A DNA stretch of 64,000 nt, taken from NCBI GenBank assembly GCA_026770705.1, contig JANJGN010000008.1, positions 24,242,001-24,306,000 on the forward strand. The letters are read 5' to 3'. The notes beneath the pieces are model-generated. The model was not told the DNA's origin and did not search any database. It was given only the letters and a program-made list of their open reading frames with translations. Numbering within the stretch: the stretch's first letter is position 1; the number at the start of each line of letters is the position of its first letter. This document shows, one piece after another, positions 1 through 64,000 of this stretch. Position numbers and translations under genes: made by a program. Source of the stretch: Isurus oxyrinchus. Its lineage: Eukaryota.

Positions 1-640
1 TCCAGCCCCTCTAATTTCTGTAATGATATCTAATGGAGCTGTGCATTCTCTCTGAAGTGGATTTTAATACCACTCTGTACTGCCTCCTTGTACTGATTCC
101 TATGTTTCCAAACATAGTCCTGCACTGTTTCTCTGTAACGTTTCTCTAACACCGCTCCTGTGCTGTTTCTTTGCACTGTTATACTAATAAATCCCCTTGC
201 TGCATTCTTCAGTGCTTAACTGTTTTTCTGCAGCATCTGCTTAAACTAGAATTGTGCTATCTCTCCACAAAGCCTGCCTAACCTAGCCCTGTACTACTAC
301 ATCTGTCTACAAGGATTTAAATTGAAATCAATGCTGTATCATAATATCAAACCATATCATGTCAAGGTATATCCTACTGTGTTTTACTCTTGTCAAAATA
401 CAGTCAGTTTGAGTCACCTATAGTCTGTTCTCTAAATTTTGAGTCCTGAACTGATGTCTGAGCCTTGTACTGTTGTTTTGTGTAATGACTATAAGCTCTG
501 TCTGGGCAAAAAGAACAACAACTTACTAACATTTCTTCAGATTGATACAGCTCACGTGTTTCTCAGATCTCATATTATGTCTGATTACATCATGCTCCCT
601 GACTTCCAGTCCAGATAAGAACCGGTACATCTCATCCAAA

Positions 641-1233
641 GGGTAGAATTTCATACCTCCCTCGGGAGTGGGCTGGGAAGCTGTGGGGCATGGGGGGAGG
701 GGCAGCATCTCATGGGATGGGGAGCCCATTGCCTTCTCAACTCTACTTAATAAAATCAGGGGTAGGAAAGGTTGAGGTCAGCAGTAGAAGAGCCTCATCC
801 TGCCACCATTAGAATTCGGCCAGTGGCAGGGGGGAATCATTGTCTCATGGGGAGGCTGCCAGGTATACACTGCTGGGCCTCCCTGTGGGTTTGGGGGGTG
901 GTGGTTGGTGAGAAGAGGCAAGGGTCACCCCACTGGGAGAGGCCTCCCTGCCTCCCCAACATGCCCCTCCCCCTCCTGGCCTGACACTCACCTGCCTTCC
1001 AGGGCCTCCTCTGTGACTGCTGCTCCGGGCCTCCTGCAGTCCTAGCAGTGGCCGCCGCTCATGGTGGTGCTGCTGGAACTGAAGAGCTGTTGACAATCTT
1101 GAAGGCGGGCTATTTGCCTTTAAAGGCATGGGAACCCTGAAAGCAGGCAGTTAACTGGAAAGGGCCACAGTGGGGTTGCCATGACTTTTCAGTCAGCGGA
1201 CAGATTTACTGTAGTGCCCAATATATTCAGCCC
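641..1233. mobile_element. Old Harbinger-like MITE (decayed)
   Basis: Begins gggtagaattt and ends atattcagccc, resembling the gggcagaatttt...aaaattctgccc TIRs of younger MITEs in the window. No matching TSD. Confidence 0.45.
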
Positions 1234-1244
1234 ATGGAATCATC

Positions 1245-2425
1245 GGCTGGGATTTTCCATTCTCGCCAGCATTGGGCATGTTCAGTGGCGTGAGTGGACA
1301 ATATGTCACTATCAGTTTCATGACAGCATGAAACCAGTTTGTGATTGTCCACTCAGCCTGCCAATGGCAGGCCATCAGCATATTGTTATAAGGCCAGCTC
1401 ACTGGACTCATCCCCCCTCCCCCCCAACCCTGCTGAATCATCCGCCCACTTAGGCAAGAAAACACAAAAACGTGCTTCATAACAGCACATAAGCGACATG
1501 CACTTGGTGGGCTGCATTTCGCTCAGGACTTCAAAGTTTTTTTGACTACCTTGTTTCAGTCAGCACTCACAGTCATCCTTGTAGGGAGGCTCACAGGTAG
1601 GTCTCTACCTACCAGATCAGCTATATGTGGCCTACTTTTCAATGGCTGCAGGGCAAGATCTTGCTTAGGAAAGGGGGAGAAGTGGCCTCAGGCAAGGGAA
1701 GAGGCTGCAGGACGAGAGTCGTACTCGGGAAGGGGGTTAACCCAGGGGGTATGTGGGGGCACATGTTGATTTGTTCAAGTGGCAGCAAGATGGTGAGGGT
1801 TGAAGAGGTGGTCTCCAGAGGAGATGAGGCCAGATGGACATGTGAGGGTGTGTGTGAGAATGGGCGGTGATGTCCCTTGAGCTGGCAGTGAGTGAGATGC
1901 CAGTGAATGTGTGATGGGCTTGTGTGTGAGCTTAGAGTGATGAGATAGTTGCCATACCCTGGCTGCACAGATGAGATCATTCATCCTCTGCATTGGATGG
2001 CCAACATCTTCTGTGTAACATTGGCATTGATCACCACTGCCATCACCTACCAAACCGGAGTGGTCATGTTGCTGCCCCTCCTGCAGCCAGAGTGGGGTTA
2101 GACAACATCACAGCGGGCCTCCACGGCATCCAAAGGGCACCCGAGGCTTGGAGTCTTCTTGCCTTTAGGGGCTATGTCTTGTTTGCTGCTGCCCTGAGCT
2201 GGAAACACTGAGCGTGGCTGTACTTTAAATGTGGTGCCTGGCGTGAGGAAGCAGCGAGGTGACAGTGTGGTGGGCCAATGAGATCCCGCAGCGGAAATGA
2301 TGTGCTTCCTGGGAATGCATAAGCAATGCGGTTGGTTTGGGACACTATGTCGTGAAAATCCACCATCGCGGTTGACGGGTAAAAAGGTGTTTTACCTGCC
2401 CACTATGCACAGAGCAAATTTGGGA
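1245..2425 (-). mobile_element. Harbinger-type Myb-carrying element, copy 1 (internally deleted)
   Basis: 1245-1450 is homologous to the reverse complement of 35140-35371 (ggctgggattttc terminus). 1958-2420 is homologous to 31770-32263. Retains Myb exon 1 (2175-1958, start codon mutated to ATA, donor agg|gtatgg). Confidence 0.75.
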
Positions 2426-2457
2426 CGATAAGGAGAGCATTCATAAATATAAAGCCA

Positions 2458-2893
2458 TAAACACTTCAATATTTTTATCCATTGTTTTATCTCTACCTTT
2501 TAGCCTATTTCGATTCTTCACCCCACCCCCATTAGGGCTATCTGTACCTTGCTTGTCCTGCTTTCTACCCTTAATTAGCACATTCCTTAGATAATATCAC
2601 CACCTTCAACACCTCTTTGTCCTTTTGTCTGTGACATCTTTTGGCTATCTCCACCTATCACTGGCCCTCTATCCAGCTCTACCTGTCCCACCCACCTCCC
2701 CCAACCCACCCCCCGCCCCTTAAACAGACTTATATTTCAGCTCTCTTCTAATTTTACTTAGTTCTGTTGAAGAGTCATACAGACTTGAAGCGTTAACTGT
2801 GTTCCTCTCCGCAGATGCTGCCAGACCTGCTGAGTTTTTCCAGGTATTTTTATTTATGTTTTGGATTTCCAGCATCCGCAGTTTTTTGCTTTA
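2458..2893 (+). mobile_element. Penelope-like element (Neptune family) 3' end, older copy
   Basis: Homologous to 39600-40032, including a degenerate hammerhead agtt-ctgttga-agagtcatacagactt-gaag-cgtt-aact (~2760-2798) and the terminal tail. Confidence 0.85.
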
Positions 2894-3409
2894 ATCGATA
2901 TTTTCATGTATTCTTACCACCTGCATCCCTGTGATTTCTTTTTTTTCTCCCAGTAAATGATTAAAGTGTGAAGAGAACTTCAGAACCCCCCCTCCCCCAG
3001 TCTCAGTTACTGATGTGTTAAAAATGAATATTATTGAACTTGCATTCAAGCAGAGCTATTCCCCCTCAAGTAAGAAACATCTTAAATTGTGCCAAATTCC
3101 AAGCCATTGGAACTGATCTACAGATCCCAAATCCCATCCTCGACAATCCAAGTCTGCTGCCAGCTGTGTACTTTCTGACACTGGAGAGTCCCCTTCCTGC
3201 AGGCTCTATTACCCATCAGCCTTGAACAGCCCAATGGACTGCAATTGGATTGTTACCTACTCTGCAGGCATCAAACCTGCAGCTGGCCAAGAGCATCTGG
3301 GAGCCTCTATTCCCTATTCCTACTGGCTCTCTACTTCCAGTAGTAAGTTTAGAAACAAGCTTTATAAAAGTTTCATATATCACTTTAGGTAAATTATGGT
3401 GTGAAACTG

Positions 3410-3730
3410 AAACAACTTGAAGACCTTTCTTTTGATTTGGGAAAATAAGTGCCCAGGCCAAAAGACCAATATGCTGTCACGGTTGAAAGAGTAAAACAAA
3501 TGTGATGAATCAAGAAGCCATGATTCAGCAAGATGAGGAGAAGTTTTTTTTACATCAAGAGTTGTTACCACCTAGAATGCACTGCCTGAATGGTTGTGGA
3601 AGCAGATTCAATATTCAAAAGGCAATTGGATAAATTCTTGAAGGGAAAGTATTTGCAGGGTGACAGGAAAGCGAAGAGTAGTAAGACTACTCATATATTT
3701 CGTTCAGAGTCAGCACAGACAAAATGGGCC
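3410..3730 (+). mobile_element. CR1 LINE 3' fragment
   Basis: Decayed RRNFF.QRVV..WNALP-type ORF2 end and 3' UTR, similar to 6170-6470. Confidence 0.7.
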
Positions 3731-3731
3731 T

Positions 3732-4380
3732 TGTTAAATAATGAGTTAATAATGAGATAGTGATGTGTACTATGATGTAACGGTGACATCAGCAGTCATT
3801 TGCAAGAGACTGAGAAGATAAGGTGGAAGAGTCTGTACAAGAGACAGAGGTGCTTACCAATAAGCTTATTATGTATTATAGTGTAAATGAAGGAGTTCTT
3901 GAAGAAACCTAATGGAGTTAAATCTAAGTCACTCATAAGTAGAGGGCAACTTTCCCAGTACAGATTGGGTCACAAGGTCACCTGGTCATTGCAGAAGAAG
4001 CTATAACAGAACCAGCTAAGGAGTCCCGATGTTTAAAGATTCCGAGAAAGGGTAAGTTATACTTTGAGACCAACTGTAGTGATATAGAGTGGAGGAAAAG
4101 TGTGTAGAGTGAAAATTAGAAAGAGCAAGAAAGGAATATTCAGTGAATTTTTGCTCATATTGTTACAATCCGAGTTGATTTTAACAGTGGACAAGTCAGA
4201 TTCCAGGGTGAAGCTTGGCTTGATAGACCCTAACTTTAATTTTTATTTTGAAGCAGCGGAGGAAAGTTTCGGAACAAATTCACAGGAGTCGGCTGGTGAA
4301 CTTATATCACAAAGATAGAAACATTTATTAAACAAGAAAAATGAACTAGCATTAAATGACTTAGCATTAAACGTCAGTGT
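3732..4380 (+). mobile_element. Probable LTR / LTR-retrotransposon remnants
   Basis: Starts tg, ~230 bp to ...gtaca followed by a tggg PBS-like site and a leader with donor ggtaagt. No coding remnant recognised. Confidence 0.3.
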
Positions 4381-4436
4381 TCTCAGGTTGTTAAAGAGGC
4401 TGGTGGGTATCTGTATGAGAAAAATGTATTTTTGTA

Positions 4437-4612
4437 TTGCTGAAAAGAGAGATGTTTTCGAAACTTTTTGTCATGCGCTCATCAGGACAAATGCAAGAAT
4501 GTCAAATTTCAAATGATCGTAACAGTTTATAACGCAGGAGAAAAGGGTGCTGACTGGTTGGCTCATTGATCTTGATTTTCTGAGGTTTTTCCATGGAGAA
4601 AGTAATAGGGAA
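4437..4612 (-). mobile_element. Penelope-like family 2, 3' end with hammerhead motif
   Basis: Reverse complement tgtc-ctgatga-gcgcatgac-aaaaagtttcga matches 46255-46290 and 61590-61640. Confidence 0.75.
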
Positions 4613-4789
4613 ATATAGGCGAGAAGGCCAAAGGTTGGTTACACGTCAGTGTGAAAGCACAGCGGGATCATCTGATGGTGTCCGCCATGGTGGAACGCCA
4701 ATCCCGCTGGAGGCCGGCATGAACCTGCTTTGCATCCTGCTAGTGTGATGCAAAGCAAGGCCTGACCAGAATTGTCTCCGCTCAGAGAA

Positions 4790-6478
4790 AGAGGCTGAGG
4801 AAATAATAATTTGGAATCAGGAAATGGCAGAGGAGTCGAATAAATATTTTGCATCAGTCTTCACAGTAGAAGACACGATAGAATTCCAAAAATGCTAAAT
4901 AATTAAGGGGCAAAAGGCGGGGGGAGGAAATAAATACAATAACTAGCACTTGAGAAAAGTACAAGGGACACTAATGGGGCTAAAGGCTAATAAGTCCCTT
5001 GGACCTGATGGATTGCATCCTAGGATATTAAAGGAAGCAGCTACACAGATAGTGGATGCACTGGTAGTATCCTTCCAAGAATCTTTAAATTCTGCAAAAG
5101 CCCCAGAGGATTGGAAAACTGCTAATGTACCACCCTTATTCAAAAATGGAGGGAGACTAAAAACAAGTAACTATAGGCAGTTAGCTTAACGTCCATCATT
5201 GGGAAAATGTTAGAGTCTATTATAAAGGATGTAATAGCAGAGCATTTAGAAATGCATAATATAATCAAGCAGAGTCAGTATCGCTTCATGAAGGGGAAGT
5301 CATGCCTGACAAATTTGCTAGAATTCTTTGAGGAGGTAACAAGTAGGAACGAGTAGATGGAATATATTTGGATTTCCAAAAGGTGTTTGATAAGGTACCG
5401 CACATAAGGCTACTTAATAAGACAAAAGTCCATGGTGTTGGGGGTAGTATGGATAGAGGATTGGCTAACGAATTGAAGACAGTGAGTTGGGATAAAAGTG
5501 GCATTTTTAGGATGGCAGCCTGTAACTAGTGTAGTCCCTCACGGATCAGTGCTGGGGCCACAATTATTCACAATATATATTAATGACTTGGGTGAGGGAA
5601 GTGAATGTACTATTGCCAACATGGCAGATGGAATATAATGTGGGAAAATGTAAGGTTAAACACTTTGGCTGGAAGAATAGAGGAGCTGAATGTTATTTAA
5701 ATGGAGGAAGAATTGATGAGCTGAATGTTATTTAAATGGAGAAAGACTGAAGAAATCTGCAGCACAGAGGGATTTGGGGGTCCTCGTGCATGAATCCCAA
5801 AAAGCTAGCATACAAGTTCAGCAGTTAATAGGTTAAGCAAATGGAATGTTGGTCTTTATTTCAAAGGGAATGGAGTATAAAAATAGGGAAGTCTTGCTAA
5901 AACTATACAAGGCACTAGTTAAACCACACCTAGAATACTGTGAACGGTTTTGGTCCCCTTATCTAAGGAAAGATATACTGGCATTGGAGGCAGTCCAGAG
6001 AAGGTTCACTAGGTTGATTCCGGGTATGGAGGGATTTTCTTATGAGGACAGGTTGAATAGGTTAGGCTTGTACTCATTGGAATTTAGAAGAATGAGAGGT
6101 GACCTTATTGAAACATATATGATTTTAGTGGGCTTGACAGAGTAGATGCTGAGAGGTTATTTCCCCTTGTGGGAGAGTCTAGGACCAGAGGGTATAATCT
6201 CAGAGTAAGGGGGTGCCCATTTAAAACAGAGATGAGGAGGAATTTCTTCTCTCAGAGGGTAGTCAATCTGTGGAATTCTTTACCACAGAGGGCTGTAGAA
6301 GCTGGGTCATTGGGTATATTCAAGATAGACAGATTTTTAATCACTAGGAAATGAAGGGTTATGGAGAAAAGGCAGCAAAATGGAGTTGAGGATTATCAGA
6401 TCAGCCATGATCTCATTGAATGGTGGAACAGACTCAATGTGCTGAATTGCCTACTTCTGCTCCTATGTCTTATGGTCA
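4790..6478 (+). mobile_element. CR1 LINE, 5'-truncated ORF2 (RT) with frameshifts
   Basis: [84 protein letters not shown]; cttatg-type tail. Confidence 0.95.
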
Positions 6479-7250
6479 TATCATTATACCGGCAGGAAAA
6501 CACGCTGGCCCAGAACATGTCTGGACAAGTGTGAAATGTAGGAGTCAGGGCTTACCGTTAGGGCCTTGCTCACATTACAGACATCCGAGGAGCAGGAGAT
6601 GCTGGATCCCTACAGCAACCAGACCCTGGGAGTACACATGCATCACATGCTTAGTGGATTCTCATGGACATGGCTCCACTGCAAAGCAGCTCTCAGAAGG
6701 TGGGAGGTCTTTGTTGATGTCTCAGGTTTGCTTCAGAACATCACAGTCTTGGTCACGGGCCACTATGAATGATCGGCGAGGCGGAGAAAGAGGAAGTTCC
6801 AGTTGGGGGTTGGTGGTGGGAGAGGAAGGTCTAGGTTTAACTGGGAGAGGAAGGTGGGGGTTTAGGTTGGGAAGGAGGAAATGAAGATGTCAGGGTGGTG
6901 AAGTTGGCATGACTTGTCAGGCATGACTTCCCTTTCATGAAGCCATGAAGCAGGGGGGAGGAGGGAGGACCAGGGGAGGAGGGTGTAACAGTGGGGAATG
7001 TGGCAAGTGGGAGGTAGGTATAAGGGGGAGGAAGGTGTAAGGGAAGGAGTGGTGGGGGTGTAAGAAGTTCAGGGGGAGGAAGGAGTCTTGGGGGGAAGAA
7101 AGAGTTATGAGGGGTTAAGGAGTCCAGGGGGAGGAAGGAGTCCAGGAGGAGGAAAGAGTTCGGAGGGGGAAGGAGTAAGGGTGGCAGAGGGAAAAGGGGT
7201 GGAGGAGGTGAATGTGCCATTGAGGAAATTCTGTGGGATCAATGACTTAC

Positions 7251-7975
7251 CTCTTGGGGAGTGAACTGACAGTGGGCATAGTAAGAGGGAATGGTGAGCA
7301 TAAGAGGAGGCAGAGTAAGCTGGAAGGTTGGGAGGGTGTGGGTGCGACAGTAGCAGTAGAAGGAAAAATGAGGGTGGTTGGTTGGTTGGTAGGGACTTGG
7401 AGGCAGACATGGACACTGGGGGTGGGGAGGAGGAGATCAGGAAGGTCAAGGTGGAAAGGGGTGGGATTCTCAGGAAGGTAGGGAATGTGCACATCCTCCT
7501 CGACAGCCTGGAAAGAAAAGGGTTCTGGTTAGCACCGTGATTGGGGAGGTGGAAGGTGATGCCTGGGGTGGAGTCAATAGTGTTAGGGGAAAGGACATGG
7601 GTGATTGGGGGAGGGGAAAGGGTGGGGGAGCTGAGCAGAAACGTGATGACCACCATGTTTCTCAAATCAAAAGTGAGCAGAGTCTCGTGTTGGACAGGCA
7701 CAGGTGCTGCATGGTAGTGCAGTCAGTGGGTGGTTGGAGATACAGGTTAGCTCAAATACACAACTGAAAGAGAGGCCCGGCAGGCAGCATTGAAAATGCT
7801 CAGGGCGCTGAGATGATTGTGATGGAGGAAGGCTCCGCATGTCTGGGAGAAACCTTGCCCGAGCTCTGAAAGGCCCTGCCACACACACACTTCTCCCTCC
7901 AGAATCACTCGTTGTCCGTCGGCATGCAGTTGAACTGCTCGTGGTGGAGGGATGCAGGGAAAGGACTGGCAAAGC
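7251..7975 (-). pseudogene. Unidentified exon-like segment within the Harbinger-type element (frameshifted)
   Basis: Bounded by ttcatttacag|G (7975) and GAG|gtaagt (7251). Corrected translation aligns with 33580-34235 of copy 3 with conservative substitutions. No known domain recognised. Confidence 0.45.
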
Positions 7976-8032
7976 CTGTAAATGAAGCTGAAGGACACCA
8001 TTACACATTATTCAGTGAAAGTGAATTTACTT

Positions 8033-9743
8033 TCAGATTATAAAATTCTCAACTTTTCTAGGCCTACTATTTCTTCTAGGTGCTGCCCTGACATCCGCAG
8101 CAGGGGCGGAGACAGCCTGTGCAATGGTTGGCCCTGTTACCTCTGATGACTTCGGAGCGTGTCATCTGGACAGCCAAGGCCTTGATGGCCCCGGCTTGGT
8201 TTGGCTGTCCTCCTGTGGACCAGCTGCTCCCTCTGCAGTGACACAGGAAGAGGCTGAGGGGATCGCAGCCAAAGGGGACTTGGTGAGACAGGACAGTATC
8301 TGAGATTCCTGAGTGGATGACCCAGGGATGTCCAGCTGCTGCTTCTCCTTCATTTGGGTGACCAAGCGCCCCGGCCTGACTCCTCGAGGAGAAGGAGAAC
8401 CTGGAGGGGCATAGAGGTACCCCGTTTCCCTCTTGCACTGCCACTGCAGGAAGTCACACATGGCTGCCACGATGGAGTGCAGGTCTGCGCGCATCTCTGT
8501 GTTCGGCTGGATCAGGATGTCCATGGCACCTGCAATCTTTCCCATGGAGACTGCCTTGTGCACACATGTGGGCACCACTTCATCAAACAGCAGGTGGATA
8601 CACTCCTCCAACTTGTGTGCCACTCTGTTGAGGGCTTCCAACAGCTTTGCGTGATGTTGCCCCACCTTCTGCTGACTCTCCACAGTGAGATGGAAAGCCG
8701 AATCCAGAGGCTCATCATCCAACTCAAGCCTCACAGATGCCTCTTCTCCAGCAGTCCTCCGAGTGCCAGGGAGCTCGGCTGAACCTGCCACATCGTGCTG
8801 AGGGCACGTATCCGTGCACCACCAGATTGTGAACCCGAGCCTGCTCTAGATCTAGGTCCCACCGAGGTGTGTGTCTCTGCGTTGGTGGAGGGTGTGGGTA
8901 AGCGCTGTGCTGGGTCTTCCAGGCTGTTTGTTTCCAGCTGTTCATTGGAGGAGTAATCATTTTGGCTGGAGGTGAGGTCGTGGATGGAGGTGAGGGACTG
9001 GTTGGCTGAGGGCATTGGTCGCTTGGCAGAGCTCCCTGTGAAACCAGGTAGACATAATTAGGGCATGGCAGCAGAGTCAAAAGCAGGAGAGAGAGCACTC
9101 ACAGTTGCGTTGAGAGGGATGATGTGGTGTAGGATCGTCACGTGAGTGTCCACCACCGGCCGCACCATTGCTGCAGGCAGTGTCCATGTCCTCACTAGTC
9201 ACCGCGATGTCACACTCCTCAAAGTGAGTGAGGAGCCTAATGTGGGATCTCTCCCTGCTGCTGTGACCCAGCTTCTTCTGCATGAAAACAGATGCAGAAA
9301 GCATGGGCAGGAGACATGTCCCTGCATGGAATGTTTGTGTGGTGTGGTGGACAAGATGAGGACATGAGCTCCAGAGGATATGAGCCTGATGGAGGTGTGA
9401 GAGTATATGTAAGAGTCTGTGGTGTTGACCCTTAAAATGTGATATCCCTGAGGATATGCAAAGAGTTTGTGAGTATGTGAGTCGGGAATGATGAGGTGGT
9501 TGACCTTTCCTGGTAGAATGGATGCTAGCATTCATCCTCTTCCTGTACTGGATGGCTGATCTCTCTGCTCTGGTGGCACTGACCGCTGCTGTCACCAGGC
9601 TGGATTGTTGACTCTGGTGGACCTCTGGCAGCCAGGAAGGAAAGGTAGAGGACACCATGGAGGTCTTCCACTGCATCCAATAGGCACCCCAGAGAGGCAC
9701 CATTAAAGTTGAGGGCTGCCGTCTTCTTTGCTTTCAGGGGCAT
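8033..9743 (-). pseudogene. Myb/SANT-like DNA-binding protein gene (Harbinger ORF2, NAIF1/MSANTD-like), 3 exons
   Basis: Exon 1 ~9743-9512 (MPLKAKKTAALNFNGASLGCLLDAVE...RSAIQYRKRMN). Exon 2 9277-9142 (acceptor ttcatgcag). Exon 3 9035-8033 (acceptor ttcacag; coiled-coil, then basic C-terminus APRRNSRPRKV). Frameshifts and stops present. Confidence 0.8.
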
Positions 9744-9769
9744 ATGTCGCATGGACGATTCCACCTTTA

Positions 9770-10459
9770 GGCCAGGATTTTCCTGTCAGCAAATGTGGGG
9801 GGGGTCCCTGGAGGGGTGGGGCCCGCTCACAGACACGTAAAATGACGCACAGTGATGTCGGGCGGATCTCCCGATGTCACCGTGCCCCATTTAAATTTTC
9901 AGGTAGGTGGGGGCTCAGCAAAATCAGCTGTGCGCCTGCCGAGCTGTTAACGGCCAATTGAGGCCATTGACAGAGTCATTAAAGTAATTAACGGACCTGC
10001 CCATCCAACCTTAAGGTTGTCGAGCAGGCCAGGAGGCCTGGCGGGCATTAGAAAAAGCACGAAACCTCATCCATGGACGGGATGAGGTTTCATGTAGGTT
10101 TTAAAAAATGTAATTAAAGTGGTTTTAAAAGTTATGGACATATCAGGGACATTATTTTTTTCTATTTTTAATATTTTTCAATGGGCAGCTAATCACCCCG
10201 AGGCAGCATTTTGCCTTAAGGAGATGAGTGCGCTCTTTCATGCACATGCACTAAAGAGCGCACTCTCTGCTGAGGGATTCCCCTCCCACCCACACAGGGA
10301 GTGCATAGCGCTTCCATGCAGACGTCATGCTGATTAAGGCCCGCCCACGTAAAATGGCAGTGTGCCCCCGATTGGGGGGTGCCAATCGGAGCATGCCTCC
10401 GCGCACCCGCTCTTCAACATCCCCCCCCCCCCCCCAACAACGGGGGGAAAATTCTGCCC
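9770..10459 (-). mobile_element. Harbinger-type MITE, TSD TTA
   Basis: TIRs ggccaggattttcc / ggaaaattctgccc; tta on both flanks; homologous to the reverse complement of 60265-60964. Confidence 0.9.
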
Positions 10460-13008
10460 TTAGTCTCACTGTGAAACCTTTTGAAAATGTTATACCTTTG
10501 TTGAATGAGGTGTAACTGGGTTTTTAACTTTATAATTCCTACTAAATACCCTCGCTCACATTGAAAAACAAATTTTCTATTTCTGGAATGTCAAATTTCT
10601 CCATTATGATAAAATTCCACATATTTTAATTTTTTTTAAAAATTGTTTATCTTGATATTTTAGCTTCTAATCAAATTATAATAATTTATTTGCTTTCTGA
10701 AAAATTAAATTAATAGCGAAGGATAATGAGTGCTTTTTAGTTCCTGTTTTGCTGTCTGTCAGAATACTTCCATGAGCTTGGCTACTTACCCTGCTGGATG
10801 ACATCACAGTGGCTGCATCCTTGGGGATCCCTTTGAATGGATGCCAAATTTAAACGCTTGTTGGAAAGGAGGGAATACATGCCAGAGAGAATGCTAGATC
10901 TTTGTGGCAGCTTTCTTTGAGGTCATCAGCGAACATTTTTGCTTTACTGCTGACTGCAATATCCAGCCATTGTTCTGACCCTACAGTGTTCATTATCTGA
11001 ATGAATTTCCATTCGTATATTTTTCCAAGTCTCAATCAGCTAAAATATGAATTTATTTCAATCCTTCATCAGGTCCTTTCTGTTTCCTCTCGGAAACAGA
11101 TTACAGATTTTGAAATTATAAGAAGCAGCCTGAAAAGATATGGGTGTTACTCTCACAAGCACACTCCCTTCTGTCACAAGCACCTTGCGTGACCTTTTTC
11201 CTCTGTCTCTCTCAAGAATACTACAGGCCTCCTGCCAAAATGGCAGTACGAGATTGTGAAAATCTTCATGGAATGTCGGCACCAGCATACTAGGTTATAA
11301 ATTGTGAGGACCAAAATATAAAATATACCAGTTATGCTACTAGACAAGCAACTCAGAGCTATTAAGTTCAAATCTATAGCCATGGCTGGCTCCCTGAAAA
11401 AAAAACAGTTAAACATGGAAATGACTGATACTGGTCCAAACTAACCTTGCATACTTTAAAATGGACCTCCGGTTCAGACCTGTACCAGTCATTTCCACTT
11501 TTTACTGGTTTTCCCTGCTGGGAAAAATTGTGGAAATTAATAGTTCTTGTGTTGCACAATGTTTACTTCCAGACTAACATGTGCCTCCATTGTGTCCGAT
11601 TGAGAACAGCTCTGTCTCTATAAATATGATGGATTTGGATGCATTGAAGTACATCAGCATTCAATTCACTCATCAGCTTTGACAGGTGTCAGAAAGACAA
11701 GGTTTCATTTCCTTTCACACCTGGATTGAATTAGGTTTCCCCTAACCACCCCACCCCCACCAAGTACCAAACATTAATTGAAACTAATGCTCTAACCAGC
11801 TGTGCCACTTTTCCCAACTTTGTCAGATCAGAGCAGTGAAAACCTTTCATTTGATGAAACATTGGCTTTCACACAGTGGCATTGATAGCAGAGATGTGCA
11901 AAAAGAAAAGACTGCCAGCGTGAGTACACTGATGAGCTTTGACTTAAGAGAACGTGGATCTGCAATTTAATTCTGCAGGGCAATTGGTAACAAGCTGACT
12001 CTTAAAGGAAGGAAGGTAAATATAATTTTGAAGAATCAAATCAAATATGCTTGCTAGTGTTTCAATTTTTTACTTATAAATAATAGCCAACACCCCATGG
12101 TGATTATTCCTTCACCATCGGAAAACTAAGAGAATGCATCAGTGCTCCTGTCATTTCCAGTAGGTGCACAGCAGTAATTAGGATGTTCTGTTTGATGCGG
12201 GATAGTGGTGCATTTCCATATATTGTGCATATTGGACCATCCATCAGTTCTCAAAGAAAGCAAGGTCAAGTTTAGGGCTGAGCCTGAGAAATACCTAATA
12301 CCTGAAACTGTAACACCTACAACCTCATACAGTTATGCTGCAGATATTTATTGGTCAAATGTGCCGTACTATTTTTGCTTTGTTAGGTACATTTTTTGCT
12401 CATCATTGTGAAGATGTCAGTGCAGGGGTTGGAACATATTGCCTATTTTGTCACCCACCCAGCATCAGGATATAACATTCTCAACTCAACTGTAACACAT
12501 CCAAGTACAGCATAGAGCCTCCTCTATCTTAATAACCTCAGAAGAACAACCTCCTACTGCACCAGTGTATATCTGACCCCTTCTTATACCATACTTCCTC
12601 TGGCCTTTATGAATTAAATGCCAAATTGAAAGCAATTCTGTATCATCGGTTCCTGGCTTGGAAAGAATTAATTTTCATCTCTCTTAGGTTTGGAAAAATG
12701 TGCACAGCTGGAATGAAAGCCAGCTGTGCTGAATCTTCCTAAATTCATGTTGCAAAGGAGAGAGCCACCAGAGAGTGGAAACTTTTGTCCTGTTACTTTG
12801 GGGATAAAACCAAGGGCACGGAGGTGAAAGGGCAGAAGGACAGTAAATCAGACCAGGGTGCCAGTCAAATACTTTTTCATACGCACACACCTGGCCCAGA
12901 TTTTGTGGTAAGAATATCGATGAAGCTATCAATGCTTACCATTATTAAAGAGCAAATCAAACAAAGTTCTGGAAAGCACACATGCACAGTTAAACATGGA
13001 AATCAATA

Positions 13009-13095
13009 ATAAAAATAGAAAGTGCTGGAAGTACTCAGCAGATCTGGCAACATCCGTGGAGAGAGAGAAGCAGGGTTAATGTTTCAAGCCAGAAC
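13009..13095 (-). mobile_element. Penelope-like 3' end fragment (old)
   Basis: tgctggaagtactcagcagatctggcaacatccgtggagaga matches the PLE terminus in reverse. Similar fragments occur at ~23352-23447(-), 40185-40315, 40497-40575(-) and 43402-43497(+). Confidence 0.7.
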
Positions 13096-13409
13096 TGAAG
13101 GGAAGTTGAAGTAAAAGTTCTTTAACCTGATTGGTTAGGGAGGTTCAACTGCGCATTGGCACAGGTCATAGATCCCCTGTAAAGGGGAACCATGCCAAAA
13201 TGGATATTTAATCACTGCAATCTAGTGCTAAACTCCACAGGAAATCTGTAGGTATGTGTAAGAGTTTTCATCCAGCACTGATTGCAAAATCCAGGCCAAA
13301 GCTTTTGTAAAAGAAAATCAACTTCTGTCCTCCTTCTTAGTAATTGACTAAGCAGGAGATTGGTGGAAATGGATCATAATTCATTGTAGTGGGGCACTAA
13401 CACTATTAT

Positions 13410-13640
13410 AGTAACAACAAATCACATATATGTAACATCTTTAATGTATGAAATGTGCCACGGTGCTTCACTGTTACAATTGAAAAACTGATCGATGTCA
13501 AGAAGGAAATATTAAGAGGAATGGGCAAAAGCTTAATTGAAGGATTTTAATGAGGTATTCAAAAGAGGACAAAATGGAGAAGAGTTTTAGGGGTAGAATT
13601 CCACATGTAAGCCCTTAGGTGATTGAAGGCACAGCTGGCA
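13410..13640 (-). mobile_element. L2-type LINE 3' tail fragment
   Basis: aacaacaa...tgtgccacggtgcttcac...ggaaatattaag motif shared with ~22400-22640(+), 26525-26670(-), 48475-48860(-) and 56880-57235(+). Confidence 0.55.
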
Positions 13641-13851
13641 ACACATGAATACAGAGTTATTTAGCTAAGAAATTAATTATAAAAAGAAAGCTGCAACTTA
13701 GAACAATGAAAACAATGATTTTTCCAAGGAACCAAATGTTTTACCAATACCAGCTTGTAAATGATCTGTAGAAAGAGACAAGGTCAACATATAATTTAAC
13801 TTGAACGGTTGAGAACTTGACATACATTCAAGTGGGTGAGACAAGATAGAC

Positions 13852-14654
13852 CAGTGGTTCCCAAAGGGAATTCTCAGGAAAAATTCTCCAATGGTGTAAG
13901 CAAAAGTGTTTGCACTCCAAAATTCCAAATTAACGGGAAAATGACAATTGGCACTTTTTTCACGAATTGGCGGACACAATTAATTTGACATATGTATAAA
14001 TAAATAAACATAATTACAGAAATGCAAGCCTAATGAAAGCAATGCTGGCATAACTGTGCTACTTAGTTTTTATTTGCATTATTCAGAAACATGTCGGTTT
14101 GGCGCCCATCAAGTGAGCGAAAGCACTCACTAACAGACAACTATCTTGCCGCCTTGAGAGCAAGAACCAAGGTCATTGTAGTCAATGTAGTGGCAGTTCA
14201 GTCACTCTTGATGGTGCTGGTTTGCTCAGGTGAGACATGAGTGAATGTTCTCATTTACTAGTTTGTTAGCGTTCTCAGTGCATTATTTTTTTATTTTAAC
14301 TGATAGTTATTTTAACCATCACACTGAGTAGATTGAAATTTCCAGTTTAACTACAAGTTTAGGCTAAATCAAAGTGATACCAGTTATGAAAGTGAAACCT
14401 TGGAAGAGTGTTGCTGTTTTCACAATGAAATGAAATTAATAATGTAACAATGAATAATAATGTAATAGTAAATGGTGTATAATAAAAGTGTCGTAAGAAA
14501 AACAAATTTTATATTTCCAAGATGTCTACTTTTAGAATTTATATTCAGGTAAGGGAGAAAATCCCTGGAAAATATTTATTTTTAGGAGGGGCTTCGCGAG
14601 ATTTGGCATTTTCATGAAAGGTGTTCGCGGGATGTGAAAGCTTGGGAACCACTG
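13852..14654. mobile_element. hAT (Charlie-like) non-autonomous DNA transposon
   Basis: 13-bp perfect TIRs cagtggttcccaa / ttgggaaccactg; 8-bp flanks agatagac vs agttaccc (5/8 identical, central TA typical of hAT-Charlie targets). Confidence 0.8.
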
Positions 14655-16603
14655 AGTTACCCTGAGACTTTATTTAGAAGCATGTTCTTTTTGCCAATTT
14701 ACTGGGTCAAACAATCTTTCAGTCAGAAATTTACAATTTGATAGCTAAGCACACTGTCCATCTAATCTTTATCTTAAAAGCGAAAGACGACCCTGAGTTT
14801 CGTTGGCATGCTAGTGGAATGTCAATGGTTGGAATGGTTTGTCAGGGCCAGTGTGATGCTTAAAAGCAGCTTATATGCGGGACCTGATTATAAATAGAAA
14901 GTGCTTTTAAACAGATACCAGTAAGCAAGATGCAAACTGAAATCCTTGGTGTGAGGGACCCACTTGGAAATTGGTTTGCAATTCTGAATGGAATGCACTT
15001 AGAAATTGCACCATTTCCACTATGTTACAAATGGAAAAAACAACAAAAATGGAACATTTTTATTCTGGGATCCACTTGTAAACAGAAGCTATAGGCTTGC
15101 ACCTTAAAATAAAGCACTTTAATTTAAACAGAGCCTGCTTCATAGAAGAGACACGTGTAGATGTAATGCGCTGCTTATCACAGAATACAACTGGCAGGAC
15201 ATGATCACAAACTAAATGTGCTTATAAATGAAAGTTACAAATGAATCATACACTCATCGATGAGGCAGGATTATAAGCAGGAGGCAATTATAAATGAGCT
15301 AACGATGAAGTCAGCATGAAAACCTGTGGCGCACAAAGGCTCTTAAACCACTTGCCTCCATCCCATTCAGGATGCCACAGTTAGACTGAACAAGCCTAAT
15401 CCTCTTTTATGTTTCTGTTCTCTCTGAATGCTCTGAGTTCTGATCATCCATTGCAGTTCCTGTTGAGGCTTGAGACAAATGGCACAGGTATAACGTAAAA
15501 AGTAATGCAACCAAATCGGAACTCTCCCGGGATGAATCCCTAGACTTGTGCTGTGCTCTCATTTAGTGTCAACATTTATTAAGAGATTTTGCATTGTGCT
15601 CTGGAGGGTCATATTTGATTTATTAAACCGCAAGCTCATGGTGTTATTTTTATTTTTGCCTTGGGTTATAATTAAACAGTGCATTCTTGTAAGGAGGTTG
15701 AATTAGATACATTATAGGTTTTTTTTTGTTACAGTAATGAGACTAATAACGCATCTGGCAAATGTAACAATCTGAAGTGTCAGTGACATTGAAGCATACT
15801 CCAACCACAATATTAACCAGTAATCTGGCATCAACAGCCAGAAAATATTAGCGTTAACTTCAGGGTTTCAAACCACATCAGAGCTTCTTCGGAGCAGTAC
15901 AATTCCTTAGATACAGCATTCATTAACCCCTTCAGTACTGCTTAGTCTTTCCAATGTCCTTCTAATATAATTTTTAATGGGTGTGCATTATAAAATATGC
16001 CCTTAAGGAATATACTGAATCACTCATTTCATGTATCCCAAATGTTGCTTCCTGATTTGTTTGAATCAATACTGACAGCTTCTACCCATTAATTGTCCAT
16101 TTAAGGGCCTCAATTGGCAGCGAGTTGGGAAGACAGTCCACAGGTCTTCTGTCATAGACTTAATCGGGCTGGAGTCAGCAAAGTGGCAAGGTCTCCATGG
16201 GTTGGGGGTGGGGGAGTTCGTCGGGTTGGGGTGAGCTTGTAGACAGATTGGGGGTAGTCGGGTAGAGTTGATGAGGGTAGTTAAGTGGGGGATTAGTTGA
16301 ATCAGATTGGGGGTTAGTTGGATGGAGGGGTAGTCAGATCAGTAGGGGGGTAGTTGGATGGGTGGGCAGTTGGGCTGGATTAGCGGGGTAGTCGGAACAG
16401 GTTGGGTGGGGGTTATTGGAGGGGAAGGTTCAGTTAAGGTCCTCAGTTCAGTTACACTGGCTAATCTCTGAGTTAGACCAGGTATTAATCAGCGTAACAT
16501 TTCCAGGGTAATTATGCAGGCAAGCCCCACATATTTGGCCCGAGTATCTGACACTGAGCTCAATGTCGAAGGCTTTAGCAGAAGGTCCCAGTGCAAATCT
16601 GTC

Positions 16604-17400
16604 CATTCATTCACGGGATGTGGACTTCACTGGCTGGGCCAGCATTTATTGCCCATCCCTAGTAGCCCTTGAGAAGGTTATGGTGAAGTGCCTTCTTGAA
16701 CCGCTGCAGTCCATGTGGTCTGGGTACACCCACAATGATGTTAGGAAGGAAGTTCCAGGATTTTAACCCAGCGATAATGATGGAATGACGATATATTTCC
16801 AAGTCAGGATGGTGAGTGACTTGGAGGGGAACTTCCAGGTGGTGTTGTTCCCATGTATCTGCTGCCCTTGTCCTTCTAAATGGTAGTGGTCATGGGTTTG
16901 GAAGGTGCTGTGTAAGGAGTCTTGTTGAATTCCTGCAGTGCATCTTGTAGATGGTACACACTGCTGCTACAGTGTGCTGGCGGTAGAGAGAGTGAAAGTT
17001 CGTGGCTGTGGTGCCAATCAAGCCAACTGCTTTGTTCTGGGTGGGACAAGCTTCTTGAGTGCTGTTGGAGCTGCACTCATCCAGGAAAGTGGGGAGTATT
17101 CCATCACATTCCTGACTTATGCCTTGTAGATGGTGGGCAGGCTTTGCGAAGTCAGGAGGTGAGTTACTCATCGCAGGATTCTTAGCCTCTGACCTGCTCT
17201 TGTAGTATTTATATGGCTACTCCAGTTCAGTTTCTGGTCACTGGTAAGCCCCAGGATGTTGATAGTGAGGGAATTCAATGATGGTAATGCCATTGAAAAT
17301 CAAGGGGAGTTAGTTAGACTATCTCATGTTGGAGATGATCATTGCCTGACACTTGTGTGGCACAAATGTTACTTGCCACTTTTCAGCCCAAGCCTGGATA
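16604..17400 (-). mobile_element. CR1-group LINE family B, 3' part
   Basis: Reverse of 21209-22010; AAVCTIYKMHC motif; tail caagggc.actagggatgggcaataaatgctggcccagcc. Confidence 0.9.
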
Positions 17401-18210
17401 TTTGACCATTTCTTATTTAAATATTTGTAGAAACTCTTACTATCTGTGTTTATATATTATTAGCCAGCTTTCTCACATACTCAACTTTCCTCCTTTTTTT
17501 TAGTCATTCTTTGCTGGTTCTTAAAATCTAACCAATCTTCTGACCTACCACTAAACGTCAAAGATTTGTACAGTGTTTCTTTCAATTTGGTACAATTTTT
17601 AATTTCCTTATTCAGTTATGGATGATGCATCCTTCTCAAAAAGCCTTTCTTCCTCACTGAGATAAATCTTTGCTCAGAGTTATTAAATATCTCCTTAAAA
17701 GTCTGTCACTGCACCTCTGCTGTCCTACCTTTTAAACTAGTTTCTCACTTCGCTTTAGCTAGACCCTCTTTCATACCCTTATTTTCAAACCTTTATTCAG
17801 GTTTAAAACACTAGTCTTAAACCCACACTTTTCCCCTTCAAATTGAACATGAAATTCTATCATGTTATTATTGCTGTCACCTAGAGGCTCCTTTACCTCA
17901 AGCTTATTGAATAATCCTGCCTCACTGCTCATTACCAAGTCCAGAATAATTTGCTCCCTGGTTAAGTCTAGAATGTACTGCTCTAGGAAATTGTCCAGAA
18001 TACACTTTATGAGCTCATTTTCCAGGATACCTTTGCCAATCTGATTCACCCATTCTACAGGTAGAGTAATGTCATCCTTGATTATTGTGGTACATTTCTT
18101 ACACACCCAATTTATTTTTTCCTGTATACTCTGTCCTATCATATAACTACCGTTCGGGGGCTTATAAACTACTAGCACAAGTGACCTCCTATTGTTCCTT
18201 TTTCTTATCT
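17400..18210 (-). mobile_element. CR1 LINE ORF2 endonuclease/linker fragment
   Basis: ORF 17771-18265: VVYKPPN...DNFLEQY..TREQIILDLV...EPLGDS.NNMIEF (C-terminal half of the APE domain). Confidence 0.85.
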
Positions 18211-19089
18211 CATTGGGGTTAAACAGAGTAAGAAAGTTCAAATTTGATCTTTGGGGTGGTTGCAATTTTGCTGGGGGACAGTATCAATATTTGGGAGCGA
18301 GGAGAGGGGGGTGGTGGGGGGTAGTTCCTGGATGAGCAGAAAGCTCACATGTCTGAGTTGCCTCAGATCTGGAGAGATTTCTCATAATGTAGATCATATT
18401 CCTTCCCAAACGTGCAGGGAATTCCTGCCTGGCTAAGCAAAGGAGCAGGAATATGGGTAGTAGGGAGCCACAACTAGGATCTTGGCAAACTGTCAGGAAG
18501 ACCGATAGGGATGGTGTTGATCAGCAAGCAATCGTGGCTAGACTGTGGGATGGCAGGGCCAAGGAAAACGGGGGGCACATGGCTGTACGTAGGGCCATAA
18601 GGAGTACTCCTGGTCCCCAAGGAAACTATCAAAAACTTAAACTTACCCAGCCTCTTCTGATCCTCCATCCAGATCCCAGAAGGTTTGGCCTGATGAAAAA
18701 GACGCTACCACCTTCCTGCTCAAACCTCAGATTAATATTGCTGACTGTATATTTGAAAAAGGACCCCACTGGCTTTGGGCAGGAATCCTTGCTGTTTTGT
18801 AATTTAAAATTAATGCAGGGTGGGGCAGGAACACAGTGGGTAAGTCCCCAGTTCCATTTTAACTTCATCCACACCCAGTTTCTGTTGGGTGGCAAGGGTT
18901 AAAATTCTCTTATTGGTCTTTACTTCATGAGCTGATTTTAGTTAAGATGGCTTGTGGTCAGAGGGGAATGTTACAGTTAGGATTAGCCTTACCTGGCTGG
19001 ATTCCCATTAAATTCTGGCTATTTATCCGTATCACAGTGATTGCAATTCAAAAGTAATTAACTGAACATGTTTCAGAACCAAGGAAATG

Positions 19090-20270
19090 GCAGCCAAGGG
19101 CAAAACCCTTCAGTTGTAAAGTTATACCTGGCACACAGGAAGATGGCTGCAGTTGTCAGAGACCATTATTGCAGGAGCTCCTCGGCAGTGTCCTAAGCCT
19201 AATCATCTTTAGCTGGTTTATCAATTACCTTCCCTCTTGTATAAGGTTAGGAGTGGGGCTGTTCACTGATGATTCCACAGTGTTTATCTACATTCACAAC
19301 ACCTCCAATAATGAAGCAGCTTTGCTGGCCTACAATGGCACTTGAATAACATGCATGCAAGCTTGGATTGACATGCTAATATCCACATTATATAATTGAT
19401 GACAAAAGCTAAAATCACCTCATTGTAATTCTGAGACAAAACATACCCACCGTTCACACCCTAAGGATCAATCTGGTCGTCTTATTTAAGAAAAGATGTA
19501 AATGCATTGGGGGCACTTCAAAGGGGGTTTACTAAATTGATACCTGGAATGAGTGGGTTGTCTTATGAGGAAAGGTTGGACAGGCTGGGCTTGTTTCCAC
19601 TGGAGGTTAGAAGAGTGAGGGGTGATTTGATTGAAGTATACAAGATCCTGAATGGCCTTGACAAGGTAGATGTAGAAAGGATGTTTCCTCTTTTGGGTGA
19701 GTCCAGAACTAGTGGGCACTGTTTTAAAATTAGGGCCTCCCTTTTAGGACAGAGATGAGGAAAATTCTTTTTTTTTCTCAGAGGGTTGTGCGACTTTGTC
19801 TGCTTCCGAAGCTGGTGGATGAAGGGTCGTTGAATATTTTTAAGGCAGAGGTAGATAGATTCTTGTTAGGCAAGGGAATCAAAGGTTATCAGGTGATAGA
19901 TAGGAATGCGGAAATCAAAACACAAGGAGATCAGCCATGATCTTATTGAATGGCTGAGCAAGCTCGAGGGGCCAACTGGACTACTCCTGTTCCTATTTCT
20001 TATGTCCTAATATTTACCAGAAGTTAAAACTACACGTGGTTCCAAGATCAGTGCAGAGGCTGGATAATCTGCATGAATGGCTTATCTCCTGACCTTTCAA
20101 AGTGTCTCTACTATCTACCAAACTCAATTTAGGAGTGCATACTTACCACTCACCCCACAGGGACTGCAGTGATTCGAGAAGGCAGTTCACCACCTTCTCA
20201 AGGGAATTGGGGATGGGCAATAAATGCTGGCCCAGCCAGCAAAGCCCACATCCCACAAATGAAATTTTAA
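19090..20270 (+). mobile_element. Decayed family-B LINE with nested CR1 3' fragment (19478-20010)
   Basis: Family-B RT motifs (G.P..SVL.P..F..FIN.LP, FTDD) flank a CR1 piece encoding LQRGFTKLIPGMSGLSYEERLDRLGLF; family-B tail at 20190-20270. Confidence 0.8.
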
Positions 20271-21208
20271 AAACTTGATCAATATCCTTGGCAGATCCAT
20301 CTACTCCAAATGTGGCTGAGGGAGACCAAGAGTGCATTAAACCTAGGACACCATTATTATTGGCCAAGGTTGCAGTCCCAGGAGAATGGCCTTGGGTCAA
20401 TGTAAAAGACACTTGCTGTCCTCTCTCAAGACAAAAGCATGTCTGTGCGCCAACCAACCACTCCACCAGTGCTCTTGCTAATGCTACATACCCAGTTGGG
20501 CCAGACTGCCTTTCTTCCAACTAAGATGTTGCAGTCTGCAGTCTGAACTTCAAGGCCCAGCACTAAAGGTCATCCAGCACAGTCATTTAAATGTCCTCAA
20601 TGGAAACTCAGTAGTCTTCCATTTTCCAAGTTGTAGGCACTTGGCAGGTAGCTCATTGGTGCAATGGGTAAACAGAAACAGAGAAAAAAACTCTAGAGGT
20701 TTGCATAAGAATTTCTTTTAATTATTCCAGTTAACTGCTATTCAAACCTGCAGTGAGTTGTGGAAGAGAAGGTGATTTTCTGATTTTGGCATTTGTAGTG
20801 AAGTGGGTGCAAAACTCATGAGGCTGGTCTAAAGGATGGAATCGAATATTGGTGATAAGGATGATGGTGAGACAGATCGCAGAACTGTTGGTATATTGGG
20901 AATGTGAATAATGTCTTGCTGAAATATTCTTGGATGACTTACTCTCATCTTGGCAACTAGTGTGGCTGGTTGTTGATGCTATTCCTGCCCTTCCTCCTCT
21001 TTCTGCTGCTCTACATCTGCCTCACCTCCCCCTTACCTTATCTTAATGCCCAGGTGATGGTAAGGACTGGTTCCTCATACAGCAAATTTATGTAGCATAT
21101 GACTACAAATTTGGAAACATAGTCAGAGCTCCTCCTGAATGGGTTGGTCAGCAGAAATATTGTTTGAGCTTGCTGGTGATCTTCTCAGTAATATTTCTGG
21201 TGGCACCA

Positions 21209-22010
21209 TGGCCAAATGCAGCAAGACCTGGACAATATCCAGGCTTGGACTGACAAATGCCAAGTAACATTTGCGCCACACAAGTGCCAGATAATGACTA
21301 CCTCCAACAGGAGAGAATCTAACCATCGCTGCGTGATGTTCAATGGCATTACCATCACTATCAACATCCTGGGTGTTACAATTGAGCAGAAACTGAACTG
21401 GACCAGCCATATAAATACTGTGGCTACAAGAGCAGGTCAGAGGCTTGGAATCCTGTGACAAGTAACTCACCGCCTGACTGCCTAAAGCCTGTCCATGATC
21501 TACAAGGCACAAGTCAGGACTGTGATGGCATAGTCCCCATTTGCCTGGATGAGTGCAGCTCCCACAACACTCAAGAAGCTTGACACTATCCAGAACAAAG
21601 TAGTTTGCTTGATTGGCACTACAACCACAGACATTCATTCCCTCCACAGTAGCAGCAGTGTGTACCATCTATAAGATGCACTGCAAGCTTCTAAGACAGC
21701 ACCTTCTAAACCCACAACCACTACCATGTAGAAGGACATGGACAACAGATAAATGGGAACACCACCACCTGGAATTTCCGCTCCAACTCACTCACCATCC
21801 TGACTTGGAAATATATCGCCATTCCTTCACTGTCACTGGGTCAAAATCTTGGAAGTCCCTTCCTGACAGCACTGTGAGTGTACCTACACCACATGGACTG
21901 CAGCGGTTCAAGAAGACAGCTCACTACCGCCTTCTCAAGGGCAACTAGGGATGGGCAATAAATACTGGCCCAGCCAGAAAAGCCCACATCCTGTGAATTA
22001 ATTTTTAAAA
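21209..22010 (+). mobile_element. CR1-group LINE family B, 5'-truncated
   Basis: MQQDLDNIQAWTDKCQVTFAPHKCQ...ILGVTIEQKLNWTSHINTVATRAGQRLGIL; characteristic 3' tail. Confidence 0.9.
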
Positions 22011-23709
22011 ACTATAGCTTTCAATGTTGGAATGATCTGTGTGTGTGCCCAAATTCCTGAGCTGATATCCTTGTTACCAAGTAGTCAGCCGGATGGTCTG
22101 GATGGAATTAAGGCATCACAGAAGACAGATGAATGAATCGTGACTGATGTGCTGAATGGCCTCTTTTTCTATGGCTCTATGGACTGCCACCATGGCATAG
22201 ATGTGCTAACTGTGGGCAAAAAAGGCAAAGATAAAGGCCCAGAAGTTAGCAGGCAGCTCCAGAAGATAAACCAGCAATAACCTATGTCAAGTAGATGAGT
22301 CCTTTAAATAACATCCTTGCCTACAGCTAGCAACATGAGTTGCATTTACACAGCTGTAACTAAAATTTTAAAAATGACATCCAGTGACTTTGGTGCATTA
22401 TTCCTCCTCAACCAGTCTGCACCAACCTCCTTCAAAGCTTTTTCTCCATAATCAAGCTGATTGGGACTGCCTTAACATCTATTCATTTAAGACCCTCCTT
22501 AAACCCTTCTCTACTACTAAATTTTTGATTGTGCCTTCTAATGTTTCCTTTGAATCGCAGTACATTTTTTAATTGAAACTTGGCAAATAGGCTTGGGATG
22601 TTTTTCTGCATTAAATGCACTGTATAAATACAAGTTATAGGAGTATAAATGGCATTCTGTGTATTTATTGAGGAACATGTATTGTACAGCAGTTTAATAG
22701 CTTGTAATTAGATATACATGCACATCAATGCAGCAACCTGCAACATCAATAAATCTGTGCATGTTTTAATGCAACACTCTCCCATAACTCTTGCTACGTG
22801 TATATATAAGCATGCTACTGCAGTGCCCTCTTAGTTTCATCAACAGTGACTGCATGTATATCTTCATGCAGCTTCCTCAGTGTCTTAAATCGTAACTCTG
22901 GCAATAGCATCAGTGCTCAATGATTAAAACAGTCAACAAAATTGGTAGAAAAGGAATGTTAATGACAATCATTAATCTTTGTAATAGTATGATTTCTAAA
23001 AGGTTCTAAGAATTTGTCATTACAAAAGTATTGATGATGGCTCTCATTATTTAAAGACTGCTGACATGGTGGCACTTACAATTCTTAAAGAAACACCAAA
23101 AACAAAACTGAATTTTTAAGGAGATTTGATCTGTAAAGAAGAACAAATGGTTGCTGATAACTTTAATGTTAAAAACATTTTCCTGGGGAATACAAAATGT
23201 TCTGTTCTTATAACTTTTAACCATGGATCTGAACCATGAAAGAATGAAGGCTGGTTTTATGGCCATAGAATGAAATGTTCTTACTGCTCCATGACATGTT
23301 TGGATAACATTTTCTACTTTCTCATGGTAAGGATACAATGACATTTTTTATCATAAAAACAGAAAATGCTGGAAAAATTCATCAGCATCTGTGGAGAGAG
23401 AAACCAGAGTTAACGTTTCAAGTCCGTAGGACTCAGTCATCTTCAGAAATCTTTTGCCTTTTTATGTTATTGACTTGCTAAAGTTTGCTTTAGTCTTGCA
23501 TTTGAGCTTCTCTAATCTTTTGCAAAGATCATCCCTTTTAAATTTGTTACCACCCTTGCTACTTTTCGTGCAATCTCTCCATTATATGTTTATGGTTTTT
23601 TTTTTATTGGCATGAGGACCGTAGTTGAACAACTAGAGTGAACTTTCATTGTATTTGGCTGGTGTTACAGGGGCTGCAACAGGCCCAAAATAAGGTTGGT
23701 AACTTATTT

Positions 23710-25260
23710 TTTTAAAACTCTTCCATGGGATGTAAGCATCGCTGGAAAGAACAGCATTTGTTGCTCATCCCTAATTCACCTTGGGAAGGTGGTAGTGAGC
23801 CGCCGCCTTAAACAGCTGCAATACATCTGGTGTAGGTATACCTACGCTGCTGTTCAGAAAGGTGTTCCAGAATTTTGACCCAGTGACAATCAAGGAACAA
23901 AAATATAGTTCCAAGTGAGGATGTGTGTGTGTGTGGCTTGGAGAGAAGGTGGTGCTATTCCCATGTGTCTGCTGCTCTTGTTGTTCTGGATGGTAGAGGT
24001 CATGGGTTTGGAAGTTGTTCTCGATAGATCCTTAGTGAGTTGCTGGATTGCATCTTGTAGATGGTACACCCTGATGGTACACCCTGCTGCCACTGTGCAT
24101 TGATGGTGGAGGGAGTGATGCTTTAGATGGTGGATGGGGTGCCAGTCAAGTGTGTGTTGTCAAGATGCACTCATCCAGGCAATTGGGGAGTACTCCATCA
24201 CACTCATGACTTGCACCTTGTAGATGGTGGACATACTTCGGGGAGACAAGAGCTGAGTTATTCACCACAGTGTTCCTAGCCTCTGACCTGCTCTTGTAGC
24301 CACAGTATTTATATGGCTTGTCCCCTAAATTTCTGGTCAATGGTTGTCCCCAGGATGTTGCTAGTGGTGAATTCAGTGATGGTAATGCCATTGAATGACA
24401 ATGAGAGATGGTTCAATTTTCTCTTGTTGGAGATGATCATTGCCTGACAGTTGAATATCACGAATGTTACTTGCCATTCATCAGTCTAAGCCTGTATGAT
24501 GGCTGGGTCTTGCTGCATATTGATATGGACTCCTTCAATATCTGAGGAGTCATGAATGGTACTGATGCAATTATCAGAGAACATTCCCACTTCTGACCTA
24601 ATGGTGGAGGAAAGGTCATGAATGAAGGATCAAGGTGGTTGAGCCTAGAACACTACCCTGAGGAACTCTTGCCATGAAGGGCTGATCGACCTTCAACAAC
24701 CACAACCATCTTCCAGTGTGGTAGGTAGGGCTCCAAACAGTGAAGAGTTTTCCCCCTGATTCCCACTGACTCCAATTTTGTCAGGACTCCTTGATGCCAC
24801 ACTTGTTCAAATGCTGCCATAATGTCAAGGGCAATCACTCTCACCTCACCTCGGGACTTCAGCTCTTTTGTCCATGTTTAAACCAAGACTAATGAGTTCA
24901 GGAGCAGAGTGGCCCTGACGAACCCAGACTGAGTGTCAGTGAGCAGGTTATTGCTAAGCAAGTGCTCCTTGATAGCATGGTTGATGACCCCTTTCATTAC
25001 TTTACTGATGGTCAAGTGTAGACTGATGGGGTGGTAATTCACTGGATTGGATTTGACCTGCTTGTTGTGGACAGGACATACCTGCGCAATTTTGCACATT
25101 GTGCCAGGTAGATACCAATGCTGTAACTGTACTGGAACAATTTGGCTGGGGGTTGGCTAGTTCTGGAGCGCAAATCTTTACTACCTTTGTCGGGATGTTG
25201 ACAGGTGATGCAAAGGGTTCGATTTTGAAAGGGGCCTCCTGTCAGGTGTTCAATGTGTTT
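23710..25260 (-). mobile_element. CR1-group LINE family B, RT region
   Basis: CKIAQVCPVH..Q.KSNPVNYHPISL, ALDIMAAFEQVWHQG; same 3' tail at 23710-23800. Confidence 0.9.
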
Positions 25261-26830
25261 CAAGCCATAGATTTCTTTAAATATGGATGTCAGGTTTTTA
25301 TGATGTAACAGGGTCTCAAATTGTCGCTTAAGGTTAAAGCCTGTGCTGTTCCCACTCTAGGTACTTCTACGGGCAAGGGGACTGAAAAGGCCTACCAAAG
25401 TTAAGTGTCGAGTTATATATTTGGGCCCCGCGGAAGCAAGATCACACAAAATTCAGCTGGCCTGGTCCACCTTTTAATGTTCATGACTCGCCCCACCACC
25501 ACCACTCCCAGAAACTACCCACAACGCACCTTGCTGTCAGCTGCCCAAGCTTGATCTTGAGGCCTCAATCCTAATTTAAATCTGGCTGAGGTTTCAGATT
25601 TGTGGGGGCTGCTTCACCACCAGGACATGTTGGCCAGTTGGTCACCCAAAAGACAAAATAAAATCCTATATTCCAAATTTGGCCAAAACCTGGCAGGTAC
25701 TGGGCAGTAAGGACAGATATCAGTAGAAACCAAGACCTGGCAAATTAGAGACCCCATTTAAATTTAGCTACACATCCCTTGCTGTATTCTTGAGGTGGGT
25801 GTTGTTTCCAATCATTTTTCCATAGAAGATATTTGGAGAAACAAATTACACTGTAAAGGCTGCATTTTGAAGCAAAATGTATTGGCACAAATTAAAAACG
25901 CAGTAAGATGACATCTAGTCAAAAGGCTAATCAGTTAACTGTTGGAGGCTGTAAATAATAAGCAATTTATTACTCTGTCTTGGCAATCAACAGCACCTCA
26001 TAGCCACTGTGTTGGGAAGGTTCCGATTCCAGGTGCAGCCAGCATCTGTCCTCTCAAGCCTTCCCTCTAAACACTGAGAGATAAAAATAGAGACAGAAAC
26101 AGAGGCAGCCAGTTAGACCCTGCAAAGGCTATCGAGTACGTCACATTCTTAAAACAGAAAAATGTGAAGGCAGGATTTGGTCAGTCTCAGAAAGAGAAAG
26201 CAGGAAGGTAGTTATGTTATTATGACAAGCAAGATGATTCATTGCTGATGTGAGGAAGTGTAATGCGCTCATTATTTCAGAATGATTATCCAAAGACATG
26301 TTATGCTGATTCAATTGAGTGAGTTGCTCTGCATGTTCATTTGCCTTGAAATAAAGCAGATTAATGATTTGTGTCTGATCTGAACAAGTGTTTCCTTGGC
26401 AAAGAGAAGTGCTTTCTTCAAAGAAATTGAAGAATGACATGGAAAAGACACAAACGGCTCTGAAATTCATTGGTGGGGAGTGGGGGGTGACGGTGGCAAT
26501 CCCTCAGCATAACTCTAGTGGAGACAGTAACATTTATAGTGTTTTTTTCACAAAGCAAAATTTTCCAAGGCACTTCGCAGCAACATAATCAGAGCAAAAC
26601 CTGAAACTGAGCCACATAAGGAGATATTGGAATAGTCGACCTAAAGCTTGCTCAGTGAAGTAGGTCCTCAGATGAATTTTACATCATTTTATATTGCATA
26701 GGATATACATCACAGAAACAGACTATTCAGCCCAACCAGTCGATGCTGGCATTTATACTCCACTCGAGCCTCATCCCATCTTTCCGTATCAAACCTATCA
26801 GTATAACCCTCCTTCTCCCTCTCATGCCTA

Positions 26831-27777
26831 TGTGAGGAACCCTTTTTTGGAAAATTGGAGGGACATTGAATTTTGGACACTCGCTCCTGTCTTGGTTTTT
26901 ATATGCCTACCAGTTTAATTCTGGACTGTGATTATGCCATTTTTTTTCTCAAGAAACCACAGGTCAACAGCTAGATGTCCACCAGGGTTACCTGCTGAGA
27001 GAAGAGTTACTTTGTTTACCTGAGTTAAAGAAAAACTGCTGTTGCCAGGCTAGAAATTCTTGCTGGTTGGTTGAAAACACCTAGCCTAAGAGAAGTATTC
27101 TCTGAACATTTTATTCTTTTTGAATTCAGAGTCAGAGAGTGTGTGCGCAACTTGGAGGCAGGCTGCTAAAAGAAGATACCCTCCCTCTCTCTCTCTCTCC
27201 CTTGTATTACATGCCGTCCGGATTGGGCTAAGCCTCAGTCAGAAAATACTCAACAGAATAACAGTATTTTGAAAGTTTACAAGATGTGACAAGTGAGAGT
27301 TATCAAAGACAAATGTGTCACCAAGGATCCATCTGAAAGAACTTCCAGAACTACTGTGACCAGAATTCTATTGGATCAACAGAGTCAAGACCTTTCCAAA
27401 CTTTATCCTTTTAAGAAACCTTCCCATAATCTAGCCTCTGCAGAGGCCCAAGTTTGTTTTGTCCTGTTTTATGTTTGTTTTTGTGTGTGAGTTCATGGTT
27501 GTTGTTTTTTAAAAGGGGAAACATTGTTACACTTCCAAATTACAAATTGTAAATGAACCAGTTTTGCAACTTGTTTTAAAAAAGAAGCCTGCTTTATAAT
27601 AAATCAGTTATTTTGTGTTTATTGAAAGTTAAAGTCTTTTTATGCTGGGTACAGTAGTATCAAAGGAAAACAATTGGCCATTTCGGTGAGTGAATTAAAC
27701 ATTTAAACTATTGTTGGGACCTGTGGAGAAGTGGAGCTAGAATTAACCGTACACTCCTCCCATCACAGCCCGTAACA
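26831..27777 (+). mobile_element. 5' LTR of a Gypsy-type retrotransposon
   Basis: tgtgagg...ccgtaaca (TG..CA, imperfect inverted ends); aataaa at ~27598; followed by PBS-like ttggggtctc at 27782 and gag. Inserted into a CR1 tail (26695-26830). Confidence 0.75.
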
Positions 27778-27899
27778 TAGATTGGGGTCTCTTGAGGAAT
27801 TTGGAAAAGTGATTGGATGCAGATTAATATTAACTAAAAATACAATTTTTAAAAGATAAAATGGCAGATACCAGGTTTCTTATACATTAATAAACCAAA

Positions 27900-29600
27900 A
27901 TGGCTTTGGAAGTTGCTAAGACTGTTCTGGGAGTTGGGGATAGAACAGTAGATTGTTTGAAATCCTTGACTGCAGCTAAACTGAGAGAGTTAGCAGATAA
28001 ACTGAAGGTAAAAATAAAGGCAGGATCTTGTTAGAATAATGTGATTAAAGTAATTACCCGGCGTTTAGAATTAAAATAAATTGGTGTGTCATGGCTAGAG
28101 TTAGCTAGGATTCAGTTGCAAATGAAGCAGCTTGAGATAGAAAGAGAAAGGGAGATGAAAAAACTTGATTTGGATGAAAAAGAAAGAAAAAAAATTGAGC
28201 TTGAACTCCAGAGAGAGAAGTTATCAAGGGAGGAAAGAGAAAAGGAATGAGAAAGGGAATAAAAGCTTAGAAGGCTGGAATTAAAAATAGAGGCTTCAGA
28301 TGTTGGAGAAAGCTTTGATGATGGAAGGACTGCGCCCGACACAGAGATGTTTAAATTTGTACAAGCCCTTCCAGATTTTGAGGAAATTGATATAGAAGCA
28401 TTCTTCATTTCATTTGTGAAAGTAGCTAGGCAGATGAAATTGCCAAAAGAATACTGGACATTGCTCCTGCAGTAGGTTAGTGGGCAGGGCTCAAGAGGTT
28501 TATGCATCACTTTCAGAAGATTATGATGCAGTAAAGAAAGCTATTCTTAGTGCATATTAATTGGTCCCTGAGACGTACAGGCAAAAGGTTTGACACATAA
28601 GGAAACACCCTGGGCAGATCTACATTTAATTTGAGAAGGTAAAGCAAAGTAATTTTGACTATTGGATACTGGCATTAAAAGTAGATACTACATATGAAGC
28701 TCTTGGAGAAATAATCCTCCTAGAAAAATGTAAAAAGTCACTTCCTTCAATAATTAGAACCCATGTTGAAGACAAGAGGTTACAACAGCTCGACAGGCAG
28801 TGATGATGACTGATGATTATGAGCTGGTCCATAAATCCAAACCCTTTTTCCATCACCCCCACAAACCCAAGAAGGATAGAATGTTGGGGGGGGGGAGAGG
28901 TAAAAGGAAGGCAAGTAGCCAGGGAAGAGAAGGGACAGCTGGAAATACCCCAGGAACTCATACTCCAGCCAGAAAGGAAGTTGCCATGGGTGGAGTTGAT
29001 GTTCAAAGGTTTAAGTGTATCCATTGTAACAAGGCGGGACACATTCTGGCAAATTGCTGGAAATTGCATGGGAAATCCATCAGACTTATTGGGATACATA
29101 AAAATGATTCAGAAAAAAGAGCCCTAATTGAAAATACAGCAAGTCAAGTTGTCACATTAACTGCAGCTGTGAGTCCAAGTGTGAACACCACTGTGCGTTC
29201 ATGGGTGGTGACTAAGGTACATGAGAGTTATAAAGAATTTTTGTTGTGAGGGAAAGTAACTACTTACCTCTCAATTGAGACAGCTAAACCTATAATTATT
29301 TTGAGGGATACAGGGGCCAGCCAAACATTACTGCTGGGAAAAGACATGACCTTCCCACCAGAGCGTGCATTAAGTGCCAAGGTGTTGGTAAGGAGAATTG
29401 AAGGAGGGCACATGCCCAATCACTTATACTAGGTACACGTGGAGTGCAACCTTGTATCAGGACCGGTGACCATGGGAGTCCATTTTGCCATTGGATGAAA
29501 TCGACCATCTCCTCGGCAATGACCTGGCGGGATCAAAAGTGATAGCGTCTCCAATAGTCGCAGAGAAACCACTGGAATCAAAAGAAGCTGAAAGGGCTGG
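27900..29600 (+). pseudogene. Gypsy (Gmr1-like) gag-protease, degraded
   Basis: Glu/Lys coiled coil; F.KVARQMKLPKEYWTLLLQ..GRAQEVYA...ELVPETYRQ (SCAN-related gag); CCHC knuckle CIHCNKAGHILANC (29016); protease LRDTGASQTLL (29301). Many stops; no RT, IN or 3' LTR seen. Confidence 0.85.
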
Positions 29601-30164
29601 GAGAAGCCATAGTAATACAGGGAACCAGGAATGATTCAAAGACCTTAAATGGAGCAATAGAGTCTGTAAGGATTGGAGTGGGTAGGCAAGAGCTACCTGC
29701 AAATGAAGAGGCAGGGAACACACAGCCAAATTCTACAGAGGGGCAGAGAGCTAGAGAGTGTTCAGGGACCCAAAAGGAGGCAATAAAACCTATGAGAATA
29801 GGAGTAGATAAGGAACAACTTCTTGAGTTTAAAAAGGTCAAGGTTATGTCTGTGGAGATAACAGAGTTCCAGGAAGGACCGATGGAATTTAAAACTAGCA
29901 AAGAGAATGACTGGAAATTGGGTTAGTAGATATGTTTTTGCAGAATTAAACAGGGACCAGAGGAGTTCCAAGACAAGTAAGGAGACAGTGAGAGAGGTGC
30001 CATTCCTGGCTGCAGAGCCACTGGAAGTTTAAAGGGCCAAAGACAGACCCGCAGAAGTGCAAAGAGACAAGGTAGCAACTGAGGATATTGCTCAGATAGC
30101 AGAGGAGAACTTTGTTAGTGTTGGCAGATGGTTAAGGAGAAAGTCCAAGCATTGCCCTCAAGGA

Positions 30165-30488
30165 TAATCTTTAGAGTGGTGGAAGAATCAAGAACCAGAG
30201 AGCACAGATGTAAAGTAATTGACAAAAGAAGGAATAGCAACATAAGGAAAAACTTTTTTATGCAGCCAGTGGTTAACATCTGGAATGCACTGCCTGAGAT
30301 TGTGCTGGAGGCAGGTTCAACAGAGGCGTTCAAAAGGGAATTGAATAAATGTCTGAAAAGGAAAAATGTGCAGGGCTATAGGGAACAGGTAGCAAGTGGC
30401 AATAGGTGAATTTCTCCCGAGGAGGCCAGTGCCTACATGATGGGCCAAGTGGCCTCCTCCTATGCTTTAAACGTTCTATGATTCTATG
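30165..30488 (+). mobile_element. CR1 LINE 3' fragment
   Basis: EESRTREH...RKNFFMQPVVNIWNALPE; ttctatgattctatg tail. Confidence 0.9.
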
Positions 30489-31499
30489 AAGTGCGGCTTG
30501 AGCCTGCTTGCCCCCATGCTCAAAGGTGTCCTCCCATTGTTCTCTCAAACTCCAGGTTGGTTTTGATGGTTCTGATCCTGATCATATCCTGTGAATTTCA
30601 GGACCAAATGTTCAGTTAAGATCCCTAGGGGATACACTTGTTAAACCCCAGGGCTACATTATCCTATAATTTGGTATTGGGTAGCATGGGAAAATCCCTG
30701 AGTTTTAAGATCCTAGGGCAGCTTACAGCAACAACCATGACCCCTGTAACTGAGAAAATACTGAAGGGAATACTTATAATATAGAGATATTTCAGAATGT
30801 TCCAGTCAGCATATTACTGTGTTAAGGTAAGGCCTGAGTGTTAGAATTCTAGAATGATATAGCAACTCATAAATAATTTAATTTTTCCAATTTTATTTGC
30901 CATGTTGAAATGTACCTTTAGTGTTAATTCACAGTAAGTTGTTTCTATTTTCCATTTAATTTGCTGTTAAAAGTAACTTTTTGTAGCAGGCATTTTTCTA
31001 ATCCAATTCAAATGGAACAAAAAACAAAATGTGAAATATTCACATTGCTCTGTACAGAGTCCGAGTCAGGTCATCCTTCCTCACGCAATGTACTGTAACA
31101 CATTTCTGTTACTGCCAAATATATTCAACACTTCATCACTCAGCACATGGGAAATTATTGAATTCATAGCTTGTAAACTGTTTGCCCTAAAGGCATTTGC
31201 AGCAAGTTCACAGCTTTCTCATTCCACACAGCTCCCTGTGACTGAAACATGCCATTGGCAATACAATATGAAAACAGTGGCATTAGTTACAGTTACTGTA
31301 GTGCAAGTTATTGGGTCTTTGTATAGTTTATTATCTGTAAAGTAGACAGGTAGCATAGAGGAGAGCAGAGAATGGGAGGAGAATCTATAGCCATAACCCA
31401 CTGACCTTCCACATGCTTTCTCATTACCCTTCAATATTGTCTCAGAACATAATTTAATTATGTGGCTTCAATCCACAGGGGTCAGGAATCACTCATGCC

Positions 31500-31585
31500 A
31501 GACTGTCCAAAACAAATTGCAAGGAGTCTGGCGTCAAGGCAGCAGTGCCAGAAGAAATTTAATGCTCTTACATGTGCAGGTCAAA
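31500..31585 (+). pseudogene. Short Myb/SANT-like remnant of another Harbinger family
   Basis: ARSLASRQQCQKKFNALT followed by a donor-like caggtc resembles the third helix R...QCRKKFNDL. Confidence 0.4.
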
Positions 31586-32021
31586 GTCAGTCAGTGCATC
31601 TGCATGTCATATATAAGAGGGAAAGGATAGCTTCTGTGCCAGCTCACAAGAGGGCAAGGTTGTGGATGAGTTCTGATACAATAAACTCTGATTAGGACTT
31701 TTGATGGGGTAGCATACAGAAAAATGCTGATGGGCTTGACACATTGTGAAAATCTGGCATGATTCTGCCCAAAGTGCAGTTGTGGGCGGGTGAAACAACG
31801 TTTTATCCACTGGCCAGAATGGTGGCTTTACACATGGTATTGTCCCAAACCCGCCACATTAATTATGTATTCCTGGGAAACATTCCTTTTTGATGGCGGG
31901 CAGGCTCTCAGTTGCCTGCCATGCCATCACCTCGCCACTTCAGAACTCCAGTGCCATATTTAAAGTCCAGCTGTGTGCACACCTCTCAGTGCTTCCAGCC
32001 CATGACTACTGCAAAGGAGAC

Positions 32022-33575
32022 ATGACCCTGAAAGGCAAAAAGACTGTAGCCCGCAGGTTCAATGATATGTCCCTCGAGAACTTTTTGGATGCAGTGGAGG
32101 CTCGCTGTGATGTCCTCTACCCCTACTCTAGCCGCAGCATGGCAGCAACTTCACTAATTCGGCTTGGGAAGCCGTGGCAGTGGTGGTCAGCGCCAATGCC
32201 CTTCAAAAGAGGACAGCCACCCAGTGCTGTAAAAGAATGAATGGTCTCATCTGTTCCACCAGGTTAATTCACTCTTCTCATCACTCTCAACTCACACACT
32301 CACAAACACATCACACATCCACAAGGCTTCACATTTCAAGGGACAACACCACTAACTCTCACACTCACCCTCACATCCCCATCAGGATCATATCCTCTCG
32401 AGCTCACGTCCTCACCCTGTCCATGGCTCCGCTCACCATGCAAACATTCCATGCAGTGCCATGTGTCCTGCTCACACTCTATCCATCTGTTTTCATGCAG
32501 GAGAAGTCTGCTCACATCAGTGGGAGAGGTCCCAGGCTGGGGGTGGAGTGGCCCACATTAAACCCCTCACTCACTTTGAGGAGTGTGCCATCACACTGGT
32601 GAGGGCATGCACCGTGCCTGTGGTGACTGAGAGGTCGGCGGTGAACACCCTCGCAAGGATCCTGCACCACATTATCCATCTCTCAATGCAAATGTGTGCT
32701 CTCTCTGCTACTTTTGACTCTGCTGCCATGCACTAATTATCTCTACTTTGGTTCACAGGGAACTCTGCCAAGTGACCGACACCCTCAGCCAGCCAGTCCT
32801 CCGCTCCATCCAGGTCCTCACCTCTAAGTAAGAGGACATCTCCTCCATTGAAGAGCTGGAAATAGGCAGCCAGGAAGACCCATCACAGTGCTTACCCACA
32901 CCCACCACCAGCGCAGAGACACACACCTCGGTGGAACCTAAATCTAAAGCAGGCTCAGATTCACAATTTGATGACCATTGCAGCAGGAGGCAGGTTCAGC
33001 TGAGCTCCCGGGCACTCAGAGACTTGTTGGGGATCAGGCATCAGTGAGGTCTGAGTCAGATGACGAGCTTCTAGATTTGGCCTTCCAACTCATCCTGGAG
33101 AGTCAGCAGAAGGTGTGAGAACATCACACAGAGTTGTTGGAAGCCCTCAATAGAGTGGCTCATGAATCAGAGGAGTGCATCAGCCTGCTCTCTGATGAAG
33201 TGGTGCCCATGTGTACATGTATGGAGGTCTCCATGGGGAGGATGGTGGACACAATGGAGATCCTGGGCCCAGCAGAACATGGAGATGTGTGCAGACCTGC
33301 ACTTCATCGCGCTAGCCATGGGTGAGTTCCTGCAGTAGCAACATGAGAGGGAAACGGCGCACCTTAGCATCTCTCTAGGTGCTCCTTCCCCTCAAGGAGT
33401 CAGGCTGGGGCACCTGTGCATCCAAAGGGTGAAGGAGCGGCAGCTGGAAACCCCTGGGTCATCCAGTCAGGAATCTCATCCACTCAGGAGTCTCAGGGGC
33501 TGTCCACTCCACCCAAGTGCCCTTTACCTGTGAACCCCTCAATCTCATCCTCTGTCACTGCAGAGGTAGCAACTG
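32022..33575 (+). pseudogene. Myb/SANT-like DNA-binding protein gene (Harbinger ORF2), 3 exons
   Basis: Exon 1 32022-32263 (MTLKGKKTVARRFNDMSLENFLDAVEARCDVLYP...W.AVAVVVSANALQKRTATQCCKRMNGL). Exon 2 32501-32652 (tttcatgcag|GAGAAG). Exon 3 from 32759 (ttcacag|G). Intron positions match copy 2. Confidence 0.8.
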
Positions 33576-34449
33576 GCCAATGTGTGATTCTGGAGGGAGA
33601 AGTGTGGGTGTGGCAGGACCTTTCGAAGCCTTGTGCAAGCACTCTCACACACATGTGGATCCATCACGTATCATATCAATGCCCTGAGAATTTTCAATGC
33701 TGCCTGCTTGGGTTTGCTTTCAGTTGTCCATCTGAGCTGACCTGCAACTCTGCCCACCCAATGATCACACTCCCATGCAGCACCTGATCTCACCCACCAT
33801 GACTCTCGTTTCACTTTTGACCCTGGACAGCATGGTCGGGATCTGGTTTCTCATGCACTCCCCATCTTTTCCCCTCCCAAGTCACTAATTTCCTTTCCCC
33901 CATCACAGCTGACCCCCCAGGGATTACCTTCCACCTCCCATTCCATCACAGAAGGTCACCTAGCAGCCGCAGCCCTTTTCCTTCAGAGATGACCAGTTGA
34001 ACCCATATATTCCCTTCCTTCCTGAAAAGCCCACCCCCATCCACATTCGCCTCCCCATATTCCTCATTCCCACTCCCAGGGTCCGTGTCTGCCTCCAAGT
34101 CCCCACTAACCACCCTCGTTGTCCCTTCTACTGCTACCGTCGGACACTGACCCTCCCACCCTACCACATAACTCTGCCCTTGGTCATTTTCGCCATTTCC
34201 TTGTACCACGCCCACCCTCAGTCCTCTCTCCAGGAGTCAGTCATGGGACCCATCAGACCCCTCCTTTGCACATTCACCTGGATGTCCCTTCCTTGGGACC
34301 CCTTCCCCTTGCTGAACCCCTTCCCACCTGGAACCCCTTCACACCGCACCCCCACAACCCCAACTCCCCCCATTTGGACATCCCCCCCACCCCCAGCTGC
34401 TTAATCCCTCTGGATTCCCTCAGACTTCCTCTGCCACCCTTAGTCCTTC

Positions 34450-34680
34450 CCTCACTGACACCTCCCTCCAGCCTTACCTCTCCCTCTAGCCTTACCTTTC
34501 CCTCCAGCCTTACCTCTTCCTCCAGCTTTACTCCTTCCCCCTTCCTGACTCCTTCCTCTGCCCTTACTTCATCCTCTACCCTTACTCCCTCCCCTCTCTG
34601 CACTCCTTCCTCCCCCAGACTTCCTCGCCACTCCACATTCCTCCCTCCCTGAACTCCTTCCCTTACACCTTCCAACCCCT
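34450..34680 (+). repeat. 18-bp pyrimidine-rich tandem repeat inside the element
   Basis: Unit ~ccttacctctccctccag; counterpart in copy 2 at ~7050-7200 (ggaaggagtccaggggga). Confidence 0.75.
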
Positions 34681-36281
34681 TACACTTACCTCCCCCATTG
34701 CCATCTTCTTCCCGTTACCCCCCTCCTCCCCCCATACTCCCTCCCCCCCCTCCCAACCTCACCCTCCCCGACATCTACATTCTCTCCCTGCCAACCTCAC
34801 CCCCACTGACACCTTCATTCCCCCATCCCAACCTCACCCCCCTGATACCTCTTCCTCTCCCAGTTGATCTTAGACCTTCCTCCTCCACCCCCTCGACCAT
34901 CATCCACTGTGAGCATCAATGGTGACTTTCTATCTTCCGTGAGCTGCTTCACAGCAGAGCCAGGACCATGAGAATCCACCCAGCATGCCATGGACGTTCC
35001 TCCAGGATCCCATTGCTGTCAGGCTCCAGTATCTTCTGCTCCTCGGATGTCTGCCCTGTGAGAAAGGCCCTAGCGGCAAGTCCCGACTTATGCACATCAC
35101 AGTTGTCAAGACATTTTCTGCACCAAAACATTAGTGTTTTCCCGCTAACGTGGGCAGTGGCGGGGGGATGAGATTGGCGAGCTGGCCTTATAATATGTTA
35201 ACATATTACAATGAGGTTCCCGATGTCCGATGGCGGGGAATGTGGCCTGCTGAGTGGCCAATTGCAAACTGGTGAAAACGATGTCATGAAATCAATTTTT
35301 GGGCTTCTCGCCATATGTCTGCTCACACCACCAAACACGCCTGACTCCAGCGGGCACAGAAAATTGCAGCCATTGGCAGGCCTGCCGCAGAGCCACTTGT
35401 CACTGAAGGACCATGGAGGAGTCCAGTTCCAGCAAGGCATAGGGTATCATTCAGAGCTTGGAGCCCATCCTTTCCACTGTGGAAATGGTGGCCGACTACA
35501 TGACTGCACCAGTAGACCCTTCCATGATGGAGCATCTGGTGGCTACTGTCGCAGCTTTCCTTCCTGACCTGCTGAATTAGCTAGACGAGGGGGATGGATG
35601 GCTGTTGGGTGGATAAGTCTTTGGCATTCAGACCGCAGCCGGGGAGGGAGTGATTGGAAAGGACTGAAGGGAGAACAGAGACATCAGTGGATGGTCGGCA
35701 AGTAGAGTTCAAAGACTTGAGGGGATATTGGATGCAGTTGGTTCAGGGAAAGAAGGGTTGGGGGTGGATTGGTTTGGATGGCAGGGGAGATGGGGAGGGG
35801 TGCTGGGTAATCAGAAAGGTCGAGTAGGAGATCAGAAAGATTAGATTGGGAAGCCAGATGGGAGTTAGGTGTTGTGAGGGAGATATGAAGGGTTGTAGGA
35901 CGATTGCAAGGACTGGGGAGGAGATCGTGGCAGGAGAATATCCAATCACAGGGAGGCGTTAGGGCTAGGCAGAAGCTGCTACGTTGAATCCAACAAGAAT
36001 GAGGAAAAACACTGGCCTGCTGGATCTGGCATTCTTGTCTCCCTATAGCTACCAGGTTAAATTTAAAATTTGGATTAAATTGGAGGCACACAGCCTCCTA
36101 ATATTTAAATGAGGGATCTGCCTCCTGAAATGTGACCTCCCTTTCTGTCTCCATTCAAACTGGAAGCAACAAGTTTGAGGTATGTTGGGGTCAGATTCAA
36201 GATGTTTATGCAGCATCCCACCTGTCTGATGGGGTTAACGTTCCAGTGTAAGTATTTGACATAAAAAGTATTGGAGAAAGT

Positions 36282-37340
36282 AAAACAAAAACAGAATTAC
36301 CTGGAAAAACTCAGCAGGTCTGGCAGCATCGGCGGAGAAGAAATGAGTTGACGTTTCGAGTCTTCATGACCCTTCGACAGAACTTGATTTCGAGTCCAGG
36401 AAAGAGTTGAAATATAAGCTGGTTTAAGGTGTGTGGGGGGGGGCGCGGAGAGAGAGAGAGAGACAGAGGTGCTTGTGTAGACAAACAAGCAGTGATAGAA
36501 GCAGATCATCAAAAGATGTCAGTGACAATGGGACAAAAGAACACATAGGTGTTAAAGTTAAAGTTGGTGATATTATCTAAACGAACGTGCTAATTAAGAA
36601 TGGATGGTAGGGCACTCAAGGTACAGCTCTAGTGGGGGTGGGGGGAGCATAAAAGATTTAAAAATATTTAAAAATAAGTGGGAAAAGAAAAATCTGTAAA
36701 ATTTATAGGGAAAAAAAAAAGGGGGGAAAAAAAGGGGGGGAAAACAGAAAGGGGGTGGGGATGGGGGAGGGAGCTCACGACCTAAAGTTATTGAATTCAA
36801 TATTCAGACCGGAAGGCTGTAAGGTGCCTAGTCGGAAGATGAGGTGTTGTTCCTCCAGTTTGCGTTGGGCTTCACTGGAACAATGCAGCAAGCCAAGGAC
36901 AGACATGTGGGCAAGAGAGCAGGGTGGAGTGTTAAAATGGCAAGCGACAGGGAGGTTTGGGTCATTCTTGCGGACAGACCGCAGGTGTTCTGCAAAGCGG
37001 TCGCCCAGTTTACGTTTGGTCTCTCCAATGTAGAGGAGACCACATTGGGAGCAACGAATGCAGTAGACTAAGTTGGGGGAAATGCAAGTGAAATGCTGCT
37101 TCACTTGAAAGGAGTGTTTGGGCCCTTGGACGGTGAGGAGAGAGGAAGTGAAGGGGCAGGTGTTACATCTTTTGCGTGGGCATGGGGTGGTGCCATAGGA
37201 GGGGGTTGAGGAGTAGGGGGTGATGGAGGAGTGGACCAGGGTGTCCCGGAGGGAGCGATCCCTACGGAATGCCGATAAGGGGGGTGAAGGGAAGATGTGT
37301 TTGGTGGTGGCATCATGCTGGAGTTGGCGGAAATGGCGGA
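36282..37340 (-). repeat. 1059-bp inverted copy of the PLE 3' region
   Basis: Mirror ORFs in the track are identical except LISS vs LVSS; coordinates pair with a constant sum of 76280. Confidence 0.97.
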
Positions 37341-39505
37341 TTTCCGATGCTGAACGTTCAGTGCTCAGCAAAGGACTTAGTTTCATACCCTTACGCCCTC
37401 ACCTCAATGAATTTCGGGCTCGGCATGATACTGAACTCTTCTTTCGCCGTCTTCGTCTCCGGGCTCACTTCTTTGGGCAGGAGTCCTCTCCCAGTTCAAC
37501 GGATCCTTTTACCCATCTCCAATATTCTCCCTCCACCTGGACCCCTCCCTCTGGATTCTTACCTTCTCTTGATCTTTTCATTGAGAACTGTCGGCGCGAC
37601 ATTAGTCGTCTCAATTTCTCTGCTCCTCTCACCCATTCTAACCTGTCTCTCTCTGAACTTACTGCACTCCATTCTCTCAGGTCCAACCCTGACATTGCCA
37701 TCAAACCCGCTGACAAGGGTGGTGCTGTTGTTGTCTGGCGCACTGACCTCTACCTCGCGGAGGCTGAGCGTCAACTCGCAGACACTTCCTCCTACCTCTC
37801 CCTGGACCATGACCCCACCACTGAACATCAGGCCATTGTTTCCAGGACTGTCACTGACCTCATCTCCTCTGGGGATCTCCCTCCCACAGCTTCCAACCTG
37901 ATAGTCGCCCAACCTCGGACGGCCCGCTTCTATCTCCTACCTAAAATCCACAAACAGAACTGCCCCGGTAGACCGATCGTCTCAGCTTGCTCCTGCCCCA
38001 CAGAACTCATTTCTCGTTATCTTGACTCCCTTCTCTCTCCCCTTGTCCAGTCCCTTCCCACCTACATCCGTGATTCCTCTGACACCTTACGTCACATCAA
38101 CAATTTCCAGTTCCCTGGCTCCAACCGCTTCCTCTTCACCATGGACGTCCAATCCCTCTACACCTCCATCCCCCACCAGGATGGTCTGAGGGCCCTTAGC
38201 TTCTTCCTCGAACAGAGGCCCGAACAATCCCCATCCACCACTACTCTCCTCCGTCTGGCTGAACTTGTTCTCACGTTGAACAATTTCTCCTTCAACTCCT
38301 CTCACTTTCTCCAAATAAAAGGTGTGGCTATGGGTACCCGCATGGGCCCCAGCTATGCCTGTCTCTTTATGGGATATGTGGAACATTCCTTGTTGCAGTC
38401 CTACCCCGGCCCCCTTCCACAACTTTTTCTCCGGTACATCGATGATTACTTCGGTGCCGCTTCATGCTCTCGTCGGGACTTGGAAAAATTTATTAATTTT
38501 GCTTCCAATCTCCACCCCTCCATCATTTTCACGTGGTCCATCTCTGACACTTCCCTTCCCTTCCTTGACCTCTCTGTCTCAATCTCTGGTGATAGACTGT
38601 CCACTAATATCCATTACAAACCCACCGACTCTCACAGCTACCTCGACTACAGCTCCTCACACCCCGCTTCCTGTAAGGACTCCATCCCATTCTCCCAGTT
38701 CCTTCGCCTTCGTCGCATCTGTTCCGATGATGCTACCTTCAAAAACGGTTCCTCTGACATGTCCTCCTTCTTCCTTAACCGAGGTTTTCCACCCACGGTC
38801 GTTGACAGGGCCCTCAACCGTGTCCGGCCCATCTCCCGCGCATCCGCCCTCACGCCTTCTCCTCCCTCCCAGAAACATGATAGGGTCCCCCTTGTCCTCA
38901 CTTATCACCCCACCAGCCTCCGCATTCAAAGGATCATCCTCCGCCATTTCCGCCAACTCCAGCATGATGCCACCACCAAACACATCTTCCCTTCACCCCC
39001 CTTATCGGCATTCCGTAGGGATCGCTCCCTCCGGGACACCCTGGTCCACTCCTCCATCACCCCCTACTCCTCAACCCCCTCCTATGGCACCACCCCATGC
39101 CCACGCAAAAGATGTAACACCTGCCCCTTCACTTCCTCTCTCCTCACCGTCCAAGGGCCCAAACACTCCTTTCAAGTGAAGCAGCATTTCACTTGCATTT
39201 CCCCCAACTTAGTCTACTGCATTCGTTGCTCCCAATGTGGTCTCCTCTACATTGGAGAGACCAAACGTAAACTGGGCGACCGCTTTGCAGAACACCTGCG
39301 GTCTGTCCGCAAGAATGACCCAAACCTCCCTGTCGCTTGCCATTTTAACACTCCACCCTGCTCTCTTGCCCACATGTCTGTCCTTGGCTTGCTGCATTGT
39401 TCCAGTGAAGCCCAACGCAAACTGGAGGAACAACACCTCATCTTCCGACTAGGCACCTTACAGCCTTCCGGTCTGAATATTGAATTCAATAACTTTAGGT
39501 CGTGA
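37223..39505 (+). CDS. PLE reverse transcriptase + GIY-YIG endonuclease (chimeric N-terminus)
   Basis: LSKGLSFIP, KPADKG, YLLPKIHK, GRPIVS, MDVQSLYTSIP, QIKGVAMG, RYIDD, LPFLD; Cys linker CPRKRCNTC; VYCIRC..C..LYIGET, RFAEH, E...I..LGT....GLN. No stops. Confidence 0.93.
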   Translation: MEEWTRVSRRERSLRNADKGGEGKMCLVVASCWSWRKWRISDAERSVLSKGLSFIPLRPHLNEFRARHDTELFFRRLRLRAHFFGQESSPSSTDPFTHLQYSPSTWTPPSGFLPSLDLFIENCRRDISRLNFSAPLTHSNLSLSELTALHSLRSNPDIAIKPADKGGAVVVWRTDLYLAEAERQLADTSSYLSLDHDPTTEHQAIVSRTVTDLISSGDLPPTASNLIVAQPRTARFYLLPKIHKQNCPGRPIVSACSCPTELISRYLDSLLSPLVQSLPTYIRDSSDTLRHINNFQFPGSNRFLFTMDVQSLYTSIPHQDGLRALSFFLEQRPEQSPSTTTLLRLAELVLTLNNFSFNSSHFLQIKGVAMGTRMGPSYACLFMGYVEHSLLQSYPGPLPQLFLRYIDDYFGAASCSRRDLEKFINFASNLHPSIIFTWSISDTSLPFLDLSVSISGDRLSTNIHYKPTDSHSYLDYSSSHPASCKDSIPFSQFLRLRRICSDDATFKNGSSDMSSFFLNRGFPPTVVDRALNRVRPISRASALTPSPPSQKHDRVPLVLTYHPTSLRIQRIILRHFRQLQHDATTKHIFPSPPLSAFRRDRSLRDTLVHSSITPYSSTPSYGTTPCPRKRCNTCPFTSSLLTVQGPKHSFQVKQHFTCISPNLVYCIRCSQCGLLYIGETKRKLGDRFAEHLRSVRKNDPNLPVACHFNTPPCSLAHMSVLGLLHCSSEAQRKLEEQHLIFRLGTLQPSGLNIEFNNFRS

Positions 39506-39895
39506 GCTCCCTCCCCCATCCCCACCCCCTTTCTGTTTTCCCCCCCTTTTTTTCCCCCCTTTTTTTTTTCCCTATAAATTTTACAGATTTTTCTTTTCCC
39601 ACTTATTTTTAAATATTTTTAAATCTTTTATGCTCCCCCCACCCCCACTAGAGCTGTACCTTGAGTGCCCTACCATCCATTCTTAATTAGCACGTTCGTT
39701 TAGATAATATCACCAACTTTAACTTTAACACCTATGTGTTCTTTTGTCCCATTGTCACTGACATCTTTTGATGATCTGCTTCTATCACTGCTTGTTTGTC
39801 TACACAAGCACCTCTGTCTCTCTCTCTCTCTCCGCGCCCCCCCCCACACACCTTAAACCAGCTTATATTTCAACTCTTTCCTGGACTCGAAATCA

Positions 39896-39935
39896 AGTTC
39901 TGTCGAAGGGTCATGAAGACTCGAAACGTCAACTC
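39896..39935 (+). ncRNA. Minimal type-I hammerhead ribozyme motif (core CUGUCGA)
   Basis: agtt / CTGTCGA / agggtc-atgaa-gactc / GAAA-c-GTC / aact: stem I, stem II and palindromic ACGT stem III. Mirror copies at 36345-36384(-) and ~46878-46917(-). Confidence 0.75.
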
Positions 39936-41344
39936 GTTTCTTCTCCGCCGATGCTGCCAGACCTGCTGAGTTTTTCCAGGTAATTCTGTTTTTGTTTTGC
40001 ATTTCCAGCATCCGCAGTTCTCTTTGTTTTTATATTGGAGAAAGTAAAGTTTGTGGATCAAAATCGTGCATCATGCATGTGGTTCTTGATAATGTAGATA
40101 CAGTATATGGTATTTCAGACCACCTTACATTCTAAAAATAGGAAAATTGGCTTCATCACACCAAAATCTCTCTGTAGAGTACAAGAGCAAAATACAGCAG
40201 ATGCTAGATATCTGGAATAAAAATAGAAAATGCTGGATAGCAGGTCAGGTAACATCTGTGGAGGGAGAAACAGAGTTAATAACCTGAGTGTTTCCAGCAT
40301 TTTCTGTTTTTATCTCTGTGTTAAACGTTAAGTTTCCTTCCAGCTGTAGGACAAATGCCTTGAGTCCTTTTTTTACAAAATATTGGTAAGTCAAAAAAAA
40401 GGCATTATGTATAGAACTCAATTCTGCTATGAGGGAATTTCACCTATGCCATAACTAAATTCCTTTATTTCAGTTGTTGAATGAAGAAAATAGTCATAAA
40501 AACAAAGAAGTGCTGAAAATACTCAGCAAATGGTAGCATCTGTGGAGAGAAAAACAGAGATAATATTTTGAATCGAAAAGCCATAATAGTTTCAGACATC
40601 AAATGGTAGCTGCAGCTTGTTCCTCCACTAAATTCAGTAATGATGGTACGAGAGGGGGGACTGGGCAGAGGACTAGTTTTGTGTTAGTAAGTAGAAATTT
40701 TTAGGAATGGACAAAAACATGCAGCTCAGCAAGACTCTCCATTTTTGGTGGATCAGTTGTACTTGATGTTAGGTAATTGGCTGAGTACAGAAAGCCTTGT
40801 TTTAAATCCTGGCAAAGTGCACTTTTCAATGGTGGGTAAAATGCCTGATAAAGGCAGCTTTCATTGGGTAGTCTCTCTCTTTCCATGCACCTTCTCACCA
40901 TAGCTCCATTCTTTCTTTCCCCAGAATTACATAATTGTCTCAATCAATTTTTATTGTCTGTTTCAATGTTTACTGCTAACTTAATTTGCAACTCTATTAC
41001 ACATTGGGTGATTTTTTTTCTCCCTGACAGACTTCCTTTCTTACTCCAAACTTCCTAATTTTTCATTTGAATCCAATACTGTTGAACCCTACAACGCTGA
41101 ATAATTCATCTGGATCAACTTTATTGACCTCTTCATGATGGTGAAAAATGCAACTAGATTAGATCAAAGTCTCATCTTTGGCCAGTGTTCAAGAAGAACT
41201 TGAATTGATTAATATCTTTATAAGTGGCCAGTGAAACTCTCCCTTTCTCTCACTAACATGTTAAGTGATGTCACTATCAGGGCTTACATCAGAAGAGCTC
41301 TTCCATTCTTGCAATTCACACATGGGATCATTGTAACCATCAGC

Positions 41345-41585
41345 TGTAATATAAAGGGTTAACAGAATGGATATGCTAATCCATGAGGTACGTGATGATG
41401 TAGCACTGACATCAGGCAGTCATGTATTCTAGGCAGCAGATATGCATCCCTGAGGGGAGATGTGCCTTCCCTGTAACCCATTATGTGTATACTGTAAATA
41501 ATGTAAATAAACTAGGTTTTACGTAAATACCTTGTTACACCTACAGCTCTTCCTTATTAGAATCCAATTAGCACATCTACAATAT
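41345..41585 (+). mobile_element. Possible solo LTR
   Basis: Starts tgtaatat, internal aataaa, ends ...ctacaata; flanks tcagc/tcact only partly match. Confidence 0.35.
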
Positions 41586-42293
41586 CACTGATTCCAGAAA
41601 AGACAGTTATTAACAGCCCACCTCTGAGTTGGGGCAAGTTACTTAAATGTAACTTTTTACAGAGAGGAGAGAAAAAAAAGAGACAAATTATATGTATTTG
41701 CTGACTTTGAATGTTACTTGATTGAAAAACACTTGTGTCTGATGACTTTGTAAATTAAATCTCAAACTTTGCCACTTCTCACCCTCCTGACTGTTTTGCA
41801 GCTGAATAACATACTCCAAGTCAAGTGCTTTTAATTGTGAAAATTGAACAGAGTTGAGAGCCACCTGGTATGTAGTTTTAGCAGGTAATACCATTTTCAC
41901 TCATGCATTTACATCAACTTGTACTGGGTTATCACTGACATCACAATGCATGGATGTGAGGTAATACCTAGAAATCTATAACTTACATAAAACCATGGCA
42001 GAGTGCATAACACATCGGCTTACCAATGCTCTGCACTGACTGCACATGCTTACAGTTTTCATTTGGTAATGCTCTGATCTGATTTAGCCTTTGGAGGATT
42101 CATCAATTCTTCAAGCAGAAGCCAAATAAATACCCAGATATGAATGGCACTTGAGCTAGGCTACTCTTATTCAGATTATTTGACCATCTTAATTTGGATC
42201 TATCACTAGACAAAATCACATGGGCAAGATAATTGGGCCAATTTTCAGCAAATTCATCCAGAAGGGAGTATGCAGTCGCCATCACAAGATTCT

Positions 42294-42434
42294 CTGGCTT
42301 GGCCTAAATAGCCAAGTGGTTATGGTACTGGGTTTGTAACCACAAGATCGAGAGTTCAAATCTCACAATAGCAAACTATGAAACAATGTAACTTCATCTG
42401 AAACAGATGGAAATGGGTTTGTGCTCGAAAGAGT
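42294..42434 (+). mobile_element. tRNA(Thr-UGU)-like SINE, 141 bp
   Basis: 13-bp TSD atcacaagattct (42281-42293 and 42435-42447); A box tagccaagtgg, B box gagttcaaatc, anticodon loop tttgtaa. Confidence 0.85.
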
Positions 42435-45400
42435 ATCACAAGATTCTTAATTGATTCCTGGGTTTTTGTCCCTACTGATCTGTACAATTCTCTCCATGTG
42501 TTCATTGTATAAAGATCTTACTGACATTAATCCAAAATGTGCCCTTTTATAGTTTGTGCTGGTGCCTGGTAACCCTAATTTCATAACTCAGTTTGAAATA
42601 GTTTTCTAGATTTAACTTTTCTCTGTCATTTACTACCTTGGATGTCTTCATGAGATCACCTTTCACCCATTCAAGAAAGATAGAGAATTTATGGTTAAAA
42701 TAAAGAGTAACAACAGTGCTAGGTAACTTTGTCACTTCATCTTACTCTTAGAGACACTACGGCAAATCTTCAGCATTTAAATCATCTGGACACAGAAACT
42801 GTGAAAGCCCAAATTCAAAAACGAGACTTATTTATGAAAGCATTATTTTAAAAAAGGAACCAAAATGGAGATATTTTTCACTAATAGCAATGGAGTTCTG
42901 TTGGTGAACATTGCATGAAAATGGATGAACAACTACCCTTTAGATCTGTGATGTTACAATTCTGTAATCTGCATTTGCTCACTTATATTATTCTGCGTAA
43001 ATGTATCTTATCCTTATGTGTTCTGTGATAACAATTTTATTTTTAAAAACTTGACCACCTTATCGTGAAATTATTGGTGCTCGTGTTGACTTTTTTCACT
43101 AAAATTATAATTGGGATGACTTTTGCTCACATTGAAGCATATGTTTGTTCAGTTTAATATCAAATTTCAGCAGCTTCTCTGTAATTACCATATGCATTGA
43201 AATCCCTGAAGATTTCTCAAATTTTTTTAAAATCCAGTTTTGAAGTTTCAAATTTGGCTTAGAATTGGAAGGTTGTGGCTTCAATATATAACAGTCCAAT
43301 TACAAAACATGCCGTGGCATGATTGGAGAGCAGGAACTTCTCTGGCCTTTTGTATCTCCTATCCAACATCACGAGAATATAGATTATCTTGGATTTATAT
43401 CATGTTCTAATGAAGGGTCATCCACCTGAAATGTTAACGCTGTTTCTGTCCTGACCTTCTGAGTGCATCCAGCATTTCTGTTTTATTTCCATTTTTATCA
43501 TTGTTGCTTACAGGAGCTTGCTGTATGCAAATTGTGTGCCATATTTCCCTCCATTGCAATATGAGAACATTTTAAAGCATTGAAATGACTAATGCTTTAG
43601 GGTGCCCTGATGTGCTGAAAGGTGCTGCGTACATGCAAGTTCCTTCTTTTTAATATGTTACCTGATAACCTAGTTTGGACAGACTAAGGATCTTTGTTGG
43701 CATCTTGCTGGAAGCAACTGTCAAGAAACAAACCTACCAGAAAGAAATTGAATAAATTGAAGGAAAGTATTTAACATCAAGGTTTATTAGCATACTGAAG
43801 GGAGAAATACCTAAAATAAAGAAATTGAGGAATTCAGAGTCTCTGGTGTTAAAACTTGAATAGCATTCTTATTAAATGACCCCTGTTTACAAAAGAAAAG
43901 GCAGGTGTTTGTATATGTTTTATGTGACTGGGTTCTTTAGCTCTGAACTCTGGGAATCAAACCAAGCCTGTCGTCTGAGTGTGGACATAAGTTGTTTTGA
44001 CATTTGCTGAAATGTTATTACGCAATGGTTCTAATCAAAAAGAAACATCCCTAAAGAAAAGACTCAAAGTGAACGTGTCGGGGTAGTGATATGATTTTGT
44101 CTGATCTTTTGTGTATCCATAGTTACCATGTGCTAAATGATGTTGTCAAATGATTTTTCAAAACTGCTCAATCAAATTAGTGGCTCATACAGAACCTATG
44201 CCACATATAACTCAGCAAATTTAAGTCATTTAGGACATTTATTCCCAAGGCACATTTAATAAGTTACTGAAGTCATGTCCTCTTGTATTGGATGTCTGTA
44301 AATGACAGGCCTTCTTCCATTTCTAAACCATATACAATCAGGTATTAAATTTTCCAGATTAGTTGGTTGGTAGCTCCCATGAGGTATTGGAAAAAATTAT
44401 GACCAAAGAAAGTTGAGCAATATTCTGGGGTAAGTTTTAATGGGTGACTGCTTGTTTTACACCAAAAGGTGGGTGCTAGCCCCATGAAAATTGAAATTCA
44501 GTTTTCACCTGCCTATTCCACATTGGAAGTGCATTTTTAGGTGAGGCTTCTGTTATGGACAGAATTTGTGTAGTCCCTTCCAGTCCCTAATCAGGATGTT
44601 TGTATGTAAGGCGTGTGTATTTCCTAGCTCTAAGAGTGATTTTCACTAATTTAAAATAAATTCCTGCAGCAGGCTTTTTGGTGATTTTAAAAATAAAAAG
44701 GTAATTTATTACCACACCCTTGCCCCAAATGTTTGAAACACAATGTCTCAATCACTCATCTCACTCACACTATCACACGTGCAAAGATTAGATACAGATG
44801 AAGTTAAAGCAGTGATTATTAAAATGGAATTTATAACTCTGTGACTATGTTGATGTAGGCCTGATGTCATCTTAGTCGAGTTAATACTTCAGTTGGGGTG
44901 AAGGTCTTTTAGAAATAAAAGATTCTCATGAAGCTGCTAAGCCTCTTATAGATAAATAGCCAGTAGATTGGTTCTCGAGTGGTCTTGGAAGCTAAAGCAA
45001 GTACAGCACTTTGGCTGCATTGGAAGACTTTCAGCAGTTTCAGATGTTGCTTGGTGCTTCAGATGTTTCTCTCTCAGATTTGCTCAACTCAGGTTGTATT
45101 AAAATGCAGTCTCAACCCTAATTAACATGTTCTGCACATTGCACCATATGGACAAGGTGACAGTAAATTCGTATTTGAGGAAATGATTCAACATTTGCAA
45201 CCCAAGTAAACTGCTCAAGATATTTTCCATTCTGTAAGAGTATGCCTGGGTGCATGATATTATTCAATATAATTATTTCACACAAGGGATGTAATATGAT
45301 TCTATTTTATCAGTAATCTCGCAGGGCAGAAGGATTATATGACTCCTGAGCAACAAAGTGGAATGATTAAGCAACTTAGGTCTTCACTGTCATTGAGAAG

Positions 45401-45559
45401 CATTGGAGCCCTCAGGTGGCTCTGCGTGACACAACTTTCAAGAGACCAGAGGACAAAGACTGAATGATTCACAATTCTAGTTTCATTTTTCTTGATCTGC
45501 AAGTCTGAAGACCCTGCTGATTGCTGCTTCTCGCCACAATATATTTTCAATATCTATTA

Positions 45560-46300
45560 AGCAACTCACTTTGCCAGTCTTTGGGAGCAACATGAGTGGT
45601 ATTCGCCACTAACAGGATGCTGCCATCAAGCCAAAAAGATGTTCTGCCCATCATACAAATGAGTAATGTGGTATATGAATTTCAATGTCAGTGTGATGCT
45701 GTACACCCCAAAGTCTGGCAGACCATATCAAGCAACATGTCCCAGTCGCTGTTCGCAACAGGCAAGGTAGAGACTTTACCCGACCAGTCTGTTCTTGCAA
45801 AACTCAAAACATATTGCCCAACATTAGATGTGATTCCACGATTGGACAACATTTGCTAAACAATCCTCAGTGTGCTAAGAATTACACTGATGGCCAATTT
45901 AAGATTGTCAATCGAGCTTGCCGTGTGGCGCATTTGCGTGTACTGGGAGCTACATATATTAATACACAGGGCCCTGTGCTTTGCAGACAGAAAGAACATT
46001 GGACCTATTTCAGGTAAACAAAATAAGTGACAGGATTTGGTGACTCTTCCTCAGGGCAATGCCTTGACCAATCAGGATCAAGCTGCCTGGTTTGAATTTC
46101 AAACATTGTTTGGCAGTTAAATGTCAGTCACCATCACTGGTGCATTCTCCATGGCAATGCCTCTATCAAGCAGAGTTCACTTGCCAACCATCAGCATTCT
46201 CTTCTCATACAGTATAAATTGTTGTTTTCCCCTTATTTTGGTCTTCTTGCAAAGTGTCCTGATGAGTGCAAGACAAAAATCTTTGACATGTCTCTTTTTT
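45560..46300 (+). mobile_element. Penelope-like family 2 (Poseidon/Penelope-type), GIY-YIG region and 3' end
   Basis: KDVLP..QMSNVVYEFQCQCDA, STIGQHLLNNP.C, P.LCRQKE; hammerhead tgtc-CTGATGA-gtgcaagac-(g)AAA..tttgaca at ~46255-46288. Confidence 0.85.
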
Positions 46301-46386
46301 CACCTTCCAGTGAGCTTGCCTGATTTTAGTGGACATCTATTAAAGGATGCAAATGAGGGTCTAGTAATTGTTTAAGGACACAACTA

Positions 46387-47288
46387 GGGGAGAATTTTCT
46401 TCTCGTCAGGATCGTGTGGGGGTGGGCGCAGGCGGGCGCACAGCCGATTGGTGCCCCTGATCAGCTGGACACCGCCATTTACGTGGGTGGGCCAATTAAG
46501 GCCCACCCAGCGTGACGCGCGCCGGGAAGCGCTGTGCACTCCCTGTGCGGGTGGGGGGAGGTTGCCTGAGTCGGGAGTGTGCTCTTTCGCACATGCGAGG
46601 CACCTCTGTGCCTCAGGGAGATTAGTTTTAAGTTTAAACAGTTTAATAAAGTGTTGAAAAAATTTTATGACGTCCCCACATGTGAAACTGTCAGATGAGC
46701 TGGGACATGTGCGTTAATTTTAATGAAATTTTTTCTGAAAATTTTAAATCATTCATGAAACCTCATCTCGTTCCATGAAAAATGCAAAAGCCACCTGGAC
46801 TTTTCACCTCAACAAAAACAAAAGCAGAATTACCTGGAAAAACTCAGCAGGTCTGGCAGCATCGGCGGAGAAGAAAAGAGTTGACGTTTCGAGTCCTCAT
46901 GACCCTTCGACAGAACTTCGAAACGTCAACTCTTTTCTTCTCCGCCGATGCTGCCAGACCTGCTGAGTTTTTCCAGGTAATTCTGTTTTTGTTTTTGTTT
47001 TGGATTTCCAGCATCCGCAGTTTTTTTTGTTTTTATGGACTTTTCACCTGCCCGCCAACCTAAAGATTGGACGGGCAGCTCAGCTAATTGCCATAATTGC
47101 TTTTTAACAGATCTTAATAGGCCTGTGACAGTTCGGCAGGCACGCAGCCGACTCCACTGCGCGCCCGCTGAACTGAAAACCTAAATGTCGCACGGCGACA
47201 TCGGGACGTACGCCCGACATCACCCCACATCATTTTATGCCTTGGCGAGCGAGCCCCATCCCCGCTCGCTGAGCCGAAGATTCTGCCC
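46387..47288 (+). mobile_element. Harbinger-type MITE containing a nested mini-PLE
   Basis: ggggagaatttt ... agattctgccc termini; homologous to 60265-60964; flanked by aacta on both sides. Confidence 0.85.
46810..47035 (+). mobile_element. 226-bp fold-back mini Penelope-like insertion
   Basis: 14-bp TSD tggacttttcacct (46796-46809 and 47036-47049); inverted arm 46811-46918, forward arm 46918-47035; near-identical to 39895-40032. Confidence 0.95.
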
Positions 47289-47629
47289 AACTAATATTTT
47301 CAAGAGCCTTACCATTTAGTTCATCAGTTCTACATTAAACCCACAGATCATGGGCAGGAGCAGTTGGTCTGGTGTCATTTCTATTGTTACCTAAGAGCTG
47401 CATCAGCTGCTGTCAGGTAAATAAGTGATTAGTTCTTTTTGGATTTTAATATATAAATTTTGATATTTTCAAGTTGTTGGATCTGACTCTAAACTTACTA
47501 AAAGTGAATCTGGACATACCGGACATTGTAATTTTGATCAGGAGCAGGTTGGTGTTGTGGCCATTGGTATATGATTGTGACTGAAGAATAGAAAGGAGAA
47601 GAGCATGAAACAATAGTCCTGACACGAGC

Positions 47630-48235
47630 CTCTGCAGAGAAAGAGGCGGGAAGTCTATCCCATTGGCATACAGAGGTCAGGAGCATCATACTGACAGTCC
47701 AGCAAAGAGCACTTTAAGGAGTCTCCACTTTATCAGAGAGGCTGTCACAGAGCTATGTCACTCATCTCATCATCAGCTGCAGCCCAACAAATCTCACACT
47801 CATTCTTACCTCGGACTTTGAAAGCCATTGTCACCCTGAATTTTTTTAATGCCTTGAGATATTTCTCAGTTGAAGCAACATTTGTCAATTGGCTGTTCAT
47901 GCCTGCAACAACCAGGTGATGGATATGCTCTTTCCTGGGGTCAGTGACTTGAACTCTTTCCCTTTCAAGGATAGGAAGCAGGAAGGGAGACTTCTGGGTT
48001 TCGCCAGAACTGTGATCTCCCCAGAGATGCAGGCCATCATCAACTTCACACATGATCTTGTGAGCTCTACCACAAGACCCTGGAATATGGATCAACAGGA
48101 AGGGCTTCTACTTGCCAAATATGCTGTTGCTGTTAGTCAACATGCAACACATCATGCAGGTCTTTGCCAGGTAGCTTGGCAGCTGTTAGGATGCCTTTAT
48201 CCCACACCAGTCCTCAAATCCTGCTCTACCATCCA
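47630..48235 (+). pseudogene. Harbinger/PIF (HARBI1-like) DDE transposase relic
   Basis: LRSLHFIREAVTELCH; AVHACNNQVMDMLF...SFP...GFART..SPEMQAIINFTH; INRKGFY..NMLL....QHIMQVFAR*LGSC*DAFI, matching IDCTH / NRKG.HS.NVQ / PGS.HD of HARBI1-type enzymes. Confidence 0.8.
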
Positions 48236-49849
48236 CATCATTGGGTCAGAGGCCAGCTAATTGGAGACACTGACTGTAAGGACTTAAGCAAATCCAGGCA
48301 GAAATATATTGCAATAAATTGCAGTTCATCAGTTCTCACAGTTCTTTCTTTATAGAAGTTTGAGATAACAATATTTGTACCATAGGAAATAAGAACATTG
48401 TAACATTAGAGCCAGGGGTATGTCATTAAGCCCTGACCCGCCATTTAATTCTGCACCTCAACAAAAGCTACATCAACAACATGCAATTATATTGCACTTC
48501 TAACATAGTCAATCAGCCCAAGATACTTCACAGGAGTGTTATCAGATATAAAGCCATAGAAGGAGATATTAGGAAGCTGAACAAAAACTTGGTCAAATAG
48601 GTAGATTTTCAGAATTGTGTTAATAGGAGAAAGAGCAGTAGAGAGTTGGAGAGCTTCAAGGAGGGAATTCCAGTGCTTGGGGACTCCAGTGCTGAAGGTT
48701 TGGCTTCCAATGGTGGAGTGACCAAAATTGGACGTGTCAACAGGTCAGAATTGGAGGAACACAGAGGTCTCGGAGGTCTGTAGGGCTGGAAGAGATTACA
48801 GAGATAGGGAAGGGCAAGGTCATTGAGGGATTTGAAGGGTGGGAAACGTGGTGTGCAGGGTGATTTAAAGAGGTGGGATGGGAAATTTAGATTTCCCGAC
48901 AGGGGGTTGAGATGGAGAGATAAAGTCAGTGGGGCATTTGCGGCGTGTCAAGAATTATGCCGGCCTGTGGTTGGTTCCTACTTGAAATACATTTGCATCC
49001 ATGCATATTCATTAGTGTAAAACTTTTTTAAAATTATATCCTACCTTCAAGAAATAGCCAGCGGTGCACGAGAATCTTGTGGCACTTGGTTCACAAGCGC
49101 TTAAAGGTGGCGTGACCTGTTGGTTTTGTTCAGTTGTGTGTAAGGGCAGTGGTTTTCCTTGTTTAACTCTACAGCACAAAGGAGGGGAGCAGCACACTCG
49201 ACTCTTGCATGGAAGCTTGGGACTGGCAAGGGTGAGTCAATAGGGAGGGGGATTTTGAAGTGGGGTCAGGGGCTTGGAGGAGTGAAGTGAGACTGGTCTG
49301 ATGTCCTGGGTGTGGTGTGGGGATGTGGTGGGGCAGTCAGTAAAATTAGAAAATGAGTGTCCTAAAGGGTGGTGTCAGTACATTCCAAATATAGCTCCAT
49401 CTCAGAGTGTTGGTTGGCAGACTCTTTAAAGGGCTTTGATTTCAGCTACAACATTTCAATTCCCCTGCTGACAGTGATCTTGGACAATGCCTTTTACAAT
49501 GCATAGAACGGAGGGTAGCTGAGCCTATAGGTTCAGCCATGTCCCAAAGAGCGACGAGTACAACACTGGACGTTAACATGAACGTTCACTAAAGAGTGAA
49601 CGCAAAAATACAACATTGTTTCTTCCACAATAAAGGAAACGTCCCTTACTACCCAGTAACCATTAATGCATGCCAACCATGGGATGTACCAGTACATTTA
49701 GCCCTCCGACTAAACTACTCTCAACAAGTAATGATGGTGCACAAAAGTGCAGCCAATGGAAAGTGAAAAATTTACAAGTTAAGTTTAATTTTGAAAAATC
49801 CCCATGCCATCTTTGTGTGCTCAAGTGTTATGTAAATGGAAATGTAGTT

Positions 49850-51510
49850 CACAGAATCACAGAGTGCAGAAGAGGCCCTTCGGCCTATCGAATCTGCACC
49901 GACATGTGAGAAACACCTGACCTACCTACCTGATCCCATTTACCAGCTCTTGGCCCATGGCCTTAAATGTTATGATGTAGCAAGTGCTCATCCAGGTACC
50001 TTTTAAAGGATGTGAGGCAACCTGCCTCCACCACCCTCCCAGGCAGTGCATTCCAGACCATCACCAGCCTCTGGGTAAATTTTTTTTTCCTCACATCCCT
50101 AAAACTCCTGCCCCTCACCTTGAACTTATGTCCCCTTGTGACTGACCCTTCAAATAAGGGGAACAGCTGCTCCCTATCCACCCTGTCCATGCCCCTCATA
50201 ATCTTGTACACCTCAATCAAGTTGCCCCTCAGTCTTCTCTGCTCCAACAAAAACAACCCAAGTCCATCCAACCTCTCTCCATAACTTAAATGTTTCATCC
50301 CAGGCAACAAGCTGGAGAATCTCCCTGCACTCCCTCCAGTGCAATCTCATCCTTCCTATAATGTGGTGACCAGAACTGCACACAGTACTCCAGCTGTGGC
50401 CTCACCAAGGTTCTATACAACTCCAACATGACCTCCCTACTTTTGTAATCTATGCCTCAATTGATAAAGGCAAGTGTCCCATATGCCTTTTTCACCACCC
50501 CACTAACATGCCCCTCCGCCTTCAGACACACACGCCAAGGTCCCTTTGTTCCTTAGAACTTCCTAGTGTCATGCCATTCATTGAATACTTCCTTGTCAAA
50601 TTACTCCTTCCAAAGTGTACCACCTCTCACTTTTCAGAGTTAAATTCCATCTGCCACTTATCTGCCCATTTGACTATCCTGAATATATTGTCCTGTAGCC
50701 CAAGACACTCAACCTCACTATTAACCACCCGGCCAATCTTTTTGTCATCCGCAAACTTACTAATCCTACCCCCCACATAGTCATTTATGTCGTATATATA
50801 AATGACAAATAATAGGGGACTGAGCACAGATCCCTGTGGTATGCCACTCGACACTGGCTTCCAATCACTAAAGCATCCTTCTGTCATCATCCTCTGTCTC
50901 CTACAACTAAGCCAATTTTGAATCCACCTCATCAAATTACCCTGTATCCCATGTGCATTTGCCTTCTTTATAAGTCTCCCATGTGGGACCTTGTCAAAGG
51001 CTTTGCTGAAATCCATATAAACTACATCAACTGCACTGCCCTCATCTACACACCTGGTCACCTCCTCAAAAAATTCAATCAAATTTGTTCAGCATGACCT
51101 CCCTCTGACAAAGCCATGCTGACTATCCCTGATCAAACCTTGCCTCTCCAAGTGGAGATAAATTCTCTCCTTCAGAATTTTCTCCAATAGTTTCCCTACC
51201 ACTGACATGAGACTCACTGGCCTGTAGTTCCCTGGCTTACCTCTACAACCCTTCTTAAATAGCGGAACCACATTAGCTCTTCTCCAGTCCTCTGGCACTT
51301 CCCCCATGCTCGGAGAGGAATTAAGAATTTGGGTCAGAGCCCCTGCGATCTCCTCCCTTGCCTGCCTCAGCAGTCTGGGACACAAATCATTTGGACCAGG
51401 AGATTTATCCACTTTTAAGCCTGCCAACATCTCCAATACCTTCTCACTCCCTAAGTTAATTTGCTTAAGAACCTCACAGTCTCTCTCCCCAAGTTCGATA
51501 CCTTCATCCT
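49850..51510 (-). mobile_element. CR1 LINE ORF2 RT, 5'-truncated
   Basis: DKSPGP..L.PRLL, VPEDWR.ANVVPLFKKG, VYMDFSKAFDKVPH, GIPQGSVL.PLLF, KFADD. Confidence 0.95.
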
Positions 51511-52284
51511 CATAGTTGGACAGGAAAGTTGTGGCTGTGCAGCAGAGCCTCCCTGCTTGACCAGGAGGCTCTTTGATTGTAGATGCAGCATTGTCATCTG
51601 ACAGCAGGTTTCACCACTGAAAAGCTTCCTCTGCTACTAAATCGAATATGTATAGCATGCACACCACTGGCATTTAGAACTTTAATCATAATCACATCGG
51701 AAAAGGCAAAATGAGAGAAAGCAGAAGTGGCACATTATCCTGGTTACGACGTCAGGAATGGTATGCCATTGACAAAATCCCAGCCAATAACTTCGATCTT
51801 CCAGTTGGAAGAAGTCTGTGTTCATCCAGGACTGAATGTTGAACAAATAATGTGACCAATCAATGGAGAGGTTCGAGAAAGATAGAATTGGTTGCCATCA
51901 GTGTACATTAACCTGACATTGTGTTTTCAGATATGTGGCTGAGTCTGCCTTCGCTCCATATCGCTTGATCCCTTGATACTCTTACCCAAGAAAAATCTAC
52001 CTACCTCACACTTGAATGCTCTACTTGTCCTAATGATCAGTCTTATGTGGGAGGGAGTTTCAAATTTCTATTGCCCTTTGCGTGGACAAAAAAACAAATA
52101 ATTCAATTAATCTGCAATTCCCAGCAACAATTTCTAGCTCTGTTTTACAAACAGGTTTAAATTGAGTTCCTTCCTCCACTCTGCCGAACAGCATCTATAA
52201 TAGATGGGAATAAGTTCCCTTTCACACAGAATCACAGTGCAGAAGAGGCCCTTCAGCCCATCGAGTCTGCACCGACACTTTCAT

Positions 52285-52935
52285 TCCATTCTGTCACTAT
52301 CACTCCATGTGATATCAAGAAACAGCTGAAGGCACTGGATACTGTAAAACTATAGATCCTGATAACAGCCAGGCAATAGTACTGAAGACTTCTGCTCCAG
52401 TACTAGCCATACTCCTAACCAAGCTGTTCCAGTACAGCTACAACACTGGCTTTTACCTACAAATTGAAAAGTTGTCTAGGCATGTCATTTCCAAAATGTC
52501 CCAAGGAAGACCCAAAATGGCATGATTGGATAATATCAGAACGTGGACTGGCCTCTCTATGGGACAGGCAGTGAGGGCAGCGGTGAATAGAAATCAGTGG
52601 AGAAAGATTGTTCATAGTGCAGCCAACCCTCAGAACGAGGATGGTTGAAAAGGCAAGACAAGCCATGTCTCATCCACAAAAAGCAAGATAAATCCAAGCC
52701 GGCCAATTACTGCCCTTTCAGCCTACTCTCAATCATCAGCAAAGCAATGGAAGGTGCTGTCGAAAGTGCTATCAAATGGCACTTACACAGCAATAACCTA
52801 CTCACTGCTGCTCAGTTTGGGTTCTAGCAAGGCCACTCAACTCCTGATCCCATGACAGCCTTGGACCAAACATGGACAAAAGAGCTGAACCCAAGAGGTG
52901 AGGGGGGGTGAGAGTGACTGTCCTCGACGTCAAAT
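52285..52935 (+). mobile_element. Family-B LINE fragment interrupted by an RTE piece
   Basis: HKKQDKSKPANYCPFSLLSIISKAMEG...LLTAAQFGF. Confidence 0.85.
52487..52663 (+). mobile_element. RTE-clade LINE 3' end
   Basis: GRPKMA*LDNIRTWTGLSMGQAVRAAVNRNQWRKIVHSAANPQNEDG*; short aaggc/aagac tail; 6-bp TSD catgtc (52481-52486 and 52664-52669). Confidence 0.8.
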
Positions 52936-52954
52936 TCTAATGAGTTTCATTTAA

Positions 52955-53070
52955 AAGACTTCCTCAGTACTACATTGGGATGTGAGCCTTGATTTTTGTG
53001 CTCACAGGCTGGATTGGGACTTGAACCCACAGCATTCTGACTCAGAAATAAGAGCGCTACCAACTGAGAA
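52955..53070 (-). mobile_element. tRNA-headed SINE fragment (followed by a CR1 fragment, 53070-53235)
   Basis: Reverse strand ctcagttggtagcgctctt...gtgggttcaagtccc contains A and B boxes. Confidence 0.65.
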
Positions 53071-54099
53071 ATGGTTCCCAACTTTTCTCCTAAATGGCAT
53101 GAATTTGATTTCAAAGTTGTGTCCCCTTGTCCTAGACTCCCCCAGAAGCAGTAAAAGTTTCTCTCTATCCCCAATAATTCCTTTCAAAATGCTAAAAAGC
53201 TCAATCAAATTAACCCTTTAACTTTTATTTTGCAGAAATGCATGTCTAGTTAGTGTTAAAGGGTCTAATCAATGTGGTGGACAGCATAGACAAGCTTGAG
53301 ATTTTTCTCACTCAGTATGTACTTGCATTAACTTCTCAATGAAAATTAGGTATGGAAAATTAGAGGGATTTATTCACTGCCAATCCTGGATCAACGGAGC
53401 CAATTATGACACTACAATAGTTAGACCAGTTGAGAGCAGCTAACCAAATACAGTTAGAGATCAAAACTGAGACTTTTGCAGTCTTTATTAATTGTTGTCA
53501 CTACATAGGTTATTTACCCCATTAAGCCTCAGCAGCCTGAATATCACAGTCTTATTACTAACAATAGTTATAAGCATTTCAATTGATTTTCACTCTCCAA
53601 AGATCATATTTATATTATTAAAATGCACACAATTGTGGTTCATTAGAGTGTGGCAATTGCAGTGCAATGCTCAAAGCCATTACTCATATTTTCTCTGCCT
53701 CAGCTGCACTGAATTATAATTTAAATCATATAATTCAATGTGTAATGCCAATGAGGAGAGCAATGAGTAATAGTGATGGGGATTGTTAAAATAGTGGCTT
53801 TATATTGCAGAATGTCTCCCACGGTTTTACTGAGTCCATGAGGCATAGAGGGAGGAGAAGGTTACAGGCAGATTTACTAATTGAAGGTAACACTAAAGTT
53901 GCCAAACCTGTTTAATTTGACTGTCACTAAATTATCCTTCTCAAATTGTTCTGTCCAAATTAGAACAGCAAGCAGGCAAACTCCACCTGATCACATTTGG
54001 CGTAGCTAAAGTTTGCTAAACGAACAATCTCTACAATTTAGGAACTCCCCACTTGTAATTTTTTTGATTTTGTTGCCTACAAAGGACAATGGAAATTTA

Positions 54100-54215
54100 A
54101 CCATTATAGTGTGACATAACCATCATGGTGTGACATGACCATTATAGCGTGACATAACCATCATGGTGTGACACGACCATTATAGCGTGACATGGCCATT
54201 ATGGTGTGACATGAC
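54100..54215. repeat. 19-bp minisatellite x6 with alternating 38-bp higher order
   Basis: accattatagygtgacata / accatcatggtgtgacayg alternate. Confidence 0.95.
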
Positions 54216-55382
54216 GGATTTAACAGACAGTCCAGTGTAATCACAAATGACACAAGCACCTTCCATTACATAAACAGCACCTGGCAGATGGGAACATTTT
54301 GCAATGATTTACAGACGCTGCCTCCCTGCTCCCACTGGACAATCCCTTTATCCATCTGGCAGTATTCTAGGCAGTGGAGAATGCAAATAAGGTGTGGAAC
54401 TTTATGTCAAAGATTGCTTATGTAGAGATAAGGCCAATATAGAAAGTTGCTGTTCAGCAAATTGATATTTTTTTTTAAATGCGAACAGTTTCTAACTCAT
54501 CGAAATAGAATAAGCAGAATAACCATTTAATGAGGGTCACAATGATTATATTCAGACCATTCATATAGAATAATCAGATAACTTATATCAACAAAATTAG
54601 TGGCCTTGATTCTAGCTGGGATGGTGTGTTTGGGACAGATGGGTTGTGGATAGGAAGATCTCACCTCCTATCACCCAAGTCTCATTTTGCAAACTAACAG
54701 GACTGACGTCATGGCCCATGGGCATGTGCAAAAACATCTGGTGGGGAGCCTGAAGTCACCAGGGAACTAAGGGAAGAGTCCTCAGCATAACCTGGATGTT
54801 GGGAAAGGACTTTAATTGGCAGTTGATGTCAATGCCAAGAGGGAAAGGCAAGGCCAGGAGCTGGGAAGACCTTAGCTAGACCTAGATGCACACCTGCTCC
54901 TCCTGGCCCACAAGGTTTTCATAGCAAAGTTATTTTTTTTCTAAACTTAGCTAACTGGCCTGCTACCAGGTTTCTCTGGTGGATTTGATGCTGGTTGGGC
55001 TTCCTCCTGACTCAGTGTGAAAATCAGTTTTGAATTTAAATTAAATACTTACTTGCCTACAGTGGAAGCCTCGGTTGATTTCAAACGCAGTGGGGATGAG
55101 ATTTTTTCTGGCAGAACATCGGCCTCAGGTCAGTCAGTGGACTTGACCTAATATTAACCTCTCCCTTGCACCATTCTCCCTAGACAAGAGGGCAAAAATT
55201 GAGACCATCACTTCCCTTCACTATTTAAGCTTCACACTGTCTTGTATTGCACAAAGAGCAAAATCTACTGTGTTTTTCATAGTCAGGTGTATTACAGATA
55301 AACAGGCCAGAATAGACCTAGATAATGGATGATGTAGATCCAACACGCTCATGCTATAGATGACACAGAGCAAATGCACCAT

Positions 55383-55780
55383 GGGCAGGATTTTCCCATC
55401 AATGACCGCTCATCCACACGTAAAATGACAGGGGATGACGTCGGGCGGATCTCCAGACATCACCGCGCCCCATTTAAATTTTCCAGTAGGCGGGGGCGCA
55501 GCAACATCAGCTGCGGGCCCGCCGACCTGTCAATGGCCAATTGAGGCCATTGACAGAGTCATTTAGCTAATTAATGGACCTGCCCATCCAACATTAATGT
55601 TGGCGGGCAGGCCAGGAGCCCCAGCGGCAAATAGAAAAAGTATGAAACCTCATCCACAGCCTTAATTGGCCCGCCTATGTAAAATGGCGCTGCGACCCCA
55701 ATCGGGAGTGCCGATCTGAGGCGCGCCGGTGCACGCCCGCAATTCAACTTTGCCCCCCCAATGGGGGGAAAATCCTGCCC
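55383..55780 (-). mobile_element. Harbinger-type MITE (internally deleted), TSD CAT
   Basis: TIRs gggcaggattttccc / gggaaaatcctgccc; cat on both flanks. Confidence 0.92.
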
Positions 55781-56359
55781 CATATTACAGATGACAGGAC
55801 CAGCACACCTTGCAGAATTAATGCCATTTACATCCACAGTGCCTTTGATTCTGATCACCCGTATACCTTAGTACATTATCAACGTCATGTTTTCCTCTGT
55901 AAACATGCCACCACCTTATCATATATCGGTTTCTATCTTGTGAATACCCATTCTGTCATAGTATTTGCAAAATATGACACCAACATTTTAAACAATATAT
56001 TTTTGAAGATTAAAGAACTGTTAAAGTGACGGAGAAATCATTGATTGCAATTAAAGAATATGTTTCCTAATTTGTAAACATGAAGCCTTCAATATGCTTA
56101 TTTAAAGTTTTTTTTTAAATCGGAAATGTTGGAGAAATACAAGGCAGCATATCCCCTTCAGAGCTTTTGGTGCATGGTGGGAGTACATAGATGGGGAATT
56201 TTTTAACCCCAAGCCTGTAATTTTCCATCTGCTTGTGCAATCCTTCCGAAATGCATTCCTGATATAGATCAGGAAGTCTGCTGCAGAAGACATTCCCTGA
56301 CAATACACATCACAAGTCAGATCCAAAACTTTAATTATAGGGATTGGTGAGAACATTTA

Positions 56360-56680
56360 AAAAATTCTTTCACAGGATGCGGGTGTCACTGGCTTGGCCA
56401 GAATTTGTTGCTCATCCCTAACTGCCCTTGAGAAGATGGTGATGAGCCGCCTTCTTGAAACATTGCAGTCCATGTGGTGTACGTACACCCACAGTGCTGT
56501 TAGGGAGGGAGTTCCAGGATTTTGACCCAGTGACAGTGAGGGAACAGCGATATATTTCCAAGTCAGGATGTTGTGTAGCTTGGAGGGGAACTTGCAGGTG
56601 GTGGTGTTCCCATGTGTCTGCTGTCCTTGTTCTTCTAGATGGTAGAGTTTGTGGGTTTAGAAGGTGCTGTCAAAGGAGAA
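56360..56680 (-). mobile_element. Family-B LINE 3' end
   Basis: Same tail and 3' ORF end as 16604-16920. Confidence 0.85.
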
Positions 56681-58149
56681 GTTCCTGGAATTGTATTTGC
56701 TTTGGTGTTCTACATTTAAGTAAGTACGCTTATTAATGCAAATAGATATTTAGAGGGTGCAGTCTTCTCACCTGTGCCATTTGCAGCGAATATCAAGTCC
56801 CACTGACTCAATTGCAAATTACAGTCCTGTTGATTACGAGCCACTAACTAACTAGATCAGTAATAAAGAATTTAATACAAATTACAGGTGTGCAGTGCAT
56901 CTGAAAACAGACATCCTGTTCTTTGTAACTTCCTTCAACCCTCCAACCCTCTGAATTCCTACATACCTTCAATGCTGGTCTCTTGTGCATCCCCAATTTT
57001 AATCGCTCCGCAATTGTGGCCATGCTTTCAGTTGAAAAGCCATGAAATTTCTTCCTTAAGTTTCTACCTCGCTTCACCCCTTTAAGATGTTCTTTAAAAC
57101 TTACCTCTTTGACCAGACTTTTGCTCATATGTTTTATGTGCCCTAGTGTCAAATTTTGTTTGACACTGCTCCTGTGAAGCACCTTGAGATGTTGTTCTAT
57201 GTTAAAGATGTTATATAAATACACATCGTTGTTATTATTATTATTCCTCTGTCAGTATCACTCTATACTCGAAATAATCTAACATTCAGTAATTGACAGC
57301 ATCACAGAACCCTATAAATATCATACAAAAAATGGGTTGAGAATCTGTTGTTAGGTTAAGGTCACCTCTCTCAGTGAAGTAAACCTGGGAGCTGACCCTG
57401 TACCTTTATCCTCTGGTGTCCATAATAAGGAGTCGAACACAGCCATGCATAAAGACAACAGTCCTCTGGCACACAATGTAAAAATGAAAGAGATCCACCA
57501 AGTTTGCTGTTTTGAAACAGGAGCCTGGGGATGAGCGCAAACTTAGGGAACAGACCCTGTGCCAGAATAGAGAGTCCCAGGACCCAGACCCATGTTGGAC
57601 CCAGAGCCTTATTTACATGAGGTTGGAGAGGTGCAGAGATCCCCTGGATGCCCCAGGCTGGTCACTGGCCACCACCCTCAGATGGGTTCTGAGAGAGGCA
57701 GCAAAGCGATCAGGATGGACAGGGTATAGAGCTGGGAACCATCTTTGGATCATTTGTGGAGCTGGGACCCCAGCACTTCCTGGCAATACAATCCAGTAAG
57801 TGTTTTTAAAACATCTTTTTTGTTGTGGCCTGCAGCAGTCACTTTGAGACCTACTGGTAAGGCTACATGGATACCGCATTTTCCTGAACACAACCAACAC
57901 AATTAGCTGCTCTCAGCCAGGACAACAATTGACTTCAGTGCTCCTGGAAGGTGGGAGGAAAGTCATCCAGGCAATGATTTCCTATTTAAGTGTGTCTATG
58001 TGTGGATTTTAGGTGAGAATAGGACCAATTTCAGCTCTGATGCTCTCCATAATAGAATAATCTGCCAGCCCTCACTGTGTGTGCTCACACATCTAGAATA
58101 CCACCTGGAGATTAAAGGGGAGAGAATTTTATGCCTGTGGAACCAGGTT

Positions 58150-59830
58150 TAGAAAGTTAAGCTTTGAAGGCAGGTTCCATAAACTTGGCTTGTATTCCCT
58201 TGAGTATGGAAGACTGAAGGGTCAGCTGATCAAAGTGTTTAAAACTTTCATAGGATTCAACAGGGTACATACCAAGAAACTATTTCTCCTGCTGAAGGAA
58301 GGGCTCAGAATCTTAAAATAGATGCTTGGCTATGTAGAAGAAAAATCAGGAAACACTTTTTTTTCACACAAAGTGTAGTGAAAATCTTGAATTCTCTGCC
58401 CAAACTGCTGTGAACGTTAGGAAAATTGGAGCTCCCAAGACTAAGATCAACAGATTTTTGTTCAGTAAAGCTATCATGGGATACAGATCAAAGGAAGATT
58501 AATGAAATTGACATAATTGAGGGGGTACCTCAGAATAGTGCCTAGGCCCAAGTATCTTCAGTTACTTCATCAATGACCTCTCCTCAATTATAATATCAAA
58601 AGTGGAGATGTTCACTGATGTTTGCACATATTTCAGTATCATTCATAACTCCTCAGATAATGAAACCATCCATTCCCAGACATGGACAACATCCTGTCTT
58701 GGGCTGATAAATGGCAAGTAATATCCGTGCCACAGAAGCGCCAGGTAATGACCACTTCCAACAAGATGGAATTTAGCTTCCTCCCCTTGACATTCAATGG
58801 TATTTACCATTGTTGAATCCTCCACCACCTGCATCTCAAAGGCCTTCATTGACCACAAACTGAACTGGGCCAGCCATATAAATACTGTGACTAAAGAGCA
58901 GGTCAAAGGCTGTGGTTGCTACAGTCAATAACTCACCTTGTGACTCCCCAAATGTTGTCCACCACATAAGGCACAAGTCAGGAGTGTGATGGAATACTCC
59001 CAATTGCCTGGATGATTGCAGCTGCAGCAACACTCAGAAAGCCTGACAAAATTCAAGACAAAGCACTCTGCTTAATTGGCACCCTAGAGGGGGTGGCATA
59101 GTGGTGTTGTCAGTGGGCCAGTAATCCAGAAACCCAAGGTAATGCACTGGGCACCTGGTCTCAAATCCCACCATGGCAGACAGTGAAATTTGTTTTCAAT
59201 AAAAAAAATCTGGAATTAAAAGTTTAATGATGACCATGGAACCATTGTCAATTGTCATAAAAACCCATTTGGTTCACTAATGATCTTTAGGGAAGGAAAT
59301 CTGCTGTCCTTACCTGGTCTGACCTACATGTGACTCCAGACCCACAGTGATGTGGTTGACTCTTAAATGCCTTCTGAAATATCCTAGCAACCCATTCAAT
59401 TCTCAAGGGCAATTAGAGCTGGGCAATAAATGCTGGCCTAGCCAAAGATGCCCCCATTCCATGAATGAATATAAAAAAATCCAGCACCACAAACATTCAC
59501 CCCCTCCACCATCCATGCAAATAACAATATACACTACAGCAACTCACCAAGACTTATTTGAAGGCAACTTCAGAGCCCACACCTTTACCACTTAGAAGTA
59601 CAGGAGAGCTGGTACATGGGAACATCAGCACCTCCAAGTCAAACATCATCTTAATTTGGAATTTTATAATTGTTCCTTCACTGTTACTAGGTCAAAATCC
59701 TCGAACATCCTGTCTATCAGCACTGTGGGTGCATCTATATCACACGTTTCGGCAGTTCAGAAGGCGGCCCAAGGGCATTCAGGAATGGGCAATAGATGCC
59801 CAAAATCCCTTGAATGAATTCAATAAAGTA
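58150..59830 (+). mobile_element. CR1 fragment (58150-58520) plus family-B LINE (58520-59830) with nested SINE
   Basis: Family-B motifs continue across the SINE (ggcaccct | atccagcacc). Confidence 0.8.
59086..59478 (+). mobile_element. tRNA-derived SINE with family-B LINE tail
   Basis: Head ggtggcatagtgg...ggtctcaaatccc; 3' end caagggcaattag.g.tgggcaataaatgctggcc shared with the LINE at 21935-22000. Confidence 0.85.
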
Positions 59831-60264
59831 CATATCAAGCATGTTCTAATTGAACCGGAGCAGCTCGAGGACTGCTTTTCTCATGTTCCTACTCTGATGG
59901 AAATGAATGCCTTTGGCTGGGGGGGGCGGGGACAGAAACTTAGGAAAATAGAGCTTTAAAATAGAAAATTGTTAGTATGCAAAAGTTGTGAACTAAGCAA
60001 AAGTACTTGGACTATGATCTTGTAATTTATGCCATAATCTAAAACCTCAAGCACCTAATTGAATTTTGCTACATAGTTTTGCTTGTCTGTACAATAACTC
60101 TTCATTAATCCTGAATGTCTTTTTTGCCATGCTTAACATGTGGTGAGATGTATTAAACTTGTTCACTGCTTGAAACCATTTGTGTACTCCACAAGCGCAC
60201 AGAGTTTGTCATTAAGTCATAGGAGAAGCCTTGGGAATGGCACAAATTCTTTAAGTAACACTTG

Positions 60265-60964
60265 GGGCAGAATTTTGCCCTTGATGGGTGGGAGGGCCCC
60301 ACCGGCTCGGCGGCAGGTGGGCAGCAGATCGCTACCGCCAAAACAGGCCCCGCCGCCATTTTAAGTGGGCGGGCCTTAGACCGCCCAGAGGGCCACCGAT
60401 GGGAAGCGCTATGAGCTGCCTGTGCAGGGGGGGGAGGGATTCCCCAACTGTCAGTGTGCGCTCTTTCACGCATGTGCATGAAAAAGCGCACATCTCCCTG
60501 AGACTTAATGCTGCCTCAGGGAGATCGCTGACAGTTTTTGAAAGTTGAAAAATAGGAAATCAAAAAATTATTAACATGTCCCCCTCATGTGACAATGTCA
60601 CACGAGATGGGACATGTTAATAAATATCACATAAACTTTATTAAAGTTTTTTAAAACACACATGAAACCTCATCCCGCCGGTGGATGAGGTTTCATGATT
60701 TTTCGGAAGCCCGCTGAGGCACCTAGCCTGCCCACCAGCCTTAAGGTTTTGACGGGCAGGTACTTGGCTTAATTATCCTGTCAATGGCCTCAATTGGCCA
60801 TTGACATGTCGGCGGGTGGACAGCTGATTTCGCTGTCCGCCCGCCTTCCTAAATATTTAAATGGAGCGGGATGATGTCGGGGGGAACCCCCGACATTATC
60901 CTGCATCATTTTTGCCTCAGCGAGCGGATCCTACCCCCAGCTCACTGACGGAAAAATTCTGCCC
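60265..60964 (+). mobile_element. Harbinger-type MITE, 700 bp, TSD TTG
   Basis: 12-bp perfect TIR gggcagaatttt / aaaattctgccc; ttg on both flanks. Confidence 0.95.
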
Positions 60965-61585
60965 TTGGAGTAATTAGCAAAATCACTGCTTGGTCATCAG
61001 TTAGTCCCTCATACAAGTTTATTCATGAAATCACTAATGACGATAGACTTCACACTATAGACTGAGAATGGCAGATCCTTAATTTCAAAACCAAGCACTA
61101 CATAATCCAATATTGTAGGTCTTCTTTATAGAGTCTACCTGCAAATCACAGATTGCAGGCAATTCCTTCAGTACCAGAGAGCTCACAGTGAAGATCACAC
61201 ACTTTTCATTACAGATCTCCTTCCACTGAATTCCCACTACAGTTCTCTATTGTTGTTCTCATTTTCATGCAGGCAATGCCATACATAGATCTCTCCAGGT
61301 GATATATGGCACTTGTCTTTCTTTGTTATCATCAGAAATCTCAGCTTCTCTACATGAAGTGTAACTAAGCCACACATGTAAGGCTATTGACTACTGTGGG
61401 ACTGTTTGGCTTAAATGTCATTCTTTGCTTCAAGGGGTGAGTACAGGGAAGCATGTATATGTACTTTGTCTGATCTTTCATCTGCCCTATTGAAAGTTTT
61501 TACAGTTCATGATTCCATCACCAAGTTCCACTGTAAACAAATTAAGAGTTCTTCAGTCGCTTGGTAGTTCAGAACTTGAGTATAG

Positions 61586-63250
61586 TTGAAAAAGAAGACA
61601 TTTGGAGAAAACTTTTCATCTTGCACTCATCAGGACAAATCTGCAAGAATACCAAATTTCAAAGTGAACAACAAATTTACACTGCATGAGAAGACGGTGC
61701 TGATTGGTTGGCAATTGTACTCTGATTGGTTGAGGTGTTGCCATGGAGAATGCACCAGGGAATATTTATCCACCAAGATTTTGTTTATATTCAAACCAGG
61801 GAAGTCGACTCTACTTGGTCAATGTGTTGCCATGGGGAATGGAACAGGGAACAGTTGTCCCCAAGCTTTTGTTTATTTGAAAAAGGTACAATGTCTGGAT
61901 GTGTTCTTTTTGTCTGCAGAGGACAGGGCCCTGCATATGAATATATTCAGTTTCTAGCAAGTATAATTGAGTCACCTTGTGAGCCAGACTGATAATCTTG
62001 AATTGGTTGTTAGTGTAATTCTTAGCACACTCAAGATTGTTCAGCAAGTGTTGCTCAATTGCGGAATCACATCTAATGTTGGACATTATGGGCAGAATTT
62101 TCCACTCGGCATGCGGGTGCATGCCTGACACGCTTGAGCGTGAAATAGCGCGCGATGATGTCACGCATGGATGAGGTTTCCGTAATTAAATTTTTAAAAA
62201 TAAAAATCTATGCACAGAATTTTTATAATGTCCATGCACAGGTGACTCATTCTGATGCATGGACATTTTTCTAGATTTTAAACTCTGTCTTTATTGATTT
62301 TAAATTTGTCTGCTCCCTGAGGCAGCTCTCTGCCTTCAGGGAGTATTCCTTCCACTCTCCCCCGCATCCCCGCTGGCTTCAGCGCTCGCCCTCTTCCCGC
62401 CCCCACCCTAGCAGCATTGAGCCTTTCAGTGCACCTTTCACACTGGCCGGCCATTAATTGGCCAGCCAGTGTGAAATCATGTTCGGGGGCTTATCGTGAG
62501 AGCTAGCCCCTCCCCTGGGCCTGCCAATCGCGGCTGCCCGCTGAACCGAAAATCCTACCCTATGTTTTAAGTTTTGCGAGCACGGACTGGTTGAGTACTA
62601 TCAGTATTTTTCCTGTTGCAAACAGCTGAAGGGATATGCCATTTTATATGATCCACCAGTAGTTGGAGCATACGGCCTACATGCCTGTATCACACCAGCA
62701 CTGAAATTTATATCCCACGTTGCACATTTGTGTGGTAGGCAGAATGTCCTTTTGGCAGCATCCTGTTTAGTAGAGAATAAATCTTGTGTTGCTACAGCAT
62801 AGTATGCATAATAGCAATGTGAATCAGTTAGCTTCACCTGTTGCTCGAATTTTAGAGACACCTTACCCTTCCAGGGTAATCTGAGGTAGATTGACCACTT
62901 TTCGGATTCAAAAGTGTGGCCTTAGGCATGATTATACAGTGAGCAATGATCTAATTGGGACAGCATTATCCCACAGGATAACTTTGACATGTCCTATTTT
63001 GGCATCAAGCTTGCATGGTGGGCAAATGCCTCAGGCTCTATTTACAAGGTCGCCGATAAGACCAATCTTATAGCAGATGTAGCTGTAGGAACTCTAATGC
63101 AGATATTGGTCAGTTAAGGTAGGCTTGTGGTAGACTGTAGTAGAGAACCTATGAGCAGATTTCTCAACTAGCATGTTGAGGAAAGGGAGCTTGTTATTTC
63201 AAAGGTCAATTTGAGTGAGGGAGGAAGCCCATTAGGGTCTGAGTTATGGA
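61586..63250 (-). mobile_element. Penelope-like family 2: RT thumb + GIY-YIG + 3' hammerhead, interrupted by a MITE
   Basis: LPFLNMLVEK...TTVYHKPT...KIGLIGDLVNRA..IC, YLRLPWKGKVSLKFEQQVK, SAIEQHLLNNLECAKNY; ctgatgagtgcaagatgaaaag at the 3' end. Confidence 0.85.
62090..62560. mobile_element. Harbinger-type MITE (related subfamily), TSD TAT
   Basis: gggcagaatttt / gaaaatcctaccc; tat on both flanks; the uninterrupted paralogue at ~45797-45830 has a single tat. Confidence 0.92.
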
Positions 63251-63329
63251 AGATGGTCCTGCAGTCAGAATCACGGTGAAGCAGTCTGGGAAGAGTGTTC
63301 TGCAGTCAGTTCTTGTTGAGAACAACAAG

Positions 63330-64000
63330 AATGACATCACAAGACAGTGCGAGAGAGCAGCAGAGAGATCTGAACCAGTGCAAGTGTGGGGAAGCTTCAA
63401 AAAGTGACATCAGCACAAAGGTGAGAGCTGTTTGGTGAGTAGTGGGTAAGTTTTTCCTCTAGATTAAAACAGATTAAGCTAAGGAAAGCTAAAAGTTCTA
63501 GCTTTTTATCTAAAGTACATAAATAATTTAACTTAAAGTAAGGGTTTTTTTTCAACTGGAGGCATGGCAGGCTGCTCAGTCCCATGTCATGTACCACCTG
63601 CAACATGTGGGAAGTCCTAGACGATCCTTACACTCTGACTGACCACGTGTGCAGGAAGTGCCACCAGCTGCAGCTACTTGAGCTCTGAGTTTCAGAGCTT
63701 GAGTGGCAGCTGGAGGCACTGAGGTGCATCCACGAGGCTGAGTTTCGTGGATAGCACGATTTTAGGTTTGGACGCCCCACAGCTTACAGAAACACAGACA
63801 GAGAGGGAATTGGTGACCATCAGTCAGAGGAAATGTGTCAGGGACGTAGTCAGAAAATCCCCAGGGTGCATCCCACTCGAGAGCTGTTTACCTGTGTTGG
63901 AAAACGGGGAGAGTGATGATTCCTCTGGGGAGTGCAGCCACGCTCATGGCACTGTGAGTGGCTTAGCTGCACAGAGTGGGAGAAAAATGAGGGGAAGAGC
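63330..64000 (+). mobile_element. CR1 LINE 5' UTR and ORF1 start (runs off the window)
   Basis: ATG at 63564; C..CNMWE...HVCRKCHQLQLLEL.VSELEWQLEAL, the CR1 ORF1 zinc finger/leucine zipper, with frameshift and stop. Confidence 0.85.

Follow-up and report, generated by a model that had tools for sequence, protein, structure and literature searches.

Vertebrate Harbinger transposons have a convergent gene layout. Both Harbinger proteins are needed for transposition, according to the passages on this point in a fish survey (PMC9179366). The Myb-only arrangement and mobilization in trans are already described in other species, as far as the relevant sections of two accounts go (PMC8437027, PMC13668399). 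The solo-ORF variants of Harbinger-Snek in sea kraits encode only a Myb-like protein and number 452 intact copies in L. colubrina; the passages describing them present them as thought to be nonautonomous and to come from large deletions (PMC8437027). Harbinger-1M_cIno of Caenorhabditis inopinata is presented in its account as a MADF-bearing element with no DDE frame that expanded in the genome with transposase supplied in trans, and MADF-only elements make up 19 of 258 in that species (PMC13668399). The fish survey, in the part that treats distribution, reports no Harbinger in elephant shark and asks for other cartilaginous fish (PMC9179366). Our literature search for cartilaginous-fish Harbingers returned no paper, and shark Harbingers seem to be thinly described. 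We report here on three related Harbinger elements (copies 1, 2, and 3) in a 64-kb stretch of repeat-rich vertebrate DNA (the window).

Copies 2 and 3 resemble the Harbinger-Snek variants, as these are portrayed in the sections cited, in being multicopy vertebrate Harbinger derivatives that encode only a Myb-like protein. The Harbinger-Snek variants are young and partly intact, whereas the copies here are ∼25% diverged and broken, and their transposase half is ∼1.5 to 1.8 kb of other sequence. With Harbinger-1M_cIno, in the published passages, they share the expanded one-gene structure that lacks a DDE frame; that element has been found to transpose, with MADF genes that are intact and expressed, while the copies here are known from decayed sequence. 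The likeness to autonomous PIF/Harbinger elements, as outlined in parts of two sources (PMC4482050, PMC9179366), lies in the Myb/SANT gene, the terminal motifs starting with G, and the TTA-flanked miniature inverted-repeat transposable elements (MITEs) and transposase remnants of the window. The difference from those elements, and from the "putative nuclease HARBI1" proteins of sharks, is that no DDE transposase is present in copies 2 and 3.

An earlier note had read a 725-nt segment of copy 2, at positions 7251 to 7975, as an exon of a third gene downstream of the Myb gene. We consider it probable that an abundant Myb-only Harbinger family, without a detectable transposase and likely copied in trans, includes copies 2 and 3 as decayed members, and that the segment is likely passive internal DNA and not a third gene.

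Elements and abundance

The elements and a motif found in two of them are as follows.

1245..2410, minus strand: copy 1, with both end regions and the 5′ part of the Myb gene; segment match absent by BLAST
6506..9748, minus strand: copy 2 of the Myb-only Harbinger family, delimited by BLAST against copy 3 and global alignment
31756..35371, plus strand: copy 3, the longest of the three; its Harbinger-type ends are degenerate, and its own segment lies at 33575 to 34279
35179..35192, minus strand: inward-facing TATA-like 14-mer of putative promoter function, near the end of copy 3 opposite the Myb gene

Copy 2 has lost both ends and is bordered by a CR1-like LINE at left and a MITE at right. The terminal motif of the window's MITEs is matched by the right end of copy 3 (35371) and by an end of copy 1 (1245); the left end of copy 3 is too degenerate for the pattern. 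No TWA target site duplication is recognizable at copy 3, and TTA flanks both sides of the MITE at 9770 to 10459. The TATA-like 14-mer recurs identically in copy 1 (1387 to 1400, plus strand), giving two matches in the window against 0.01 expected, and by its sequence and position is likely a leftover of the transposase promoter.

The region from 6400 to 9800 is matched by 84,289 records of DNA run X1 and 43,292 of DNA run X5, from two organisms; these counts include the CR1 tail, and depth does not equal copy number. All 30 of 30 bins of this region are covered by X1 and X5 contigs, with deep cover of both the segment and the Myb gene. Summed depth over the segment bins is 8,200 to 187,000, compared with 26 for a contig that matches this locus exactly. 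An abundant family clearly carries the segment as one of its regular components. Relative to the contig majority, A>G or T>C changes make up 159 of the 359 X1 difference sites, which we take as a sign of CpG decay in an old copy.

Other repeats in the window

Harbinger-type MITEs with the ends GGGCAG(G/A)ATTTT lie at 9770 to 10459, 55383 to 55780, 60265 to 60964, and 62090 to 62560; the first three are mutually 69 to 84% alike. One Harbinger-type MITE stands in place of the promoter end of copy 2. Another repeat family has two opposed copies, 45586 to 46305 and 61584 to 62793 (68 to 72% identity), each split by a Harbinger MITE. A Penelope-like element at 36272 to 40007 contains an open frame of 720 codons (37343 to 39502) for reverse transcriptase and GIY-YIG domains. 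Its last 1,069 nt recur in inverted orientation at 36272 to 37340 with 99.6% identity, so the element looks very recent. A short inverted pair of the same tail (46815 to 47022; 97% to 36282 to 36385) sits inside the Harbinger MITE at 46388 to 47288. A minisatellite at 54100 to 54215 has a 19/38-nt unit in 6 copies.

Myb/SANT gene

The predicted gene parts in copy 2 and the adjoining spacer are listed here.

9510..9743, minus strand: Myb exon 1 (Myb/SANT domain), frameshifted, with boundaries placed from sequence and not from RNA
9103..9277, minus strand: predicted Myb exon 2, from splice motifs and alignment
8033..9035, minus strand: predicted Myb exon 3, with an in-frame TGA at 8164 and the final stop at 8035
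7976..8032, unstranded: AT-rich spacer behind the Myb stop, the last bases of which are the proposed acceptor

Judged by splice motifs, alignment, and domain content, a Harbinger Myb/SANT gene is present in the element in broken form, and the segment has the downstream position relative to it that had been described. The Pfam match (PF13837, Myb_DNA-bind_4) is weak (E value, 0.018; 15.8 bits against a curated cutoff of 27) and comes from a frameshifted piece, the copy 3 counterpart of exon 1. The exon 1 donor of copy 2 reads GA instead of GT. Exon 3 displays triplet periodicity (P < 0.002), and 5 of its 6 indels between the copies shift the frame. Stops and frameshifts occur in the Myb genes of both copies 2 and 3.

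Transposase search

The transposase query was the remnant at 47.9 to 48.3 kb, which yielded 10 proteins, 8 of which contain a DDE_Tnp_4 domain and were kept. The other two of the 10, P0004 and P0007, were repeat-like chance matches and were excluded from the profile. tblastn and the resulting HARBI1-type profile of 8 partial proteins were run over 2,556 six-frame windows. The six best-matching transposases examined are "putative nuclease HARBI1" proteins from three shark species, which makes a shark the probable source of the window. Two remnants served as controls.

47678..48264, plus strand: HARBI1-type transposase remnant, decayed, from another element; recovered as a positive control
21049..21231, minus strand: C-terminal part of a second transposase remnant (hmmsearch E value, 4e−6; tblastn E value, 1.5e−4); independent control

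The remnant at 21049 to 21231 is interrupted by a LINE fragment. No tblastn or hmmsearch match to a transposase was obtained in copies 2 and 3 on either strand; the best tblastn hit (E value, 0.85) falls within Myb exon 3. The earlier remark that convincing transposase motifs are lacking is thereby confirmed, since the 8-protein profile was blank in these copies and recovered both controls. The description "transposase-less Harbinger" is likewise supported for copies 2 and 3 by the profile and by tblastn, both with working controls, and aligning the segment itself to HARBI1 transposases gave no match. Six-frame Pfam scans of both copies returned nothing credible; they carry no weight, because they also missed a known transposase remnant. 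Copies 2 and 3 have what is expected of a solo-Myb derivative, namely, multiple copies in which one gene is kept and the other is absent: there are two long copies in 64 kb, deep X1 and X5 cover, and no transposase in either copy.

The segment does lie where the transposase would be in a two-gene Harbinger, in the opposite orientation to its partner as described in part of one account (PMC13668399), and it could be a transposase gene decayed beyond recognition or the noncatalytic part of one. We regard this as highly improbable, as the profile detects remnants at ∼37 to 40% identity elsewhere and none here (within what the 8 partial proteins cover), and these copies still have a readily legible Myb gene.

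Shared segment

The segment is common to the two copies, as claimed: copy 2 (7206 to 7917) and copy 3 (33575 to 34279) share 71% identity by BLAST, and 477 of 637 alignment columns (75%) are identical. Four stretches of copy 2 bear on its interpretation.

7909..8217, unstranded: stretch absent from copy 3, net ∼304 nt by global alignment; its loss takes away the acceptor at 7975 together with the 3′ end of the Myb gene
7535..7975, unstranded: upstream part of the proposed exon, conserved DNA without a coding signal
7254..7534, unstranded: core of ∼90 codons with a fossil coding-like signal, defined by periodicity and stop-free in-register frames
6800..7250, unstranded: tandem tract, pyrimidine rich on the Myb strand, with 18-, 37/38-, and 55-nt units (TRF)

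The splice motifs proposed for copy 2 are there, acceptor-like at 7975 and donor-like at 7251, but neither is kept in copy 3, where the donor GAG|gtaagt reads GGAGTCAGT. The acceptor had been called strong, but only 8 of the 12 bases ahead of its CAG are pyrimidines, under the 9-of-12 cutoff that 8 other acceptor-like sites pass on the same strand between 8100 and 6500. The ∼304-nt deletion accounts for 9 of the 15 alignment joints listed (of 1,768), in 30 X1 and 36 X5 contigs; since it recurs in DNA contigs, it exists as DNA in a subfamily. Among the same 15 of 1,768 joints, none falls at 7975 or 7251, which is uninformative because none falls at the Myb introns either. Runs X21 and X24 were guessed to be RNA (X24 is probably DNA), and their contig cover is thin.

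The proposed 725-nt exon has 4, 2, and 7 stops in its three frames, and its longest open reading frames (ORFs) are no longer than those in composition-matched random sequence (P = 0.08 to 0.31). The peptides quoted for it do occur in the translations, but the four blocks are spread over three frames of copy 2 and are separated by stops. Amino acid identity in the frames chosen earlier is 26/47, 23/44, 14/18, and 30/50, compared with 20 to 27, 21 to 24, 12 to 13, and 27 to 32 identities in the other five frames (blocks of about the same length). Identity is thus about equal in all six frames, including those with stops. At the DNA level, copies 2 and 3 are 75% identical over the segment and 72% over the core, compared with 79% and 89% over the Myb introns. 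Because six-frame identity is equal, the introns are more alike than the segment, and the ORFs are ordinary for their composition, we take the protein-level likeness to be a shadow of the DNA-level likeness.

In the upstream 440 nt, triplet periodicity is absent (P = 0.14 in copy 2 and 0.93 in copy 3), 6 of the 8 indels that separate the copies have lengths not divisible by 3, and 5 of the 6 frames of block 7818 to 7667 are interrupted by stops in each copy. Frameshifting indels are also frequent in Myb exon 3, so those in the segment are compatible with a former gene. One-base indels at 7535 and 7862 recur in 21 to 38 contigs per DNA run (among the 12 of 43 indels listed) but were not used as evidence, because one in Myb exon 3 (8817) recurs likewise. 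The segment has no blastn or tblastx match to the window's own CR1 and Penelope-like copies, which answers the suggestion of a nested transposable element as far as these families are concerned. The third gene proposed for the 725-nt exon is not borne out: the splice sites are specific to copy 2, an open spliced ORF with conserved splice sites was not found, and similarity is equal in six frames.

Core and tandem tract

In copy 2, a (TGGT)4 run with 8 extra bases breaks the core. The extra bases had been corrected by hand, but they are real DNA: an X1 contig spans 7125 to 7412 with no differing letter and no gap. Triplet periodicity in the core is significant in the first half in copy 2 (P = 0.002; second half, P = 0.32) and in copy 3 (P = 0.008). 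The Myb-strand frame read earlier has 0 stops where 3.5 are expected, the in-register antisense frame has 0 where 9.9 are expected, and the remaining four frames have 3, 6, 11, and 8. The openness of the antisense frame noted before thus holds over the core, as does the predominance of codons ending in C (third positions are ∼50% C, compared with 41 to 45% C overall). The region was picked post hoc and the copies are not independent, so the coding-like signal is modest evidence.

On the Myb strand, the core could be part of a third gene or of an additional, fourth exon of the Myb gene, with splicing at 7975 and 7251 or elsewhere. Codon-position bias fits this strand best (r = 0.58 to 0.77 for three of four reference ORFs, compared with 0.37 to 0.57 antisense), with an r of 0.77 for both the Penelope-like ORF and the HARBI1 pieces. 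Silent changes lean the same way (22/88 against 17.9 expected; P = 0.18 [range, 0.18 to 0.28]), second-position mismatches are fewest in three blocks, and copy 3 has a 146-amino-acid (aa) open frame. In addition, the ∼304-nt deletion places GQCVILEG in frame behind the end of Myb exon 3 in copy 3, giving a 139-aa frame (33368 to 33787). Earlier frameshifts in copy 3 leave the read-through of the 139-aa frame in the subfamily founder uncertain. These points are opposed by splice sites that differ between the copies, stops in all three frames with the blocks in different frames, the 8 stronger acceptor-like sites on the same strand, and an ORF length that is expected in C/T-rich DNA. The Myb-strand ORF has an ESM recognition value of 947 with no usable match and an AlphaFold pLDDT of 40. 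Such a third gene or fourth exon is very doubtful.

Alternatively, the ancestor may have had a gene opposite the Myb strand that replaced the transposase and was transcribed from the inward promoter, with the core as the remnant of a Gly/Glu/Val-rich protein. The stop-free antisense frame, the enrichment on that strand of purines at first and of G/C at third codon positions, and the inward TATA-like motif are consistent with such a gene, and the 18-nt array also yields a 146-aa frame on the antisense strand of copy 3. However, the rarity of A-ending codons on the other strand automatically opens the antisense frame, and 37/38-nt repeats upstream on that strand disrupt it. Silent changes show no excess (10/55 against 11.2 expected; P = 0.71), in a test without power. 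The antisense frame has no Pfam or PDB match, an ESM recognition value of 1083 with a best match of 0.87, and a pLDDT of 37. We consider this gene quite unlikely. The silent-change test also fails for the true Myb frame (P = 0.42), and selection therefore cannot be judged from two copies that decayed neutrally.

ESM Atlas and PDB sequence searches with either strand gave no usable match, and metagenome scans gave no match. The Myb-strand ORF had no match among proteins of 80 to 256 aa (57 candidates), an uninformative search, since the Myb exon 3 control was also blank. That control had no match at 124 to 398 aa or 474 to 2,000 aa, and the likely size of the whole protein, 399 to 473 aa, falls between.

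The 18-nt array beside the core is also triplet periodic, and the tandem tract includes a ∼33-nt CR1 fragment (6914 to 6946). Derivation of the core from this tract was considered, but the BLAST likeness is lost under composition controls (P = 0.07 to 0.8), so a repeat origin is not established. The core would be what is left of an older ORF or, alternatively, an ancient repeat with a triplet period, and by its stop-free frames and periodicity, it may be an ancestral ORF on either strand. That it is a selected gene on either strand is possible, though doubtful.

Proposed history and significance

We favor the reading of copies 2 and 3 as decayed Myb-only elements, for which the following history is proposed. 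An ancestor with two opposed genes would have lost or replaced its transposase half. The segment would occupy the half that once held the opposite-strand transposase gene, a placement based on the inward TATA-like motif that survives at that end. The derivative would then have been copied by the transposase of relatives, since transposition needs both proteins in the published description available in part (PMC9179366) and transposase remnants lie nearby; the earlier phrase "mobilized in trans" is a reasonable inference. The segment would have been carried along as internal DNA, its similarity between the copies reflecting descent from one master copy, and a later deletion would have founded the copy 3 subfamily. 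It is unlikely that a high-copy shark Harbinger instead swapped its transposase for an unrelated gene, expressed from the former transposase promoter or through splicing behind Myb, and then spread in trans, leaving the core as the trace of that gene.

Our literature search turned up no report of a third gene in a vertebrate Harbinger. In 2007, Casola and colleagues reportedly described Drosophila PIF-like elements with a third ORF in which the transposase is retained. Should the core prove to be a genuine additional gene, those elements would provide the precedent; they differ in reportedly keeping their transposase, and the third ORF here is putative.

An abundant Myb-only Harbinger family in a probable shark extends the pattern known from sea kraits and a nematode, a result of little weight as it stands. 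If the core is truly a selected gene, the family would represent a rare cut-and-paste element that replaced its transposase with cargo.

Follow-up and report, generated by a model that had tools for sequence, protein, structure and literature searches.

The 760-aa open reading frame at 37223–39505 very probably belongs to an ordinary young insertion of an EN+ Penelope-like element (PLE) with a CX2-5CxxC linker, one that was twin-primed and in which the ATG opening the frame is incidental. Positions are those of the window, the 64-kb stretch of shark DNA that we analysed. The initial annotation had proposed that an inversion rescues the coding capacity of a truncated copy; this is not borne out, the ATG occurring at chance level and an N-terminal domain having been lost.

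Anatomy of the insertion

The features of the insertion and of a related copy nearby are as follows.

36269..36284, + strand: left TSD, 16 bp, from sequence comparison; role in priming putative
36282..37340, − strand: inverted 5'-truncated copy, 1059 nt, from arm comparison
36346..36384, − strand: minimal hammerhead-like motif of the left arm, putative; exact copy of 39896–39934, directed away from the ORF
37223..37340, + strand: antisense-derived leader of 39 codons, without homology and modelled at low confidence
37340..37341, no strand: head-to-head inversion junction, from the sequence
37341..39505, + strand: 5'-truncated sense ORF body, aa 40–760, from motifs and Pfam
aa 51, + strand: GLSF, a GxKF-like N-terminal motif, motif read
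aa 164 (37712), + strand: DKG, motif read
aa 404 (38432), + strand: RYIDD, motif read
aa 626–634 (39098–39124), + strand: CX4CxxC linker, also conserved in relatives
aa 662–707 (39206–39343), + strand: GIY-YIG with CCHH (C669, C672, H691 and H707 around GIY/YIG-like strands)
39506..39998, + strand: 3' non-coding region/pseudo-LTR (pLTR), with a duplicate in the left arm
39896..39934, + strand: minimal type I hammerhead-like motif, putative; manual feature match to PMC4209133, stem II folds
39999..40032, + strand: one-sided 34-nt 'tail', from the sequence; typical of PLE insertions (PMC8557442, PMC11167929)
40033..40048, + strand: right TSD, 16 bp, from the sequence
46796..47049, no strand: mini insertion, related copy of the PLE; TSDs, arms and tail compared

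The inverted arms pair 36282–37340 with 38940–39998 over 1059 nt (1064 nt if outer mismatches are admitted), enclosing a loop of 1599 nt. As initially annotated, they differ by one substitution (36344/39936), a CG-to-TG change in the left arm on the + strand, that is, a CpG transition. Equally correct was the perfect 16-bp TSD (36269–36284 = 40033–40048), a 16-mer that occurs exactly twice on the + strand of the window and never on the − strand; its last three nucleotides (AAA) overlap the left-arm start and are likely a priming microhomology. The left arm, its 3' end directed leftward, holds the last 187 codons of the ORF, the 3' region/pLTR and the ribozyme-like motif, and lacks the 34 nt (39999–40032) found on the right side only. 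This right-side tail is an addition to the initial description. At the junction (37340/37341), which severs a conserved VxTIPxDLxL motif, microhomology is at most 1 nt and there is no palindrome. The insertion contains no direct pLTR copy, its upstream pLTR being the inverted arm only, and the 64-kb window holds no daughter copies. A young 5'-truncated EN+ PLE with an inverted arm is the supported description, and the earlier phrase 'very recent' stands as a statement about sequence divergence but not beyond it.

Long PLE inverted repeats are known to disturb assemblies, raising the question of a chimeric or fold-back read. The perfect TSD, the one-sided tail, the CpG-type arm difference and a sister insertion with the same layout all argue against such an artefact, which we regard as extremely unlikely.

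The hammerhead-like motif at 39896–39934 shares stem II, an extra base after A9, G10.1–C11.1 and a palindromic 15–16 region with those of PMC4209133; its core is non-canonical, with U instead of A6, and gave no Rfam hammerhead match at E up to 1.

A chance start codon and a missing N-terminal domain

The frame is stop-free throughout, the antisense arm contributing everything from codon 1 to the first base of codon 40; ATG 37223 is flanked by G at −3 and +4, and a further in-frame ATG lies at 37295. The ~39 stop-free codons, strong-Kozak ATG and uninterrupted ORF of the initial annotation are therefore real, as are its RT motifs, Cys linker and GIY-YIG, found by motif reading and by Pfam (RVT_1 at aa 249–413, E 6e-8, above the cut-off; GIY-YIG at aa 663–697, E 7e-4, below it). 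Its caveat that the in-frame fusion may be chance also proved right: the frequency of an in-frame ATG across simulated junctions ranges from 40 to 55%. Overall, 2846 of 6495 simulated junctions (44%) had an in-frame ATG and 1509 (23%) one in strong Kozak context, and at the present arm length 3/3 frames hold an in-frame ATG; a strong ATG at least 38 codons out was found at just 9%. The antisense-strand frequency, about four in ten junctions, exceeds the 31% of codon-shuffled controls. The in-frame ATG at 37223 is no more than chance gives, a by-product of the element's own antisense strand being read.

To gauge what the truncation removed, we compared the copy with relatives of 42–55% identity, since no full-length shark protein was found (three matches among 73 candidates, none reaching further upstream than the relative P0002). 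In the 93 of 120 relatives that align from residue 60 or earlier, a median of 174 residues lie upstream of S41, and 85 of the 93 have more than 39. Upstream stretches of 39 residues or fewer occur in 32 of 185 relatives, the distant set having a median of 88; such short N termini may reflect truncation of the copies or starts called internally. The pattern K-T-R-x2-S-H-x2-F-x3-C-x5-I-P-x-G is common to 56 full-length relatives picked for length, with F, C and P in all 56, and a profile built from them matched 20 of 27 further long relatives in a separate search but nothing in the 40-aa leader. The lost domain of the relatives is modelled as three long helices (pLDDT mostly 88–96), whereas the 39-codon antisense leader is modelled at pLDDT 39–59, and its residues are unlike the conserved helical domain. 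A search with the leader, covering proteins of 418–1330 aa only, gave one candidate and none at E up to 10; short matches to the endonuclease ends of relatives (8–9 residues, best E 0.02) were rejected as chance. Querying the PDB with the sequence of a full-length relative gave three chance matches and no solved PLE protein. Judged by these alignments, the copy is missing a conserved N-terminal (helical) domain of ~175 aa, the front fifth of the protein, which is presumably needed for function. The initial annotation had held that missing essential N-terminal domains would speak against rescue; with ~175 conserved residues gone this largely applies, the part that stands being their absence and the part that is only probable their being essential.

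The remainder is well preserved. Among highly conserved positions, 159 of 160 are retained in aa 41–760; the remaining protein is modelled at pLDDT 91.8, with TERTs as the best Foldseek matches (E 8e-11). The model of a full-length relative aligns with TERT (Z 16.0, rmsd 4.4, 311 aligned) and, over aa 791–886, with I-TevI (Z 11.5, rmsd 1.8, 91 aligned); its telomerase RT match begins at about residue 165–168 in four of the five best telomerase rows, only ~9 residues ahead of the cut. Little is missing from the telomerase-like RT core and the endonuclease, and with conserved positions kept, a confident model and a cut near the core start, the catalytic core quite possibly folds and is functional.

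Functional rescue would require an inward antisense pLTR promoter or host read-through, use of ATG 37223, and a chimera active in cis or trans. Besides the 760-aa open frame with its strong Kozak context and a near-complete core with intact catalytic motifs, three points lend it some colour: pLTRs have been proposed as bidirectional promoters (PMC3846280), 5' inversion as an origin of new genes in retrocopies generated by L1 (Kojima and Okada 2009, through its citation in PMC2877012), and the stop of a uORF at 37182 overlaps ATG 37223, a possible re-initiation layout. We nevertheless consider rescue very unlikely, as the ATG is expected by chance and the copy has lost the conserved helical domain, whose counterpart in the anole element is predicted to form a dimer interface. 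Moreover, 16 ATGs (five in strong context) precede 37223 in the arm, the 141 nt around it would form a duplex with the right arm of about −330 kcal/mol, and the leader recurs in no second protein within the 418–1330-aa range searched. The element's own 5' end is directed outward. A Pfam scan of 150 of the 228 ORFs of at least 70 aa, which short exons escape, matched no host gene domain, its one match being an RT fragment, and a crude regular expression found no polypyrimidine-AG acceptor pattern on the + strand of 36000–37345. A sigma-70 promoter scan was set aside as irrelevant to a vertebrate locus.

An autonomous PLE would be expected to have a complete ORF with the helical domain and a direct upstream pLTR, and this copy has neither. 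Having lost both the promoter-proximal 5' end and ~175 N-terminal residues, it is in all likelihood non-autonomous and goes untranslated. More speculatively still, inverted-truncated copies might be a steady supply of N-terminally clipped RT-endonuclease if the pLTR fires inward, the present enzyme acting in trans on other RNAs or poisoning the full-length protein, an idea to which we give very little credence. Such an enzyme, truncated very close to where the telomerase-like core begins, would lack the helical domain, putatively one for dimerisation or RNA binding.

Two proposed priming sites and a sister copy

PLE insertions normally have a 5'-truncated copy in inverted orientation at their 5' end, and a 30–40-bp tail at one end (PMC8557442, PMC3846280), and a PLE protein in vitro cleaves and extends both strands, with two start sites bounding the tail (PMC11167929). 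That biochemistry is of Poseidon, a clade other than that of the present element. The insertion most likely arose from two cDNAs, each primed at the target and then linked head to head. The GIY-YIG nuclease would cut both target strands, 16 bp apart, and both 3' ends would prime reverse transcription on element RNA, the templates being either separate RNA molecules or two units within a single tandem RNA. From the distal start site (40032) the cDNA would run 2.7 kb and halt within the ORF; from the proximal one, 34 nt upstream (39998), it would run 1059 nt. End joining would then link the two head to head, and gap filling would yield the TSD.

The sister copy (46796–47049; 254 bp), an independent insertion 7 kb away, has the same layout: a 14-bp TSD (46796–46809/47036–47049), an inverted arm without tail (46811–46918) and a sense arm with a 36-nt tail (46918–47035), with breakpoints 2–3 nt or less from the two sites of the large copy. 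Its left arm has ~23 nt missing from its right arm and its tail is on the right arm only, which excludes fold-back copying of either arm from the other.

The sister copy also bears on fold-back, the term of the initial annotation. In this rival account the 3' end of the first cDNA would have annealed to the same molecule at a distance of 1.6 kb and used the cDNA's 5' part as template. For the large copy the geometry is possible, its arm lying wholly inside the body, the arms are near-identical, and self-priming has been argued in the literature for PLE copies with palindromic junctions. The junction here, however, has no palindrome, no more than 1 nt is complementary where the strand would fold back, copying would have to halt precisely at the tail boundary, the 3-nt TSD/arm overlap suits target priming, and the sister copy is not explicable in this way. 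Fold-back is accordingly not favoured, and we judge it improbable.

If transcribed across, the large insertion would yield a 1059-bp hairpin, so the ~1-kb read-through hairpin of the initial annotation holds as a potential, and the copy is most likely a dsRNA source at best. Compatibly with twin priming, such RNA might be an endo-siRNA source or A-to-I editing substrate that helps to silence the PLE family. The near-perfect arms and the long hairpin into which the mini copy folds are in keeping with this, and siRNAs map to inverted regions in Penelope-transformed Drosophila (PMC3681739), hairpin-derived siRNA from inverted Penelope copies being already described there. Yet the scan found no host gene for read-through (short exons would escape it), and the sole substitution, a CpG transition, fits methylation and silence; we therefore hold this role to be possible but rather unlikely.

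Rfam gave six matches over 35500–48000, all under the gathering score, the miRNA matches being rejected as only the hairpin of the mini copy. Six older pLTR remnants showed no convincing TSD or inverted partner.

Relation to known elements

In this non-Poseidon vertebrate PLE, two insertions separated by 7 kb share both start sites and have a tail on one side only. The smaller of them favours priming at either end of the target over fold-back, with modest bearing on the unsettled mechanism of PLE integration. They also warn annotators that antisense arms yield spurious complete-looking ORFs. Were the chimeric protein made and active, it would offer truncated retroelements a route to regain a reading frame; the open-licence literature contains no report that we could find of a PLE whose start codon came from an inversion, which is not proof of absence.

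The element has the traits of EN+ PLEs: a telomerase-like RT in a single ORF, a C-terminal GIY-YIG with CCHH, DKG and a GxKF-like motif, together with an inverted pLTR copy, a one-sided tail (34 nt) and a TSD (16 bp), an arrangement repeated in the mini copy. The Penelope/Poseidon clade lacks a CX2-5CxxC linker (PMC8557442), whereas CX4CxxC lies at aa 626–634 here, as in Neptune and Nematis. By this linker the element appears better placed as Neptune/Nematis-type than as Penelope proper, the initial label. Relatives at 65–73% identity are P0002, P0025 (Chiloscyllium punctatum), P0071 (Rhincodon typus) and P0112 (Mobula hypostoma), all partial gene models; P0002 extends 83 residues beyond the cut on its upstream side and so keeps the VFTIP motif lost here. 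These cartilaginous-fish proteins and the query form one clade (SH-aLRT 100) in a quick tree without named reference elements.

With Neptune and Nematis (PMC8557442) the element shares a single ORF, DKG, RT, Cys linker and GIY-YIG with CCHH, as well as 5' truncation, an inverted 5'-truncated copy and a one-sided 30–40-bp tail; the present copy differs in having no direct (tandem) upstream pLTR, in being cut within the ORF and in its accidental 39-codon antisense leader. Adineta vaga Pen2/Pen2a (PMC3846280) likewise have an inverted pLTR, a one-sided tail (31 bp), TSDs (9–10 bp) and 5'-truncated members flanked by inverted pLTRs, but their arms are ~200 bp and their junctions often palindromic, whereas the present arm, at 1059 bp, extends into the endonuclease coding region and leaves a 1599-nt loop. 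The Anolis carolinensis Poseidon PAc (PMC11167929) shares two RT start sites bounding the tail, an AT-rich target, a ribozyme motif (putative in our copy) just upstream of the tail and long N-terminal helices in the full-length protein. PAc, by contrast, is a Penelope/Poseidon element without the CX2-5CxxC linker present here, and its ORF starts inside the ribozyme, whereas in our copy the ATG of the corresponding loop runs into a stop after 18 codons. Finally, L1 twin priming and 5'-inverted retrocopies (PMC2912911) share priming from both target ends, a head-to-head join and a TSD of ~15 bp, and there too inversion was proposed to create new genes (Kojima and Okada 2009, per the citation in PMC2877012); in L1, however, the inverted segment comes from further upstream in the one RNA and does not duplicate the 3' end, and consequently no long hairpin results.

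Structure, affiliation and age of the insertion

The Penelope-like element (PLE) at 36269–40048, here the large copy, is very probably a young, 5'-truncated insertion of the Neptune or Nematis type that has the inverted arm, tail and target-site duplication (TSD) usual for such elements, most likely primed from both target ends. A 16-bp direct repeat (36269–36284 and 40033–40048), absent elsewhere in the window, brackets it; its left arm (36282–37340) is the reverse complement of the sense right arm (38940–39998) over 1,059 nt with one mismatch (36344/39936), a CG to TG change in the left arm, and 34 nt of tail (39999–40032) follow the right arm and are missing from the left. Across the head-to-head junction at 37340/37341 runs an ORF from an ATG at 37223 to a stop at 39505, whose codons 1–39, the leader, come from the antisense strand of the linker region of the element itself. 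Its 760 residues match RVT_1 (Pfam, residues 249–413) and, more weakly, GIY-YIG (663–697), and carry DKG, RYIDD, a CX4CxxC linker and a CCHH-type GIY-YIG domain. The initial annotation had described 1,059-bp arms with a single substitution, a perfect 16-bp TSD and an uninterrupted ORF of about 760 residues with RT motifs, Cys linker and GIY-YIG, all of which we recover; it did not mention the 34-nt tail. Just before the ORF lies another of 13 codons in strong context (37182–37225), whose stop overlaps the new ATG (TGATG).

The nearest named proteins, from Chiloscyllium, Rhincodon and Mobula (65–73% identity), group with the ORF in one clade (SH-aLRT 100; quick tree, 31 rows), which makes a cartilaginous fish the probable host. 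Telomerase RTs are the best structural matches of the ORF's predicted model. Because the CX4CxxC linker is present, Penelope and Poseidon are excluded under the criterion described in PMC8557442, which by itself points to a Neptune or Nematis type. At 39896–39934 lies a minimal hammerhead-like motif that shares several features with ribozymes described in PMC4209133 but has U at core position 6, and an Rfam search gave no match to it.

One difference in 2 × 1,059 sites, at a rate borrowed from another species, the epaulette shark (7e-10 per site per generation; PMC10587355), gives an age of ~6.7e5 generations (95% range 1.7e4 to 3.8e6). A CpG site or RT error as the source of the mismatch would make the copy younger, arm-to-arm conversion older. 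The insertion, earlier called very recent, is young in sequence divergence, not necessarily in years.

The new start and the lost N-terminal region

The initial annotation proposed that inversion rescues the truncated ORF's coding capacity, allowing that the in-frame fusion might be chance. We simulated junctions at successive positions on the antisense strand of the element, reading each of the three frames and using arms that reach into the ORF; an ATG counted as strong if it had a purine at -3 and a G at +4. An in-frame ATG preceded any stop at 2846 of 6495 simulated junctions, a strong one at 1509; for arms of 800–1300 nt the counts were 823 and 543 of 1503, and at the observed arm length an ATG was available in 3/3 frames. 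Strong ATGs at least 38 codons out occurred at 9% of junctions. Codon-shuffled controls (30 shuffles) gave 31% for any ATG, 13% for strong and 4% for strong at least 38 codons out, so such ATGs are somewhat more frequent on the real antisense strand than in the controls. The caveat was well placed: the observed ATG is a frequent accident, and selection is not needed to explain the junction.

For 93 of 120 relatives the alignment starts at residue 60 or before; these have a median of 174 residues ahead of S41 (>39 in 85/93, >150 in 58/93). Some evidence points the other way: 32/185 relatives have at most 39 upstream residues, the median in the distant set is 88, and a search for a full-length shark relative found none. 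In the lost part, 27 columns are conserved at ≥70% across 56 relatives, which were selected for having at least 150 upstream residues and a complete C-terminus; these columns include K-T-R-x2-S-H-x2-F-x3-C-x5-I-P-x-G, with F, C and P invariant, and an invariant P in VxTIP. A profile of this part recovers 78 of 85 long relatives, 56 of which were its own source sequences, along with 20 of 27 long relatives from a separate search; it has no match in the window or in the leader. In relatives the domain is predicted with high confidence as three long helices (10–41, 62–109, 112–145); the model of the leader has low confidence (pLDDT 39–59). In an anole element an extended helix (27–173) is described as the predicted dimer interface and its region as a putative nucleic-acid-binding domain (PMC11167929), roles that may, by analogy, extend to this clade. 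The initial annotation had asked whether essential N-terminal domains are missing: a conserved upstream part is indeed lost, and it may be essential. Since 159 of 160 conserved positions in the retained part are intact and the telomerase-like ring begins ~9 residues ahead of the cut, the clipped enzyme, if made, could be catalytically sound.

In PLEs the ribozyme and tail belong to the 5' portion of the following unit in a tandem (PMC11167929), so the element's own start would face outward in both arms, away from the ORF. Plus-strand RNA would need either read-through from the host or a pLTR promoter firing in antisense, the latter proposed in PMC3846280 without direct proof; no host domain was seen in the 150 of 228 ORFs scanned (Pfam). 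Such RNA would meet 16 ATGs ahead of 37223, five of them strong, and its start region could form a complete duplex with the right arm. A search for the leader among proteins of 418–1330 aa found no second carrier. With the ATG at chance level, the conserved upstream part lost and 16 prior ATGs, functional rescue through ATG 37223 is very improbable, and production of a clipped, trans-acting RT-endonuclease from such inverted copies is marginally less probable still. 5' inversion has reportedly been proposed as a source of new genes in L1-made retrocopies (Kojima and Okada 2009, as cited in PMC2877012; also listed in PMC3747384). That the large copy acts as a source of hairpin RNA is unlikely; a precedent is known from Drosophila, where inverted Penelope copies yield siRNA from their hairpins (PMC3681739).

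Other elements in the window

Six diverged remnants of the large copy's pLTR end (nhmmer E 2e-43 to 1e-4; none of five controls below 0.3) were searched for a clear TSD or inverted partner, and none was found.

Older pLTR-end remnants found by nhmmer
2518–2891, plus strand, pLTR-end remnant
12997–13090, minus strand, pLTR-end remnant
23355–23434, minus strand, pLTR-end remnant
40187–40279, minus strand, pLTR-end remnant
40507–40572, minus strand, pLTR-end remnant
43401–43484, plus strand, pLTR-end remnant

The stretch 61811–63198 (minus) is probably what is left of a further, decayed Penelope-like element, with a weak tblastn match to the RT (63198–63088, E 0.003) and an ORF (61811–62185) that resembles an endonuclease end by eye and has no Pfam match. 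LINE RT fragments at 50627–51610 and 24656–24877 (both minus; RVT_1 E 5e-19, 2e-6 and 3e-4) are presumably CR1/L2-like, and the ORF at 28770–29249 (plus), with a CX2CX4HX4C knuckle and no Pfam match, we take to be gag-like, probably an LTR-retroelement fragment. Two diverged copies (74–87%) of a 2.5-kb repeat with purine-rich tandem units of 18–19 nt lie ~24 kb apart in opposite orientation (6500–9100 and 32690–35130), and 54100–54213 is a tandem array of ~6 19-nt units.

Priming and comparison with known systems

Inversion with tail and TSD, as in the large copy, is the norm for PLEs: at their 5' end insertions usually carry a 5'-truncated copy in inverted orientation, and one of the two ends has a 30–40-bp tail (PMC8557442), PMC3846280 describes the same layout with a 31-bp tail and 9–10-bp TSDs, and a curation guide includes it (PMC8969392). 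The initial annotation had noted that inverted pLTRs occur in PLEs. In work on a purified PLE protein from the anole, both strands were cut and extended, with two start sites flanking the tail (PMC11167929).

A second insertion of the family, the mini copy (46796–47049), serves as a control within the window; it is 92–97% identical to the element's end and has a 14-bp TSD, a left inverted arm without tail and a right sense arm with a 36-nt tail; its arm ends fall within 2–3 nt of the large copy's two sites, and its junction has 1 nt of microhomology. Since its left arm extends ~23 nt further 5' and only the right carries a tail, neither arm was copied from the other, and, on the sequence, two separately primed cDNAs are needed unless a later deletion occurred. 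The mini copy folds as a 150-nt hairpin resembling miRNA models, scoring below their cut-offs. A splice-donor-like CCAG|GTA site directly upstream of the tail (39976–39985), which the large copy, the mini copy and the 2.8-kb copy all retain, would be compatible with an intron across the pLTR boundary, as described in other PLEs.

Fold-back of the first cDNA could also have made the large copy's arm, and its geometry permits this; however, the fold-back point offers at most 1 nt of complementarity, copying would have to end exactly at the tail boundary, the 3-nt TSD/arm overlap suits target priming instead, and the mini copy cannot be accounted for in this way. For the large copy we favour priming, in which both target ends would prime reverse transcription. 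L1 twin priming, as described in PMC2912911, is similar, but differs in that the large copy's arm duplicates the 3' end.
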